From Verrucomicrobiales bacterium (lineage in GTDB: Bacteria; Verrucomicrobiota; Verrucomicrobiia; Limisphaerales; CAIMTB01): a stretch of 64,000 nt of DNA. The stretch is from the NCBI GenBank assembly GCA_016795425.1, contig JAEUHG010000087.1, positions 83,410 through 147,409 of the forward strand, given 5' to 3'. The notes below the pieces were generated by a model. The model was not told the DNA's origin, did not search any database, and saw only the letters and a list, made by a program, of their open reading frames with translations. The first letter of the stretch is position 1. Each line of letters opens with the position of its first letter. The position numbers and the translations under genes were made by a program. Below are positions 1 to 64,000 of the stretch, one piece after another.

Positions 1-991
1 CACCCCGGCCGTTGGCCAGGGCATTATCCAGGCCTTGGGTTTCCACTGCGGTCGGTCCGAGCAGACCGGGATCGGCGTTACCCCAGCTGTGATTTTGCAC
101 ACCGATGGTCTGGATCTCGTGCTGAAACATGTCCATCAAGCCCTCGTCGCTGGCGATGTCGCCGATGGCATCGAAGATCACGCTGCTGGACAACTGGGCG
201 CCAGGGGCCAGGCCGGCGACACCGGTTTGGTTGCCACCACGGGCGGCTACCAAACCGGCTACGGCGGTGGAATGATCGCCATACGTCGGGGCCCCGGCGC
301 GGGACCGGGTAAAGTCGAAATGAGGGGAACCTGCGGCGGCGATTTTGAGATCGGCGTGGTTGGTTTCGAAACCGTCGTCGCAGATCGCGAGGGTTACTCC
401 TTCGCCTCGAGTCAAGGCCCAGGCGCCGCGTGGATTGGTGTCGGGTCCGAGGCTCCGACCCGTAGAGTCCCGGTTTTCCAGGTGCCATTGGTTGGTGAAG
501 TAGGGATCCGTCGGGCGCGGCGCAAACGAACCGTGCAGCGCGAGCGCACGCTTCATGATCGGGGTGGCAACAGCGACCCCCGGCTGGGCGGCCAAGTGGT
601 GGGCGGCGCGGGCGGCAGCCCAGGGACTGGATGCCTGAAGAATCCATAGCCCGTCCTTAAGAGTGCGGTCAGAGCGCAGCCCGAGAGCGCGGAGCAGGGC
701 TTCGGGACGTGGTGTGCCGGGATGGAGTCCGAGCGCGACTCGGTTGCCGATTCGGGCGCGGCGTGTGCCGCCGGAATTCTCGGTGGCCAGCCAGGGTTCC
801 AAGGCGGGGGCATGCCGTTCGATGGCGGTTTGAGTGATGCGCCACGAAGTGGGGAATCCGCCGGTAAACCGGACCTCCATTCCCACGTCCGCTTCCGGCA
901 GGGATCCGTGCGAAGAGGGGAGGGCCATGACCGTGAGGAGCATCCAACCAAGCGGGAAAACCGTGTGAAGAATGTGGCTCGAACGCTTCAA
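1..991 (-). CDS. Subtilisin/kexin-like serine peptidase (S8 family), N-terminal part only; gene runs off the left edge
   Basis: Not in the ORF track because no stop lies in the window. My minus-strand translation reads (TTG)KRSSHILHTVFPLGWMLLTVMALPSS (signal-like), then YFTNQWHLEN, LAICDDGFETNHADL (catalytic Asp block), YGDHSTAVAGLVAARGGNQTGVAGLAPGA (catalytic His block) and QNHSWG. The start is TTG 991 or in-frame ATG 943. The listed ORFs 35..649(+) and 78..647(-) are other frames of this gene. Confidence 0.8.
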   Translation of the reverse strand, partial: MKRSSHILHTVFPLGWMLLTVMALPSSHGSLPEADVGMEVRFTGGFPTSWRITQTAIERHAPALEPWLATENSGGTRRARIGNRVALGLHPGTPRPEALLRALGLRSDRTLKDGLWILQASSPWAAARAAHHLAAQPGVAVATPIMKRALALHGSFAPRPTDPYFTNQWHLENRDSTGRSLGPDTNPRGAWALTRGEGVTLAICDDGFETNHADLKIAAAGSPHFDFTRSRAGAPTYGDHSTAVAGLVAARGGNQTGVAGLAPGAQLSSSVIFDAIGDIASDEGLMDMFQHEIQTIGVQNHSWGNADPGLLGPTAVETQGLDNALANGRG

Positions 992-1083
992 GCGCGACTA
1001 GCGTAACACAGCTCGCCAAGTAGAGAAAAGGGGTTCTGGCAGGAGTCGCTTTACTTCGCGGCAACCGATCCTAGCATCCGCTC

Positions 1084-1788
1084 ATGGGCGGCGACCTTGA
1101 CCATTCCGATTTCGTAGATCCCGATTATCAACCCAGCCGACGGCCGGCCAATGCCCCCATGGTGGCCGCCATCGGTCAGTCCACGGCCACGGCCGCGGCT
1201 CGCCCGCCTTCGCGCGAGGAGATCAACGAGCAGGTGACCTCGGCCCAGAAGGCCCTGGTGGAGCTCAAGCGGCGCCAGGAGGAGTTGGAGCGTGAGCGCT
1301 CCCAGCTGGAGGAGGCCCGCCGCCGCCGGCTTGAGTTCGATCAGGGTCGGACGGAGATGCAGGAGCACCTGAACCGTGGGATCGGGTTGCTGACCGAGAC
1401 CGAGCAGACAGCCCGCCGCGATGCCGAACAGATGGCGCGCACCCTCGCTGATCTCCAGGCCGCCCTGAGCAAGGTCAATGCACTCGATGAGCAGTCCTGG
1501 ACCGCGGAGAATTACGCCGTCGAATTGACCCGCGCCCTGACCACGCTGGAGAACGCGCGCATGGAATGGAATTCGGCGCAGGTCAAGTGGCCGGTGCTTT
1601 CGGGAACCCCGACTGGACCGGTACCGGCCGGTTCCCGCAACCCTGGGCCGTTCGAGGCGGGCGCACGTCTGGTCGAGGGTCGAACCCCGGCCGAGATGGC
1701 GCGACTGGGACTGGCGTTGACATGGCCGGTCGCCCTGGCGGTTTTGGCGGTGGGGGTCATTCTGGCGGCGGTGCTGGCCCGGCGTTGA
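1084..1788 (+). CDS. Hypothetical coiled-coil protein with a C-terminal transmembrane anchor
   Basis: ORF track 234 aa. Has a charged heptad-like stretch (EEINEQVTSAQKALVELKRRQEELERERSQLEEARRRRLEF) and a hydrophobic tail (LALTWPVALAVLAVGVILAAVLARR). I recognise no family. Confidence 0.55.
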   Translation: MGGDLDHSDFVDPDYQPSRRPANAPMVAAIGQSTATAAARPPSREEINEQVTSAQKALVELKRRQEELERERSQLEEARRRRLEFDQGRTEMQEHLNRGIGLLTETEQTARRDAEQMARTLADLQAALSKVNALDEQSWTAENYAVELTRALTTLENARMEWNSAQVKWPVLSGTPTGPVPAGSRNPGPFEAGARLVEGRTPAEMARLGLALTWPVALAVLAVGVILAAVLARR

Positions 1789-1816
1789 GTAGCCACCGGC
1801 GGTTTGAGTCTCCAAC

Positions 1817-2326
1817 ATGGGTCTGTTCCGGAAGAAACCCGATCCGTTGGCCCGGCGAGCGCAATCGCTGAACCGGCGGATTGCTGAGTTGGAAGCGGAG
1901 ATTTCCAAGCTCAATCATACCCTGACCCCGGAACCCAACGCTCCGGCGGCTTCCGCTACCAACGCTTCCAAACCTTCTGCGGTGCGTCCCCAGCCGCCCT
2001 CTGCTGCGTCGTCGGAACCCGTTTTCGAGAAGATGCCGCCGCGGCCCAATGACCCGTCGCGGGTCGGCCCACAAGGACAGGAAGCGGTGCACCTGGGGTT
2101 GCGCCGGCCATTGTGGTCGTTGTGGTGGCGTCGGATGAAACGGCAGTTCGTGGACCCGCCGCCAACCAACGAGAAGTTGGTGAGCTACCTGGCGGCGGGC
2201 GGGATCCAGGGATTGCGCCCGCTGCGGTACGAACGTCGCGTGGCCCGCAACCGGATGATCTTCATCTTTGTGGTGGTCGGCCTGCTGCTGTGGGGACTGC
2301 TGGTGGTCTTCTGGCACACCCGGTGA
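1817..2326 (+). CDS. Hypothetical protein with short N-terminal coiled coil, Pro-rich linker and C-terminal transmembrane anchor
   Basis: ORF track 169 aa. Contains LNRRIAELEAEISKL and the tail MIFIFVVVGLLLWGLLVVFW. It has the same architecture as the preceding gene and starts 29 nt after it. Confidence 0.5.
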   Translation: MGLFRKKPDPLARRAQSLNRRIAELEAEISKLNHTLTPEPNAPAASATNASKPSAVRPQPPSAASSEPVFEKMPPRPNDPSRVGPQGQEAVHLGLRRPLWSLWWRRMKRQFVDPPPTNEKLVSYLAAGGIQGLRPLRYERRVARNRMIFIFVVVGLLLWGLLVVFWHTR

Positions 2327-2347
2327 CGGGGGACAGTCCCCAGCGCC

Positions 2348-3286
2348 GTGACCGCATTCCGCTCCTGTTGCTCCAACTCCATGCGCGCCTGCGTCATCTT
2401 CAATCCCGCGGCGCGCGGGGACAAGGCACGACGCGGCCGGCGGTTTCTCGAGACGCTGGGATCAGTGGCGTTGTTGCGTCCGACCACCGGACCTGGCTCA
2501 GCGCGGGCGCTCACTCGGGAGGCGTTGGAGGCGGGCGAGACCTTGGTGATCGCCGCGGGTGGCGACGGGACAGTGTACGAGGTGCTCAACGGGATGGCCG
2601 ATGTTCCCGGAGGGTTCGCCCGTGCCGTGTTGGGGGTGCTTCCCATGGGAACCGCCAACGTCTTCGCCCGGGAGTTGGGTATGCCCAAGGATCTTGCCCG
2701 CGCTTGGCAGGCGCTCGCCCAGGGGAAGGAGCGCACCATCGACGGTTGTCGCGCGCGTTTTCGGGACTCGGAAGGGCGCGAAGTGACGGCGCATTTCGCA
2801 ATCGTGGCCGGAGCGGGTTTGGATGCGCGGGCGGTGGAGTGCGTGGATCTGCGATGGAAACGCCGCGTGGGCAAGTTGGCGTATGTCGTGGCAGCGCTGA
2901 AGGCGCTCGTTGCGTTCCGCGACGAGGTGAGGAGTGATTTGGGTGGTCCATTTCGGGGAAGAGTCTTGTTGGCGGGAAATGGACGGCGGTATGCAGGTGA
3001 CCTCGCGGTGTTTGAAGATGGTTCGCTTGAAAGCGGTCAGTTGCACCTGAGAGGTGTCGAGACGGTGAGCCTGGGGATCTTGGCGCGGTGTCTGGCTTCC
3101 TTCGTCTCGGGGCGCTGGCTGTTGAACGACCGTATGCGCTCGGCGACCGCGACCCGGGTGCGTTGGGAAGGGGAGGGACGGGTCCCGCTGCAATTGGACG
3201 GCGAATGGGTCGGGTACCTTCCCGCCGAGTTGGAGATCCTTCCGGGGAGCCTGCGGGTGTTGGGGCCGGGAGAAGTGGGGAAGTGA
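2348..3286 (+). CDS. Diacylglycerol/lipid kinase family protein (YegS/BmrU-like)
   Basis: Motifs CVIFNPAARGDKARR, LVIAAGGDGTVYEVLNGM and LGVLPMGTANVFAREL are typical of the DAGK catalytic domain. The start may instead be ATG 2381 (MRACVIFNP). Confidence 0.85.
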   Translation: MTAFRSCCSNSMRACVIFNPAARGDKARRGRRFLETLGSVALLRPTTGPGSARALTREALEAGETLVIAAGGDGTVYEVLNGMADVPGGFARAVLGVLPMGTANVFARELGMPKDLARAWQALAQGKERTIDGCRARFRDSEGREVTAHFAIVAGAGLDARAVECVDLRWKRRVGKLAYVVAALKALVAFRDEVRSDLGGPFRGRVLLAGNGRRYAGDLAVFEDGSLESGQLHLRGVETVSLGILARCLASFVSGRWLLNDRMRSATATRVRWEGEGRVPLQLDGEWVGYLPAELEILPGSLRVLGPGEVGK

Positions 3287-3311
3287 GGCCATGAGGGGAT
3301 CTCTTCTTGAC

Positions 3312-3536
3312 TTGGCACGCCAACGGTATGCCCGCAGATCAGCCCGGGGTAGCACCCCGGGAAAATCGATGCCGAAAATCAACGGGGCACTCTGAAGGAG
3401 TGCCAGGAGCTGAACGTCCTCAGATTCCAACAGCGGAAGCCATCCTGCCACGCCTTCAGCGTGGCGCTGCTTTTTTTGACTCAATTCCCGGGGTGGTACC
3501 CCGGGCTGGTTTGCCGGCACACCGTTGGCGTGCCAA
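3312..3536. repeat. Composite inverted repeat (52-nt arms, 121-nt spacer), REP/REPIN- or MITE-like, in a convergent intergenic region
   Basis: Arm 3312-3363 (ttggcacgccaacggtatgcccgcagatcagcccggggtagcaccccgggaa) matches the reverse complement of 3485-3536 at 47/52 positions by hand. Each arm contains its own palindromes (GGCAC..GTGCC and CCCGGGGT-nnn-ACCCCGGG). The spacer holds two further hairpins, ggcactc-tgaag-gagtgcc and gccacgc-cttca-gcgtggc, whose loops are complementary. Confidence 0.6.
3431..3477 (+). terminator. Possible intrinsic terminator downstream of the lipid kinase gene
   Basis: Outer stem cagcg/cgctg encloses inner stem gccacgc-cttca-gcgtggc and is followed by c + T7 (3471-3477). 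It lies inside the spacer of the inverted repeat. Confidence 0.4.
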
Positions 3537-3667
3537 TGAGTTCCAAAAAAAGCACTGAGGCCGATGTCGGCTGTTCCTCTCATTCCGCTCTGCGTCCGCC
3601 TTTCCCTCCCCTCCGCGCCTCAGCTGTTGCGCGATGCCAACATCCCGCATGCCCCCTCTTCTCTTCT

Positions 3668-4915
3668 TTAGTGGAGGACCATCAGCAACGCCAATCCCGC
3701 GACCAGCGTGACGAGCGTCACCGGGATGCCGAATTTGGCGTAGTCCCAGAACCCGACCTCGCAATGTCCGCGCGCCGACTCGACGACGATGATATTGGCG
3801 ACGGATCCGAGAATGGTGAGGTTGCCGGCGAAAGTGGTGGCCAGCGCCATGACCTTCCACATGAGTTCGGGGTCGGTGAAGCCGGGGACCCATTTCCCTG
3901 CCACCAGGACGAAGGGGACATTGGAGAAGATGTTCGAGCCAACCACCGAGAACCAGGCCAGGTTCCAGGCCTGCGTGGTGGCGGTGGTGCCGAACACGCC
4001 GCGCACACCGCGGTAAAGTTGATCTGGCAAACCGGTGCCGTTGAGTCCCTCTACCACCACGAAGAGCGCGGCGAAGAAGAGCAGGAGATGCCAATCCACG
4101 AGCTTGAGGACCTCGTGGGTGTCCCGACGCGCCAGGACCATGACCAGGGCGCCGCCTGCCAGTGCGGTCCACGCCAGGTGCGACCCGGCCATGAACCCGG
4201 CGAAGACCAGGATCAAGACGACCACCGAGAGGCGGAGGAGTCGGCGATCGACCGCGGGACGTTCCTGGGATTCCGGTGGCGCGGCCAGGCGTGCCGAGGC
4301 GAGTTGGTGGCGGAATCCAAAGCGCAGAATGCCGTACTGGATAGCCAGAGAGACCAGGGCGACGGGAGTGAGGGAGAGGGCGAACTGGGCGAAGGGCAGT
4401 CCGGACATTTGCCCGATGAGCATGTTCTGGGGATTGCCGACCAGGGTGGCGACGCTGCCGATGTTCGCGCTCATGGCGAGGGCGAGAAGGTAGGGAGGCA
4501 GCGGCAAGCGGCCACGGGCCACGACCTTGACCACCAACGGTGTGAGCATCAGGCAGACGGTGTCATTGACCAACAGGGCGGAGAGTCCTCCCGAGGTGAC
4601 GACCAGGTAAAACAACAGCTTTTCGGGCGTCTTGCCGACGCGCAGGACCCAGTCGGCCGTCCAGCCAAAGAATCCGGCAAGGTCCAGGTAGGCGGAGATC
4701 AGGCTCATCCCGAGCAGCAGGACGAGCGTGTTGTAGTCGACGGCGCGGTAAACCTGTTCCGGGGTCATGACGCCGCAGACCACCATGAGGACGGTGCCGA
4801 GAAGCGCCGCCGCCGGTCGGTTCAAGGGAAGGATCTTCAGTCGACGCCCGCTGATGAGCAGGTACGTCAGGGCGAAGATGGCGATGGCAACGATCTCGCG
4901 CTGGGTCTCGGTCAT
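3668..4915 (-). CDS. ArsB/NhaD/CitMHS-superfamily anion permease
   Basis: ORF track 3668..5041. I trim the start to ATG 4915 ([25 protein letters not shown]...), because the upstream codons are a relic of another gene read out of frame. The protein is polytopic, with [19 protein letters not shown] and [13 protein letters not shown] blocks typical of this superfamily. Confidence 0.85.
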
Positions 4916-5030
4916 TCGTGGCGCAGCGCTTCGACGGGATCCATTTGGGCCGCGCGGGTGGCAGGGTACAGGCCAAAAGCGATGCCGACGATGGCGGAGA
5001 TACCAAAGTTGAGCGCGCGGGCCAAGCACC
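4841..5030. repeat. Left copy of a long direct repeat (core 4841-5001) duplicating the permease-3'/transporter-5' junction
   Basis: 4841-5001 equals 8054-8214 (offset 3213) with 3 mismatches in 161 bp by hand alignment. Degenerate similarity continues to about 5030/8240. Confidence 0.9.
4912..5016 (-). pseudogene. Relic of the last 34 codons of the FtsX/MacB-type permease gene
   Basis: The minus-strand frame ending in TGA at 4912-4914 reads [34 protein letters not shown]. The intact gene's C-terminus at 8125 reads [34 protein letters not shown]. There is no upstream coding continuation, and the stop overlaps the transporter ATG as ATGA. Confidence 0.75.
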
Positions 5031-5153
5031 GCCGTAAGCATTGAACCCCTGAGCTGTGGTCGTTCCTGAACGAAAAGGTGCCAATTCCAAGTCGCGTCCT
5101 CCTCGTGCCTTGATTTTCCTTTAAGTCATTGAAGGGACCACTACTTTGCCACT

Positions 5154-8015
5154 GTGAAGTTACCGGTGTCTGACGAACAACGGGCTCGAGTCGAGGCGTT
5201 TCGCCGGAAGCATCGGACGGCGCTGCTGACGATGGTCTTCACCGACCTTGTGGGTTCGACGGCGTTGAAGCGCCGATTGGGGGATGTGCCGGGAGTCGAG
5301 TGGATGTGGCGACATGACGCGATCCTGCGCGAAGTGCTTCGCGAAACTCACGACTCGGAAGAAATCAGTTCGGCGGGGGACTCGTTCTTCCTGGTGTTTC
5401 TTCGGCCTTCTGACGCAGTCCGCTTTGGACTACGGTTGCAGGCGGCATTGCGGGCCGAGCCGCCCCGGGAAGGCATGGTCTTGCGAGACCGGGTCGGGAT
5501 TCATCTCGGAGAAGTCATCGTGCTGCGAAGCGGGAATGAAGGTGAAGGTCGCGACTTTTTTGGAATCCAAGTGGATTTGTGTGCGCGACTCATGTCGCTG
5601 GGGCAGGCCGACCAGATTCTGCTTACGCGGACTGTTTTCGACAATGCGAGGCAAGTGCTAAAAGGGGACCAAACGGTCAAGGAAAGTACCTTGAGCTGGT
5701 TAAGTCATGGTCGTTACATCCTCAGTGGGCTCGATGAACCGGTCGAAGTCTGCGAAGTGGGGGAAGTGGGTAAGGCCGCGCTTTGTCGGCCTTTGAAGTC
5801 GGAAAAAGGCGCGCCCGAATCTGGAACGAATGACGAGGCCGTTCTCGGCTGGCGGCCAGCGGTCGGCGAGTGCATCCCCGACACCCGTTGGAGGCTGGTG
5901 GCCAGACTCGGGGAGGGAGGTTTCGGCGAGGTCTGGCACGTCGTGCATCGCGAATTGGGGGAGAATGGAGTTTTGAAGTTCTGTTTTCGCGCCGATCGGG
6001 TTCGAAGTCTGAAGAGGGAGCTGAAGGTTTTTCAATTGCTGCGCGAACGCTTTGGAGGACACCCGAACATCGTTGGGATTCGAGAGGTTCAGCTTGAGAG
6101 CGCCCCCTATTACTTGGTCATGGATTTCTCCGATGGGCAGGATCTGAAATCGTGGATCCGAGCACAGGGTGGATTTGATTCGGTTCCCATCGCTGTCCGG
6201 TTCGAGGTGGTCGCCCAAATCGCCGACGCGCTGCAGGCCGTGCACGAAGCCGGCGTGCTGCATCGCGATGTCAAGCCATCGAATATCATCGTCGTCGGGG
6301 GCCGCCACGACTCGCACGCACCGGACAACAGCTTGCGCGCGCAGCTCACGGATTTTGGAGTTGGAATGATCGTCGTTCCGCCACTTCCCGAGAGTGGGCC
6401 AACGCGACCGACCTTCGAAGTCACCACCGGCGCAAGCACGGGTGGAACGGCACTCTACCAGGCGCCCGAGATTTTCGCGGGTCAACCTGCTTCGACCCGA
6501 AGTGACATTTACTCGCTCGGGGTGGTTCTGTACCAGCTTGCGTCGGCGGATTTCGACCAACCGATCACCATCGACTGGGCGCGAAGAATCAATGATCCGC
6601 TGCTTCGGGAAGTTCTGGCAAGTTGCTTGGCCGGAGATCTTCAAGAGCGATTCGCGGGCGCAGGACAGTTGGCGCGACAGCTAAGGTCACTCGAGGCCCG
6701 TCGCCAGGACGCGGTCGACCAGGAAGTGACTTTGCGGCGGCGGGAACGCGACGCTTTTTTTCGGGGCCTCCTTGTGACGGCCATAGTGTCCGTGCCATGC
6801 CTTTCTCTTTTCCTCTGGTGGTTGTGGTTGAACCTTCCCCCGCCTCCGCTTCCTCCGTCCCGAACCGAAGTCGGCCGGGGTCCCAACGCCATGACATTCT
6901 ATTTGGCGGCGACGAGCGTCCTGGATGCGGAGTCCATCGAGGAGGCCCGCACGAAAGTCGCCCCGGCGAATCCGGCAGACCTGTTGCGACACGCGCTTTC
7001 CAGGAACAAGACCGCGCTCGTGGTGGCAAAGATCGGTTACGACTATCCGTGCTATCGATTGCCCCAGGACGGGTCGGGTATCAACACGAACCTGGCCGGT
7101 CTCGGGCGACTGTCGGAACTCCTGGTTATCGAGACCCAGCTCGCCGAAGCCGAAGGAAGATGGGAAGACGCCTGCGACGGCGACTTGCGCTTGATTCGGA
7201 TGGGCTATGACCTCGCCGTTGGGTCACCGCTTCTCGATACCATGGTCGGATGGATAATTCTCGCCCGCGGCACTGCCCGTTTGGCTAACGTGATCCCGCA
7301 CCTGGACTCGGTTGCCGCGAGACATGCGGGGAAGGAGTTGGATGAGATTCGCCACCGGGGTTTCGGCTTCTTCCAGGTCCTCGAAGCTGAAAAGCACGCC
7401 ACAGGACTCGAGATTCGCCGGCGGTTCAAGGCTTCGAACTGGCGCATGGATGTCATGCTCGAATCCGAACGAATTTTTGGCGGGCCAGCCATGGCGGAAG
7501 AGGTATGGACGGAGAAGCTGGCGCTTTTCCTGAAGACGTTTCCCCTCAGCAAACGCGGCACGTTGCGGGCCGTTGATGCCTACCATGACGCATGGCTCGA
7601 TCTCATCAAGGGGGGCTATCGACCCAACTTCGACGCGCCCACGCTGGTTTCGAGCGTACTTGCGGAACGGCTGGCCTTTACCGGATTGGAATCGGTCTAC
7701 CTTAGGCATCTTTTCGTTGAAACTCAGATGGCGTTGCTTCAGGTCGAGCTGGCTCTCCGGGAATGCGAGGCCGAAACTGGCGCCTTGCCTGCCACCACCG
7801 AGGATCTAATGCCCCGATTCCTTTCCGCGATTCCAGCCGATCCGTTCTTGCCGGGGCGACCGATCATTTACCGCAGGGATGGGGGCCGCTACCGGCTGTA
7901 CGGTGTTGGGCCCGATGGAATCGATGACAATGGCAAGTTACCCTCCGATGGCCGTTACCTGGAGTTTGGCAGGACTTATCAAGGCGACCTCGGTCTACTG
8001 CGGCGACTGCCGTAG
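5154..8015 (+). CDS. Membrane receptor fusion: class III nucleotidyl-cyclase-like domain, Hanks-type Ser/Thr kinase, one TM helix, ~390-aa extracytoplasmic domain
   Basis: GTG start, 953 aa. Cyclase-like blocks: [47 protein letters not shown]. Kinase blocks: [53 protein letters not shown] helix: [21 protein letters not shown]. The C-terminus ends [33 protein letters not shown], which resembles pseudopilin-like periplasmic modules. Confidence 0.9.
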
Positions 8016-8053
8016 TGGTATTCGACAAGTCGTCGCCTCCGGAGCGTGTTGAT

Positions 8054-8124
8054 TCGACGTCCGCTGATGAGCAGGTACGTCAGGGCGAAGATGGCGATGG
8101 CAACGATCTCGCGCTGGGTCTCGG

Positions 8125-8128
<4 letters not shown>
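8054..8128 (-). pseudogene. Relic of the first 25 codons of the ArsB/NhaD-type transporter gene
   Basis: ATG 8128 overlaps the permease stop (ATGA) and reads [25 protein letters not shown], identical to the start of the intact gene at 4915. It then diverges (INTLRRRRLV...) into the 3' flank of the kinase gene. Confidence 0.75.
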
Positions 8129-9506
<1,378 letters not shown>

Positions 9507-9510
<4 letters not shown>

Positions 9511-10196
9511 CGTGTCTTGCGCAGATCGCTTTCCACCACGCCGTCCTTGAGGCGGATGACCCGATTGGCGCGTTCGGCGACTTTGTCGTCGTGGGTGACC
9601 AGGACGACGGTTTTGCCCTGACCGTGAAGGGCATCGAAGATCTCGAGGATTTCGACGCCGGATTTGCTGTCCAGATTGCCGGTGGGCTCGTCGGCGAGAA
9701 TCAGGAGGGGTTCGTTGACCAGGGCGCGGGCAATGGCCACCCGCTGCTGTTGGCCGCCCGACAATTCGAACGGTTTATGTTCCAGCCGATGTCCGAGGCC
9801 GACGCGACGAGCGAGGTCCTCGGCGCGGGTGCGGCATTCCGCTTCGGAGATGCCCTGGTAGAACAACGGGACTTCGATGTTCTCCACCACAGAGAGCTGC
9901 TGAACCAGGTTATAGGACTGGAAGACGAACCCGATGCGGGTGCCGCGAATGTCGGAGAGCGTGTCGTCGTCGAGTTGCGAGACATCGTCGCCCCCGAGGA
10001 AGTACCGGCCGGTGGTGGGGCGATCCAGGCAGCCGAGCAGGCTGAGGAGGGTGGACTTCCCGCAACCGGACGGCCCCATGATGCTGATGAATTCCCCAGG
10101 CTCGATGCCGAAGGACACGCCCCGCAGGGCCTCCACGGTGACGGGACCCATGCGGTACGTCTTCCGCAATTCGTCGACGGCGAGGACGTAATTCAC
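9507..10196 (-). CDS. ABC transporter ATP-binding protein (MacB/LolD-type)
   Basis: Walker [10 protein letters not shown], signature [15 protein letters not shown], Walker [14 protein letters not shown] trim the 324-aa ORF to GTG 10196 ([14 protein letters not shown]), 5 nt after the HlyD stop. The upstream part is Pro/Arg-rich and overlaps the HlyD gene. Confidence 0.9.
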
Positions 10197-10200
10197 GAGA

Positions 10201-12153
10201 TCAGGCCTTGGCGCCGGGGGTGGCTGCCGCTGTCGGAGTGGGGGTGGCGGGTTTGGCGGACTCAGGGGCGGCGGGTGCGCCGGCACCCCGGTTTTCGGGT
10301 TCATCAGGGCGCCGGAGGAGGACGATATCCCCGGGTTGGAGGCCTTCCTTGATCTGGATGAATTCGTCGTTGTAATCGCCCACCTGGACGACTCGGCGTT
10401 CGACCTTGCCACCGCGAAGGACGTTGCAGGCCTGCTCCTTTTCGCCGGGAGCGACGGCTTGGATGGGCACGAAGACGACATCCTCCAGGCGATCCACCTG
10501 GATCTCGACCTTGGCGGTCATGCCGGGCTTGAGCCAGTCGTGGGCGCCATCGATGTGAACCTTGGTGCTGTAGACCTTGAGGTCGGGATTCATCCAGCGG
10601 TTTTCGGCGTCGGGCAGCACGCCGACCTTGACGACTTCGCCGGTCAGTTGGCGTTCGGGGAAGGCGTCGACGCGGATCCGGGCCTTCATGGTCTTCTTGA
10701 CCCGTTTGACCTGGGCTTCGTGGACCTTCACTTCGACCGCCATTTTAGTGAGGTCGGGGATGGTGATGATGGGTTGGCGTTCGCGCACGGTGGCACCGAC
10801 GCGGATGCGCTCCTCGCCGTAGTAGAAACCATCGCGTTGTCCGCCGTAGGTGACGAGGCCCGGTTTGATGGCTCGCATCGTGCACTTTTCGAGTTGTTCC
10901 TGGAGGTCGCCGCGTTCCTTTTTCACGACCGAGAACTGGCTCTCGGCGGCCTTCAGTTTGGCGCGGGCCTGGGCGAGTTTGGACATTCCTTCCTTGCGGG
11001 TGCGGGCGAGGTTGCGGAGGGCTTCCTCGTATTTGCCGAGGAGTTCCTCGGCTTGCTTGGCAAATTCGTAACGGGTGAAGAGGGTGAGGGAAGTGGAAGC
11101 CTTCTGGACCTTGAGCACGACCTGCTCAAGTTCGAGTTTGGCGGCGTCGAGTTCGGTCTTGGTGACGAAACCGCGTTCGTGCAGGCGTTGCGTGCCCTCG
11201 AGTTTGGTTTGGGCGGCGGCGCGTTCCTTTTCGGCAATAAGCAGCGTGTCACGCGCCTCGCGGAGCTTCTGTTGGCCTTCGCCATCGCCGAGCAATTCGA
11301 CCTTGGCGTAGGCGCTGAAGTCGACCAATGACGCCAGGCTGACCTTGGGAAGCTGGAGGGGGGCGTCCGCGGGATCGGTCTCGGCTGGCGCCGGGGAGGG
11401 CGTCGGGGCGTTGGCCGGCATTATCGTGCCGGGAACGGCGCCGCCGCCGGGCGGCGCGACCAAGGTGAGGACGCGGGCGGCATCCGCCGCGGCGGAAGAG
11501 GCGGGGACGTTTGCACTGCCGGCGTTGGAGTTGGGATTGAGCGACTCGGCCCCGGGACTGGGGGGTGGCGCCACGGGTTCATCGCGGGTGGCCTCGGCCT
11601 CGATCTCGGCGAGCTTGAGTTTCTTCACCAACTCGTCGGCCACCTGGCCGCCCAGGTATTTCTCGGCGTCCAGGCGGGCAAAGCGGGCCTTCTGTTCCGC
11701 GGCTTTGAGGTCCGTGACGTTTTGATTGAGTTGAATGGCAAAGCCTTGCTGGGCCTCGGTGAGGGCGGCTTGCTTGCTCTCGAACTCGATTTCCTGGGTG
11801 ACGACGCGTTGTTTGATTTCGGACGAGTCCAGTTCGATGAGGATCTTGTTGGTGCGCACGTCGTCGTCGGTGATGAGGTAGCCTTCCTCGACGATGCTGA
11901 GGATCTTGCGGCCTTCCCACCCTTTGACTTCGGAGCGGACTTCCTGGGATTCGACCGCTTCGAGACTGCCGCTTTCGGTGACGATGATGTCGAGGGGTCC
12001 GCGGCGCGCCTCGAAGGTGAGACCGGTTTCGGGCGTCTCGGACTTGGGTCGCCTCAGCCACCAGCCCGCCAGGGCCACGGCGAGGACGGCGAGGATGATC
12101 CAGCGGAGACGGGAACGGCGTTCGGGGGAAGGTGGGGGGGCGGCGTCGTTCAT
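10201..12153 (-). CDS. HlyD-family periplasmic adaptor (MacA-like), unusually long, with a low-complexity insert
   Basis: 650 aa. Has an N-terminal TM (WIILAVLAVALAGWWL), long coiled-coil hairpin segments, a beta-barrel/MPD-like C-terminus (GMTAKVEIQVDRLEDVVFVPIQAV), and an Ala/Pro/Ser-rich insert (PPPSPGAESLNPNSNAGSANVPASS...APTPSPAPAE). Confidence 0.85.
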   Translation of the reverse strand: MNDAAPPPSPERRSRLRWIILAVLAVALAGWWLRRPKSETPETGLTFEARRGPLDIIVTESGSLEAVESQEVRSEVKGWEGRKILSIVEEGYLITDDDVRTNKILIELDSSEIKQRVVTQEIEFESKQAALTEAQQGFAIQLNQNVTDLKAAEQKARFARLDAEKYLGGQVADELVKKLKLAEIEAEATRDEPVAPPPSPGAESLNPNSNAGSANVPASSAAADAARVLTLVAPPGGGAVPGTIMPANAPTPSPAPAETDPADAPLQLPKVSLASLVDFSAYAKVELLGDGEGQQKLREARDTLLIAEKERAAAQTKLEGTQRLHERGFVTKTELDAAKLELEQVVLKVQKASTSLTLFTRYEFAKQAEELLGKYEEALRNLARTRKEGMSKLAQARAKLKAAESQFSVVKKERGDLQEQLEKCTMRAIKPGLVTYGGQRDGFYYGEERIRVGATVRERQPIITIPDLTKMAVEVKVHEAQVKRVKKTMKARIRVDAFPERQLTGEVVKVGVLPDAENRWMNPDLKVYSTKVHIDGAHDWLKPGMTAKVEIQVDRLEDVVFVPIQAVAPGEKEQACNVLRGGKVERRVVQVGDYNDEFIQIKEGLQPGDIVLLRRPDEPENRGAGAPAAPESAKPATPTPTAAATPGAKA

Positions 12154-13949
12154 TGAGTGATCTCCGGTTCGGCGTGGGTGGCGTTGGGGCTGGCGGGATC
12201 GGTGGTGGGAACGGGGTCGAGCGGGCGCACTTGGCGGACCGAAGCATCCAGGCTGTCCCAGTGACCGTTGTCCTTGAGATAGAGAATGCCCATGTCCCGC
12301 CAGAAGCGCAGGCGGGCGAGGTTGTGACTGACCAGCGCGCTGGTGCGCTGGTTGCGGGCGGTCAGCAGGTCGTCCTGAGCATCCAGCAGGTCGCGGGTGG
12401 TGCCACGGCCCAATTCGGCGCGGAGGGTCTGTTCCTCGACCCGGCGTTCACCGAGTTTCACGCTGACCTCGGCATTCTCGTAATTGCGCCGGGCCTGTTC
12501 CAGTTCGCGGGCGTCGTTGGCGATCTGCAGGCGGATTTCGTCAACGGCGAGGTCCCATTCGCGGGAAGCCCGGTTCCGGGCGATGATGGCGGATCGATAG
12601 CTATTGCGCTCGGCTTTGCGATCGAACGGAAGGTCGACGTCAAGGCCGGCGTTCCACCGGTAGCGTTCGAAGTCCGGCGTGGCAAAACCGGAATTGGCGG
12701 TGCCGGAGACCGACCCTGCCGCCACGAGGTCGACTTTGGGAAGCAGCTGATTCGCCGCGATCTTGATACGACGTTCGGCGTCCTCGACCTGTTCCTTACG
12801 GGATTGGAGATCGAGTCGGGTCTGCACCGCGACGGACAGGGCGTCGTCGAGGGAGAGTCCGGGTTCCGTGACGGCGAGGGCGGAGAGTTCCCGGTCATCG
12901 AGCACGAGCCGAGTGGCAATGGGCAGCCCGATGCGGATCTTGAAACGATCCAGGGCTTCGCGGTAGGCGCGGACGGTCTCGATCCAGCGGGTCTCGGAGG
13001 TGAGGACATTCTGCTGGAGTTGGTCGACAGCTGCCATGGGACGCAGGCCTTCTTCGGCGAAGGCCTTTTCACGTTCCGCATTCTGCCGGGACCGTTGCAG
13101 ATCGGCCCAGGCGTTGCGGGCGGCGTCGCGGTTCTGGAGGATGCCGTAGTAGGCCGAGGCGATCTCGACGGCGAATTCCTTCCGGTACTGGGTGAAGTCG
13201 CGAAGTCCGTAGAGCAGGCTGCGCTCCGCCTGGGTCAGGTCTTCCATGGCGGCCAGTTTACCGGCGCCCTGAAGGAGCGGTTGGGTGAGTTGGGCGGCGA
13301 CTTGCGATTGGGAGAAAGTGCGCGGATCGCCGGTGAGGTAGCGGAGGAAATCCGTGGTGAAAGCGACCCCCAGTCGGGCCCCGGTAGCCAACAACCAGTT
13401 GACGCCGACGGTGGCCGAGCCGGAGACGCGTTGTTCTTCGATCAAGATGGCGTCGGCAGTGAGCACGGTGGTGGGCTGCCCGGTGATGGCATCGATGCCG
13501 ACGCGGACCTCCTCGGTGGTGACCTGGTAGTCGCCTCGTCCGGTGCCGAAGAAATTCGGCTGATGCCGGTGGCGGACCAGGGTGACATCGAGCGCGGTGA
13601 GATAGAGGGTTTCTTTTCGAGCCTGGTAGTCCCGGCTGTGTTGAATCGCCAGCGTGAGAGCGGGAATGAGAGGGAGGAGAACGGCATCGCGCTCGATTTC
13701 GCCCTGGTTGCCGAGGAATTCCGGCGGGGCATCCGCCCGCGGCAAGGCGCCGAGGTCGGGCGGGGCATTGGTCTCGATCGAGAAATGCCGGTCCATGTTG
13801 GGCACGCGCTCGCCCCGTGTGGTGATCAAGCGGGCGACTTCCCGGTCGGCAGCGGCCCCGTAACGGCGCGCTGAGCAGGCGCCCAAGGCGACAGCCAACG
13901 AGGCCCCGAGTAGCGCCGTGTTCAGGGCTCGAATCCGGGTGGAAGGCAT
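12150..13949 (-). CDS. TolC-family outer-membrane efflux protein
   Basis: 599 aa. The signal/lipobox-like N-terminus is LLGASLAVALGACS. It shows two-fold repeated helical/beta architecture with typical TolC blocks (ALDRFKIRIGLP, DLLDAQDDLLTARNQ). Its stop overlaps the HlyD start (ATGA). Confidence 0.85.
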   Translation of the reverse strand: MPSTRIRALNTALLGASLAVALGACSARRYGAAADREVARLITTRGERVPNMDRHFSIETNAPPDLGALPRADAPPEFLGNQGEIERDAVLLPLIPALTLAIQHSRDYQARKETLYLTALDVTLVRHRHQPNFFGTGRGDYQVTTEEVRVGIDAITGQPTTVLTADAILIEEQRVSGSATVGVNWLLATGARLGVAFTTDFLRYLTGDPRTFSQSQVAAQLTQPLLQGAGKLAAMEDLTQAERSLLYGLRDFTQYRKEFAVEIASAYYGILQNRDAARNAWADLQRSRQNAEREKAFAEEGLRPMAAVDQLQQNVLTSETRWIETVRAYREALDRFKIRIGLPIATRLVLDDRELSALAVTEPGLSLDDALSVAVQTRLDLQSRKEQVEDAERRIKIAANQLLPKVDLVAAGSVSGTANSGFATPDFERYRWNAGLDVDLPFDRKAERNSYRSAIIARNRASREWDLAVDEIRLQIANDARELEQARRNYENAEVSVKLGERRVEEQTLRAELGRGTTRDLLDAQDDLLTARNQRTSALVSHNLARLRFWRDMGILYLKDNGHWDSLDASVRQVRPLDPVPTTDPASPNATHAEPEITQ

Positions 13950-14158
13950 GGGTGGATTTGGTTTTCGACGCTCGGGATCGGTACCGTGTTCAATGGCGGA
14001 TGGGTTGGGGCATGGCGGATTTGCGCACCAATGATACGACCGGACTACGGGTGAAATGTCACGGTTCTGTAAGGAACACCGAATCTGAAGAAAGGTTTGG
14101 GTGGGTGAAACGATCGAATTGGGGGTGTTAGGGGACCTTTCTCACCCCTTGAATGCCT

Positions 14159-14186
14159 TTGACTGACCCCGGTCGTACCGTATGCT
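14159..14186 (+). promoter_or_regulatory. Candidate sigma70-type promoter for pgk
   Basis: TTGACT (14159-14164), 16-nt spacer, TATGCT (14181-14186). AAGGA lies 4 nt before ATG 14213. This is pattern only, and promoter consensus for this lineage is unknown to me. Confidence 0.3.
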
Positions 14187-14212
14187 CGCCGCCCCTTAAG
14201 ACATTAAGGACT

Positions 14213-15469
<1,257 letters not shown>

Positions 15470-15533
15470 CGGCGGACCGGTATCACCACGTTCTCAACAC
15501 CCCGAAATTTCGCAGCCCCACCCTGGAATCACT

Positions 15534-16298
15534 ATGGTCAAGGACCGAAAACTCATCATCGCCGGCAATTGGAAGATGAACAAAACCGTGGCCGAAGCGT
15601 TGGATCTCGTGAATGGGATCAAGCGCGAGGTCGCCAGCGTGAAGGAAGTCGACATCGTCGTGGCGCCGCCCTTCACCGCCTTGGAATCCGTCTCCAAAGC
15701 TCTTCTGAATTCCAACGTGCGCCTGGGGGCGCAGAACATGAGCGAGAACGGGCCGGGTGCGTTCACCGGCGAGATCGCCGCCACGATGCTTAAGGAGTTC
15801 TCGGTTCGCTACGTGATCCTGGGCCACTCCGAGCGGCGCCAGTATCAGAAGGAGTCGGACGAACTCATCGCCAAGAAGGCCGCGGCAGCGCATGCCTCCG
15901 CCCTGAAGCCGATCGTGTGCGTCGGCGAAACACTCTCCGAGCGCGAAGGGGGAATCACCGAGAAGGTGATCGGGACGCAGGTGCGGGGAAGTCTGGCCGG
16001 GCTCACCCGCGAGCAGATCGAGGAGACCATCGTCGCGTACGAACCGGTCTGGGCCATCGGCACAGGAAAGACCGCCAGTTCGCAGCAGGCCCAGGATGTG
16101 CATGCCTTCATCCGCAAGGTGCTGGTCGAAATGTTCGACGACGCCACGGCGCGCCGGGTGCGCATCCAGTATGGCGGCAGCGTGAAGCCTTCCAACGCCC
16201 GCGAGCTCATGGGCATGCCGGATGTGGACGGCGCGCTGGTGGGTGGAGCCGCCTTGGAGGCGCGCAGTTTTGCTGATATCATCCGCAATTCAATCTAG
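15534..16298 (+). CDS. tpiA: Triosephosphate isomerase
   Basis: IIAGNWKMNKT, VILGHSERR, AYEPVWAIGTG, YGGSVKP. Confidence 0.95.
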   Translation: MVKDRKLIIAGNWKMNKTVAEALDLVNGIKREVASVKEVDIVVAPPFTALESVSKALLNSNVRLGAQNMSENGPGAFTGEIAATMLKEFSVRYVILGHSERRQYQKESDELIAKKAAAAHASALKPIVCVGETLSEREGGITEKVIGTQVRGSLAGLTREQIEETIVAYEPVWAIGTGKTASSQQAQDVHAFIRKVLVEMFDDATARRVRIQYGGSVKPSNARELMGMPDVDGALVGGAALEARSFADIIRNSI

Positions 16299-16347
16299 TC
16301 ACTGAGTTCATTCGAGGGTTCCTCCCTATCCTTTTTCATTCGCGCAT

Positions 16348-16785
16348 ATGACGATCCTGATCGCCTTTCTCACGTTCGTGTTGATGTTGACCTCGGCTTT
16401 TCTGATCCTGCTGGTCCTCGTCCAGCTTCCCAAGAAGGAAGCCGGCGTGGGCATGGCGTTCGGGGCTGGCATGAGCGAAATGCTGCTCGGTGCGGGTTCG
16501 GGCAACGTCCTGACCCGGATCACCAAGTACACCGTGGGTGTGTTTCTCGGGCTGTCCTTGGTCCTTTCGGTGCTGATCTCGGGACAGGCGCGGTCCAAGG
16601 GACTCGCGGTGACCCAGGCCCTGGAAGAGAAGGCTCGTTCCACCCCTGCCGCGACCACCCCCGCTCCGGCACCGGTCAATCCAGCGCCGCTCCAGTCGTT
16701 GGTGACCAGCAATAGCAATGCCGCCACCACGCCGCTGGCGACCACCACCACCGTCGTCAACCCGACGGCTCCGACCAACAATTAA
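16348..16785 (+). CDS. secG: Preprotein translocase subunit SecG with a Thr/Ala/Pro-rich tail
   Basis: FLILLVLVQLPKKEAGVGMAFGAG...LTRITKYTVGVFLGLSLVLSVL is a typical SecG two-TM core. The gene sits in the conserved pgk-tpiA-secG context. Confidence 0.85.
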   Translation: MTILIAFLTFVLMLTSAFLILLVLVQLPKKEAGVGMAFGAGMSEMLLGAGSGNVLTRITKYTVGVFLGLSLVLSVLISGQARSKGLAVTQALEEKARSTPAATTPAPAPVNPAPLQSLVTSNSNAATTPLATTTTVVNPTAPTNN

Positions 16786-17059
16786 CGCGGTCGGCGATCC
16801 TCTGCCGCGTCCTGCTCCTTGAACCGGCCCGAACAACCTGGCTCGGCCGGATCGGCAGGAATGAAGACGACCCAGTGCTGCGCCGTGAGTTCACGTCGCG
16901 GTCCGTCACGGCTTGGCCGCTGTTCGGTTCATGGTCGCAATGTGCGAGGTCATTCTCGCGGTGGCCGCCCATGAATCGTGGCGCCGGGAAGGCTGGATCC
17001 TCGCGTCGCCCGGCTGCGGATTCGGAGGATAGGCCCAACGGGCCGTTCTCCTTCGAACC

Positions 17060-18679
17060 ATGCAGGTGAGGGAGAAATCCAAGAACTTCCCCTGGCTTCC
17101 CTGGAAGCTGGCCCTGTGCCTTTTCGTGGGCTCGATGGGATGCCACCCGACGCCTCCCGCCGATCTGACCATTCTGAATGGCGCGGAACCGAGTTCCCTG
17201 GATCCGATCATGGTGACGGGGATCGAGGAATTGCGCGCGGTGCTTCCGTTGTTCGAGGGGTTGACCCGACCCGATCCCCGCACAGGGGCCGCTTCCCCTG
17301 GATTGGCGGAACGATGGGAGATCGCGCCGGACGGCCGGGTGTACACGTTTCATTTGCGCACCAACGCGGCGTGGTCGACGGGGGAGCGGATCGACGCGAC
17401 GGATGTGGTTTACTCCTGGCGGCGGGCCTTGGAACCGACCAATGCCTGCCAGTACGCCAATCTGCTTTTTCCTATTCGGGGTGCGGAAGCCTTTCATCTG
17501 GGACGCGCTCGTGCGTTCGATCAGGTGGGGCTGCAGGCAGAATCCCCCATACGCCTGCGGGTGGAACTGGAGAATCCCTGCGCGTACTTCCTTGATTTGT
17601 GCGCCTTCCAAACCCTCGCCGTGGTGCCGAGGCAGGCGGTAGAACGATACGGGGATCGGTGGGTGATCCAGGAGTCCGTGCCCACCAGTGGACCGTATCA
17701 ATTGGAGTTCTGGCGTCTGAACGACCGCGTGCGATTGCGGCGGAATCCCCATTACTGGGACGCGGCGAACACCCGCAGCGCCGTGGTGGATTTGCTGTCT
17801 CTGACCGCGCCGAATACCGTGATGAATCTCTATCTGGCGGGCCAGGCGGACATCATCTGGGACAAGCCGATGGTTCCGACCGAATTGATGCCGGAGCTGC
17901 GAAAGCGACCGGACTATCACACGTTTCCCATACTGGGGACGTACTTTCTTCGCATCAACACCACGCGGGTCCCGTATTCGGATCCGCGGGTGCGAAGGGC
18001 GCTGGCGTTGGCGACCGACAAACGGCGGCTGACCCAACGCATTACGGCGTCGGGTGAGGAACCTGCCGATCACATGGTGCCCACGGTGACCGCCCGGTAT
18101 CGTCGTGGCGAAGGTCAGCGGTACGATGTGGAAGCGGCTCGGGGACTGCTTCGCGAGGCGGGATTTCCGGACGGCAGGGGGTTTCCGGTGATGGATCTGC
18201 TGATCGACAGCGCCGCCGGAGGACCGGCGCGAATCACGGAGCGCACCGGGGTGGAATTGAAAGCGATGTGGGAGGAGGCCCTGGGCATTCGCGTGGAACT
18301 TCGGCGGATGGAGAAGAAGGTCTTCCTCGTGGCGCAACGCAACCTCGAATACGACGTGAGCCGGTCGAGTTGGATTGGGGACTACAACGATCCCAACACG
18401 TTTTTGGATCTCTTCATGACCGGGAGCGGCAACAACCGCACCGGCTGGTCGAATGGGCGCTATGACCAATGGTTGCGGGAAGCGATGGCTGAACCGGATG
18501 AGGAGCGGAGGGCTCGGCTGCTGAGGGACGCCGAGACGTTGATGGTGCGAGACGAGGTCCCGGTGATACCTCTGTGGTTTGAGGTGGGCTTCCATTTGTA
18601 CGATCCCCGGCGGATTCGGGGAATTCACCCGAATCCGATGGATACCCACCCGATTGGGGCTATCGAACGGGTGCGGTGA
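17060..18679 (+). CDS. Family-5 (peptide/nickel, OppA/DppA-like) ABC substrate-binding lipoprotein, orphan
   Basis: Lipobox LFVGSMGC. Contains LTRPDPRTGAASPGLAERWEIAPDGRVYTFHLR and WIGDYNDPNTFLDLF. No cognate permease or ATPase genes are adjacent. Confidence 0.85.
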   Translation: MQVREKSKNFPWLPWKLALCLFVGSMGCHPTPPADLTILNGAEPSSLDPIMVTGIEELRAVLPLFEGLTRPDPRTGAASPGLAERWEIAPDGRVYTFHLRTNAAWSTGERIDATDVVYSWRRALEPTNACQYANLLFPIRGAEAFHLGRARAFDQVGLQAESPIRLRVELENPCAYFLDLCAFQTLAVVPRQAVERYGDRWVIQESVPTSGPYQLEFWRLNDRVRLRRNPHYWDAANTRSAVVDLLSLTAPNTVMNLYLAGQADIIWDKPMVPTELMPELRKRPDYHTFPILGTYFLRINTTRVPYSDPRVRRALALATDKRRLTQRITASGEEPADHMVPTVTARYRRGEGQRYDVEAARGLLREAGFPDGRGFPVMDLLIDSAAGGPARITERTGVELKAMWEEALGIRVELRRMEKKVFLVAQRNLEYDVSRSSWIGDYNDPNTFLDLFMTGSGNNRTGWSNGRYDQWLREAMAEPDEERRARLLRDAETLMVRDEVPVIPLWFEVGFHLYDPRRIRGIHPNPMDTHPIGAIERVR

Positions 18680-18754
18680 GGTTCGGGAGGCGAAGGCTAA
18701 AGCGTTCGTCTGCGGTTTTCGCCTTGTTCTCGGCGCGGCGTCGCGGGACAAGAC

Positions 18755-19378
18755 ATGCCAGTGAACCGTCGGCGCCGGGTCATGGCTATCGTTCTGCCTG
18801 CCGTCATTTTGGGGCCCGTCCTTTCCGGGGTCATCCACGAGATGGGTCACGCCGTCGTGGTTTGGGCCTTTGGTGGCCGATTGCACGGTATTCAGCCCTT
18901 CTGGTTTCTGGGAGCCCCCCATGTGCACTTCGAGGGAGAGATCGGCGGGGCCGGGTTGTCGCTGGTCTATGCCGCGGGAGTGCTGGCTGTGCTGGGCGTG
19001 ACCTGGATCGCCATGCTTTGCGTTCCGTTCTCCAAGTTTTCGAATGCCACGGCGGTCGCTTGGGGGATCGTCCTTGCCGCCCTGTTCACCCAGATCATTG
19101 CCTGGGCGGTCCTGCCGATTCTCGTTCTGGGTGGCGTGAAGATTCGGGATGACGCGGTGAATTTTCTGGAGGCGACGCCGATCCATCCGGCCTGGGTGAG
19201 CGTCGTCAGCATCGCGTTGCTCGCGGTGACCTGCGCCGTGTTTCTGCGGCGGACAGCGTTTCTGGACCGCTTTCGGGCCTTGCGGGCTGAGTTGGAAGCC
19301 GAGGGGACGGGCGAACCGCCGGATCCAAGTCCATCGCCTCGTTTGCCGAAGCCCCCGGGCGGTCCTTCACGTCGCTAG
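18755..19378 (+). CDS. Polytopic membrane protein with an HExxH motif (M50B-like putative metalloprotease)
   Basis: 207 aa with about 5 hydrophobic segments. HEMGHAVVVWAFGG lies in the first segment. The tail is Pro-rich. Confidence 0.55.
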   Translation: MPVNRRRRVMAIVLPAVILGPVLSGVIHEMGHAVVVWAFGGRLHGIQPFWFLGAPHVHFEGEIGGAGLSLVYAAGVLAVLGVTWIAMLCVPFSKFSNATAVAWGIVLAALFTQIIAWAVLPILVLGGVKIRDDAVNFLEATPIHPAWVSVVSIALLAVTCAVFLRRTAFLDRFRALRAELEAEGTGEPPDPSPSPRLPKPPGGPSRR

Positions 19379-19598
19379 GTGGGTGGCCGGGCACCCGGCG
19401 ATCCGCGGGCTTTCCGCAGGCGCGGACGCCGTTGAACAACCGCCGTCGGCCGTTCTTCGCGATTGACCTTGCAGCGTCGGTGGCGGCAGCCTGCCGGAGT
19501 TCCCATGCCTGTCCGTCCCTCACAAGGGGGCGGTCTCACCACTGTGCTATGGGTGTTTTTAGAACCGAAGACAAACGGTCCAAACAGTCCAAGACGCA

Positions 19599-22385
19599 AT
19601 GAACCGCAGTCACTTCCAATACCCGCAAGACCAAGCCCGGGCGCGCGCCATGATTCGCGCCGGCTTGATGGCCGCCGGGTTGATCGCCACGACCGCGCAC
19701 GCCCAAGTGCAGAAGGCCGGAGATCTCCTGGTCGATGTCGATGCCACTCAGCTTGCCTTGGGGCCGGTTGCCAGCATCCAGAACAACGGAACCCTGGGAG
19801 GCTTCTTTGAAGCCCGTGGTGGCTCCGACCAGTCGCCCGCGGTCGCCACGGTCGGTGGCACCAAGGGCATGCAGTTCGACGGGAATGATTTCCTTCAAAG
19901 TGTCGACGCCGTCGGTGGCAACGTGGTGTTCGCGCCGGCCGGTCTGGTGGGAGAGAATCCGACCCGGTCGATCGAAGTCTGGGCCCTCAATCCAGCGGTG
20001 GCCTCGGAAGAGACACTGGTATCGTGGGGCAAGCGCGGAGGTGGCGCGGGCAGCAACATGTCCTTCAACTACGGCTCCGATTTTCGCTGGGGCGCTTTGG
20101 GTCAATGGGATTTTCCGGATCTGGGGTGGAATAGCGATGGCGGAAATCCCGAGCCCAACAAATGGCATCACCTGGTCTACACGTTGGATCAGAACGTGAC
20201 CAAGGTGTACATCGACGGGAAGTTGGCCAACGGCGAGGTCCTGCCGCTGGGCGCGATCAATACTCACCCTGACACCTCGATCAATATCGGGGCCCAGATG
20301 GAAGCGGACGGCACCACGGTGACCACCGGCCTGCGGTTCACCGGGGCGATCGCCCGCGTGCGTGTTCACGATGGAGTGCTGAGTGGTGAACAGGTGGCCG
20401 CCAATTACAACCTGGAGAAAGCGGCGTTCATCGATCCGGAACAACCACCGGCGCCGGGTCCGGTGCAGCAGGAGCGATTGGTGGGCGGCCCCACTCATCG
20501 CTACTCCTTCAGCGAAACCGCTGGCGAAAGTCCCGAGGGCACCGAGTTCAAGGATTCCATTGGGACCGCTCACGGCAAAGTCATGGGCAGCGGCGGTTCC
20601 TTCTCGGGCAGTCGGTTGGTGTTGCCCGGAGGTTCGTCCTCGGAATTCGCCTACGGCGACCTGCCCAATGGGCTGATCTCGGTGAACAGCACCAACAAGG
20701 GCGGGCCCGGCGAATTCAGCTTCGAAACCTGGGTCAAGCTCACCGGCGCCCGAACCTGGTCGCGCATCTTCGACTTTGGGTCGAGCGCCAATTCGGACAA
20801 CGGGGATGGCGAGATTCTGGCACCCGGCGGCGGTGGTGAGGGCCTCGATTACCTCGAGTACTCGGCCCAGATCGGCGACGACGTCAATACGCGCCGGTTG
20901 GAGCATCGCAATGAGGATCCCGCGGGCGGGGGCACCGTCACCAGCGATCTCCCCACGCGGACGTTCAATACCGACGTTCATGTGGTGGCCACCTGGAACG
21001 AGAAGACGGGCAGCATCGATCTCTATGAGAACGGCACCCGCATCGGCGGCGTCGTGGTGGACGATCCGATCAGTGACTTGAACGACGTCAACGTCTGGTT
21101 GGGTCGCTCCAACTGGACCGCGGACCAAAACACGCAGGGTGAGTATGATGAGGTGCGGTTCTACAACTCCGCCCTGACACCGGGTGAAGTGCTCGGCAAT
21201 TATCTTGCCGGACCGGACCAACTGAACGACCACGACTTCGCGGTCACCATCGCGAGTCAGCCGGTCGACGCGTCCACCTTGGCGGATCTCTCCGCGACCT
21301 TCAGTGTGGCAGCGCGTGGTTCGACCCCGATCACCTACCAATGGTTGCGCAACGGGGCCCCGATCACGGGTGCCACCAACAGTTCCTACTCCATCGCCAG
21401 CGCTACCGCGGCCGACAACGGCGCGAGCTTCACGGTCGAAGTTTCCAACAGTGTCAACGGAACTCCGGTCAAGGTGACCAGCAATGCCGCACGACTCACG
21501 GTGGCCAGCGAGACGTTGGCGCTCAAGCACCGCTACAGCTTCAACGCCACTTCGGGCACCGAGGTGACCGATTCCGTCAGCGGCAAGAACGGTACCGCCA
21601 TCGGCGGTGCCACTTGGGGCGGTGGCAACCTGACGTTGGACGGAACGGATGGCACCTACGTCGATCTGCCCAACGGCCTCGTTACCGCACTGGGCAACAG
21701 TGCGACCTTCGAAATGTGGATCAACTACGCCGGCGGCGGCTCCTGGAGCCGCATTTTTGACTTCGGCACCAGCACGGGTGGCGAAGACGTCTCCGATGGC
21801 GGAGCCGAGGTGGATGGACTGTTCCTGACCTCGAAGTCGGGCGACGGCATCCCGCGGTTCGAGGTGAACTTCCCGGGCGGCGGGGTCACCACGGCGCCGA
21901 TCCTGCCGGGATCGATTCCGGTCGGAGAGCAAATCCACATCGCCATCACATACAGCTACTCGGCGAACCTGACCCGCATCTACACCAACGGCACCCTGGT
22001 GGCCACCAAGCCGGGCACGGCGTCGAAGCCGCTGTCCGACATGGCGAATCGGGACGTCAACGTCTGGCTCGGCCGGTCGCAGTTCGTCGATCCCTTCTGG
22101 GCCGGGAAATACAACGAGTTCCGTATCTACACGGGCGCCATGTCGCCCGAGCAGGTGGCTGCCAGTTTCGCCGCGGGTCCGGACACCTTGCCGTCTGCTG
22201 ACAAGCCGAACTTCTCCAGCATCAAGGCGAACGCCAATGGCTCCATCACCATCACGTGGACCGGTGGCGGCACGCTCCAAGCCGCGCCGGCCGTGACCGG
22301 ACCGTGGCAGGACGTGGCGGGTGCGACCTCGCCCTACACCTTCACTCCGACGGCGCAGATGCTCTTCGGTCGCCTGAAGCAGTAG
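19599..22385 (+). CDS. Secreted multi-LamG (concanavalin-like) and Ig-domain protein
   Basis: Signal MIRAGLMAAGLIATTAHAQ. Three LamG-like units each carry the recurring pair WHHLVYT..VYIDG / VHVVATW..LYENG / IHIAITY..IYTNG followed by NVWLGRS...(Y)xE(V/F)R(F/I)Y. Ig-like units include ITYQWLRNGAPITGATNSSYSIASATAADNGASFTVEVSN. Confidence 0.8.
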   Translation: MNRSHFQYPQDQARARAMIRAGLMAAGLIATTAHAQVQKAGDLLVDVDATQLALGPVASIQNNGTLGGFFEARGGSDQSPAVATVGGTKGMQFDGNDFLQSVDAVGGNVVFAPAGLVGENPTRSIEVWALNPAVASEETLVSWGKRGGGAGSNMSFNYGSDFRWGALGQWDFPDLGWNSDGGNPEPNKWHHLVYTLDQNVTKVYIDGKLANGEVLPLGAINTHPDTSINIGAQMEADGTTVTTGLRFTGAIARVRVHDGVLSGEQVAANYNLEKAAFIDPEQPPAPGPVQQERLVGGPTHRYSFSETAGESPEGTEFKDSIGTAHGKVMGSGGSFSGSRLVLPGGSSSEFAYGDLPNGLISVNSTNKGGPGEFSFETWVKLTGARTWSRIFDFGSSANSDNGDGEILAPGGGGEGLDYLEYSAQIGDDVNTRRLEHRNEDPAGGGTVTSDLPTRTFNTDVHVVATWNEKTGSIDLYENGTRIGGVVVDDPISDLNDVNVWLGRSNWTADQNTQGEYDEVRFYNSALTPGEVLGNYLAGPDQLNDHDFAVTIASQPVDASTLADLSATFSVAARGSTPITYQWLRNGAPITGATNSSYSIASATAADNGASFTVEVSNSVNGTPVKVTSNAARLTVASETLALKHRYSFNATSGTEVTDSVSGKNGTAIGGATWGGGNLTLDGTDGTYVDLPNGLVTALGNSATFEMWINYAGGGSWSRIFDFGTSTGGEDVSDGGAEVDGLFLTSKSGDGIPRFEVNFPGGGVTTAPILPGSIPVGEQIHIAITYSYSANLTRIYTNGTLVATKPGTASKPLSDMANRDVNVWLGRSQFVDPFWAGKYNEFRIYTGAMSPEQVAASFAAGPDTLPSADKPNFSSIKANANGSITITWTGGGTLQAAPAVTGPWQDVAGATSPYTFTPTAQMLFGRLKQ

Positions 22386-22426
22386 GCGAACCGGAGGCGA
22401 CGCACGCCCCGCGGAATTTGACTCCC

Positions 22427-22458
22427 ACGGGCCGGACGAAAGTCCGGCCCGTTCTTTT
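22427..22458 (+). terminator. Rho-independent terminator after the LamG gene
   Basis: Perfect 11-bp stem acgggccggac / gtccggcccgt with a GAAA loop, followed by tcttttg. Confidence 0.7.
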
Positions 22459-22534
22459 GTGCGCCCGTCCAACTTGCGGGATGCTGGAGCGTTCGGCGTC
22501 GTCGACGGACTGGGATTCGCCGCGCCGGGGAGAC

Positions 22535-25444
22535 CTACCAGACAGGATTTAGAGCTTCCTGGACGGTTCGCAGCAGCACTTCAGAAGTCACTGGTTTCGC
22601 CAGGTAGACAACTTTGTCGCTGGCCTCTTCCATCCGGGCATTCACGAGTGTTTTGTAGCCGCTGGTAAGGATCACCTTCAGGTCGGGGCGCTGTTTCATG
22701 AAGCGTTGCGCAAGTTGAATGCCCGACTCCGTTCCCGGCATCACGACATCGGTCAGGACCAGGGCGATGTCGTTGCCATGGGTCTCCCAAAATTCCTGCG
22801 CGCTGGCCGCGTCCGATGCGGCAAGCACGCGATAGCCGGCTCGGTTCAGAAGCAGGAAAATCACCCTTCGCAAGGTGGGGTCGTCCTCAGCGACGAGAAT
22901 CGTGGCCGAGCCACCCAACGGTGAGGCTTCTGTCGATCGCACGCCCGAAGGTCGGTCGATCCCCTCATCCACGGGAAGGTACACGCGAAAGCAACTGCCG
23001 CGTCCGAGTTCGCTCTCCACCTCGATCCACCCCCGGTGTTGGTGGACGATTCCCTGGACAGTGGCCAAGCCCAAACCCGTGCCTTGCCCGACTTCCTTGG
23101 TGGTAAAGAAGGGCTCGAAGAGGTGTCCTCGGGTCCTGCTGTCCATCCCGCACCCGTGGTCCGCCACCGATAGGCAGGCAAAACGACCCGTTCGCGTCCC
23201 GGGAGGCGTTGAAGATGGGTCAGGTTTCAGGTCGATAGCCTCAATGCCCAAGCGAACCAGGCCGCGGGCCTGCATCGCCTCCCCGGCGTTTTCGCATAGA
23301 TTCCGTAGCACCTGTTCGAGCAGAAGGAGATCGCCCATGATCCAGAGCGGGTATTTGGATCCCACCCATTCCACTCGAACGCGATCCCCCACGGATCTTT
23401 GAAGGAGCGGCATCTGTCGGGCCAGGAATTCATTCAGCTCGATGCGTTGGGAGTGCAAGGCGGACTTCTGGCTGAACGCCAGGAGTTGTTTGATCAAACC
23501 GCCGGCACGAACGCAGCTCTTTTGCAGTTCCGCCAGCGTTTCCGCCAGACTTGCGGGAGAATCATCCTCCTGGGCCAGGCCGATATTGATCAGCATGGCG
23601 GCGAGGATGTTGTTGAACTCATGCGCCATGCCGCCGGCGAGGTGACCGATCGCGGTCATTTTTTGGGACTCACGCTGCGCGGCCTCCAGGGCCTTCTGTT
23701 CCGTGATATCGGTGACCACCGCGTCCCACAGCACATCACCGTCGGCCTGCGCTCTCGGGTGACCCACGAAACGCAGCCACCGGGTCTGTTCCGCCACGTT
23801 GAAGCGACCTTCCCATTTATAGGGTTGGTGGGAGGCGATGCAGCGACGGGTCTCTTCGGCGGCCTTCGCCGCGTCTTCCGGCCAGGCGTGGCGTAACCAG
23901 AGCGTCGCATCCTTGTACAGTTCATCGAGCTCGATCCCGATCAGTTGGGCCGTTCGGGGGCTAACGAAATCGAAACCATAGGTGCCGTCCGGGTGGAGTC
24001 GGACCAATTGAACACCGGAGGGGATATGGCGGACGAGGTCGTCGTAGCGCTCCTTGGCCTCACGGAGCGCTCGTTCCATCGCCTTCGCCTGGGTGATGTC
24101 GGTATGGGCCGACATCCAGACGTCTCCATGTTCCGAGTGCCTGAAGCGGGACACGGACGCGTGACAAAGGATGGAGGTTCCATCCTTTCGTTGGTTGGCG
24201 ATGTCACCGTCCCAGCATCCGTTCTTTTGAAGTTCGGCGAAGATCCGGGACGCCATTTCCTCGCGGGACAGCTCGCCCGGGGTGTTGACGATGGAGACGG
24301 GTTGGCCAACGAGTTCTCCTGCGGCATATCCCAACATCCGGTCGAACTTCGCGTTGGTGTAAAGGATTGTGCCGTCCCGTTCACTCACCAGCACCACTCC
24401 TTCTCCCATGTGGACCAGCATCTCGCTCTGGAGCCGGAACTGCGCGTCAGCCCGCCGAATCTCGTCGACATCTTTCAGCAACCAGATCGAACCACCATCC
24501 GGGTCTGCCGGATTGACGGCCTTGCCGGTGATCTGACACCAGAAGGCCTCTCCGTTCTTCTTCCTTAGCCGGACCTGGCTGGTGAAGGGTTCGCCGCGCC
24601 TCAGCGTTTCATAGACCTCAATTCCCAATTGTTCGTAATCACCGTCAACGGCATAGAGGGCCTTTGTCGACAAACCTCGGGACTCCTCTTCGCCATACCC
24701 GAGCAGCGTCTGGTGAGCGGGATTGGTCCAAACCACTCGGCGATGGCGCACCAGCCCGATGCCGAGCGGCGAGCTGTTGAGAATGGTCCGCTGTTGTGCG
24801 GTCAGTTCTTCGAGGATGGACTTTAATTGTTCGGCAGACTGGGCGGAGGCCTGCGCCTTTTCGTGGGCGAGTCGCTGCTCCGTCACATCGATGCAGGATC
24901 CGATATACCCCGCAAAGGAACCGTCAGGCAGGTGGCGCGGAACCCCGTGATCGAGAATCCAGCGGTAGACCCCGTCGTGTCGGCGCAGGCGATACTCGAT
25001 TCGGAAAGGAAGGCGGGCCTCGAAGTGACGGACATACGTCTGCAGGCAACGATCGATGTCCTCGGGATGCACTCCGTCCGTCCATCCATTTCCGAGCTCC
25101 TGCTCCATCGACCGCCCGGTGAAGGCCAGCCATGGGTCGTTGAAGAAGTCGCAGAGCTTGTCGGTGCCCGAAGTCCAGATCAATACGGGCGCCGCGTTGG
25201 CCAACAGAGCGAAGCGCCGGTCGGTTTCCTTCGTCGACAGGTCCGCCAACTGCCGCTCCGTGACATCCAGCGTGGAATACGCGTCAGGGTTCGCCAAGGG
25301 CGTCGCAGAGGTTTCACCCATACCCGGCGTTTCGTCCCTTGGTTGAGGCGATTCGCTGCCGCGATGGTTTTCCATAAACGCGCCTTTCCGAACCCGACCC
25401 TCACAGTGCGGCAGGTCAAGGGAACCCAAGGTTCTGTGGGGCAA
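22535..25444 (-). CDS. Multi-PAS hybrid sensor histidine kinase with C-terminal receiver domain
   Basis: Several PAS/PAC units (e.g. YRWILDHGVP, EAFWCQITGKAV). H-box AIGHLAGGMAHEFNNIL, G-boxes DHGCGM and GTGLGLATV, receiver ILVAEDDPTLRR...DVVMPG...KP. The start is uncertain; ATG 25375 (MENHRG) is also possible. Confidence 0.9.
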   Translation of the reverse strand: MPHRTLGSLDLPHCEGRVRKGAFMENHRGSESPQPRDETPGMGETSATPLANPDAYSTLDVTERQLADLSTKETDRRFALLANAAPVLIWTSGTDKLCDFFNDPWLAFTGRSMEQELGNGWTDGVHPEDIDRCLQTYVRHFEARLPFRIEYRLRRHDGVYRWILDHGVPRHLPDGSFAGYIGSCIDVTEQRLAHEKAQASAQSAEQLKSILEELTAQQRTILNSSPLGIGLVRHRRVVWTNPAHQTLLGYGEEESRGLSTKALYAVDGDYEQLGIEVYETLRRGEPFTSQVRLRKKNGEAFWCQITGKAVNPADPDGGSIWLLKDVDEIRRADAQFRLQSEMLVHMGEGVVLVSERDGTILYTNAKFDRMLGYAAGELVGQPVSIVNTPGELSREEMASRIFAELQKNGCWDGDIANQRKDGTSILCHASVSRFRHSEHGDVWMSAHTDITQAKAMERALREAKERYDDLVRHIPSGVQLVRLHPDGTYGFDFVSPRTAQLIGIELDELYKDATLWLRHAWPEDAAKAAEETRRCIASHQPYKWEGRFNVAEQTRWLRFVGHPRAQADGDVLWDAVVTDITEQKALEAAQRESQKMTAIGHLAGGMAHEFNNILAAMLINIGLAQEDDSPASLAETLAELQKSCVRAGGLIKQLLAFSQKSALHSQRIELNEFLARQMPLLQRSVGDRVRVEWVGSKYPLWIMGDLLLLEQVLRNLCENAGEAMQARGLVRLGIEAIDLKPDPSSTPPGTRTGRFACLSVADHGCGMDSRTRGHLFEPFFTTKEVGQGTGLGLATVQGIVHQHRGWIEVESELGRGSCFRVYLPVDEGIDRPSGVRSTEASPLGGSATILVAEDDPTLRRVIFLLLNRAGYRVLAASDAASAQEFWETHGNDIALVLTDVVMPGTESGIQLAQRFMKQRPDLKVILTSGYKTLVNARMEEASDKVVYLAKPVTSEVLLRTVQEALNPVW

Positions 25445-25596
25445 ATTGAGTATGGGGCTGACCCATGTCGACGGATTTGTGGCGGCGGTTCCGACGGTAC
25501 ATGAACGTGGAATGCGCCTGATTGAGCCGACCTGTCCTCTCCTCTCCGTCCTTCGGTAGATGCCAGTGCCCGCAGGGCAGGCGAGGGCACCGACGT

Positions 25597-26922
25597 TCAG
25601 CGTCTCTGGCGCAGGCGTTCGTCGATCGCCTTGGCCTTTGCATGGGCGGGATCAATCCGCAGGGCGGCATCCGCGTGGGTGCGTGCTTCGTCGAGGCGTC
25701 CGAGTTTGAGGCATTCTTCGGCCATGGCAGCGTGGGAACCCGTGTCGCCGGGCTGACAACGGACGGCGTTGGCGTAACTGGCGAGTGCGGCTTCACCATG
25801 GCCGAGTCTGGATTGGGCCAATCCGAGATTGGCGTGGGCCTGGGCGAAATCGGGCTTGAGCGTCAGCGCCTTCTCCAGGATCTGCGAGGCGTCTTGCCAT
25901 CGTTGTTGGCAAAGCAGGGCGAGTGAAAGTTGGATCAGTCCGTTGAGCGATTGGGGTTGGCGGTCCAGATGTTCGCGGAATCGGGACTCGGCCTCTACGC
26001 ATTGTCTTTGGAGCAGGGAAGATCGGCCGGCGAGGAGGAGCGCCTCGGGATCGTTGGGATTCTGTTCCAGCAGGCGTGCGATGATCGGATCCGCCTCGCT
26101 GAAGCGCTTCTGGGCCAGCAGGGCATTCGCGCGATCCGCCAGTCCGGTCCGGTCGGCCCGCAACGACTGCACCTCCATCAGAAACGCATCGGGCCAGTCA
26201 AAGGGCTTGGGCATCGACGCGGCACGACGGGAGAGTTCGGCAGCGGCCTCGGCTTTTCCTTCGCGCGCGCGGCCTTGGCTGAGAAGCAGGAGGGCGGGGC
26301 GCGCGGTGAAGACATTGGTCAGGCAAGGAACGAGAATCGTCGCCAGTTCCTCGGCCCTTCCCTGGGCCAGACGGATCCGGCCCAACTCCAGACACGCGGC
26401 GGGATGATCGGGACGTTGGGAAAGCAGCGCCTGGATTTCTCGCTCCGCCTCGGGGTACCGGGCGCGCTCCACCAGGGCCTGGACGAGGCGAAGGCGCGGG
26501 GCGTCGTTGGTGGAGCCGGCGAGTGCCGCCGCGCGTTCCATCTGAATCAACGCCAGGTCCGGTTGGTCCTGCAGCAGCAACAAGCCCAGGAGGTGAGGCC
26601 AGCGTGGAGACGTTGGATCCATCGAGGCGGCGCGCTGGTAGCACGCAATGGCGTCAGAATGAAACTCGGCCGCGTTCAGGACCTGGGCGAATCGTCCCCA
26701 GGGTTCGGCGGAATTCGGCGCCGCCACCAGGTTGGAGCGGCATTCGCGAAGGCGCGTGGCGAGGGCCGGATCCAGGGTGTCGGTCGCCACGTTGGGAATC
26801 TCGGGAGGGCGACTGCAGGACAGGGGAAGCAGCGCCGCCAGCAGCAACCATCCGTAGTGCCGGACGAAGGCGCTGAGGAACTCGCCCCGGTCGTTGAAGA
26901 ATGGAGACTTGGCCAAGAGCAT
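25597..26922 (-). CDS. TPR-repeat lipoprotein
   Basis: I trim the 556-aa ORF to ATG 26922 (MLLAKSPFF...LLLAALLPLSCS, with a lipobox). About 9 TPR-like units follow (e.g. AIACYQRAASMDPTSPRW, ALASYANAVRCQPGD). The upstream part of the ORF overlaps the CRTAC1 gene. Confidence 0.8.
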   Translation of the reverse strand: MLLAKSPFFNDRGEFLSAFVRHYGWLLLAALLPLSCSRPPEIPNVATDTLDPALATRLRECRSNLVAAPNSAEPWGRFAQVLNAAEFHSDAIACYQRAASMDPTSPRWPHLLGLLLLQDQPDLALIQMERAAALAGSTNDAPRLRLVQALVERARYPEAEREIQALLSQRPDHPAACLELGRIRLAQGRAEELATILVPCLTNVFTARPALLLLSQGRAREGKAEAAAELSRRAASMPKPFDWPDAFLMEVQSLRADRTGLADRANALLAQKRFSEADPIIARLLEQNPNDPEALLLAGRSSLLQRQCVEAESRFREHLDRQPQSLNGLIQLSLALLCQQRWQDASQILEKALTLKPDFAQAHANLGLAQSRLGHGEAALASYANAVRCQPGDTGSHAAMAEECLKLGRLDEARTHADAALRIDPAHAKAKAIDERLRQRR

Positions 26923-26984
26923 GAAGAGAGTCGGCCGCGCGACCGTGCGGCCGGAGACGTGATCCAGATTGTCCCGAGGTCTGA

Positions 26985-28742
26985 TCACGGTACGGGCGTT
27001 CCGGTGCCGTGCAGCAGCACCAATGTCTGATTGGCCGACCGCCCGGCGAACGTTTCCGCGCTTCCGTCCGGCCAACGGACCTCGACGGAATCGATCTCGG
27101 CGGTCGAACCGAGGCCGAAGTGGAGCGCGGGATCGTGGCTGACGAGGTAGCTGGTGGCGGGTTGGACCAGTGCCCAGCGGAGTTGGCCTCCCGCTTTGAC
27201 GCGGATTTCGGCGCCGATGGCGTCGCGTCGACCGAAGTTCGGCTCCAGGGCCCGAACCCTGATCCAATTTCCGCGTCTCGGCGCGACGTTACGCAGCAGG
27301 CGCAAAGGTCCGGCGATCGACCCGATCACCAGGTCGGGGGCCCCGTCCCGGTTGAGGTCACCGACCGCGAGGCTGCGTCCGACACTGGCCTCGGAACTCA
27401 GGACGTGCTGGGACGGGGAGACATCGCGAAAGCGTGCCCCGCCTTCGTTGACGAATAGTTGAGATCGCTGCGCGTACCGTCCCCACCAGGGATCGACACC
27501 CGCCGCCACGGGCTTTTGTCCGGGAACCGCGAGCCGGACTAATCCGTTGACGAACGCCAGGTCGGCGTGGCCGTCGGCGTCGAAATCGGCATGGACGGCT
27601 CCAAATCCGGTACCGCGCCAGGCTTGTTGCTGCAATCCCGCCTGGGCGACGATGTCGGTGAAGAGACCAGGTTGGTCCTGTCGATAGAGCGCATGGAATT
27701 CCTCGGCGAGGTGCGTCACAAAGAGATCGCCGAGACCGTCGTGGTCGAAGTCGGCATAGACCACGCCCATGTTGGCGGCGGTGCGTCCCATCGCATTCAG
27801 CGCCAGACCTCGCTGGGCCGCTTCATCGACGAACGTTCCGTCCTTGCGATTGATGAGGAGTCGATTGGCGCGGCCGTCGTCGGCGCAGAAGATGTCCGGC
27901 CAATGGTCGCCGTTGAAATCGGCGCAGACCAAACCCAGCGCGGCACCGGGGACCCTGGCGAGTCCTGAGGCCTCGGTGCGGTCTTCGAACCGGGGCGGGG
28001 CGCCGGGTGTGCCGGTGATATTCCGCCAAATCCTCGAAGCCGTGGAATTGAAGACTTTCGGTGCGCAAAAATCCTGACGGCCATGAACGTCGTGACAGAC
28101 TTGGGTCGGGTCGTAGTCGAGGTAATTGCCGACCACCAGGTCGAGCCATCCGTCGCGATCGAAGTCGATGAAACTGGCGGGTGCCGCCCAGCGTGGATTG
28201 TCGATACCGGCGGCCTGAGTCACTTCCTCGAAACGGCCGTCGCCCTGATTGCGAAACAACCGGGTGCCGCCGTACTCGGTCAAGACGAGGTCGGGGAGTC
28301 CATCATTATTGACATCGCCGGCGATGGCTCCCATGCCAGCCGTGGCGAGGTCCAGGCCGGAACCAGTGGAGGCGTTGCGGAAGGTGCCGTCGGCGTTTTG
28401 TCGGTAGAGCTGATGTTTGGCTTGCGGTGGTGACGGGTGGTTTTGAACGAGGAACAGGTCCAGTCGGTCGTCGAGGTCGCAATCAAACAGCACCACGCCG
28501 GAGCCGATCTGGTCAGGCATGAAATAGTTCGTGCCAGTCGCGTGCACGAATTGGACGCCCGACCGTCCGGTGATGTCCTCGAACCAATCGGTGCTTCCGT
28601 GGAGACGGGGATCCGACGCGGTCGCGGAGGGCGATGGGACGGATGCGGAGGGTCCGCACCCGCAGGTCATCAGCGCGAGGCACAGCGCGACAGGGATCTG
28701 CGGCCTCCAGCAGTCCATGAACCGTTGGAGCGTCGCACTCAT
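26985..28742 (-). CDS. CRTAC1-family protein (FG-GAP/VCBS repeats plus ASPIC/UnbV C-terminal domain)
   Basis: Repeated Ca-binding-like loops FDCDLDDRLDLF, GDVNNDGLPDLV, IDFDRDGWLDLV, ADFNGDHWPDIF, ADFDHDGLGDLF, ADFDADGHADL, GDLNRDGAPDLV. C-terminus GRRDAIGAEIRV...SYLVSHDPALHFGLG. Start ATG 28742 overlaps the halogenase stop (ATGA). Confidence 0.85.
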   Translation of the reverse strand: MSATLQRFMDCWRPQIPVALCLALMTCGCGPSASVPSPSATASDPRLHGSTDWFEDITGRSGVQFVHATGTNYFMPDQIGSGVVLFDCDLDDRLDLFLVQNHPSPPQAKHQLYRQNADGTFRNASTGSGLDLATAGMGAIAGDVNNDGLPDLVLTEYGGTRLFRNQGDGRFEEVTQAAGIDNPRWAAPASFIDFDRDGWLDLVVGNYLDYDPTQVCHDVHGRQDFCAPKVFNSTASRIWRNITGTPGAPPRFEDRTEASGLARVPGAALGLVCADFNGDHWPDIFCADDGRANRLLINRKDGTFVDEAAQRGLALNAMGRTAANMGVVYADFDHDGLGDLFVTHLAEEFHALYRQDQPGLFTDIVAQAGLQQQAWRGTGFGAVHADFDADGHADLAFVNGLVRLAVPGQKPVAAGVDPWWGRYAQRSQLFVNEGGARFRDVSPSQHVLSSEASVGRSLAVGDLNRDGAPDLVIGSIAGPLRLLRNVAPRRGNWIRVRALEPNFGRRDAIGAEIRVKAGGQLRWALVQPATSYLVSHDPALHFGLGSTAEIDSVEVRWPDGSAETFAGRSANQTLVLLHGTGTPVP

Positions 28743-30223
28743 GCCCACTGGATGCCGGATTGCCGGACCGACGCCAGGCATTGCTTAACGTCCAGGCCCC
28801 GCTGTGCGTCGGACTCCCAGCGGGTGCAACGCTCCTTCCAGAATTTGTCCTCGGCCGGTTTGGGTTGGTACCGCTTGCCGTGGTCGACTTTTTGTCCGGT
28901 AAGCAGAGTGAGATAGCCGTCCATGCCAAAGGAATTGGACGGGTGCAGCAACTGGGCGCCCGCGACGATGGAGGGTCCGTTCTCCAGATAGAAATCGACG
29001 AGCGCCTGGGCCCCGTGCAGTTGGGTGTCGTGGAGGCAGGCCTGCCAGAAGGGCGTGTCGCGCCGGGTGTTGAACCGGTAATGGATGGCCAGGAAATCCC
29101 GGATATCATCCCAGGCCTGGGCGTTGAAATGATTGTACAAGGTTTTGAGGGTCGGCGTGGGCTCTTGAAGACTGTCCAACAGGGCATCGGCGAGCGTGCT
29201 GGTTTGCACGCAGATGATTTGCAGCGCGGTGGCTTCGAGCGGTTCGACAAAGCCGACGGAGTTGCCGATGCCGACGACATTGCCGACCCAGTTGCGCGCG
29301 TAACGCCCGCTGCGGAACTTCACGACGCGCGGTTCATTGGCGACCTTGGGATTGGCGCGCAGGAACTCGTCGCGGGCCGCGTCGTCGGTGCAGAACGCCG
29401 ATGCGTACACGTAACCGCGGTTGATCCAATTCTCGTGCTCGATCTGCCAGCACCAGCCCGCGTCCATGGTTTCGGCGACGGTGTAGGGTTTGATGGGTTC
29501 GGTGGTGCGCGGCCAGCCGCCGATGATGGCGCGATCGCAGAAGAGCGCGTCGGCGTAGCCGTTGAACGGCTCCTTCAGCACGCGTCCGAGCAGTTCGGAG
29601 CGGAATCCGGATGCATCGACATAGAGGTCCGCTTCCAGTCGCTGGCCGGTCTCGGTGATCAAGGCGGCGATGCCGGCGTCGCCACGTTCAGCGGTGACGG
29701 TGGCGTCGATGAAAGCGATCTCGTGAACCCGGCAGAGGCCTTCCAGCCATTGAACGAGTTTCTTGTTCTCGACGTGGAACGCATGGCTCTTGTGGAAGAG
29801 TGGCGTGCCGTCGGGTTTGCGCGGGAAGGCGCGATCGTGGGCCATGAAAGCCGAGACGGGTCCCGCCCAATCCCGGTCCTCGTTGAAATAGTAGAATCCG
29901 TGGTTGCGCTGGAGTTCGGGCAGTCGTTGCTCGAGTTCGAGCGCGAAGGTGAAATGAAATTTCGGGCGGGGGCCCCAAAGAAACTGGATGCCGAGTTTCC
30001 AGGTGGGTTCGGCGACCTCATAGAATTGCTTGGGCTTGAGTTTGAGGTATTCGAAGAAGTGCCTCGGAAACGAGGGTGTGGTGCCTTCCCCGACGCCAAT
30101 GACCCCAATGTCGGGACTGCGCACGACGGTGACCTCCAGGTGTGGCACGCGGCGCTTCAAGGTTATGGCCGCCATCAGACCGGCACTGCCGGCGCCCAGG
30201 ATAAGGACCTTTCGGGTGATCAC
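28739..30223 (-). CDS. Flavin-dependent tryptophan-halogenase-family protein
   Basis: VLILGAGSAGLMAA (FAD fold), GVIGVGEGTTPSF, TWKLGIQF (position of the family's conserved Lys), GWCWQIEHE (variant of WxWxIP), VGIGNSVGFVEPLEATAL. Confidence 0.85.
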   Translation of the reverse strand: MITRKVLILGAGSAGLMAAITLKRRVPHLEVTVVRSPDIGVIGVGEGTTPSFPRHFFEYLKLKPKQFYEVAEPTWKLGIQFLWGPRPKFHFTFALELEQRLPELQRNHGFYYFNEDRDWAGPVSAFMAHDRAFPRKPDGTPLFHKSHAFHVENKKLVQWLEGLCRVHEIAFIDATVTAERGDAGIAALITETGQRLEADLYVDASGFRSELLGRVLKEPFNGYADALFCDRAIIGGWPRTTEPIKPYTVAETMDAGWCWQIEHENWINRGYVYASAFCTDDAARDEFLRANPKVANEPRVVKFRSGRYARNWVGNVVGIGNSVGFVEPLEATALQIICVQTSTLADALLDSLQEPTPTLKTLYNHFNAQAWDDIRDFLAIHYRFNTRRDTPFWQACLHDTQLHGAQALVDFYLENGPSIVAGAQLLHPSNSFGMDGYLTLLTGQKVDHGKRYQPKPAEDKFWKERCTRWESDAQRGLDVKQCLASVRQSGIQWA

Positions 30224-30289
30224 CCGCTGAGTCTATCGGATAGGGTCATGGCCCACAATCGGGGGCGCAGCTCCGAATCGTGGGGTCGA

Positions 30290-31978
30290 CTACCGGGACT
30301 GCTGTGCCCCGACCGCGATCTCAACGGGGCGGGGACGCGTCGGCCGGGATTCGGCCCCCGGTTTCGAAGGGAAGTATTTTTCCAGCGTCTTGGAGCTCGG
30401 CGGGCGGGTGACGAGAGAACCGAGAATCATGAAGAAAGCCGAACCCAGGACCATCGGCAGGACCGGCAGGTACCCGTAAACCAGGATATTGCTGGGACTC
30501 CTGAGGAACAACTCGCCCAGGGCGGGAAAGATGGGTACCGGCGCTTGTCCCGGCCTCGGTGCGATGGTTGCGCTCGCGTCGTAGAGCCACCAGGTGCCCG
30601 CCATCGCCAACGCCACCCACACGGTGGCCGCCAAGGCTCCCCATTTGGTGCTGCGCCGCCAAAACAGCGCCGCCAACATCACCGGCGCCAGGGCCGCAAA
30701 TCCGGAGAACGCAAAACGGATCGCCAGTTCAAAAATCCCGGCCTTGTCCTCCAGCCTGAGTCCGACGACATAGGCCACTGCGGTGATCAGGATGACGAAG
30801 AGGCGACCCGTCCAGACCTGGGCTCGTTCTCCAAAGCGACGGGCGCCCCCGTAGTGCGCGAACACGTCTTGGGAGAACATGGTGCAGAGTGCCAGGATCT
30901 GGGAATCGGATGCCATGACGCAGGCCATGATCGCGGCGCCCAGTACGCCTGCCAGGACCGCGTCCGTGTTCTCGGTCAGCAGCCGAAGAATGACATCATC
31001 GGAGGCTCCCGGTCCCAGGCCCGGAAATTGATGGGCGGCGACCACTCCCAGCACGACGCAGGGCAACCAGATGAGGAGAATGCAGATGGGATAGAGGATG
31101 ATGGTCTTTTTGAAGGACGCCATCCGCTCGGCCGTCATGCACATGATGGCGATGTGCGGAAACATGATCGCCGACAGCGGAATCAGGGTGTAGCTGAAGA
31201 ATTCTTGCGGGGGAATCCGCTGGCGGGTCAGAAGCGGGGCGGTCTTTGGATCGGCGGCGAGTTCCGCCATGATTCGGTCGAACCCGCCGAGATTTCGTGA
31301 GATGAGGAAGAAGGCGATGGCGCCGAAACCGAGAAACAGCAGGGTTTGGAAGGTGTTGACCCAGGCGGTGCCGCGCATGCCGCCGAAGAACACGTAACTC
31401 ATGACCACCAAGGCGACGATGGCACCTCCGACCTCATAGCTGACCCAATGCCGGGTCTCGCGCACCGCGACGCCATTGCGCAGCACCTCCTCGATGACCG
31501 GCTTCCCGTCGGGGCCCGTCACCGTCGTGAGCGCCTCCAGCGTATGTCCACCCCCCATGATCCCGATGATGATGTACGGCACGAGCATCGCTGCGGTGAG
31601 GGCAAAGATGACGGTTCCGATGTGCGAGCATTCCCAGCGGTCCCGGAAGAACTGAACCTGGGTCACATGTCCGAAGCGCTTTCCGAGGGCCCACAATCGG
31701 GTGCCGATGAGGAAGAGGCACAGGGGAATGACCAGTCCCGAGGCCGACGCCATCAGTCCGTAAACTCCGATGCCCCGTTGGTACGCCAACCCGGAACTTC
31801 CGAGGATGGCGAACGCGGTCATGTTGGTGCCAAAGATGGCCAGCAGGAAGACGTAGGGACCGAGCGAACGGCCGGCGACGAAGTAGTCGTCGCGCGATCC
31901 GGTGCCTTTGCGAAACGCAAAGATGCCGATGTAGAGAACCACTGCCAGGTAGAGGGCGACGATGAGGGCAGGGATCAT
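30290..31978 (-). CDS. Sodium:solute symporter (SSS family)
   Basis: 562 aa and polytopic. [35 protein letters not shown] is a typical SSS N-terminal block. Its start overlaps the stop of the upstream small membrane protein. Confidence 0.9.
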
Positions 31979-32226
31979 GGATGTCTTTCCGCCGAGGTGC
32001 TGGGCGGCTTGGGGTCATCGGTGTTCGCGAACTCGGGCCAGGCGAAGCGCACCAGCAGGTACATGGTGAGCGAGGCGACCAGTGAGTAGGCGACATGATA
32101 GGCCAGGCCGATGGGGAGGAAGCCGAACACCAGGGGCTCCACTTTGGACCAGTTCCAGACGTCCTGGTGAAGCAGGTAGACCACCGTCACCCAGAGCATG
32201 AGCAGGAGATGGGTTCGCGTGCGCAT
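31975..32226 (-). CDS. Small two-TM membrane protein (DUF3311-like) coupled to the symporter
   Basis: I trim the start to ATG 32226 ([26 protein letters not shown]...). Small hydrophobic partners like this typically precede SSS genes. There is a 4-bp overlap with the symporter start. Confidence 0.6.
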
Positions 32227-32240
32227 GGCGTTTCCGACGG

Positions 32241-32855
32241 TCAGGTGGTGATCCGCTGGTAGAGTTCGGTTCCACCCAGGAGGAGAAGCCCAAAGAACCC
32301 GAGGCACAGCAGGAACTGCAGACAGCCCGCGGCGAACAAGGCGCCATCCTTCTTCAGATCCGCCACCGCCAAGAGGAGAACGGTGACGGCGGGAAAGGTA
32401 TTGCTCAGCGGAATTGGCAGCGGCAGGAGGAGCAGCAAGCCGGAGACGGCCACCACAGCTCCTGCCGTCCGCCGAAAGGTCTCGGGAAACTTGGGATATA
32501 GGAAACGCGGCCGGAGCAGGCGTTCGAGAAATCCAAAGACCCGCCCGGCAGCCTTGAGCACAACCGGGATCACGCGCTGCGGCAGTCGCCGGTCACCGAG
32601 CCGGGCCGGCAGGAGCGCCGGGCTTCGACCCAGGGCCATCCGCATTCCCATCCAAGCGATAATCAGCCCGAAGACGGAGGAGATTCCGGGCAGAGAGACG
32701 GGACAGGTGAACGGCAGGGCCAGGAAGAACAGCGTCGCGGGATAGCCGTGGACGTGAAGCGCCTGGAACACATCGCCCAATCGAATCCCTTGCGCCGGCG
32801 CCTGGGCGGAAAGCCGCGCCAGGTCGAGGGACAATGGATGGTCCTGCGTGAGCAT
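32241..32855 (-). CDS. ExoD-family membrane protein
   Basis: 204 aa. IRLGDVFQALHVHGYPATLFFLALPFTCPVSLPGISSVFGLII resembles the ExoD family N-terminal block. Has 4-5 TM segments. Confidence 0.7.
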   Translation of the reverse strand: MLTQDHPLSLDLARLSAQAPAQGIRLGDVFQALHVHGYPATLFFLALPFTCPVSLPGISSVFGLIIAWMGMRMALGRSPALLPARLGDRRLPQRVIPVVLKAAGRVFGFLERLLRPRFLYPKFPETFRRTAGAVVAVSGLLLLLPLPIPLSNTFPAVTVLLLAVADLKKDGALFAAGCLQFLLCLGFFGLLLLGGTELYQRITT

Positions 32856-32912
32856 GGTTGCCGTGGGGCTGTGGGTCGTGGGCGCGACCTGTCGGGAGCG
32901 GCGGACCTGGGA

Positions 32913-33866
32913 TCAGCCGTTCACCGGTTTCGCATTGGCGGCCGGCATCACCGGGGTTTTGGGTCGCAGGAGCGACATCACCACGGAGATGGCCAGAATC
33001 AGGACGATGACGCCGAGCGAGACCAGGGTGTCGATCTTCCACGCGGTGTGGGCGAGCATCATCTTGACGCCAACGAAGGACAGGACGACCCCCAGACCGA
33101 TCTTGAGGTAATGGAACTTGTCCATGACCCCGGCCAGCGCGAAGTACAACGAGCGCAGGCCGAGAATGGCGAACACGTTCGAGGTGTAGACAATGAATGG
33201 ATCGGTGGTGACGGCAAAAATCGCCGGAATCGAATCCACGGCGAAGATGAGGTCGGAGATCTCGACCAACAGCAGCACCACGAAAAGCGGCGTGGCCATG
33301 CGGATTCCGTTCTCGCGCACGAAGAATCGTTCGCCGCGATAATCCGGGGTGACCGGCATGATCCGCTTGAAAAGGCGGACGACCGGGTTCCGCTCGGGAT
33401 GTACCTCTTCCTCACGTTTCACGATCATTTTGATGCCGGTGAGGATGAGGAACGCGCCGAACACGTAGATGATCCAGGTGAACTTGGTGATCAAGGCTGC
33501 GCCCGCCGCGATCATGATCGCGCGCATCACCAAGGCGCCCAGAATGCCCCAGAACAGCACCTTGTGCTGGTACTTGGGCGGGACGGCGAAATAGGAGAAG
33601 AGCAGGGCGAAGACGAAGACGTTGTCGACGCTCAGCGATTTCTCGATGAGGTAACCCGTGAAGAACTCCAAGGCCTTCTGCGAGCCTGCGTAATGCCAAA
33701 TGCCGGCATTGAACACCATGGCCAAGGCGATCCACACCACGGTCCATGAAATGGATTCCTTGAAGGTGACGACATGGCACTTTCGATGGAAGACGCCCAG
33801 GTCAAGCGCCAGCATCAGGAGCACGAATGCGTTGAAGCCGATCCAAAGCCAAAGAGTGTCGGTCAT
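32913..33866 (-). CDS. TerC/Alx-family integral membrane protein
   Basis: WLWIGFNAFVLLMLALDLGVFHRK, YLIEKSLSVDNVFVF, EISDLIFAVDSIPAIFAVT (duplicated TerC motifs). Confidence 0.9.
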   Translation of the reverse strand: MTDTLWLWIGFNAFVLLMLALDLGVFHRKCHVVTFKESISWTVVWIALAMVFNAGIWHYAGSQKALEFFTGYLIEKSLSVDNVFVFALLFSYFAVPPKYQHKVLFWGILGALVMRAIMIAAGAALITKFTWIIYVFGAFLILTGIKMIVKREEEVHPERNPVVRLFKRIMPVTPDYRGERFFVRENGIRMATPLFVVLLLVEISDLIFAVDSIPAIFAVTTDPFIVYTSNVFAILGLRSLYFALAGVMDKFHYLKIGLGVVLSFVGVKMMLAHTAWKIDTLVSLGVIVLILAISVVMSLLRPKTPVMPAANAKPVNG

Positions 33867-33884
33867 GAGCAGAGTGAGAGAATG

Positions 33885-34235
33885 TTAATGCGCAGGGGAC
33901 CCGTTGGACGGGCGCTGACCGGCAGGCTGGCCGCGGGCCTTTTTGCGCTGGGTGCGCTTTTCGATGCGGTGGGTGATTCGGTTGCGGAGCTGGGTCATGA
34001 CCTTGGACCAGGCGGCGCGCAGGGTGTGGTCCTGAGCCTCGGCCAGGAGATCGGGCCCTGGTGTGACCAGGTGGACCTGAACCTGAAACGGGGGGCTTGT
34101 TTGGTGATGGCGGACGAGACGCACGCTGGCTTCGTCGATCTGCAGCCTGGGTTGGAGGTTAAGGATCTGATTCTCGATCCAGGAATCCAAGGCGTCCGTC
34201 GATCGGACGCCGATGTGTTGCAGGTTCAGTCTCAT
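33885..34235 (-). CDS. Ribosome hibernation factor / RaiA (HPF)-like protein
   Basis: I trim the start to ATG 34235. MRLNLQHIGVRSTDALDSWIENQILNLQPRL...VRLV....FQVQVHLVTPGPDLLAEAQDHTLRAAWSKVMTQLRNRI follows the HPF/YfiA pattern by eye. Confidence 0.6.
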   Translation of the reverse strand: MRLNLQHIGVRSTDALDSWIENQILNLQPRLQIDEASVRLVRHHQTSPPFQVQVHLVTPGPDLLAEAQDHTLRAAWSKVMTQLRNRITHRIEKRTQRKKARGQPAGQRPSNGSPAH

Positions 34236-34390
34236 GGCTTGGGTGTCCCCGTCACTTCTCGCCCACGGTGACCGGTGGAGTCGCTGTTCCACCGGCCACT
34301 GGCGTGGGACCAAGGTTCGTGAGAATCGGGGGAGCCGCTACTACGCAATTCCGATTGGAAGCTTCGGATTATCCGAAGCATTGTCCGGGC

Positions 34391-35293
34391 GTGACTGAAT
34401 GGCTCAATTATCACCATCTGCGCTATTTCTGGGCGGTGGCCAAGGAAGGCAGCCTCGCGCGGGCTGCCGAATCCCTGAGGGTCTCCCAACCGTCCATCTC
34501 CGAGCAGATCCGCGAATTGGAGGGGGCCTTGGGCGAAAAGCTGTTTCGGCGCGAAGGTCGCAACAACCGACTCACCGACGCCGGGCAGATCGTCTTTGGC
34601 TTCGCCGAGGAAATCTTCGCCCTGGGACGGGAGATGATGAACGCGGTGAAGCAGCGTCCTGGGGCCAAGACGCTGCGGCTGCACGTGGGGATCGTGGATT
34701 CGTTCCCCAAACTGGTGACCAACGAGATTCTGAAGCCGGTGTTCGCGCTCCCTGGACAACTCCATGTGATTTGTCGCGAGGGCAAGATGGAGGATCTGCT
34801 GGCCCAGTTGGCGGCCCACCGTTTGGACATCGTCCTGGCCGATGAACCGGCCTCAAGCAGTGCCAACCTGAAGGCTTTCAGCCATGCCCTGGGCGAGACG
34901 GGGACCAGCTTTTGTGCCGAACCGCGATTGGCGGCGCAGTTGAAGCGCGGCTTCCCCAAGTCTCTCGACGGTGCTCCGGCATTGTTGCCGGATGAACACT
35001 CGCCCTTTCGACGCACGCTGGAGGCGTGGTTCCGGAGTCAGCGCATTCGGCCGCGGGTGGTGGGGGAGTTCGAGGATCTCGCCCTATTGAAGGTGATGGC
35101 GTCGGAGGGTCGCGGCTTCATGGCGGTGCCAGCGGTGGCCGCGGCGGAGGCGGTGGGGCGCTATGGGTTCCGGGAGATTGGCCGGGCCGATCGGTGTCGC
35201 ATCGGATTTCACGCGATTACGGCGGAACGCCGGATTGTGCATCCCGCCATCCACGTGCTGACCAGCACGGCGCGGCGGGATCTCTTCGATTGA
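34391..35293 (+). CDS. LysR-family transcriptional regulator (NhaR-like N-terminus)
   Basis: Start taken as GTG 34391. LNYHHLRYFWAVAKEGSLARAAESLRVSQPSISEQIRELEGALGEKLFRR is a classical LysR wHTH. Confidence 0.85.
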   Translation: MTEWLNYHHLRYFWAVAKEGSLARAAESLRVSQPSISEQIRELEGALGEKLFRREGRNNRLTDAGQIVFGFAEEIFALGREMMNAVKQRPGAKTLRLHVGIVDSFPKLVTNEILKPVFALPGQLHVICREGKMEDLLAQLAAHRLDIVLADEPASSSANLKAFSHALGETGTSFCAEPRLAAQLKRGFPKSLDGAPALLPDEHSPFRRTLEAWFRSQRIRPRVVGEFEDLALLKVMASEGRGFMAVPAVAAAEAVGRYGFREIGRADRCRIGFHAITAERRIVHPAIHVLTSTARRDLFD

Positions 35294-35316
35294 AGGCTCG
35301 GCTGGCGTCAGGGAAG

Positions 35317-35937
35317 TCAGCGTAGCCAAGGAGACGCCAGGGCGTAGGCGCCGAACAGGCAAAGCATCGCTCCGGACAAGCGATTGACGGCGACCATCCA
35401 GGAGGGTTGAACCCGGGTCCGCAAACCGCCGGCAACCCCGCTCAGGAAAAGCCACCAGGCTGCCGATCCGAGGAATACCCCCAGCACCAGGATCCCCGAG
35501 GCGACGTAACTCGGTGACCCGACCAGTCCGAAACCGGCGAACACCGCGACGAAAGACAGGATGGTCATGGGGTTGGTGAGAGTCAGCGCGAAGGTGGAGA
35601 GATAGGCCGACCGGAGATCGGAGGCCGCGGAGGTTTTCGCCTCCCGTTCGGGCGGCGGACTCAGGGCTGTGCGCACGCCCAGGTAACAAAGAAAGACCCC
35701 GCCCAGCAGCCCCAGCCACAGTCTTTGATCCACGAGAAAATTGGAGACGGCGGTGAGGCCGAACCCGGCGATCATTCCGTAGAAGGCGTCGGCGGTGGCG
35801 GCGCCAAGGCCTGTGACGAAGCCCGCCTTGGATCCATCGGTCAGTGACCGCCGGATGCAGAGCAGTCCGATGGGGCCCACCGGGGCGGCGATGGAGAGCC
35901 CAATGAGGGCCCCTTTGGCGAGGAAATCGAGGTGCAT
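35317..35937 (-). CDS. LysE/ArgO-family amino-acid exporter
   Basis: I trim the start to ATG 35937. FLAKGALIGLSIAAPVGPIGLLCIRRSL and GLGAATADAFYG are typical of LysE translocators. Confidence 0.8.
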   Translation of the reverse strand: MHLDFLAKGALIGLSIAAPVGPIGLLCIRRSLTDGSKAGFVTGLGAATADAFYGMIAGFGLTAVSNFLVDQRLWLGLLGGVFLCYLGVRTALSPPPEREAKTSAASDLRSAYLSTFALTLTNPMTILSFVAVFAGFGLVGSPSYVASGILVLGVFLGSAAWWLFLSGVAGGLRTRVQPSWMVAVNRLSGAMLCLFGAYALASPWLR

Positions 35938-36075
35938 GCGGCGCGGCGGCAGGAGTGACATACCGAGCCGCACTTGCCGGTGTCGATGGCGATTTCGGGG
36001 AATGGGCGGGGGCCGGGTTTCTTAGGCGGATGCGGGCGCGCCAGGGACCTAAGAGACGTCGTCGACGGAACGGAC

Positions 36076-37581
36076 CTAAGGCGCTGTGTTGGGCGACGGG
36101 TTGTTGCCTGGTGTGGATGGGGAGGTGGACGTGGCCATGCGCTCGCGTTCCCAGGCTTCGAAGTTGCCGTCGGGAGCGGCGTGAATCTCGCTGTGGCCGT
36201 CGGCGAAGGCATAGGTGCGAGCCAGTATCTTGGCGCCGGTTTCCTTGGAGGTGGTGGTGAAGGCTTCTCGTTCCCTGATGACGATGGTGCGGGCGCGATC
36301 GGCGATGTCCTTGAGCGAGCCTTTGAACACGACCTCGAAGCGATTCGGATCCAGGACCGACAGCGCGGGACTATGTTCGTCGATTTGAAAATGCTTGGCG
36401 GCGTCGGCGAACGATTCGGGGAAGTGTTCGTCGTTCTCGGCGGCGTACATATAGAAGGCGCGCATCCAGGCGCCGGTGTAACTCATCCGGGCCAGGCCCA
36501 GACCCTTTTCCATCTCAGCCTCGATATCACGGGCTTCATGATCGGTCTCGGCGGCGGTTTCCGGCCGCGCTCCCTTGTTCTTGAGACGCTGGTTTTCGGC
36601 TTCGAGGTCGGCCAGGCGACGCTCGGTGTCGCGGAGTTTTCCGAGTTCATTGCGCAATTCCATGAGGCGCAGTCGATCTTTTCGCAGCGCCTCGAGTTCG
36701 GCGGCACTTGGCGGATCGGCGAGGTCGGAGACAGGGGTGGTGGCAACCAAATGAACCTGGGCGGCCGCGAGTTCCTTTCGGAGTTCGGCATTCCGGCGAT
36801 GCGTGAAGACAGCGTGGGTGGTCGCGCCGATCGCAACCAGGGCGGCCAGTCCGATCTGGATCTTGGTGGTGCTCATGAGGGCGAGGAATCCGGCGGTGGA
36901 GCCTACGGTTGTTCCTGTGAGGGCGATGGAGGAAATAACAGTCGCAGCGAATCCGGCGGGGGCGGCGAGGACGGCGTGGTGTCCGATGGTCACAGCGAGG
37001 GCGGCGGTCGTGGACGTGACACCGCGCCGGGCCAGAAGCCCGCGAAGCCGATCCAAAGCGCGATCCACGCGCATGCGGGCGGCATCGGGGCTGATGCCGA
37101 AGGCCGATCCCACCTCGGCGAGGGATTGACGGTTGAGATAGCGAAGGACGATGGCATCACGGTCAGGGTTGGAGAGTTCCCCCATGGCGTCTTCCAGGAT
37201 GGGTGCGACCTGGGACCAATCGACGGCCTCGTCCCTGTGATGATGTTCCACGGCGACCTGTTCCCGTTCGCGCCGGCGGAGTTCGGTGCGGACGGCCTTT
37301 GAAGCGACGAAGGTGGTGTGTCGATAGAGCCAACCCGCGAGCACAATTTCCCGGGGCAATTGCCTGGCCTTGCGCGCGAGATCGGCGAAGACGATTTGGG
37401 AGACGTCCTTGGCCAGCGCATCGTCACCCTGACATCGACGCAGAGCAGTGGAATAGACCAGATCCAGATGCAACCGGACCAATTCGGCGAAGGCGGCCTC
37501 GGATTGAGTATCCGCGAATTGCCTCCAGGCGTCGCGGTCTTCGGCGCGGGATGGAATCAGGCTTTCCGGGCGGCGCGTCAT
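36076..37581 (-). CDS. ECF-type sigma-70 factor fused to a TM segment and a ~240-aa extracytoplasmic coiled-coil/globular domain
   Basis: Sigma region 2 (FAELVRLHLDLVYSTALRR) and region 4 (DAIVLRYLNRQSLAEVGSAFGISPDAARMRVDRAL). TM helix IQIGLAALVAIGATTHAVF around residue 245 of the ORF. Coiled coil ELEALRKDRLRLMELRNELGKLRDTERRLADLEAENQRLK, then a C-terminal ~170-aa domain. ATG 37581; the ORF track starts at TTG 37587. Confidence 0.8.
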   Translation of the reverse strand: MTRRPESLIPSRAEDRDAWRQFADTQSEAAFAELVRLHLDLVYSTALRRCQGDDALAKDVSQIVFADLARKARQLPREIVLAGWLYRHTTFVASKAVRTELRRREREQVAVEHHHRDEAVDWSQVAPILEDAMGELSNPDRDAIVLRYLNRQSLAEVGSAFGISPDAARMRVDRALDRLRGLLARRGVTSTTAALAVTIGHHAVLAAPAGFAATVISSIALTGTTVGSTAGFLALMSTTKIQIGLAALVAIGATTHAVFTHRRNAELRKELAAAQVHLVATTPVSDLADPPSAAELEALRKDRLRLMELRNELGKLRDTERRLADLEAENQRLKNKGARPETAAETDHEARDIEAEMEKGLGLARMSYTGAWMRAFYMYAAENDEHFPESFADAAKHFQIDEHSPALSVLDPNRFEVVFKGSLKDIADRARTIVIREREAFTTTSKETGAKILARTYAFADGHSEIHAAPDGNFEAWERERMATSTSPSTPGNNPSPNTAP

Positions 37582-37692
37582 TTCCAACCCATAGAACCCG
37601 GCCGGACTGAAAAGCGAACACCAAGTCCGCGTTTCGTGGAAGGCGTTCGGGGGATGTCGGCCGGCGGCCGGGCAGTGGTCTTGCCTTCTTGC

Positions 37693-39309
37693 CTAATGGC
37701 CCGGCGCGACCTGGGGAGCGCCGGGGGGCTTGGCGGTGAGGGTGACCTCGGGCTGTCGTTGAACGAAGAACTCGCAGGCCCAGTTGTCCGGGAAGAGAAT
37801 GACCAGATTTCCAAACGCGTCGCGGGCGAGGCGGGAACCGGTCGGGATCTTGGATTCCAATCCGACCACGTCCGCATGCGGGTCAATCACCCAACGGATC
37901 ACGCTCCAGGGGGTCGTCTCGAGACGGGATTCGGCGCCGTACTCCGATTGGAGGCGGAACTGCACGACTTCGAATTGGAGGGGGCCCACGGCGCCCAGCA
38001 AGGGGACGCGGGAGAGGGAGTCGGTGGGGAAGAACGACTGCACCACGCCTTCCTGGAGGAGTTGCTCGAGGCCCTCGCGGAAACGTTTGAATTGCGAGGT
38101 GGTCGGGCTTTGGAGGTAGGCAAAACACTCGGGCGTGAACCGCGGGATCTCGTCGAAGACCAACTTGGGGTTCGTGGCCAGGGTGTCGCCGATGCGGAAA
38201 TCGTCGTGACCCACCAGTCCCACCACGTCGCCTGGATAGGCTTCATCCACCGTCTCGCGGGTGCGGGCGAAGAGCTTGTGCGAACTGGCCAACCGGATCT
38301 TTCGGCCGGTGCGGGTGTGGATCACCGTCATGTCCCGCTCGAACCGTCCCGAACAGATGCGGACAAACGCCAGTCGGTCGCGGTGTCGCGGGTCCATGTT
38401 CGCCTGAATCTTGAAAATGAAACCGGAGAACTCCGGGTCCTCAGGCGAGACTTGCTGGCTGCCGATGTGGCGCGGACGCGGTGAGGGGGCGAGGTCGAGA
38501 AAGGCGTCGAGCAGGAGTTGGACGCCGAAGTTGTTGACGGCGCTCCCAAAGAAGACCGGGGTCAATTGTCCCGCCAGGATGGCGGCGTGATCGAAAGTCG
38601 CCCCGGCACCTTCGAGCATTTCGAGTTCCTCGACCGTGCGCGCATACGCGTCGGGATCCATTTGGCTGCTCACCACTGGGTCGGACAGGCCGTGGACGGA
38701 CACCGGGGCGCGGTATTCGCCGCCGGGAACGCGTTCGAAGAAGTGAGCGAGCTTGGCGCGCCGATCATAGACTCCACGGAACTGGGCCCCGTCGCCGAGG
38801 GGCCAATTGACCGGGTAGGCCGCGATGCCGAGCACGCGCTCGAGTTCGTCGAGCAGCGAGAGCGGTTCTCGCGCCGGACGATCGAGCTTGTTCATGAAGG
38901 TGAAGATCGGCACGCCGCGTTGGCGACAGACTTCGAAGAGCTTCCGGGTCTGGCTCTCGATGCCTTTGCCGGCGTCGATCACCATGACCGCCGCGTCGAC
39001 GGCGGTGAGGACGCGGTAGGTGTCCTCGGAAAAGTCCTTGTGGCCCGGGGTGTCGAGCAGATTGACGCAGTACCCGCGGTAATCGAATTGGAGGACGGTG
39101 GAACTGACCGAGATGCCGCGTTGGCGTTCGAGTTCCATCCAATCCGAGGTGGTGGCGCGCTGGGATTTGCGTGCGGTGACGGAGCCCGCGAGTTGGACGG
39201 CGCCACCATAAAGAAGGAACTTCTCGGTCAAGGTCGTCTTGCCGGCGTCCGGGTGGGAAATGATGGCGAAGGTTCGACGTCGCGCGGTTTCCTGGGCGTG
39301 CCCTTCCAT
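37693..39309 (-). CDS. prfC: Peptide chain release factor 3
   Basis: RRRTFAIISHPDAGKTTLTEKFLLYGGAVQLAGSV, LLDTPGHKDFSEDTYR, NKLDR. I trim the start to ATG 39309 (MEGHAQETA). Confidence 0.95.
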   Translation of the reverse strand: MEGHAQETARRRTFAIISHPDAGKTTLTEKFLLYGGAVQLAGSVTARKSQRATTSDWMELERQRGISVSSTVLQFDYRGYCVNLLDTPGHKDFSEDTYRVLTAVDAAVMVIDAGKGIESQTRKLFEVCRQRGVPIFTFMNKLDRPAREPLSLLDELERVLGIAAYPVNWPLGDGAQFRGVYDRRAKLAHFFERVPGGEYRAPVSVHGLSDPVVSSQMDPDAYARTVEELEMLEGAGATFDHAAILAGQLTPVFFGSAVNNFGVQLLLDAFLDLAPSPRPRHIGSQQVSPEDPEFSGFIFKIQANMDPRHRDRLAFVRICSGRFERDMTVIHTRTGRKIRLASSHKLFARTRETVDEAYPGDVVGLVGHDDFRIGDTLATNPKLVFDEIPRFTPECFAYLQSPTTSQFKRFREGLEQLLQEGVVQSFFPTDSLSRVPLLGAVGPLQFEVVQFRLQSEYGAESRLETTPWSVIRWVIDPHADVVGLESKIPTGSRLARDAFGNLVILFPDNWACEFFVQRQPEVTLTAKPPGAPQVAPGH

Positions 39310-39488
39310 GCGTGGGGTGCGGATACTTCCTGAGGTTGTCCAATGGCGGACCCTTGCCGCCGGAGAGGCGAGCATGGGGGAACCGCGCCATTCAAGGGAA
39401 GCCTGCTATTCTAGGGCTGGCGGTTCGAAGCAGGGGGGCACGAACCTCGCCCGGGCAAAGCCACGTTCTTCGGCTTCCAGGCCATCGA

Positions 39489-39525
39489 CGCTTCCCACTT
39501 CCCGCTTCCCCATCCCCTCTTCCCC
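39489..39525 (-). repeat. G-tract element immediately 3' of a stop codon (member of a dispersed GGGGxTGGGGAAGxGGGAAG motif)
   Basis: The minus strand reads GGGGAAGAGGGGATGGGGAAGCGGGAAGTGGGAAGCG. It shares the exact 15-mer TGGGGAAGCGGGAAG with the minus strand of 52442-52480. Five G-tracts are separated by 2-4 nt. Confidence 0.5.
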
Positions 39526-39526
39526 T

Positions 39527-40321
39527 TCAGTCCTCCAGGTACCAGAACGAGTGGGTGACTTTGCCTTGATCAACGGCCCAGAGCTTGGCGAACGGAACGC
39601 GCTCCACATGGCCGTCGAGGAGAATGGCATTGGCACCGTTGTCGTGGACGGTCGGCCTGCCGGAGTTGAAGGGGGTGTCCGGGTACTGGGCCATGGTGTC
39701 CGGCTTGCCGTCCTTATTCATGTCGAGGGTGAACTTGTAGGTCGCTTCGACGGGCGAATAGACGTAGTGGGTGATGGTATCCATCATCATGAGGGCGTCG
39801 GCGGGTTTGCCGATGCGGGTTGCCTTCAGAGGACGGGTGGTGTCGCCGTAGTAAAACGGTCCGCTCAGAGGAGTGCCAAACGCGCCGAAATTGGCACCGA
39901 TCCAGCAGTTCCAAGTGCGGGCGCCGGCGGCGGCCGCAGTCGTCTTGGAGAACGGAACGGGCCCGAAATTCCCGGCTGGGCAGCTGCGGATCTCGTTGGT
40001 GTAGATGTCGGTGGTGGAAAAGAGGACGCCGGTCTTGGTGGCGCGAAGCACGTAAGGGGCGAGTTTGGCGTGCCAGAATTCCTTGGTGTAATCGGATGAC
40101 GAATCCCCGAAGAGCGGCAGGGCGTCATCGAAGTCCCCCATGTACATGGCGGTGGCAAATCCCCAGTTGCGCATGTTGCTGAGACACTTTGTCTGTTTGG
40201 CCTTGGACTTGGCCCGTCCCAAAGCGGGAAGGAGCATGCTGGCGAGGATCGCAATGATCGCGATGACCACCAGGAGTTCGATGAGGGTGAAACCGCGTCG
40301 GACCGGGGAGGGAAGGGTCAT
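39527..40321 (-). CDS. Prepilin-type N-terminal cleavage/methylation domain protein (DUF1559 / pseudopilin-like)
   Basis: [34 protein letters not shown] is the class-III signal and methylation motif. The C-terminal [10 protein letters not shown] block is typical of the PVC-expanded family. Confidence 0.85.
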
Positions 40322-40434
40322 GACGTTTCCTTCTTCCTAGTAGCTCCCGAACTAACGACGGGGTCAATCGAGATCTGGAGGTGCCGCGGGAACCGCCTTG
40401 GCGTGGACCGCACGTTGCGTAGTCTAGGCGGCCC

Positions 40435-41715
40435 ATGGATGTCTTGTCCGAATTGAAACAGCGCGGGTTATATGCGGATTGCACCGACGCGGAGGCGCTG
40501 AGCCGCCGACTGGCGGAGCGCCCATTGACCTTGTACGCCGGGTTTGATCCCACGGCGGACTCCCTGCATGTCGGCAACCTCGTGCCGCTCTTTGCGATGC
40601 GCCGGTTCCAGCTGGCAGGACACCTTCCGATCGCGCTGGCGGGGGGAGCGACCGGGATGGTGGGCGATCCTTCCGGCAAATCGAGCGAGCGCAACCTCCA
40701 GACCCGTGAGCAGGTGGCGCACAACATCGCGTCGATCAAGGGGCAACTCAGCCGATTTCTGGATTTCGAGGTGAAGTCGAATCCGGCCCGGTTGGTGGAC
40801 AACGCCGACTGGACCGCGCCGGTGAGTTACCTGGAGTTTCTGCGGGAAGTGGGGAAGCACTTCACGGTGAACTGGATGGTGGCCAAGGAATCGGTGCGGG
40901 CGCGGATGGAGGATCGTGACGCCGGGATCAGCTACACCGAGTTCAGTTACATGCTGCTTCAGGCCTTTGATTTCTATCACCTTCGCAAGGAGCTCGGCTG
41001 CGAACTTCAGGTGGGAGCGACCGATCAGTGGGGGAACATTACGGCCGGCATCGAACTGTGTCGCCGCAAGCTCGACGCGACCGTCTGGGGGTTGACGTTT
41101 CCATTGCTGACCAAGGCCGACGGCACGAAGTATGGCAAGACGGCCGGCGGTTCGGTCTGGCTGGATGCGAAGCGGACGAGTCCCTATCGGTTCTACCAGT
41201 TCTTCATGCAGGCGGAGGACGCCGATGTCATGAAGTTGCTGCGGGTGCTGACCTTCGTGACGCAGGATGAATTGACGGCGATCGAGGCGGAATTCGCCGC
41301 GAATCCCGGCGCGCGCGTTGCGCAAAGGCGACTGGCCAGGGAACTGACGGGTCTGGTGCACGGGGAAGGCGCCTTCCAGGACGCCATGCGTGCCAGCGAG
41401 ATTCTGTTCGGCGGGACTCTGGAAGGAGTGGGGGAGTCGACCTTCACCGAAATCGTCGGCGAGGTGCCATCCCACCATTTGGAGAAGGCGCGAGTGGAAG
41501 GCGCGGGAATCCCGCTCACCGATTTGATCGTTCACGCGGCGTTGTGTCCCTCCAAGGGGCAGGCTCGGAAGGACATCGAGGGGGGTGGCATCTACATCAA
41601 CAATGTTCGCGAGACGGCGGTGCAGCGGCACGTGGGGCTGAATGACCTGCTATTCGGCAAGCATATCCTGTTGCGGAAGGGCAAACGCAGTTATGCCGTG
41701 GTGACCGTGGCGTGA
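40435..41715 (+). CDS. tyrS: Tyrosine--tRNA ligase
   Basis: YAGFDPTADSLHVGNLVPL (HIGH region), KYGKTAGG (KMSKS-equivalent), C-terminal S4-like domain. Confidence 0.95.
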   Translation: MDVLSELKQRGLYADCTDAEALSRRLAERPLTLYAGFDPTADSLHVGNLVPLFAMRRFQLAGHLPIALAGGATGMVGDPSGKSSERNLQTREQVAHNIASIKGQLSRFLDFEVKSNPARLVDNADWTAPVSYLEFLREVGKHFTVNWMVAKESVRARMEDRDAGISYTEFSYMLLQAFDFYHLRKELGCELQVGATDQWGNITAGIELCRRKLDATVWGLTFPLLTKADGTKYGKTAGGSVWLDAKRTSPYRFYQFFMQAEDADVMKLLRVLTFVTQDELTAIEAEFAANPGARVAQRRLARELTGLVHGEGAFQDAMRASEILFGGTLEGVGESTFTEIVGEVPSHHLEKARVEGAGIPLTDLIVHAALCPSKGQARKDIEGGGIYINNVRETAVQRHVGLNDLLFGKHILLRKGKRSYAVVTVA

Positions 41716-41739
41716 GACCAATGCCTTTTCGCCACAGTT

Positions 41740-42777
41740 TTGTCGCCAGGGACCCCTGAGGCAGCATTTTGGCCGTGGATGAATGCCACCTCGCGGGCTG
41801 GATTGCGGGAGCTGGCAGCGCATGAATCGCCGCTGGTGATGCCTGTTTTGTCGTTCCCTGGGGGACCTCTGACCCGGGTTAAGGTGCGGGAGATGGTGTC
41901 GGATCCGGCGGTTCAAGTGCGGGCTTTGCTGGCGTTGCATCGGCGATTTCAGACCCGGGTGATCCTCGGGTGCATGGACCTCAGCGTGGAAGCTGAGGCT
42001 TTCGGGGCCGAGGTCCAGTTCGTGGACGATGAGGTGCCCCGGGTGACGGGAAGGCGACTGACCTGCCCGGGGGACTTGGAATCCATGAGATCTCCCCAGG
42101 TGGGGGTGGCACGGACGGCGGTGGCCCTGGAGGTGGTGCGCCGGTTGGGATTGGAGGTGCCCGAGGTGCCCGTCCTGGGGGGGGTCACAGGCCCGTTCTC
42201 GCTCGCGGCTCGCCTGTTGGGTGTCAGCGAAGCTTTGATGCTCACCCTGGATCATCCGGAATTCGTCCACGCGGTGGTAAAGAAGTGCACCACCTTCCTG
42301 GTCCGGTATGTGACGGCGTTGAGAGATCGTGGAGCGATCGGGGTGTTGATGGCGGATCCGACGGCGGGATTGCTGGCACCGCGGGCGATGGCCACCTTCG
42401 CCTCACCCTACGTGCGGCGGATCGTGGAGCGCGTGGAGATGCCCGGATTCACCGTGGTACTGCATAATTGCGCGGCGAAGGCGGCGCATCTCCCGGCCCT
42501 GCTGGAAAGCGGCGCCGAAGCGTTTCATTTCGGCGCCCCGATGGATCTGCGTCAGGCGTGTGACCAGGTGCCGCCTGGGCACTTGGTTTGCGGCAACCTG
42601 GATCCGGCCAAGGTCTTTGTGGGTGGCGATCCAGCCAGCGTCACCGAATCCGTGAAGGTATGTCTCGCGAACTTTGGGCGGCGCCCCGGTTACGTGCTGT
42701 CGTCCGGGTGTGATCTGCCGGCCAACACGCCGTTGGCGAATCTGGAAATGTTCTTCAAGGCTGCGCGCCAAGGCTGA
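41740..42777 (+). CDS. Uroporphyrinogen-decarboxylase-fold methyltransferase (MtaA/CmuA-type, Zn motif intact)
   Basis: GGVTGPFSLAARLLG, VVLHNCAAKA (H-x-C) and LSSGCDLP (distal Cys) match the MT2-type methylcobamide methyltransferase Zn site by eye. The start is TTG 41740 or ATG 41779. Confidence 0.8.
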   Translation: MSPGTPEAAFWPWMNATSRAGLRELAAHESPLVMPVLSFPGGPLTRVKVREMVSDPAVQVRALLALHRRFQTRVILGCMDLSVEAEAFGAEVQFVDDEVPRVTGRRLTCPGDLESMRSPQVGVARTAVALEVVRRLGLEVPEVPVLGGVTGPFSLAARLLGVSEALMLTLDHPEFVHAVVKKCTTFLVRYVTALRDRGAIGVLMADPTAGLLAPRAMATFASPYVRRIVERVEMPGFTVVLHNCAAKAAHLPALLESGAEAFHFGAPMDLRQACDQVPPGHLVCGNLDPAKVFVGGDPASVTESVKVCLANFGRRPGYVLSSGCDLPANTPLANLEMFFKAARQG

Positions 42778-42791
42778 CGCAACTTGGGCGT

Positions 42792-44138
42792 TCAGCGCCG
42801 GTTACCCGATGGCGCGGTGATGACGAGGGTGTGTTCGACGGGGACAAAAGCGGCACGGATGGCGGCGGCGAGCGGTTCGCGTTCGGCTTCGGTGCGCTGA
42901 ACCGTGGCTTCCATATTGGATTTGCCGGCGGCTCCGTGGAACTCGCTCTTGATCTGTTTGGTTTCGTAAGCCTGCTTGGCGGCGACGGCTTCGTCGACTT
43001 TCTGGAACGCTTCAGAGAACGGGTTGATTTCGAAATCAGCCGCGAGATTGACGCCTTTGCGCAGGGCGGCGCCGGAGTAGGTGCGGCTCTGTTGTCCCCA
43101 GGTGACCGTGTATTGGGAGGCCTTGGCATCCTTCACGACGAGGCGCAGACGGTTGAATCGTTCCTGAAACGGCACCCATTGCATGCCCGAACGGATGGTA
43201 TTGTCCTTGGTGGGATCGGCGGGGGCGGCGCAGAAGGGATACTTGGAACTCCGTACGGTGATGGTGCCGTCGCGGACGGAACGTATTTGGTGCCCTGGGG
43301 AGGAGGTTGCCGTTCCGTCCCGGAGGTTCACCGAGACCGTGCCGATATCACCGCCCAAGCCGAGTCCATCCAGGAATGCATAGGCCATCACGAGCTGTCC
43401 GGCCCAATCCGGATGAACCCCGTCCTGACCGGGAACGGCGTAGTTCGTGCCGTACTTGGCGCGCGCGGCGCGGTCAGCTTCCCACATCGGGGTGAACACG
43501 TCGGCGAATCCGGCCGAGCGTTCCTCCGCTACCTTCAGGGCGAGATTGCGCAGCTCGGCCAAATTGCGGTTGAGGGCGTCGACGGTGGGGCCTGCATCCT
43601 TCACCCAATGCGGAACTTTGCCGACGGTTCCAGGACTTCCGATCACGACGCGAGCGCCGGCCTTTTGGAAGACACGCACCACGGCGTCCATGTGGATCCG
43701 GTAGAGTTCGCCGATCCAGGGTTCATAGGGACGGTAGCGATGGTCGTTCATCCCGTAACAGGTGGTGGCGATGGTGGGGGTAAAGCGGAGCACATCGTTT
43801 TGCTGGCGCTCGAAGAAGCCGTCCGCCCGCTCCCCGCTCCACCCATATTGCCGCACGCGAATGCCCAGTTCCGGGGTGCAGACGGTGAGGTAGGTCTCGA
43901 GGATGCGGGAGTACATCCGTTGTTCGGTGATGGAATCGCCGCAGATCGCAAGGCGATCGCCGGGGCGCAGCAGCAGGCGCCGGTTCTTGGGGGCCTCGGT
44001 CAGGGCGTAGGGGGCTTCGACGGCCGCTGCGGCACGAGCGGCAGGGAGCCACCCCGGGGCGAAGACCGACCAGGCGATCAGCGCGGAGGCGATCCAAGGG
44101 GGGAGCTGAGACACGCGAGGAATCCGATTGGATTGCAT
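42792..44138 (-). CDS. Secreted SGNH/GDSL-family hydrolase with an extra C-terminal domain
   Basis: I trim the 637-aa ORF to ATG 44138 (MQSNRIPRVSQLPPWIASALIAWSVFA, signal). LAICGDSITEQ is block I with the catalytic Ser. GMNDH, GSPG and DGVHP are later SGNH blocks. The upstream ORF part is Arg/Pro-rich and overlaps uvrA. Confidence 0.75.
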   Translation of the reverse strand: MQSNRIPRVSQLPPWIASALIAWSVFAPGWLPAARAAAAVEAPYALTEAPKNRRLLLRPGDRLAICGDSITEQRMYSRILETYLTVCTPELGIRVRQYGWSGERADGFFERQQNDVLRFTPTIATTCYGMNDHRYRPYEPWIGELYRIHMDAVVRVFQKAGARVVIGSPGTVGKVPHWVKDAGPTVDALNRNLAELRNLALKVAEERSAGFADVFTPMWEADRAARAKYGTNYAVPGQDGVHPDWAGQLVMAYAFLDGLGLGGDIGTVSVNLRDGTATSSPGHQIRSVRDGTITVRSSKYPFCAAPADPTKDNTIRSGMQWVPFQERFNRLRLVVKDAKASQYTVTWGQQSRTYSGAALRKGVNLAADFEINPFSEAFQKVDEAVAAKQAYETKQIKSEFHGAAGKSNMEATVQRTEAEREPLAAAIRAAFVPVEHTLVITAPSGNRR

Positions 44139-44203
44139 GGAACCGCGCCAACCTCCACCGGGATACGCAGCGGGGTCAAGCCGGCGGCTTCCGTCGGAAT
44201 CCC

Positions 44204-47200
44204 TCAAACGAGGAGTCCGCGAAGCGCGCGTCCGGTGTGGCTGTCGGGATGGGCGGCGACGGCTTCCGGCGTGCCGGCGACGACGACCCGGCCTCCATCG
44301 GCGCCGGCTTCGGGGCCGAGGTCGATGATCCAATCGGCACATTTGAGCACTTCGAGGTTGTGCTCGATGATGAGGACCGAATGACCGGCGTCGACCAGGC
44401 GCTGGAAGGCTTGGAGCAGGACGCGGACATCTTCGAAGTGCAGACCGGTGGTGGGCTCGTCGAAGAGGAAAAGAGTGGATTTGGCTGTGACGTCGGTCAC
44501 GGCGTGACGGCTCCGGGCAGTGGGGACCGATCGTTCGGTGGCGGAGGGGGCGAGATGCCCGGCAAGTTTGAGACGCTGACTTTCTCCCCCTGAGAGGGTG
44601 TTGATGGGCTGGCCAAGGCGGAGGTAGCCGAGACCGACTTCCTGAAGAACGCGCAGTCGATCCGCCGCGCGGGAGGCATGGGTGTTGGGGAATTCGGCGA
44701 GCCATTCGAGGGCATCATCGACGGGCAGTTCCAGCGCGTCGGCGATGGAAAGGCCGCCGGACTCGTCGACGTCCGCCACTCCGGGCTTCGCCAACCTGAC
44801 CTGGAGAATGTGGGGACGATAGCGGAGGCCTTCGCAGGCGGGACACCGGATAAAGATGTCGCTGAGAAACTGCATTTCGATCTTCTCGAAACCGGCGCCT
44901 CGGCATTGCTCGCATTGGCCTTGGGCCGAATTGAAGCTGAACGCGCTGGCGCCGAGACCCTGTTGCCGCGCGGCTTCGGTTTGGGCGAAGAGTTCGCGGA
45001 GGTGATCGAAGGCGCCCGTGTACACCGCCGGATTGGAGCGAGGGGTCCGTCCGATGGGGGATTGGTCCACCAAGAGAACCGACGCAATGTGTTCCGCCCC
45101 CAGGATCCGGGCATTGGTGGCCGAGCCCGTGGCCTCCGGGGCTTCTTCGTCGTTTTCCTCCTTCTCCGATTCCTTGGCATCCAGGGAACCTCGGGCCGAT
45201 CCGTCGCCCAACTCCGTTCGAAGCAAATGGAGCAGTTCGCCCACCACTGTGGTTTTGCCGGACCCGCTGACTCCGCTCAGACAGACCAGGCGCCGCAGCG
45301 GGATGTCGAGGTCCAGGTCGACAAGGTTGTGTCGGTTGAGGTTTCGCAAGGCGAGGCAGGGATCGGCGTCGCACGCTGTCGTAGAGGAGAGAGTGCGATA
45401 GGGCAGGACCTGGTCGGCCAGGGCGGCCGGCGAACGGCCAGGATGAGCTGCGTGATGCGACGCGGCACTGGGCACGGGTCGACGCGGTGGAATAGGTATG
45501 CGCAGACGGCCGCTGAGATATCCACCCGTCAGGGATTGGGGATGTCGGGCGATGGCGGCGTAGGAGCCCTGCGCGACCACGTTGCCGCCTTGGGCGCCAT
45601 GGCCTGGGCCCAGGTCGATGATCTGGTCGGCGGCGCGCATGACGGAAGCCTCGTGTTCAACGACCACCACAGTGTTCCCGAGGCTGCGAAGACGGGTGAG
45701 GATGTGAACGAGGCGGTCCGTGTCGCGCGCGTGAAGACCGACACTCGGTTCATCGAGCACGAACAAGGTGTTGACCAGCCGACTTCCGAGGCAGGTGGTC
45801 AGATTGACACGTTGGGTTTCGCCACCGGAGAGCGTGCGGGTGGCGCGGTCGAGCGTGAGGTAACCCACGCCGACCTCGACGAGGAAGCCGAGGCGAGCCT
45901 GGACTTCGGAGAGGGCGAGGTGGATGGGATCGTTGGCTGCCTGGGATGATTGGACGTCCATTTGCCGGACCAGATCCAGAGTGCGATGGATGGGCAGCGC
46001 GTAGAGATCGGCCAAGGTAAGGGTGTGGGCCGTTCCGGCAGGAGGGGTTGCGGAGGGGGCGGGGGGGTGGGGTGGCAACCAACGCCAAAGCAGCGCATCG
46101 GGTTGAAACCGTTGGCCGTCGCAGCTGGGGCATGTCTTGTAGGCGCGGTAACGCGACAACAGCACCCGGACATGCATCTTATAGGCCTTGGATTCGAGCC
46201 AGCGGAAGTAGCCTTTGACCCCGTACCAGGCCTTGGGCCAGGGATTGTCCTCGCCGTAGTCCGGATCGCCCTCAATGACCCAGCGCTGCTGGGCGGCAGT
46301 GAGGTCGCGGAATGGCACCGTCATCGGAATGCCGGACCGCCGTGCCGCCCGGGTCATGTCGGTTTGGCATTCGGCTCCGGTCTCGGTCTGCCAAGGCTTC
46401 ACCGCCCCTTCGGCGAGCGATTTGGAACGGTCGGGAATGGCCAGGTTGTAATCGATGGTGATGATCCGCCCGAACCCTTTGCAGTTCGGACAGGCGCCCA
46501 GCGGGTGATTGTAGCTGAACAGGGCCGGACTGGGCGGTTGGTATTCGAGATCGCACCCGGCGCAGTGAAGGTGGCGCGAGAAGGGGCGCCGCAGGCTCCA
46601 GAGTTCGTCGGAACGGATGTTGGGGTCCGCGACTCGGCCATGGATCTCGAGTTTGCCGTGACCGAAGTGATAGGCTTGTTCGCAGGCCTCGACGAAGCGA
46701 GATCTCTGGCTGGGAGCGATCTTGATGCGGTCCTGGATGACGGTCAGGAACCGGGTAGGGGATTTCTCGAGTCGGGTCCCGGCCTCGTCAATGCGCACCA
46801 CCGAGCCGTCGACCAGGATCCTTTGGAAACCCTGGCGGACCACCAGGGTGAGCTGTTCCTGGAGGGAGAGCTTTGGCGACAAGGGAAGTCGGAAGGTGAC
46901 CAGGAGTTCGGCGGTTTCCTGAGCGACGGCATTCCAGACGTCGCGTGGCGATTCGCGAAGGACCGGTTGTCCGCACTGCCGACAGTGCAATCGGGCGACA
47001 TGAGGCCACAGGAGTTTCAGGTAATCGCAGACCTCGGTCATGGTTCCGACGGTCGACCGGGTGGTGCGAACGGCGTTGCGTTGTTCGAGGGCGATGGCGG
47101 GCGGAATGCCTTCGATGGCATCGACCTTCGGTTTGTCCATCCGGTCGAAGAACTGCCGCGCGTAGGGTGAAAAGGTCTCGATATACCGGCGTTGTCCCTC

Positions 47201-47359
47201 GGCGTAGAGTGTATCGAAGGCAAGAGAGGACTTGCCGGAGCCGGACAGGCCCGTGACCACGATGAGGTTCCGAGTCGGCAGATCCAGGTCGAAGCCCTTG
47301 AGGTTGTTCTGGCGCGCTCCACGGACTTTGATGAGGTCGCGCCCCGACGCTTTGGCCAT
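44204..47359 (-). CDS. uvrA: Excinuclease ABC subunit A family protein (long, divergent form)
   Basis: [50 protein letters not shown], Zn modules CRQCG / CAGCDLEY...CPNCKG / CEQCRGAG...CPACEG, two LSGGE(T/S)QR signatures. 1051 aa with Pro-rich and acidic inserts. Confidence 0.9.
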
Positions 47360-47390
47360 GCGGGGCGGACGATACGGCGGACCGGGGTGG

Positions 47391-47428
47391 AGTCAACGGG
47401 GCGCACCGGGTGGCAAGGTCCGTTGACT
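47391..47428. promoter_or_regulatory. Inverted repeat in the divergent uvrA / corrinoid-protein promoter region
   Basis: agtcaacgg (47391-47399), 20 nt, ccgttgact (47420-47428). The arms are perfect 9-bp repeats. Function is unknown (operator or hairpin). Confidence 0.3.
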
Positions 47429-47491
47429 GCGTTTCACCCCAAGTTAGTTGCTGATCGAGGGGAGGGGCTTTGGAATGAGGGCAAGGCCCCT

Positions 47492-48133
47492 ATGCACGAC
47501 CTGAAAACCCTACATGACGCAATTCTCACCGGCGAGGCAGGTGCCGCGAAGGTGGAAGCCGAACGCGCTTTGGCTGCGGGCGTGGACCCTCTCCAGATCG
47601 TCAATGGCGCAATGATGCCGGCGATGAACGAGGTGGGACGCCGATTCGAGTCGGAGGAGTATTTCGTCCCCGATCTTTTGCTCGCGGCCAGGGCGATGAA
47701 ATCGGCCTTGGAACCGATCCGGCCGCTGTTGGTGGCAGGGAAGATGAGTCAGGCAGGTTGTGTCGTCATCGGGACGGTGAAGGGGGACCTTCACGAAATC
47801 GGAAAGAACCTGGTGGCGGCGATGTTGGAAGGGAACGGCTTCGAAGTTGTGGATCTGGGAGTGGATGTGGCACCCGAGCGCTTTGTGAACGTCGCCCGGG
47901 AGAAGCAGGCGAATATCGTCGCTCTGTCGGCCTTGTTAACCACCACCATGGGCTCCATGAAGGCGACGGTGGAGGCCATTCACAAGGCCGGCCTCAAAGG
48001 AAAGGTCAAGGTGTTGGTCGGCGGGGCACCCATCTCGCAGACCTTCGCGGATTCGATCGGCGCCGATGGATTCAGCGACAATGCCGTTGGGGCGGTGGCG
48101 CTCGCGCGTCGGGTCCTGGGCCAGGCCGCGTGA
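47492..48133 (+). CDS. Corrinoid (B12)-binding protein, MtaC/MtbC-like
   Basis: I trim the start to ATG 47492. N-terminal helical cap (VDPLQIVNGAMMPAMNEVGRRFESEEYFVPDLLLAARAM), then a Rossmann B12 domain with GDLHEIG (DxHxxG), SALLTTT and VLVGGAP. Confidence 0.85.
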   Translation: MHDLKTLHDAILTGEAGAAKVEAERALAAGVDPLQIVNGAMMPAMNEVGRRFESEEYFVPDLLLAARAMKSALEPIRPLLVAGKMSQAGCVVIGTVKGDLHEIGKNLVAAMLEGNGFEVVDLGVDVAPERFVNVAREKQANIVALSALLTTTMGSMKATVEAIHKAGLKGKVKVLVGGAPISQTFADSIGADGFSDNAVGAVALARRVLGQAA

Positions 48134-51021
48134 GTCGGAACCAGGCGTGGGCGCAAACCAGACCCGTGAACCGGCGAATCCCCGGATCGGTGTGGTGTAG
48201 CGGTTGGCGGCGCCCGGCGTTGCTCGGCTGCTGCCTGATTCTCGGGTGCCTGAGCCTGAGCGCGGGTGCGGCATCGGTCGAGGAAGTGGTGGTGGTCTTC
48301 AAGACCCACTTCGATATCGGCTATACCGACATGGCGTCCAACGTCGTGAATCGCTATCGCACGACGATGATGGACGGCGCCTTGGAGGTGGTGGAGGCGA
48401 GCCGGGACCTGCCGGCGGAGCAGCGATTTGTCTGGACCCTGGCCGGTTGGCCGATGGCGCAGATTCTGAAGAACGACGGGTTCGCGGGTGCCGCCCGGTT
48501 GGCACGCATTCAGTCAGCAATGGCGGAGGGACGGTTCGTCGTGCATGGATTGCCGTTTACCACGCATACCGAGTTGCTGGAGTTGGAAGATCTCGTGCGT
48601 GGACTGGAATATTCTCGTCGGATGGCAGTCGCCGCCGGCCAGGCACTTCCGCGCGACGCGAAAATGACGGATGTACCCAGCCATTCCTGGGTCATCCCGA
48701 CCTTGCTGCGGCGGGCCGGCATCGAGTTCCTTCACCTGGGCTGCAACGCGGCCAGCCGGTCGCCGGCGGTGCCCCGGTTGTTTTGGTGGGAGGGACCCGA
48801 TGGATCGCGGGTCCTGACAATGTACACCGCCGAGAGCTACGGGACGGGCTTGGTGCCGCCGCCGGACTGGCCCCATCGCACCTGGCTCGCGCTGATCCAC
48901 ACGGGAGATAACCACGGTCCACCCACGCCGAACGAGGTGCGCTCCATGATGGCCGAGGCGGCCTTGAAATTGCCTGGGATTCGGGTGCGAATCGGACGCC
49001 TCTCCGATTTTGCCGATGCGTTGCGAGCCGAGCAACCATCCCTGCCGATCATTCGCGGCGATATGCCGGACACTTGGATTCATGGGCCGATGAGCGATCC
49101 GGCGGGTGCGGCGTTGGCCCGTCGGACCCGGCCGGAACTTTCGACGGCTGAGTCGCTGCACACGCTGTTGGGAATCTGGGGAGCGGACCAGAATTGGCCG
49201 AAGGCGGGAGTCGATCGTGCGTTCGAAGGGAGCTTATTGTACGGCGAGCATACCTGGGGCGGCGGTCAGTATTGGATTCGCCGATACACCGACCCGGGAG
49301 GATTCCCCTATGATGAAACTTGGAGAGCCTGGCGAACTCAGCCGGCGGTCCGTCGCCTCGAAGGCTCCTGGGAGGAACACACCGATTACATCCGCCGCGC
49401 CTCCGCCTGGAGCCGTGCCTGGTTACGGGACGGTCTAAAGCGATTGGCACGGTCGGTGGCGGTTGAGGGACGCCGGGTCGTGGTGTTCAACCCATTGCCA
49501 TGGGAACGCGATGACGAGGTCACATTGGATGAGGATTTCCCGGGAGACATCGAGGGCTTGCGACCGGTGAAGGGGGGCGCGGGGGACGGCATCGAGAGGG
49601 TTGATCGTCGGGGTGGCCGGGCAACTTTCGTGGCGCGCAGGGTACCTGGTCTCGGCTATCGCACCTACGTGCCCGCCCATGCCGGAAAAGGGGCAGTGCG
49701 GGACGGGATTCGCTGCGATGCCGATGCGGGAGTGCTGGAGAATTCGCATTTCCGACTCGTTCTCGACTCGGAGCGGGGGGCGATTCGCTCAATGGTCGAA
49801 AGGCGATCCGGCCGGGAGTGTGTCGATGCCTCGAGTCCCCACGGATTCGGCGCGTTTCTCTACGAGCGCTATTCGCGCCGCGAGGTGGACCAGTTTGTCG
49901 CGGACTATGTGAAAATCAGCGCCGATTGGGCGACCAACGAGTTGGGCAAGCCGCTGATGCCCTCGGCGGACGAGGTGCCCTACCGGGCGGAATCGGTGCG
50001 AGGTTTCGAGGTGGAATATCATCGGACTCCGATCGGCGTGGAGGCGGTGATGAAGTCACGTGTGGCGGTTGGGGGCGACGCGGCGGCGCCGTCGGGCTGC
50101 GGCGTGACCCTGCGGGTTCGGCTGCCGGCGAACCTGCCGTGGGTGGAACTGGAAATGACCCTGACCGACAAGGCAGCGCGTCCGTGGCCGGAGGCCGGAT
50201 GGTGGTGTCTGCCGTTTCGGATCGAATCGCCCGAGTTTCGCTTGGGCCGGTTGGGAGGAGTGGTGAATCCAGCGGCGGATCTCGTGCCCGGTTCGAACCA
50301 TGAGTTGTTTGCCTTGAACGGTGGGATGATCGTGGTCGGCGCGCGAGGGGAGGGGCTGGGTTTGTGTTCCCTGGACGCCCCGTTAGTGAGCCTGGGTCGG
50401 ACCGGTTGCTGGCGGTATACGACCCGATGGAAGGAACGCGATGCCTCCGTGTATGTGAACCTGTTCAACAACCAATGGACGACGAATTTCCGGTTTTGGA
50501 ATGAAGGCACCTGGACCTATCGGCTGCGGTTGTGGGCAATCCCATCCCAGGCCCCGATCCGCGAAAGTCTGACGGTCCCGTCCCTCGAGGCGCGTTGGCC
50601 CCTGCGCGGCACGATGACGGAGGGAGGACGCGGGACTTTGCCGCCGAACCAGGAGGGGCTTTCGGTTTCGGAACGAGGCGTGTTGGTGACGAGTTTCGGT
50701 CGGTCGCCCGCTGACGACGTTGGAGTGCTGGGTGGCTATTCGGGGCCCGCAATGTTGCCGACGGAGAGTGCTGCGGCGCCGGGCAAGGTGCGGTTGCGGC
50801 TTTGGGATCAGTCCGGGGGCGAGGGCAGCCGGAGGACGATCCGGGTGCGGCTACCCAAGGGTTTTGAGGATGCTGAGATCCACCGGACCGACCTGCGCGG
50901 GCAACCGGAAGGGCGTGTGGCTCGGCGGGCGGGGAGGTTCTTTCAGTACGAGATGGAACCTTGGGCTCCGGCAACCTTTGAATTTCGAACCCCTGGATCT
51001 GAATCGGCAACGACTCCATGA
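48130..51021 (+). CDS. GH38-like (alpha-mannosidase-fold) glycoside hydrolase family protein, secreted
   Basis: Start taken as GTG 48130, overlapping the corrinoid stop (GTGA). Signal ALLGCCLILGCLSLSAGAAS. VVVFKTHFDIGYTD, GRFVVHGLPFTTHTELLELEDLVRGLEY and AKMTDVPSHSWVIPTLLRRAGIEFLHLG follow the order of GH38 N-domain blocks by eye. The exact family is uncertain. Confidence 0.7.
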   Translation: MSRNQAWAQTRPVNRRIPGSVWCSGWRRPALLGCCLILGCLSLSAGAASVEEVVVVFKTHFDIGYTDMASNVVNRYRTTMMDGALEVVEASRDLPAEQRFVWTLAGWPMAQILKNDGFAGAARLARIQSAMAEGRFVVHGLPFTTHTELLELEDLVRGLEYSRRMAVAAGQALPRDAKMTDVPSHSWVIPTLLRRAGIEFLHLGCNAASRSPAVPRLFWWEGPDGSRVLTMYTAESYGTGLVPPPDWPHRTWLALIHTGDNHGPPTPNEVRSMMAEAALKLPGIRVRIGRLSDFADALRAEQPSLPIIRGDMPDTWIHGPMSDPAGAALARRTRPELSTAESLHTLLGIWGADQNWPKAGVDRAFEGSLLYGEHTWGGGQYWIRRYTDPGGFPYDETWRAWRTQPAVRRLEGSWEEHTDYIRRASAWSRAWLRDGLKRLARSVAVEGRRVVVFNPLPWERDDEVTLDEDFPGDIEGLRPVKGGAGDGIERVDRRGGRATFVARRVPGLGYRTYVPAHAGKGAVRDGIRCDADAGVLENSHFRLVLDSERGAIRSMVERRSGRECVDASSPHGFGAFLYERYSRREVDQFVADYVKISADWATNELGKPLMPSADEVPYRAESVRGFEVEYHRTPIGVEAVMKSRVAVGGDAAAPSGCGVTLRVRLPANLPWVELEMTLTDKAARPWPEAGWWCLPFRIESPEFRLGRLGGVVNPAADLVPGSNHELFALNGGMIVVGARGEGLGLCSLDAPLVSLGRTGCWRYTTRWKERDASVYVNLFNNQWTTNFRFWNEGTWTYRLRLWAIPSQAPIRESLTVPSLEARWPLRGTMTEGGRGTLPPNQEGLSVSERGVLVTSFGRSPADDVGVLGGYSGPAMLPTESAAAPGKVRLRLWDQSGGEGSRRTIRVRLPKGFEDAEIHRTDLRGQPEGRVARRAGRFFQYEMEPWAPATFEFRTPGSESATTP

Positions 51022-52388
51022 ACGACAACTCCCGAAGCTCCGGAACCAATGTTGGCTACCTGCTGTTGATCAGCCTGGTGGCTGCGTTTGGTGGATTCTT
51101 GTTTGGCTATGACACCGCGGTGGTGTCCGGGGCGATCGGATTCCTGAAGGCGCATTTTCAATTGAGCGCGGATTTGACGGGGTGGGCCGCATCGAGCGTT
51201 CTGATTGGTTGCATGATGGGGGCCATGATGGGTGGTCCGATCGGCGATCGGTTCGGACGCAAAGCCAGTTTGATGCTCTGCGCCGGCCTGTTTTTCGTGT
51301 CCTCGCTGGCCTCCGCGGTTCCCACGACCCTCAGTCAATTTGCCTGGGCTCGCTTCATGGGCGGATTGGCGATTGGCGCGGCCTCCATTCTATCACCGAT
51401 CTACATCGCGGAAATTGCGCCCGAACGCATGCGGGGCCGGTTGGTGTCGCTGTACCAATTGGCGATCGTGATCGGGATCTTGGCGGTGTTCTTTGTGAAT
51501 CTTCAGATCCAACGGTACGGCGACACCCAATGGAACACGCAGACCGGCTGGCGGTGGATGTTTGCCTCGTTGACGCTGCCCTCGGCGCTGTTCGGATTGC
51601 TGATGGGATTGGTGCCGGAGAGTCCGCGATGGTGGATGAAGGTCGGCAAGCCCGAGAAGGCGAGGCGGATTTTGGAGAAGATCGGGGGCCCTGCGAATGC
51701 GGCGCGGGAGGTGGCGGAGATCGAGAGCGCCTTGCGGCTGGAGCAGGGGCGCTGGTCGGAGTTGTTTGCGGGAGGGTATGGCCGGGCGCTGTTGGTCGGT
51801 GCGTTGCTGGCGATCTTCAGTCAATTCAGCGGCATCAACGCGATCATGTACTATGGCCCAGAGGTCTTCAAAACGGCCGGGGTGGGCCAGGACGCCGCGT
51901 TTGTACAAACGGTGACGGTCGGGGCGATCAACGTCCTGTTCACGTTCGTGGCCATTGGATTCGTGGATCGATGGGGGCGCCGGGCCCTGCTGCTCATCGG
52001 TACCTCGGTGCAGACGCTGGCCCACGCCATGGTGGGATGGTGTTTTGCCACCGGCCGTAACGATGCCGTGCTGTTGGGGGGCATTCTTATCTTTGTGGCG
52101 GCCTTCGCCATGGCGATGGGACCGGTGTCTTGGATCGTGAATGCCGAGATTTTTCCCACGAAACTGCGTGGTCGCGCGATGGCGATTTCCATCTTCCTGC
52201 TATGGCTGGCGTGTTACCTGGTCTCGCAGACGTTTCCAATGCTGGTCGAAGCAATCGGGCCCGCCAGGACGTTTTGGGTTTACGGCGGTTGCAGTCTGGT
52301 GAGTTTCGTGTTCGTGCTGCTGATGGTTCCGGAGACGAAGGGCAAGACGCTCGAGGAAATTCAGGCGCATTGGAACCGGGGGCGGTGA
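51018..52388 (+). CDS. Sugar-porter-family MFS transporter
   Basis: GGFLFGYDTAVVSGA, GDRFGRK, PESPRWW, PETKGKTLEEI are classical sugar porter motifs. The ATG overlaps the GH38-like stop (ATGA). Confidence 0.9.
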   Translation: MNDNSRSSGTNVGYLLLISLVAAFGGFLFGYDTAVVSGAIGFLKAHFQLSADLTGWAASSVLIGCMMGAMMGGPIGDRFGRKASLMLCAGLFFVSSLASAVPTTLSQFAWARFMGGLAIGAASILSPIYIAEIAPERMRGRLVSLYQLAIVIGILAVFFVNLQIQRYGDTQWNTQTGWRWMFASLTLPSALFGLLMGLVPESPRWWMKVGKPEKARRILEKIGGPANAAREVAEIESALRLEQGRWSELFAGGYGRALLVGALLAIFSQFSGINAIMYYGPEVFKTAGVGQDAAFVQTVTVGAINVLFTFVAIGFVDRWGRRALLLIGTSVQTLAHAMVGWCFATGRNDAVLLGGILIFVAAFAMAMGPVSWIVNAEIFPTKLRGRAMAISIFLLWLACYLVSQTFPMLVEAIGPARTFWVYGGCSLVSFVFVLLMVPETKGKTLEEIQAHWNRGR

Positions 52389-52464
52389 GGGGTGGGGAAG
52401 AGGGAAGAGCGACGGGTGACTTGGTGTGCGGGGGCCGTGTTCGCCCTTCCCGCTTCCCCACCCC
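52389..52464. terminator. Large G-rich/C-rich hairpin between convergent genes (candidate bidirectional terminator)
   Basis: ggggtggggaagagggaagagcg (52389-52411) pairs with cgcccttcccgcttccccacccc (52442-52464) at 21/23 positions, with a 30-nt loop. It starts at the first base after the MFS stop. There is no U-tract. Confidence 0.5.
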
Positions 52465-52488
52465 CACCCTTCCCTCCCGGATCAACCA

Positions 52489-54657
52489 TCAAGGCCGCGG
52501 GTAGACGGAGGAAGTGCAGTGGACGGCTCCGAATTTGCGTTGGGATTCGGCAGACCGGATGGGTTGGATCTTGCGTTGAGGACCCAGGGCCTTGCGGAAG
52601 GCGTCGGCGGCGGCGCGGTCCAGTGGGGTGTAGAAGCCGCCGAAAACCGGCATCACATAGCCTCCGGCGTGTTGGATCCCGTTGAGGTAGTTGATGGCAT
52701 AATGAAGCTCGGTGAGGCTCGGAATGGGAATGAGTTGAAAACCAAGTTCCCGCAGGCGGCCCGCCTGAGACGCACGGGCTTCTTCGATCCGGCGCAAGGC
52801 CTGTAGATATAGGCCTCGGGGCGAATCAGGGGCGGACGTGGTCGTTGACGGCAGCGAAACCTCCAACAGGTCGGCTGCCACCAGGAATGTCTGAAGGTTG
52901 CGGGCGGCGCTGTCCGTGGTGTCGATGACAAAGCACCGGGAGACCGCTTCCGCAATTCCGTCGGGCCCACGAGGGAGCCGGGAGAGGAGTTGCGTCAAGG
53001 CTTGGGAAAGACCCGGAGCATCGTTGACGGCCAATCGTTGCTCGGCGTTTCGCAGGGCATTGGTATCGATGCCGGGCGCCTTGGCCAACGCCGCCAGGCC
53101 GAGGCCCAGGATGATGCGCACGGCGGCAGGATGGTCATTGACGAAGGCCAGCGGCTTTTCGCCATCGGTGCGCAGGTTGACATCGTAGTCGAGATGGTAC
53201 GAAACGGATGGCAACACCTCGCACCGACTGGCGCCGAACTCGCGTCGGAAGGCTTCGATTGCCTGCTCCCGTGTGAGACCGAGGGCGACGTTGCGATAGA
53301 TCTCGCCTTCCCCGACCAGCAGGACCGGGCGCGGGGATGAAGGGTCCGCGACCGGCATGACGTTGCCGCCCTGGAAGAGCAGCGAGGAATGGAGGACGGG
53401 ATGCCCAGCGGCGGCGAGCCCATCCATCAAAAACGACTCCGCGGGCATGAACTGCGATGCGCCTTCGTCGATGCAGGCATAGCGAGGGACCAGGGTGGCG
53501 GGCACGGCGTTGGTGGGGTTCGGCGGACGCGCGAGCAGACCGCCCTTGCCGTTGTCCTGCGCCCATGAAGACATCCGGTACGGTTCGACGCACAGGGTGA
53601 CTTGGTGGACCCGTCGAAGGCGCCACAATGTCTTGGCCATCCACTCGACTCCGTCCGCGGCGATCTGCGGCACGCTGATGATGAAGTCCGCGTTGGGGAA
53701 CGCCTCCACCAGTTGGTACAAGACATCCAGAACATCGCCCGGGATCAGGCCGTCGCTCCAGCCGCCCCCCGCCTGAAGTCGGAGGAGACCCACCTCGTGA
53801 CGTCCGCATTCACTGGCGACGATGAAATCGGGTGCACTGGGCTGAAAGTCGAACTCGGCGCTCTTGAGCGAGGCGATGAGGTCGTTGAGGGGAGTGCCGG
53901 CGGCAAGGCGCCGGCTAATGGTCCTCACGATCTCAAGTTCGGTTCCCTTTGGTGCCGCGGCTCCTTCGGGCGGATAGCGAAAGTGGCGAAGAAGGTCCGT
54001 GGGAAGTCCCAGCACCTGCAGGCGTGCGAGGTCGGGCGTGCCGGGGCCGAGGATTTGGAGAACGTGGGCGAGCGTCGGGAGAAGTCCGTCGGACGCGAGT
54101 CGGCGCTCGATCCAAGCGGCCGCCTCGGCATCGGCGCCAGTGGGCGGAGGCAACACCCACCAGAGATTGGAGCCCGCGGTTTGGCGATGGTCGAGAATGG
54201 GGGCGCGGAACCCACGGGGCGGCACGGCGTTGCTGGGGCAAGTCGCGCGCAGCTGCTCGATGGACGCTTCCCGCTCCGCTTTCAGGACCCGCACGAATTT
54301 TCCGACGCGGCCACGGGCAGTGAACTCCTTGGATGGCATTGGGCCGATGCTGGGAGCGGCCCGGTATTGGCGGTTTTGAAAGGAGTCAATGAGGCGGCGG
54401 TCATTGAAGCGCTGAAGGAGGTGGTCGGGCAGCCCGTAGTTGGTGAGGACCGAGGCGGAAACCGATTCCCGGACGATCGTTTCGGCGGAGGCGCGGAAGG
54501 AGACGGTTGGGAGTGAGAGAACCAGCAGGAGGACAAGAGCCGGGAACGTCGGGATTGGCCGGCACCGAACGCCGGCGATGACCGAGGGCTGTGTGGGCGG
54601 GGTGAGGCGCGTTCCGGACGAGGAACGTGGGCGCGTAGGTACAGAGGCGTCGCGCAT
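52489..54657 (-). CDS. Secreted/periplasmic protein with a C-terminal agmatine-deiminase/PAD-like (guanidino-modifying, pentein) domain and an unknown ~330-aa N-terminal region
   Basis: 722 aa. Signal/TM PALVLLLVLSLPTVSFRASA. The C-terminal half has, in order, SWAQDNGKGG, FQGGNVMPVADP..LLVGEGEIYRN, SVSYHLDYDVNL, NYLNGIQHAGGYVMPVFGG..PLDRAAADAFRKALGPQRKIQPI and GAVHCTS. The putative catalytic Cys codon is at 52516-52518. Confidence 0.65.
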   Translation of the reverse strand: MRDASVPTRPRSSSGTRLTPPTQPSVIAGVRCRPIPTFPALVLLLVLSLPTVSFRASAETIVRESVSASVLTNYGLPDHLLQRFNDRRLIDSFQNRQYRAAPSIGPMPSKEFTARGRVGKFVRVLKAEREASIEQLRATCPSNAVPPRGFRAPILDHRQTAGSNLWWVLPPPTGADAEAAAWIERRLASDGLLPTLAHVLQILGPGTPDLARLQVLGLPTDLLRHFRYPPEGAAAPKGTELEIVRTISRRLAAGTPLNDLIASLKSAEFDFQPSAPDFIVASECGRHEVGLLRLQAGGGWSDGLIPGDVLDVLYQLVEAFPNADFIISVPQIAADGVEWMAKTLWRLRRVHQVTLCVEPYRMSSWAQDNGKGGLLARPPNPTNAVPATLVPRYACIDEGASQFMPAESFLMDGLAAAGHPVLHSSLLFQGGNVMPVADPSSPRPVLLVGEGEIYRNVALGLTREQAIEAFRREFGASRCEVLPSVSYHLDYDVNLRTDGEKPLAFVNDHPAAVRIILGLGLAALAKAPGIDTNALRNAEQRLAVNDAPGLSQALTQLLSRLPRGPDGIAEAVSRCFVIDTTDSAARNLQTFLVAADLLEVSLPSTTTSAPDSPRGLYLQALRRIEEARASQAGRLRELGFQLIPIPSLTELHYAINYLNGIQHAGGYVMPVFGGFYTPLDRAAADAFRKALGPQRKIQPIRSAESQRKFGAVHCTSSVYPRP

Positions 54658-54664
54658 GACGCGA

Positions 54665-55879
54665 TCACTCGTAGCGCAAAGCTTCGATGGGATCGAGATT
54701 GGCGGCCTTGAGCGCGGGGAAGAACCCGAACACCACGCCGATGATGGCGCTGACCGAGAACGCGAGGATGACCGAGGAGTTCGAGATGAGGGTAGGGAAC
54801 CCGGCGAACTTGGTCAGCAGCGGGGCGAGCCAGTATCCGGTGCCGATGCCTAGAGCCCCGCCGACGACGCTGAGCAGGACGGCTTCCGTGAGGAACTGTC
54901 TGAGGACATCACGGGCACGGGCGCCGACGGCAAGTCGGATGCCGATTTCACGGGTCCGTTCGGTGACGCTGACCAGCATGATATTCATGATGCCGATGCC
55001 GCCGACGACCAGGGAGATGCCGGCAAAGGCGCCAATGAGCAGGGTCATGATTCGATTGCTGGCGTTGGCAAAGTCGCTCATCTCCTGTTGCGAGCGAATC
55101 GAGAAATCGTCCTCACGGTCGGGAGTAATCTGGTGATTCTGACGCAGGATGGCGGCGATCTGGTTGGTCACTTCAGTGAGCACTTCCGCCGAGGCGAACT
55201 GGACGTTGAAGGCGCGGAATTTGGTATCCCCGGACAGGCGTTTCATGGCGCTGGTGTACGGCATGAGAATGCAATCGTCCTGGTCCGAACCAAAGGCGTT
55301 GGCGCCCTTGGCTGCCAACCAGCCCACGACCGTGAACGGGACATTCTTGATGCGGACAATTTGTCCGACGGGATCGATGCCTTCGCCGAACAGGGCCGTG
55401 GCGGTGGTTTTGCCGAGGAGACAGACCTTGTTGGCCGCCTGCACATCGAGTTCAGTGAAATTGTCGCCCGATTGGAATTTCCAGGACCGAATGTCGGCGT
55501 AATCGGCACTGACCCCCCAGATGCTCACTTGGGTGTTCTGATTGCCGGCGGCGACCTGAGCGCTGGTGCGGACTTCCGGACTGATACCGGCGAGGCCCTG
55601 TACTTCGCGTCGCAGGGTCTCGTAATCGCGATCGGTGAGCGTGGGCGACATGCCGAATCCGCCTCGCACGCCGCCGCGCGACATGTTTCCCGAGAAGATG
55701 ATGAGCAGATTGTTGCCCATGCTGGCGATCTGCTTGTCCACCTCGGCCTTGGCGCCGGCGCCCATGCTGACACCGACGATGACAGCGGAGATGCCGACGA
55801 TGATGCCAAGCATGGTGAGGAACGACCGGAGGATGTTCCTTCGAATGGCGCGGAGGGCGGTCTTGAAAATGGCGAACAT
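54665..55879 (-). CDS. ABC transporter permease, FtsX/MacB-type (second paralogue)
   Basis: 404 aa. LRSFLTMLGIIVGISAVIVGVSMG, and C-terminal GAFAGISLVVGGIGIMNIMLVSVTERTREIGIRLAVGAR...DPIEALRYE. Confidence 0.9.
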   Translation of the reverse strand: MFAIFKTALRAIRRNILRSFLTMLGIIVGISAVIVGVSMGAGAKAEVDKQIASMGNNLLIIFSGNMSRGGVRGGFGMSPTLTDRDYETLRREVQGLAGISPEVRTSAQVAAGNQNTQVSIWGVSADYADIRSWKFQSGDNFTELDVQAANKVCLLGKTTATALFGEGIDPVGQIVRIKNVPFTVVGWLAAKGANAFGSDQDDCILMPYTSAMKRLSGDTKFRAFNVQFASAEVLTEVTNQIAAILRQNHQITPDREDDFSIRSQQEMSDFANASNRIMTLLIGAFAGISLVVGGIGIMNIMLVSVTERTREIGIRLAVGARARDVLRQFLTEAVLLSVVGGALGIGTGYWLAPLLTKFAGFPTLISNSSVILAFSVSAIIGVVFGFFPALKAANLDPIEALRYE

Positions 55880-55882
55880 GAT

Positions 55883-56641
55883 TCAGGCGAGATGGACGGC
55901 CTTCTGTTCGGCTTCGAGGACGGCGATGGCTTCGTCCGCGTTGGACCGATGAGCCACGGTTTCGTCGGTCCGCACCACGCCGTCGCGCATCACGATCTTC
56001 CGTTTGGCGAAGCTGGCGATGTCGAGTTCGTGGGTGACCATGACGATGGTGATGCCCTGTTCGTTCAGTTTTTGGAAGACCCCCATCACCTCGACGCTGG
56101 TGCGGGAGTCAAGATTTCCGGTGGGTTCGTCCGCGAGCAGGACCCTGGGTTCGTTGACCAGGGCGCGGGCGATGGCAACGCGTTGCTGTTGGCCGCCGGA
56201 CAGTTGATTGGGGAAGTGGTCGGCACGATCGGCCAGGCCGACGAGGCCCAAGGCCTTGAGGGCGCGGTCCCTTTGTAAGCGCGCCGAGACGGCTGGACGG
56301 CTGTAAAGCATGGGGAGTTCGACGTTTTCCAGCGCGGAGGTTCGGGACAGGAGGTTGAATCCCTGGAACACGAAACCGAGCTTGCGGTTCCTGAGATCAG
56401 CCAGTTCATCGCGGTTCAGCGAGGCGATCTCGACTCCGTCCAGGACGTATTTGCCGCTGGTGGGGCGATCCAGGCAGCCCACCGTGTTCATCATGGTGGA
56501 TTTCCCGGAGCCGCTGGCTCCCATGATGGCGACAAACTCACCCGGGTAGATCGAAAGCGTGACACCCCGGACGGCATGGACTTCCAGCGACCCGTTGCGG
56601 TAGGTGCGCCGGAAGTCTTCGAGCTTGATGATGGGCTCCAT
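55883..56641 (-). CDS. ABC transporter ATP-binding protein (second paralogue)
   Basis: [36 protein letters not shown]. Confidence 0.9.
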   Translation of the reverse strand: MEPIIKLEDFRRTYRNGSLEVHAVRGVTLSIYPGEFVAIMGASGSGKSTMMNTVGCLDRPTSGKYVLDGVEIASLNRDELADLRNRKLGFVFQGFNLLSRTSALENVELPMLYSRPAVSARLQRDRALKALGLVGLADRADHFPNQLSGGQQQRVAIARALVNEPRVLLADEPTGNLDSRTSVEVMGVFQKLNEQGITIVMVTHELDIASFAKRKIVMRDGVVRTDETVAHRSNADEAIAVLEAEQKAVHLA

Positions 56642-56656
56642 GTTCGGACGCGCCGA

Positions 56657-58177
56657 TCAGCGGGGGCGACCCGCGCCACCGAACGGACTGAATGGGTTGC
56701 GGGCAGTGTTGGCCGCCGTGGCGGTCGAGGGGCTCACGATCCCCGTGACGATGACGTCACCCTCCTTGAGGCCCTCCACCACTTCGACGTTGGCGCCATC
56801 GCCGATCCCTAGCTTCAGGCTGATCGGTCGAAGCGCCTTGGTTTCCGCGCCCGTGGCGGACTTCTGGGTCTCCAGGACATAGACGGTGCCCGTTTTTGGC
56901 GTTTCCGTCTGGGAGCGTCGTTCGCCACCACCGCCGCCGCCGCCGCCACCACCGAATCCACCACCGCCACCCCCCATGCCGCCGCCACCCATGCCGCCGC
57001 CACCACCGCCTTGGGCGAAGCGGGCGCGCATTTCGGCAGAGATCCGATCGTATTTCTCCTTTTGCTCCGGAGTGAGACTGGCGGCGTAGGCCTTGCGCTC
57101 CTCTTCCGTGGGCCGCCGGCGTTCCCCGCCGGTGGTCCATGGCATGACCGGTAATCCGGCGAACGGGCCACTCTCAATCAAGGCCACTGTGGGTGCCGTG
57201 GCGGGTACCGCGGTCATATTGGTTTCGCCCACGATGACGGCACCGGCGGGGGGGCGAAAGCGGAGAGCCGAGGCGGGGATCTTCAGCACGGCCCGACGGG
57301 CCGCAGTAATGATTTTCGCGTTGGCGGTCATGCCGGGGCGGAGTTTGAGGTCCCTGTTCTCGACCGAAACGACCGTGGTGTAGCTGACAACGTTCTGGTT
57401 GGTCGTGCCCGCGAATCGAACCTGTTGCACCTTGCCTTCGAAGGAACGCCCCGGGAAAGCATCGACGGTGAAGTCCACTGTTTGGCCTTCCTCGACCCCG
57501 CCGACATCGGCTTCCGCCACCGCCGCCTCGATGCGCATTTTGGTTAGGTCATTGGCGATGATGAAGAGGACCGGAGCATTCATGCTGGCGGCCACGGTTT
57601 GGCCCGCTTCGACCTTTCGGTTCATGACCACGCCATCCATGGGGGCGTAGATCCGGGTGCGGGCGAGGTCGACCTTGGCCCGATCGACATTGGCTTGGCG
57701 CGTCTTTACGGCCGCTTTGGCCTGATTGAGCGCGATCCGGGCTTGGTCGAACTCGGATTTGGAAATGAGGTTGGCGTCATTCAGACCGATGGCCCGGTCG
57801 TAATTGAGCTGGGTCAGTTCCATGGCGGCTTCGGCGTTGGCCAGCTCGGCTTCGGACTGGATCAGGGCGCGTTCGTAGGTGGCCGGGTCGATCTGGGCCA
57901 CCAGATCCCCCTCCTTCACCTGCGAATTGAAGTCGACTTTAATGTCCGTGATCACCCCGGAAATCTGGGAGCCGACCTCGACCAGGCGGACGGGGGTGAG
58001 GGAGCCATTGGCGGTGACGGATTGAATGACGTCACCCCGGCTGACTTTGGCGGTTTGGTAGTCGGCCTCGCCTTGGGCGGGCTTGTTCCAATAGCGATAG
58101 CCGGCGTAAGCGCCGCCGCCGATGAGGGCGAGAATGATGATCCACTTGATGGGGGAGGAACGGGCGGAGTTGCTCAT
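56657..58177 (-). CDS. HlyD-family periplasmic adaptor with an internal poly-glycine tract
   Basis: N-terminal TM WIIILALIGGGAYAGY, lipoyl/hairpin/barrel order typical of MacA-like adaptors, and the insert GGGGGGMGGGGMGGGGGGFGGGGGGGGGG. Confidence 0.85.
   Translation of the reverse strand: MSNSARSSPIKWIIILALIGGGAYAGYRYWNKPAQGEADYQTAKVSRGDVIQSVTANGSLTPVRLVEVGSQISGVITDIKVDFNSQVKEGDLVAQIDPATYERALIQSEAELANAEAAMELTQLNYDRAIGLNDANLISKSEFDQARIALNQAKAAVKTRQANVDRAKVDLARTRIYAPMDGVVMNRKVEAGQTVAASMNAPVLFIIANDLTKMRIEAAVAEADVGGVEEGQTVDFTVDAFPGRSFEGKVQQVRFAGTTNQNVVSYTTVVSVENRDLKLRPGMTANAKIITAARRAVLKIPASALRFRPPAGAVIVGETNMTAVPATAPTVALIESGPFAGLPVMPWTTGGERRRPTEEERKAYAASLTPEQKEKYDRISAEMRARFAQGGGGGGMGGGGMGGGGGGFGGGGGGGGGGERRSQTETPKTGTVYVLETQKSATGAETKALRPISLKLGIGDGANVEVVEGLKEGDVIVTGIVSPSTATAANTARNPFSPFGGAGRPR
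56924..57010. repeat. (GGN)n simple-sequence tract encoding the poly-Gly insert
   Basis: The plus strand reads gccaccaccgccgccgccgccgccaccaccgaatccaccaccgccaccccccatgccgccgccacccatgccgccgccaccaccgcc. Confidence 0.8.
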
Positions 58178-58532
58178 GGCTGCCTGTTGGGCGGGCGTTG
58201 GTGGCGGATGTTGGCGGCTTCTCGTGGTTGGCAGTCAAGACGGCTTGGGCGTCCGGAAGTTACAACTGCCAGAACACGGTCATTCCGACGCCGTCCGGGG
58301 GGAGCATTCGACGGCTTCCCGACAAGCGCCAACCTGGGTGTGACCATGGAGAGGTTTGCCGGGACCAAGGCGCCCTGGGCTGGGACGGCAGGCTGGACAG
58401 GAACGGGGGATGGGGGAAGTGGGACCGTCTTCTCTGAATTGGTTCCTTAAGTTTTCCAGCGATCCGCCGATGAATCGCCTGCGGGAGTCTCCGCGCGACG
58501 CGTAGCGGCTCCACCCGCGGAAAGTATTCCTG

Positions 58533-61500
58533 ATGCAAACGCTGTCCTGCCCAGCGTCGGTCTCCGGCGCATTAGGATTTCCCCGACGGGAAATCCGTTC
58601 TCAGCGAGTGCTTTGGCGCTCGAGCTGGGAATTCCTCATCCTTTTCCTCCGGTCCCTACCAGGCCTTGGGCTGGGCATCACCCTCCTGATGTCCGCCAAC
58701 GGTCCCGAGGCCCAGGCGGCGCCCGGAGATGTGGATCCCACCTTCCTACCCTCCGGATTCCGTGCCGATGAGGTGCAGGCCGTCGCGATCACACCTGCGG
58801 ATCGCATCCTGGTGGGTGGCTATTTGTCCGGAACCAATCTGGTGGGAGATCCCATCGAGGGTACGGCTTACCTGGGCGCGGATGGTGCGTATGATCCCAG
58901 CTTTGGGGTGGCGGGGAGCCTCGCGATGGTGAGCGCCATGGCAGTGGATACCCTGGGTCGGGTCGTCTGTGCCGGCGTTCAGACCAACAGCTTGAACGCG
59001 GTGGTTCGACGTTTGGACCCGCTGGGTGTGCTGGATCCTGCCATCGACCTGGTGTTCGGCGGAAATTTGTCGCCGTGGGTCTATGATGTCGAACTTCAGT
59101 CGGATGGCCGGTTGCTGGTGGCCGGGTCATTTACTCGGGTGGGTTCGGTCAGTCGCACCAACCTGGTTCGCATCCACACCGACGGAACGGTCGATTTGAG
59201 TTTCAAGACCAATTTCAATGCCACTGGACCGATTCTCGTCGTCGCCTTGCAGGCGGATGACAAGGTTCTTATCGGCGGCACGTTTACCAACGTGAACGGA
59301 ACCATTCGCCGCGGGATCGCCCGACTCAACGTCGATGGTTCGCTCGATACCACGTTCAATCCGGGGACAGGCGTGCAGGGGTTGGTGAAGGCGATCGGAA
59401 TACAGGCCGACGGCCGCATTCTCATCGGCGGGTATTTCTTCTCCGTCAACGGAGTCTTGCGATCGGGTTTGGCTCGGTTGCTGCCCAACGGGTCGTTGGA
59501 TACCACCTTCCATCCCGGTGATGGGGCGGAGTTGATCGGAGTGGACAACCCAGGGACCGGACCTTCCGTCGATGCGTTGGTGCAGCAGGGCGACGGACGT
59601 TGGATTGTCGGCGGCAACTTCAACCATTTCGGAGGGCTCGCCCGATCGCATTTGGTGCGACTGAACTGGGATGGTGCGGTGGATGAAAACTTCGATGTGG
59701 GAACGGGACCGAATGCCCCGGTGCGCAGCCTGGCTTTGGACTCGAATGGCTTCCTCGCCGCCGGCGGGGAGTTCACCACCGTCAATGGATTGGCGCGAAT
59801 GCGGGTGGCGCGTATCGAGAGCGATGGACGAAGGCCGGTGCTGCCGGTGATTGTCGAGGCGCCGTCGGATCTGGTGGTGACGCTCGGTCAGACCGCGACG
59901 TTCTCGGTGAAAGCCACCGGGACCCCCGAGCTTCGGTATGTGTGGCGCAAAGGAGGATTGGATCTGCCCAACCAGACCAATGCCACGTTAGTGCTGTCGA
60001 ATTGTCAGTTTTCCGACGCCGGCCGGTATAGCGTGATGGTCTACAACACCGCCGGCGAAGTGGTCAGTTCCACGGCGACCTTGAGCGTGAATCCCGCGCC
60101 AGTGGCTCCCACGTTGGTGGCACAACCCACCGGTGGGTTCCTCAAGGTGGGCGACGCCATCACCTTGTCGGCGGCGGCCACGGGTTCCAAGCCGCTGGCG
60201 TGGCAATGGCGTTTGGGAACTGCGGATGTGGTCGGGGCGACCAACAGTTCGATGACGCTAGCCGCCATCACCACGACCCAGGCGGGCAGCTATTCAGCCA
60301 GGGTCTCCAACGCGGCGGGTTCGGCGGTCACGGTGCCGACGCCGGTGGCGGTGTATATCCCGCCATCCGACATCACGGAATGGGCCGGATCCAATGCCAC
60401 CCTGCGCGTCCAGGCTTTCGGACCCGGACCCTTTGGGTACCAATGGTTGCACGAAGGCACCAACCTCCCCGGAGCGACCAAATCGTCGCTTCTGATCACC
60501 AACCTGTCCTTGAACCATTCCGGGCTGTACACGGTGATGCTGTCGAATGCGACCAGTCGGGCGACCAGCCCACCGGCCCTTCTCACCGTGACGATGGCGC
60601 CGCTCATTCTCGCTCACCCCGTGACCACCGTCGCGGCTACTGGCGAGGTGGTCACGCTTTCCGTGTCCGCCCAGGGCAGCTCACCGTTGACCTACCAGTG
60701 GCGACTCCAAGGCACCAATTTGCCGGGCGCCACCGCGTCGTCCTTGAGCCTGGGGCCGGTGACGGCCGCCGATGCCGGGTACTACTCGGTGATCATCGCC
60801 AATGGGTTTGGATCCACCACCAGCCGGGTGGCAACGGTGACCATCTCCAATGGAACGGTGTCGACCCTGATTCTCGACGATGCCTCCACCTTCTCGGGCG
60901 GCACGGTGTCGGTTCCGGTCCATCTGATCGGCGTTGGGACCGAGAACACGCTGGCTTTCAATCTCCAGTTTGATCCCGATCTGCTCACCTTGCTGGCGGC
61001 CTCGAATGGAGTGGCCATTGCGGAGGATACCTCGGTGGTTCTGAATACCGAGGAGATCGACCAGGGACGCGCCGGGGTTCTGATTGCCCAGCCTGGCGGA
61101 TTCGAATTTCCAGCGGGAACCAACCACCTGCTCACCTTGCACTTTGGTGTTGCCCAGGGCATTGCCGCCGCGACGGTGACCGCGGTGACCTTTGGTTCAA
61201 CCCCCGTCACTACGGCGATGCTTTCCAGCGCGGTGCGTCCGTTGGCTGCTAACTATGAAGGCGCCCGCATCACCATCGAGGCCGGCTTGGAGGGCGATTT
61301 GAGCCCGGCACCGGGTGGCGATGGATTATTGACCGCGGCGGACTGGGCCGCCGTCGCGCGGTTGGTGGGTGGGCTCGTGGACCTCGAAAGTGGCAGCCAG
61401 ACCTTGAGGGCGGATTGTGCGCCGTTGGAAACCCTGGGGGATGGCGTCCTGGACGCTGCGGATTGGACGCAGGCTGGACGTTACGTCGCCGGCATTGATT

Positions 61501-62291
61501 CCCCGAAGTTGGCAGGCGGTCCGTCGACCTTGACCGGTTCCAAGGCAGGCCTGGCTGCGGTGGATGAGGAGGATGCCGGAGATGTCGTCGAGGAACTGGA
61601 GCGCGCCGTGGCTCATGAAGGGCGTCGGATTGGGCGGATGTCGACCGGGGGTGGATTGAGGCGCATCGAAGTGAGCGGCGCTCAGGCGCCGGTCGGTGAA
61701 GCCGTGACACTGGAGGTGCGCTTGCAGGCTGTCGGTGACGAGAACACCGCTGGATTTACCCTGATCTACGATCCCTCCAAGTTGCGTTATCTGGGTGGCT
61801 TGCCCGGTCCCGGTCTGCCCGGAGGCGCCGTCCTGTTGCTGAACACCAACAAAACGCCACAAGGTCGCCTGGGGGTGTTGATCGGGCAGTACGCCGGCGA
61901 GGCGTTTTCGTCGGGGTTGCATACCGTGTTGAAGGCGCAATTCGAGGTCACGGGACAGGAAAGTGCCGTGGTGGGGTTTGGTGACACCCCGGTTCGGCGG
62001 GAAGTGGTTTCCTCGGAAGCGCGGGTTCTGGCCACCACCTATGCCTCTGCCACGGTGCGCGTCGAGCTCCCGCCACAGGCGCCGGTGCCGTTGAAGCCGG
62101 CGCGGCAACGCAATGGAACCTTGCTGCTGCGATGGAACGCCGCTCAACCGGGACACTATGTGTTGGAGACCTCCGCTGACCTGCGAACCTGGACTCCATT
62201 AACGGAATGGACAGTGACCTCGGCGAGCACGCTGGAGTTCAACGAGAGCGAAGTCGCGGTCCAGCCCCAGAAGTTCTTCCGGGTGCGGTAA
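58533..62291 (+). CDS. Giant secreted protein: delta-60-type repeats, four Ig-like domains, cohesin-like, dockerin-like, cohesin-like, C-terminal module
   Basis: About seven repeats of the form (L/V)D.(T/S)F.....G.V.A(L/I).(L/I)Q.DG(R/K)(I/L)L(I/V)GG.F..VNG. Ig-like units include LRYVWRKGGLDLPNQTNATLVLSNCQFSDAGRYSVMVYN. Cohesin-like units: GGTVSVPVHLIGVGTENTLAFNLQFDPDLLTL and VGEAVTLEVRLQAVGDENTAGFTLIYDPSKLRYL. Between them lie two dockerin-like segments, GDGLLTAADWAAVARLVGG and GDGVLDAADWTQAGRYVAG. Confidence 0.85.
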   Translation: MQTLSCPASVSGALGFPRREIRSQRVLWRSSWEFLILFLRSLPGLGLGITLLMSANGPEAQAAPGDVDPTFLPSGFRADEVQAVAITPADRILVGGYLSGTNLVGDPIEGTAYLGADGAYDPSFGVAGSLAMVSAMAVDTLGRVVCAGVQTNSLNAVVRRLDPLGVLDPAIDLVFGGNLSPWVYDVELQSDGRLLVAGSFTRVGSVSRTNLVRIHTDGTVDLSFKTNFNATGPILVVALQADDKVLIGGTFTNVNGTIRRGIARLNVDGSLDTTFNPGTGVQGLVKAIGIQADGRILIGGYFFSVNGVLRSGLARLLPNGSLDTTFHPGDGAELIGVDNPGTGPSVDALVQQGDGRWIVGGNFNHFGGLARSHLVRLNWDGAVDENFDVGTGPNAPVRSLALDSNGFLAAGGEFTTVNGLARMRVARIESDGRRPVLPVIVEAPSDLVVTLGQTATFSVKATGTPELRYVWRKGGLDLPNQTNATLVLSNCQFSDAGRYSVMVYNTAGEVVSSTATLSVNPAPVAPTLVAQPTGGFLKVGDAITLSAAATGSKPLAWQWRLGTADVVGATNSSMTLAAITTTQAGSYSARVSNAAGSAVTVPTPVAVYIPPSDITEWAGSNATLRVQAFGPGPFGYQWLHEGTNLPGATKSSLLITNLSLNHSGLYTVMLSNATSRATSPPALLTVTMAPLILAHPVTTVAATGEVVTLSVSAQGSSPLTYQWRLQGTNLPGATASSLSLGPVTAADAGYYSVIIANGFGSTTSRVATVTISNGTVSTLILDDASTFSGGTVSVPVHLIGVGTENTLAFNLQFDPDLLTLLAASNGVAIAEDTSVVLNTEEIDQGRAGVLIAQPGGFEFPAGTNHLLTLHFGVAQGIAAATVTAVTFGSTPVTTAMLSSAVRPLAANYEGARITIEAGLEGDLSPAPGGDGLLTAADWAAVARLVGGLVDLESGSQTLRADCAPLETLGDGVLDAADWTQAGRYVAGIDSPKLAGGPSTLTGSKAGLAAVDEEDAGDVVEELERAVAHEGRRIGRMSTGGGLRRIEVSGAQAPVGEAVTLEVRLQAVGDENTAGFTLIYDPSKLRYLGGLPGPGLPGGAVLLLNTNKTPQGRLGVLIGQYAGEAFSSGLHTVLKAQFEVTGQESAVVGFGDTPVRREVVSSEARVLATTYASATVRVELPPQAPVPLKPARQRNGTLLLRWNAAQPGHYVLETSADLRTWTPLTEWTVTSASTLEFNESEVAVQPQKFFRVR

Positions 62292-62733
62292 TTGGCGGTT
62301 GGCGGCCGGTGGGGGAAAAGGAAATGGCCCCGCGTTTTGGACTGTCGGTGGCGACCGGCCGAAGCCTCCGCGTCACCCATCGTCCTGCAGGGCCGAAATC
62401 CGCGCTCAATTCACCATAGGACCGCCAGGGCGGCTACACGGATCTTGGCCGAAGCTGACCGTTGGCTGTGGTTTGTTGCGGGCGGGTGTGGATCCAGCGC
62501 TCAGGGGTGCATTCCCGATCCCCGTCACCGCGCTCATCCTCCTCTTCATGGTGTCGCGATGGGCGTGCCGGGCGACGGGTGTCACTTTGGTGTCAGAGCA
62601 GGGAGGGGGGTGGCGGTTGGGGCGAGCCCGGAAGACCGGGTGCTTCGCGCGTTTCCGTCCCCAGGTCTTCAGAAACGAGTTGACAATGCGGGCCAAGGTC
62701 CGGCAGAACGCGCCCCGCCTTTCGATGGAAAGG

Positions 62734-62856
62734 CTCTCATTGCGAGTGGGTGAGGGACTGGCCCGACGACCCCACGGCAACCGGCGGCCACCGGCAACGC
62801 GGGCCGCGACCAGGTGCCAATTCCAGCCCGGGACGGTTGACCGGGGAAAATGAGAG
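62734..62856 (+). promoter_or_regulatory. SAM-I (S-box) riboswitch aptamer
   Basis: P1 is CTCTCATT (62734-62741) / AATGAGAG (62849-62856). The core GAGGGACTGGCCCGACGACCCCACGGCAACC closely matches the S-box consensus GAGGGAcuGGCCCgauGAaaCCCgGCAACC. P3 is GCGGCC...GGCCGC. GGTGCCAATTCCAGC is present. P4 is CCCGG...CCGGG, followed by GAAAATGAGAG. It lies 92 nt upstream of the thrC-family ATG. Confidence 0.85.
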
Positions 62857-62947
62857 GAGTGCCGGACCGTTTCTGGGTCCTCTTCTCAAGACACCAATGG
62901 GAAGGGGACTTTTTGTTTCCTTCCCCGCGTTGCCAAAGACGCATGGC

Positions 62948-64000
62948 ATGGAAAAGCAACGACCGTTCATGAAGGCCCTCAAGTGCCGCGAATGCGGCCA
63001 TGAGTATCCTCTCGAAGCCACCCACGTTTGTGAATTCGACTTCGGCCCGCTCGAAGTCGTTTATGACTACGACCGGATCCACGGACGTTTGACCCGGGAC
63101 CTGATCGAGAGCCGTCCGCGAACCATGTGGCGGTATCGCGAGTTGTTGCCGATCGCGGGGGAACCGACGGTGGGTGCCCAGGTTGGCTACACCCCTTTGG
63201 TGCGGGCGGACCGATTGGCCCGCCGCCTGGGGGTGCGGGAACTCTGGATCAAGAACGATGCGGTCAATTATCCGACACTCTCGTTCAAGGACCGTGTGGT
63301 AAGCGTGGCGCTCAGCCGGGCGCGAGAGCTTGGCTTCAAGACGGTCGCCTGCGCTTCCACGGGCAACCTGGCAAACTCCGTCGCCGCCAACGCCGCCGCC
63401 GCCGGCTTGGATTCCTATGTGTTCATTCCGCACGACCTGGAACAGGGCAAGGTGCTGAACTCGCTGATCTACGGCGCCCGCGTCATCGGCATTCGCGGCC
63501 ACTACGACGAGGTCAACCGGTTGTGCGCCGAAATCGCCGGGAAGTACGGCTGGGCCTTCGTGAACGTGAACATGCGTCCGTATTACGCCGAGGGTTCGAA
63601 GTCCATGGGCTTCGAAATCCAGGAACAATTGGGGTGGAAAATCCCCGCGCATACGGTCGTGTGCATGGCTTCAGGCTCCCTGCTCACCAAGATCCACAAG
63701 AGTTACCAGGAATTCTCCAAACTCGGTCTGGTGGCGTCGACGCCCTGGAAAATCCACGGCGCTCAGGCGACGGGCTGCAGTCCAATCACCACCGCGCAGA
63801 AGGCGGGCTTGGATTTCTTCAAACCGGTGAAGCCCGATACCATCGCGAAGTCGTTGGCCATCGGGACGCCCGCCGATGGTTTCTACGCACTCAAAGTGAT
63901 GAAGGAGACCGGCGGGTCGGGCGAGGACGTGACCGACGACGAGATTCGCGAGGGCATCCGAATGCTGGCCGAGTGCGAGGGTATCTTTGCCGAAACGGCT
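62948..64000 (+). CDS. thrC: Threonine-synthase-family PLP enzyme with N-terminal Zn-ribbon; 3' end beyond the window
   Basis: Not in the ORF track because no stop lies in the window. My translation reads MEKQRPFMKALKCRECGHEYPLEATHVCEFDFGPLEVVYDY, MWRYRELLPI, NYPTLSFKDRVVSVALS (PLP Lys block), ACASTGNLANSVAA. The listed 327-aa minus ORF 62669..63652 is its antisense shadow. Confidence 0.9.
   Translation, partial: MEKQRPFMKALKCRECGHEYPLEATHVCEFDFGPLEVVYDYDRIHGRLTRDLIESRPRTMWRYRELLPIAGEPTVGAQVGYTPLVRADRLARRLGVRELWIKNDAVNYPTLSFKDRVVSVALSRARELGFKTVACASTGNLANSVAANAAAAGLDSYVFIPHDLEQGKVLNSLIYGARVIGIRGHYDEVNRLCAEIAGKYGWAFVNVNMRPYYAEGSKSMGFEIQEQLGWKIPAHTVVCMASGSLLTKIHKSYQEFSKLGLVASTPWKIHGAQATGCSPITTAQKAGLDFFKPVKPDTIAKSLAIGTPADGFYALKVMKETGGSGEDVTDDEIREGIRMLAECEGIFAETA

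What the first reader, a model, noticed from the sequence alone, without database searches (positions are those of the whole stretch)
47492..52388. B12-binding corrinoid protein translationally coupled to a secreted GH38-like hydrolase and a sugar MFS porter
Seen directly:
- Three plus-strand genes are chained by 4-bp overlaps (GTGA at 48130-48133, ATGA at 51018-51021).
- The first is a standalone MtaC-like corrinoid protein with an intact DxHxxG (GDLHEIG), SxL (SALLTTT) and GG (VGGAP) B12 site.
- The second is a signal-peptide-bearing GH38-fold protein.
- The third is a classical sugar porter.

Established knowledge: MtaC-like proteins act as methyl carriers between two methyltransferases. 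They are not known partners of glycoside hydrolases.

Inference: together with the MtaA-type gene at 41740-42777, this looks like a possible undescribed route. A methylated glycan would be hydrolysed outside, the methyl-sugar imported by the MFS porter, and the sugar O-demethylated by a corrinoid relay. Alternatively the B12 protein could be a cofactor- or light-sensing regulator of the sugar genes.
Basis: partly seen in the sequence, partly recalled or inferred. Interest (0 to 1): 0.6.

Follow-up and report, generated by a model that had tools for sequence, protein, structure and literature searches.

The report
B12 carrier beside sugar-uptake genes
A soil/freshwater Verrucomicrobium keeps its only free-standing vitamin-B12 methyl-carrier protein in one operon with an exported mannosidase-like enzyme and a sugar importer. 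Related genomes show this is a remnant of a larger gene cluster that may strip methyl groups from sugars without oxygen, a reaction for which I found no published enzyme.

Summary
The three plus-strand genes exist as described.
- 47492-48133: an MtaC/MtbC-type corrinoid protein with an intact DxHxxG/SxL/GG site.
- A 951-aa exported protein with a full GH38 alpha-mannosidase fold and a conserved nucleophile Asp.
- 51018-52388: a sugar-porter MFS.

The claimed GTGA overlap between genes 1 and 2 is not supported. The conserved start is GTG 48166, a 32-nt gap, and the 92 %-identical relatives carry an in-frame stop that rules out overlap. The ATGA overlap of genes 2 and 3 is conserved.

The corr/GH38 adjacency is confined to a narrow clade. 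In relatives the fuller cluster is PMI-like, corr, 419-aa URO-D methyltransferase ("c10"), sugar porter b, (GH38-like), sugar porter a. In this genome c10 and porter b have moved to another contig.

They are six non-HemE URO-D proteins (three beside GH27, GH95 or a porter), a stand-alone homocysteine S-methyltransferase, RACo and DUF1638.

All 34 c10-bearing genomes in a sample of 300 from the phylum also have a corr-type protein.

Best reading (about 0.45): a shared B12 carrier for O-demethylation of imported methyl-sugars, with homocysteine as the methyl sink.

This scan has noted the same theme before on other DNA. I found no paper describing it.

The parts
47360..47491 (+). Divergent control region and 5' leader between the UvrA-paralogue gene (minus strand) and the corr operon
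   Evidence: No Rfam family, including the cobalamin riboswitch, matches at E<=1. The predicted fold is not better than shuffles (z -1.7). The only sigma-70-like match here points to the minus strand.
47492..48133 (+). Stand-alone methyltransferase-type corrinoid (B12) carrier protein, 213 aa; the only one in the genome
   Evidence: PF02607 + PF02310. Best NCBIfam hits are MtgC, TIGR02370 and MtbC, all below their cut-offs. DLHEIG, SAL and GG motifs are present. tblastn of the whole genome finds only this copy plus MetH on C261. More than 8000 homologues at E<1e-30, mostly from Verrucomicrobiota.
48134..48165 (+). 32-nt spacer between corr and the hydrolase gene (not an overlap)
   Evidence: Junction comparison with L074, L075, L161 and L162: an in-frame TGA in the 92 % relatives, and a GTG start conserved in all.
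48166..51021 (+). Exported GH38-fold (DUF5054-type) glycoside hydrolase-like protein, 951 aa, revised start
   Evidence: Pfam GH38N and DUF5054. AF2 model pLDDT 83.7. Foldseek finds GH38 alpha-mannosidases 5kbp and 2wyh at TM 0.66-0.71. The profile alignment puts invariant D169 on the Bl_Man38A nucleophile (the residue mutated in 7ufu), D248 on GDGGGGP and H362 on FHD.
51018..52388 (+). Sugar-porter-family MFS transporter ('MFSa'), start overlapping the hydrolase stop (ATGA)
   Evidence: PF00083 1.5e-122. TIGR00879 above its cut-off. The overlap is kept in L074, L075 and L161. Orthologues at 72-89 % identity lie beside corr and/or c10 in G004, G006, L077, L161 and L172.
52373..52482 (.). Long G+C-rich hairpin between the convergent MFS gene and the 722-aa gene; probable two-way terminator that ends the operon
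   Evidence: MFE -73.2 kcal/mol, z -3.9, 0 of 200 shuffles fold as well. Its only Rfam matches are sub-threshold miRNA-precursor models, which simply reflect a long hairpin.
41740..42777 (+). URO-D family (MtaA/CmuA-like) protein, 4.7 kb upstream; one of six non-HemE URO-D genes in the genome
   Evidence: PF01208 2e-59. NCBIfam MtaA/CmuA 123 bits, below the 235 cut-off. HNC motif at residue 242. Synteny with corr is kept only in the close clade (L074, L162). Orthologues in 8 relatives are not near corr.
42792..44138 (-). GDSL/SGNH esterase-like gene convergent with the URO-D gene (context only)
   Evidence: PF13472 1.6e-15. Same position in L074 and L162.

Best explanation
Genes 47492-52388 form one operon: corrinoid carrier, exported GH38-fold glycosidase, sugar porter. 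It ends at a strong hairpin.

The first product is the genome's single free-standing B12 methyl-carrier protein. It serves a dispersed corrinoid methyl-transfer network whose other parts lie on other contigs:
- six URO-D-family methyltransferase candidates. One of them, c10, is paired with a second sugar porter on C164. Others sit beside an exported GH27 and a GH95;
- a stand-alone homocysteine S-methyltransferase;
- a RACo reductive activase;
- DUF1638.

The corr/GH38 adjacency is what remains of a larger cluster still seen in relatives: PMI-like, corr, c10, porter b, GH38-like, porter a. In this genome c10 and porter b were relocated.

Proposed mechanism:
1. The exported GH38-fold enzyme releases a mannoside-type sugar carrying an O-methyl ether.
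2. The MFS porters import it.
3. A URO-D-family enzyme (c10 type, with an HxC...H metal site) passes the methyl group to Co(I) of the carrier.
4. The methyl-Co(III) carrier is discharged onto homocysteine, giving methionine.
5. RACo re-reduces oxidised carrier.

Shown: gene content, folds, motifs, synteny and co-occurrence. Inferred: co-transcription, export, the substrate (methyl-sugar), the direction of methyl flow and the acceptor.
For: CARRIER IDENTITY
- Domains and motifs fit a methyltransferase corrinoid protein.
- It is the only copy in the genome.

CONSERVED PARTNERS OF CORR IN RELATIVES
- Hcy S-methyltransferase directly downstream, URO-D, RACo and DUF1638.
- All of these are present but scattered in this genome.

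CLUSTER FORMS
- L077: c13, corr, c10, MFSb, GH38-like, MFSa.
- L172/L173 and G006: c13, corr, c10, MFSb, MFSa, seen on at least 18 public contigs.
- G004: c13, corr, MFSa.
- G000, L074 and L161: corr, GH38-like, MFSa.

c10 DEPENDS ON A CORRINOID PROTEIN
- 34/34 c10-positive genomes in an even sample of 300 from the phylum have a corr-type protein, against 139/300 overall.
- 9 of 9 in the order sample.
- corr lies within 6 kb of 9 of 38 c10 loci, mostly directly upstream.

c10 IS LINKED TO SUGAR UPTAKE
- A sugar porter lies within 2.5 kb on the same strand at 6 of 10 orthologues in the order.
- 9 of 38 loci in the phylum sample and about 13 of 80 loci across phyla, plus SSS symporters, sulfatases and beta-helix proteins.
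- In G000, other URO-D genes abut GH27/NPCBM and GH95 genes.

OTHER
- The GH38 fold and catalytic Asp are conserved.
- c13 resembles mannose-6-P isomerase (1qwr, 1e-9).
- c10 keeps the MtaA HxC motif, with an invariant His in place of the distal Cys.
Against: - No biochemical or expression data.
- corr/GH38 adjacency is restricted to a narrow clade. 0 of 14 other GH38-like loci examined have corr, c10 or this porter type next to them, except G033, which has MFS + c13.
- In the phylum sample the corr-linked and the porter-linked c10 loci do not overlap. The joint cluster is so far a feature of this genus-level group.
- Corrinoid-dependent cleavage of an aliphatic (sugar) methyl ether has no published precedent that I could find. 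Known MT1 substrates are aryl methyl ethers, methanol, methylamines, methyl halides and methyl thiols.
- Sugar-porter-family transporters also carry cyclitols and other polyols.
Confidence: 0.45

Rival explanations
1. Adjacency without shared function. The carrier serves a split, MetH-like methionine synthase fed by non-sugar methyl donors such as methanol, methoxylated aromatics or methylamines. GH38-like + MFS is an ordinary mannoside-uptake pair. The two came together by rearrangement in one lineage.
For: - The most widespread neighbour of corr is the Hcy S-methyltransferase, often with no sugar gene nearby (L078, L174).
- GH38-like orthologues elsewhere lack corr.
- GH38-like + MFS (+c13) occurs without corr in G033 and G034.
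- The gene 1 / gene 2 overlap is not real.
Against: - The MFSa orthologue stays with corr in 7 of 8 lineages seen, including those that lack the GH38-like gene.
- c10, the URO-D type that sits directly behind corr, is itself repeatedly paired with sugar porters in several phyla.
- Three further URO-D genes of this genome abut a glycosidase or a sugar porter.
Confidence: 0.3
2. Same machinery, different substrate class. The porters import methylated cyclitols (pinitol-type) or glycosides of methoxylated aromatics, and the URO-D enzymes demethylate those. The GH38-fold enzyme acts on something unrelated to methylation.
For: - The sugar-porter family includes inositol carriers (established knowledge).
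- Gfo/Idh/MocA and AP_endonuc_2 (inositol-pathway-like) genes lie in some corr/URO-D clusters (L175).
- All characterised URO-D-type MT1 enzymes that act on ethers use aryl methyl ethers (PMC10418091, PMC13222342).
Against: - Gfo/Idh/MocA genes are very numerous in these genomes, with more than 50 tblastn hits in G000, so chance adjacency is likely.
- The best NCBIfam match of both porters is XylE.
- The neighbours are glycosidases, sulfatases and a PMI-like gene rather than aromatic-ring enzymes.
Confidence: 0.15
3. The B12-binding protein is a cofactor- or light-sensing regulator, or a B12 store or chaperone, that controls or supplies the sugar genes.
For: - It is the first gene of the operon.
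- Stand-alone B12-binding-domain regulators are known (CarH and AerR types; established knowledge).
- The CarH model gives a weak hit (E 2.6e-12).
Against: - It has no DNA-binding or partner-binding extension.
- Methyltransferase-corrinoid models score 170-206 bits against 46.6 bits for CarH.
- The family is consistently clustered with URO-D methyltransferases, Hcy S-methyltransferase, RACo and DUF1638.
- None of the neighbouring sugar genes is a known B12 enzyme.
Confidence: 0.04

Closest known systems
Anaerobic three/four-component O-demethylase systems (MT I of the URO-D superfamily such as OdmB/VdmB, corrinoid protein, MT II, activating enzyme) of Acetobacterium, Moorella and Desulfitobacterium, and the related CdmBCA chloromethane system (PMC13222342)
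   Same: - A separate corrinoid carrier with cap + Rossmann domains.
- URO-D-fold candidate MT I enzymes.
- An ATP-dependent RACo-type activase in the genome.
- The weak best PDB hit of the c10 profile is CdmB (9rui, E 0.13).
   Different: - No pterin-binding MT II lies in or near the clusters. A homocysteine S-methyltransferase takes that place.
- The neighbours are sugar porters and glycosidases, not aromatic-compound genes.
- The hosts are Verrucomicrobiota and other non-acetogens.
- The components are scattered over at least 6 contigs here.
- c10 is too far from any characterised MT I for sequence to assign a substrate.
Cobalamin-dependent methionine synthase MetH (as a split system)
   Same: A B12 cap + B12-binding module (MetH model hit 1.4e-41), plus a separate PF02574 homocysteine-binding module directly downstream in many relatives. 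One relative even carries a stand-alone MetH activation domain, PF02965, in the cluster (L175).
   Different: - The methyl-THF (pterin) module is replaced by URO-D-family proteins.
- Reactivation is by RACo rather than the SAM domain in most clusters.
- A complete MetH exists separately on C261.
Type 1 mlp gene clusters (Kountz and Balskus, PMC10418091)
   Same: [quoted passage not shown]
   Different: - Those clusters are reported only from obligate anaerobes, mostly Firmicutes. They are compact and are proposed to act on methyl-sulfur or methyl-selenium compounds.
- Here the link is to sugar porters and glycosidases, with an Hcy methyltransferase.
- Orthology to Mlp1-3 was not tested.
CYP236A-type P450 sugar O-demethylases of marine Bacteroidota (PMC6292453)
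   Same: The proposed physiological role: removing O-methyl groups that block sugar catabolism, encoded beside glycan-degrading genes.
   Different: Unrelated chemistry (O2-dependent hydroxylation that releases formaldehyde) and an unrelated protein family. No P450 lies in this locus.
GH38 alpha-mannosidases (Streptococcus pyogenes SpGH38 2wyh, Enterococcus faecalis 5kbp, Bifidobacterium longum Bl_Man38A 7ufr)
   Same: Full-length fold (TM 0.66-0.71). The nucleophile Asp, the GD motif and the His/Asp metal ligands are aligned and invariant.
   Different: - Only 11-15 % identity, and phmmer finds no PDB relative.
- It belongs to the DUF5054-bearing clade.
- It has an N-terminal export signal, whereas these three bacterial enzymes are, as far as I know, cytoplasmic.
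- Substrate unknown.

Membership tests
Methyltransferase-cognate corrinoid proteins (MtaC/MtbC/MtgC; TIGR02370) | N-terminal B12-binding_2 cap plus Rossmann B12-binding domain | tested here: met
   PF02607 5.6e-22 and PF02310 2e-27, both above their cut-offs.
Methyltransferase-cognate corrinoid proteins (MtaC/MtbC/MtgC; TIGR02370) | Base-off/His-on motif DxHxxG with SxL and GG | tested here: met
   D99-LHEIG, S146-AL and G177-G read from the translation.
Methyltransferase-cognate corrinoid proteins (MtaC/MtbC/MtgC; TIGR02370) | Score above the curated family cut-off | tested here: not met
   TIGR02370 187.7 bits against a cut-off of 215.3. MtgC 205.8 against 370. MtbC 172.5 against 350. It is a related but distinct subfamily.
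Methyltransferase-cognate corrinoid proteins (MtaC/MtbC/MtgC; TIGR02370) | Encoded with cognate methyltransferases and an activase | tested here: met
   In relatives corr is adjacent to URO-D, PF02574, RACo and DUF1638. In this genome the same genes are present but unlinked.
Methyltransferase-cognate corrinoid proteins (MtaC/MtbC/MtgC; TIGR02370) | Binds a corrinoid and cycles Co(I)/CH3-Co(III) | not testable with these tools
   Needs expression and UV-vis spectroscopy.
Glycoside hydrolase family 38 | GH38 N-terminal catalytic domain | tested here: met
   PF01074 36.9 bits against a cut-off of 25, covering 180 of 270 profile positions.
Glycoside hydrolase family 38 | Full multi-domain GH38 architecture | tested here: met
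   Foldseek top 40 hits are all GH38, TM 0.59-0.71 over about 1000 aligned columns. The model has pLDDT 83.7.
Glycoside hydrolase family 38 | Catalytic nucleophile Asp, acid/base Asp and metal-binding His/Asp | tested here: met
   The profile alignment puts invariant D169 on the Asp that is Ala in the Bl_Man38A nucleophile mutant (7ufr against 7ufu), D248 on GDGGGGP and H362 on FHD. H48-x-D50 is invariant. This rests on alignment, not on a structural superposition.
Glycoside hydrolase family 38 | GH38 central/C-terminal Pfam domains, or a CAZy HMM assignment | tested here: inconclusive
   PF07748 and PF17677 are not detected in this protein. They are recorded for some 50 %-identical homologues. 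No dbCAN/CAZy library was available.
Sugar porter family of MFS (TIGR00879) | Score above the family cut-off | tested here: met
   411.6 bits against 237.8. PF00083 410 bits. The XylE equivalog is not reached (445 against 608).
Corrinoid-dependent O-demethylase system (MT I + CP + MT II + AE) | Pterin-binding methyl-corrinoid:THF methyltransferase (MT II) associated with the system | tested here: not met
   PF00809 occurs only in a FolP-like gene (C168), in MetH (C261) and in one 319-aa ORF on C98, none of them near system genes. Relatives have PF02574 at that position instead.
Corrinoid-dependent O-demethylase system (MT I + CP + MT II + AE) | ATP-dependent reductive activase (RACo/RamA type) | tested here: met
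   C217:24849-26366 is 55 % identical to a cluster-encoded protein with Fer2 + Raco_middle + RACo_C_ter domains.
Translationally coupled gene pair (overlapping stop/start) | The start codon of the downstream gene overlaps the upstream stop, and the arrangement is conserved | tested here: not met
   corr/hydrolase: the conserved start is 32 nt downstream, and relatives have an in-frame stop. hydrolase/MFS: the ATGA overlap is met and conserved.
Type 1 mlp gene cluster (PMC10418091) | Mlp2 and Mlp3 orthologues with a corrinoid protein and Ram/RACE in one cluster | not tested
   No Mlp reference sequences were compared. The cluster layout and the hosts differ.

The most novel reading that the evidence does not exclude
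The locus is part of an oxygen-independent, B12-dependent pathway that removes O-methyl ethers from sugars. An exported GH38-fold enzyme frees a methyl-mannoside-type sugar and dedicated sugar porters import it. A new URO-D-family methyltransferase (c10, with an HxC...H metal site) moves the methyl group to a shared corrinoid carrier. The methyl group then goes directly onto homocysteine, so methylated glycans would double as a methionine/methyl source.
Probability: 0.35. Interest if true: 0.8.

Novelty: new variant of a known kind. Interest (0 to 1): 0.55.

Why it matters
O-methylated sugars are common in plant, algal, fungal and bacterial glycans, and the methyl group blocks ordinary sugar catabolism. 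The only demethylation route described in the papers I could search is an O2-dependent P450 (PMC6292453).

A corrinoid route would explain how many bacteria of soils, peat, sediments and guts handle these sugars. The c10 family occurs at 50 % identity or more in Verrucomicrobiota, Planctomycetota, Acidobacteriota, Bacteroidota, Chloroflexota and others. Such a route would extend corrinoid methyl-transfer chemistry to aliphatic ethers and would link glycan degradation to methionine supply and B12 demand.

For this particular locus the practical gain is smaller. It corrects one gene start. It shows that the corr/GH38 pairing is a derived remnant rather than a conserved couple. It points to the c10-porter pair as the unit to test. 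The GH38-like and PMI-like neighbours give a substrate hint (a mannose-type sugar).

Tried and rejected
- Exact look-up of the window's corr protein in public contigs found nothing. The genome's own records are left out.
- phmmer of the GH38-like protein and of c10 against PDB gave nothing useful. Profiles and a fold search were needed.
- NCBIfam has no model for the GH38-like protein, the GDSL protein or the 722-aa protein.
- An Rfam scan of 40000-56000 at E<=1 found no riboswitch. Its only hits were spurious miRNA-precursor matches on one hairpin.
- The promoter/terminator consensus scan gave no more sites than shuffles and none between the three genes.
- The 9-bp inverted repeat and leader fold is not significant (z -1.7).
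- Five literature searches found no corrinoid-dependent sugar demethylase. PMC9765461 was opened and is irrelevant.
- My first two GC3-based gene callers mis-called the corr gene and were replaced. Neighbourhoods were therefore cross-checked by tblastn and by the gene calls of the look-up of encoding contigs.
- I rejected the gene at 41740 as the dedicated partner, because its synteny holds only in the close clade.
- I rejected reading c13 as part of the methyl module. It travels with GH38-like genes without corr (G033, G257).
Full report
WHAT IS THERE

The window is contig C204:83410-147409 of an 8.8-Mb, 301-contig genome. Names on closely related public records are 'Verrucomicrobiales bacterium' and 'Verrucomicrobiota bacterium'.

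Three plus-strand ORFs occupy 47492-52388.
- Gene 1 (213 aa) has the B12-binding_2 cap and the B12-binding Rossmann domain. It has the DLHEIG, SAL and GG motifs. Its best curated-model hits are methyltransferase corrinoid proteins (MtgC 206 bits, TIGR02370 188, MtbC 173), all below their cut-offs. CarH scores only 47 bits.
- Gene 2 hits GH38N, and DUF5054 just below its threshold.
- Gene 3 is a sugar-porter-family MFS, XylE-like but below the equivalog cut-off.

A strong hairpin at 52373-52482 (-73 kcal/mol, z -3.9) separates the operon from a convergent gene. No Rfam family, including the cobalamin riboswitch, matches upstream.

THE OVERLAP CLAIM

I compared the gene 1 / gene 2 junction with four public contigs that carry the same operon.
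- In L074, L075 and L162 (corr 92 % identical) a TGA lies in the hydrolase frame immediately after the corr stop, so overlap is impossible there.
- All sequences share a GTG 32 nt downstream of the corr stop (window 48166), followed by the conserved peptide M-[N/S]-R-R-[I/T]-P-G-S.
- The product on record for this genome (P0123, 951 aa) starts there too.

The GTGA overlap is therefore an artefact of taking the longest ORF. The genes are close (32 nt) but not overlapping. The ATGA overlap of the hydrolase and MFS genes is kept in L074, L075 and L161.

THE HYDROLASE

- A 37-sequence alignment gave an AlphaFold model with pLDDT 83.7 and pTM 0.88. Residues 1-34 are disordered, which fits an export signal. 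The N-terminus is Arg-rich followed by a hydrophobic stretch and AGA/AS. This was judged by eye.
- The top 40 Foldseek PDB hits are all GH38 alpha-mannosidases. The best are the E. faecalis (5kbp) and S. pyogenes (2wyh) enzymes at TM 0.66-0.71 and about 12 % identity.
- A profile search aligns the invariant D169 with the Asp of Bl_Man38A that is replaced in the 'nucleophile mutant' entry 7ufu. It aligns D248 with the GDGGGGP motif and H362 with FHD. H48-x-D50 is invariant.
- I conclude that this is a divergent but probably active GH38-fold glycosidase of the DUF5054 clade. The clade has more than 2500 members at E<1e-20, mostly from Verrucomicrobiota and Planctomycetota. Some are fused to other GH domains.

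IS THE CORR/GH38 PAIR CONSERVED?

Not broadly.
- In 60 relatives of the same order, GH38-like orthologues (39-69 % identity) occur in 8 genomes. None of the 7 loci I fetched has corr nearby.
- In an even sample of 300 genomes of the phylum, 7 have a strong match, and none has corr, c10 or this porter beside it.
- The pairing is found in G000, in L074/L075/L162 (a 92 % relative with the same wider synteny: tyrS, URO-D, GDSL, UvrA paralogue | corr, GH38-like, MFS), and in L161 (corr 92 %, hydrolase 70 %, MFS 89 % identical).

WHAT CORR USUALLY SITS WITH

Twenty corr loci from relatives were gene-called and clustered, and representatives were scanned. The recurrent neighbours are:
- a 293-aa homocysteine S-methyltransferase (PF02574), directly downstream in 9 loci and in L078 and L174;
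- URO-D-family proteins of several types (c3, c7, c10);
- a RACo reductive activase;
- DUF1638.

One relative also carries a stand-alone MetH activation domain in the cluster (L175).

In same-genus relatives corr is flanked by a 605-627-aa protein with a mannose-6-P-isomerase-like C-terminal half (c13; 1qwr, E 1e-9) and followed by sugar porters.
- G004: c13, corr, MFSa.
- G006/L081 and L172/L173: c13, corr, c10, MFSb, MFSa (at least 18 public contigs).
- L077: c13, corr, c10, MFSb, GH38-like, MFSa.

Deleting or relocating c10 and MFSb from the L077 layout gives exactly the window's order. G000 does carry c10 and MFSb as an overlapping two-gene unit on C164:20299-22925. The corr/GH38 adjacency is therefore best read as a remnant of a larger cluster.

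THE DISPERSED NETWORK IN THIS GENOME

G000 has one stand-alone corr plus MetH, a true HemE, and six other URO-D-family genes:
- the window's gene at 41740;
- c10 on C164, beside MFSb;
- c3 and a second URO-D gene on C190, with DUF1638, followed by an exported NPCBM + GH27 alpha-galactosidase-like gene;
- c7 on C124, back-to-back with a GH95-family gene;
- one on C274.

The Hcy S-methyltransferase is on C219 and RACo is on C217. Pterin-binding domains occur only in a FolP-like gene, in MetH and in one unlinked ORF. The likely methyl sink is homocysteine rather than THF.

c10 AS THE LINK BETWEEN B12 AND SUGARS

The c10 family is conserved at 50 % identity or more across many phyla (80 loci).
- Across those 80 loci, a sugar-porter MFS is adjacent in about 13, an SSS symporter in 5, and the corr machinery in about 14. 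Sulfatases, beta-helix proteins and Gfo/Idh/MocA genes also recur.
- In the order sample, 6 of 10 c10 orthologues have an MFSb-type porter within 2.5 kb on the same strand.
- In the even phylum sample, 34 genomes have c10 and all 34 also have a corr-type protein, against 139 of 300 overall. Of 38 c10 loci (+-6 kb), 9 have corr (mostly directly upstream), 9 an MFS porter, 7 RACo, 5 DUF1638 and 4 the Hcy methyltransferase.
- These genomes are related to one another, so the counts are not independent, and no probability is attached to them.
- c10 keeps the HxC of the MtaA zinc site (aligned to 4ay7) and has an invariant His where MtaA has the distal Cys. Its nearest solved relatives (CdmB, MtaA, UroD) match only marginally, at E 0.1-0.3.

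MECHANISM AND HOW SURE I AM

I am fairly sure (about 0.8) that gene 1 is a methyl-carrier corrinoid protein shared by several URO-D-type enzymes, and that the three genes are one operon.

I am less sure (about 0.45) of the physiological reading, which has five steps:
1. The exported GH38-fold enzyme trims a glycan.
2. The porters import an O-methylated sugar.
3. A URO-D-type enzyme methylates Co(I) of the carrier.
4. The PF02574 enzyme passes the methyl group to homocysteine.
5. RACo repairs oxidised carrier.

The chemistry is plausible by analogy with MtaB, which activates methanol with zinc (established knowledge). It has no precedent for sugar ethers in the papers I could search. The PMI-like and GH38-like neighbours hint at a mannose-type sugar. 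This is inference only.

The main rival (0.3) is that the adjacency carries no functional meaning. A substrate variant (cyclitols or aromatic glycosides) gets 0.15, and a sensor or storage role 0.04.

RELATION TO EARLIER NOTES OF THIS SCAN

The scan has already flagged sugar-porter-linked URO-D/corrinoid modules in several other genomes, with the same tentative reading, and split MetH-like cassettes that feed homocysteine. One note saw the same His-for-Cys replacement in a 420-aa URO-D enzyme. These are AI notes, not independent evidence. I reached the same reading from this window's own comparisons. Two notes on this window (the 41740 gene and the inverted repeat at 47391-47428) were checked only in passing.

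LIMITS

- No signal-peptide or CAZy HMM tool was available.
- Gene calls in relatives come partly from my own GC3-based caller, cross-checked by tblastn.
- The catalytic-residue mapping rests on a profile alignment, not on a superposition.

Noticed in passing
window 52373-52482: About 100-nt G+C-rich, near-perfect hairpin between the convergent MFS gene and the 722-aa gene (MFE -73 kcal/mol, z -3.9). It draws only sub-threshold miRNA-precursor Rfam matches. Probably a two-way terminator.
   Followed up: partly
window 44204-47359 (minus strand): A 1051-aa UvrA-paralogue gene (UvrA_DNA-bind, UvrA_inter and ABC domains) is divergent from the corr operon. It keeps that position in L074, L161 and L162. 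Its function and any link to the operon are unknown.
   Followed up: no
window 52489-54657 (minus strand): A 722-aa protein with only a weak C-terminal PAD_porph (agmatine/peptidyl-arginine deiminase-like) match, 26.9 bits. A 732-aa gene without any Pfam hit lies at the same place in L161.
   Followed up: no
G000 contig C190:70170-77626: DUF1638, URO-D, a DUF1559-like gene on the minus strand, URO-D (c3), an exported NPCBM + GH27 alpha-galactosidase-like gene, and a 321-aa secreted protein of unknown family that overlaps it by 4 bp. This is a second URO-D/glycosidase pairing in the same genome.
   Followed up: partly
G000 contig C124:56662-60711: A 500-aa URO-D-family gene (c7) lies back-to-back with a GH95-family gene (PF22124, 1.4e-53).
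   Followed up: partly
L175:434-10098: A metagenome cluster with a stand-alone MetH activation domain (PF02965), two Gfo/Idh/MocA genes, AP_endonuc_2, Hcy S-methyltransferase, URO-D, corr and URO-D. A SAM-type reactivation module takes the place of RACo.
   Followed up: no
L182 (G257:C1:613000-632900): Four GH38-like paralogues nearly in tandem, preceded by the PMI-like c13 gene and without any corr or c10. This shows that c13 belongs to the sugar module.
   Followed up: partly
homologues P0135, P0138, P0170, P0197: Some 50 %-identical members of the GH38-like clade are fused to GH20 (PF00728), PF14683 or PF17167/PF22422 glycosidase domains.
   Followed up: no
window 47391-47428: The 9-bp inverted repeat that another note flagged forms the stem of the leader hairpin in the MFE fold, but the fold of 47360-47495 is not better than shuffles (z -1.7).
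   Followed up: partly
P0004: The closest public corr homologue (93 % identity) is labelled 'Nitrospira sp.' on a 2.5-kb contig, while all other close relatives are Verrucomicrobiota. This is probably a binning error in that MAG.
   Followed up: no
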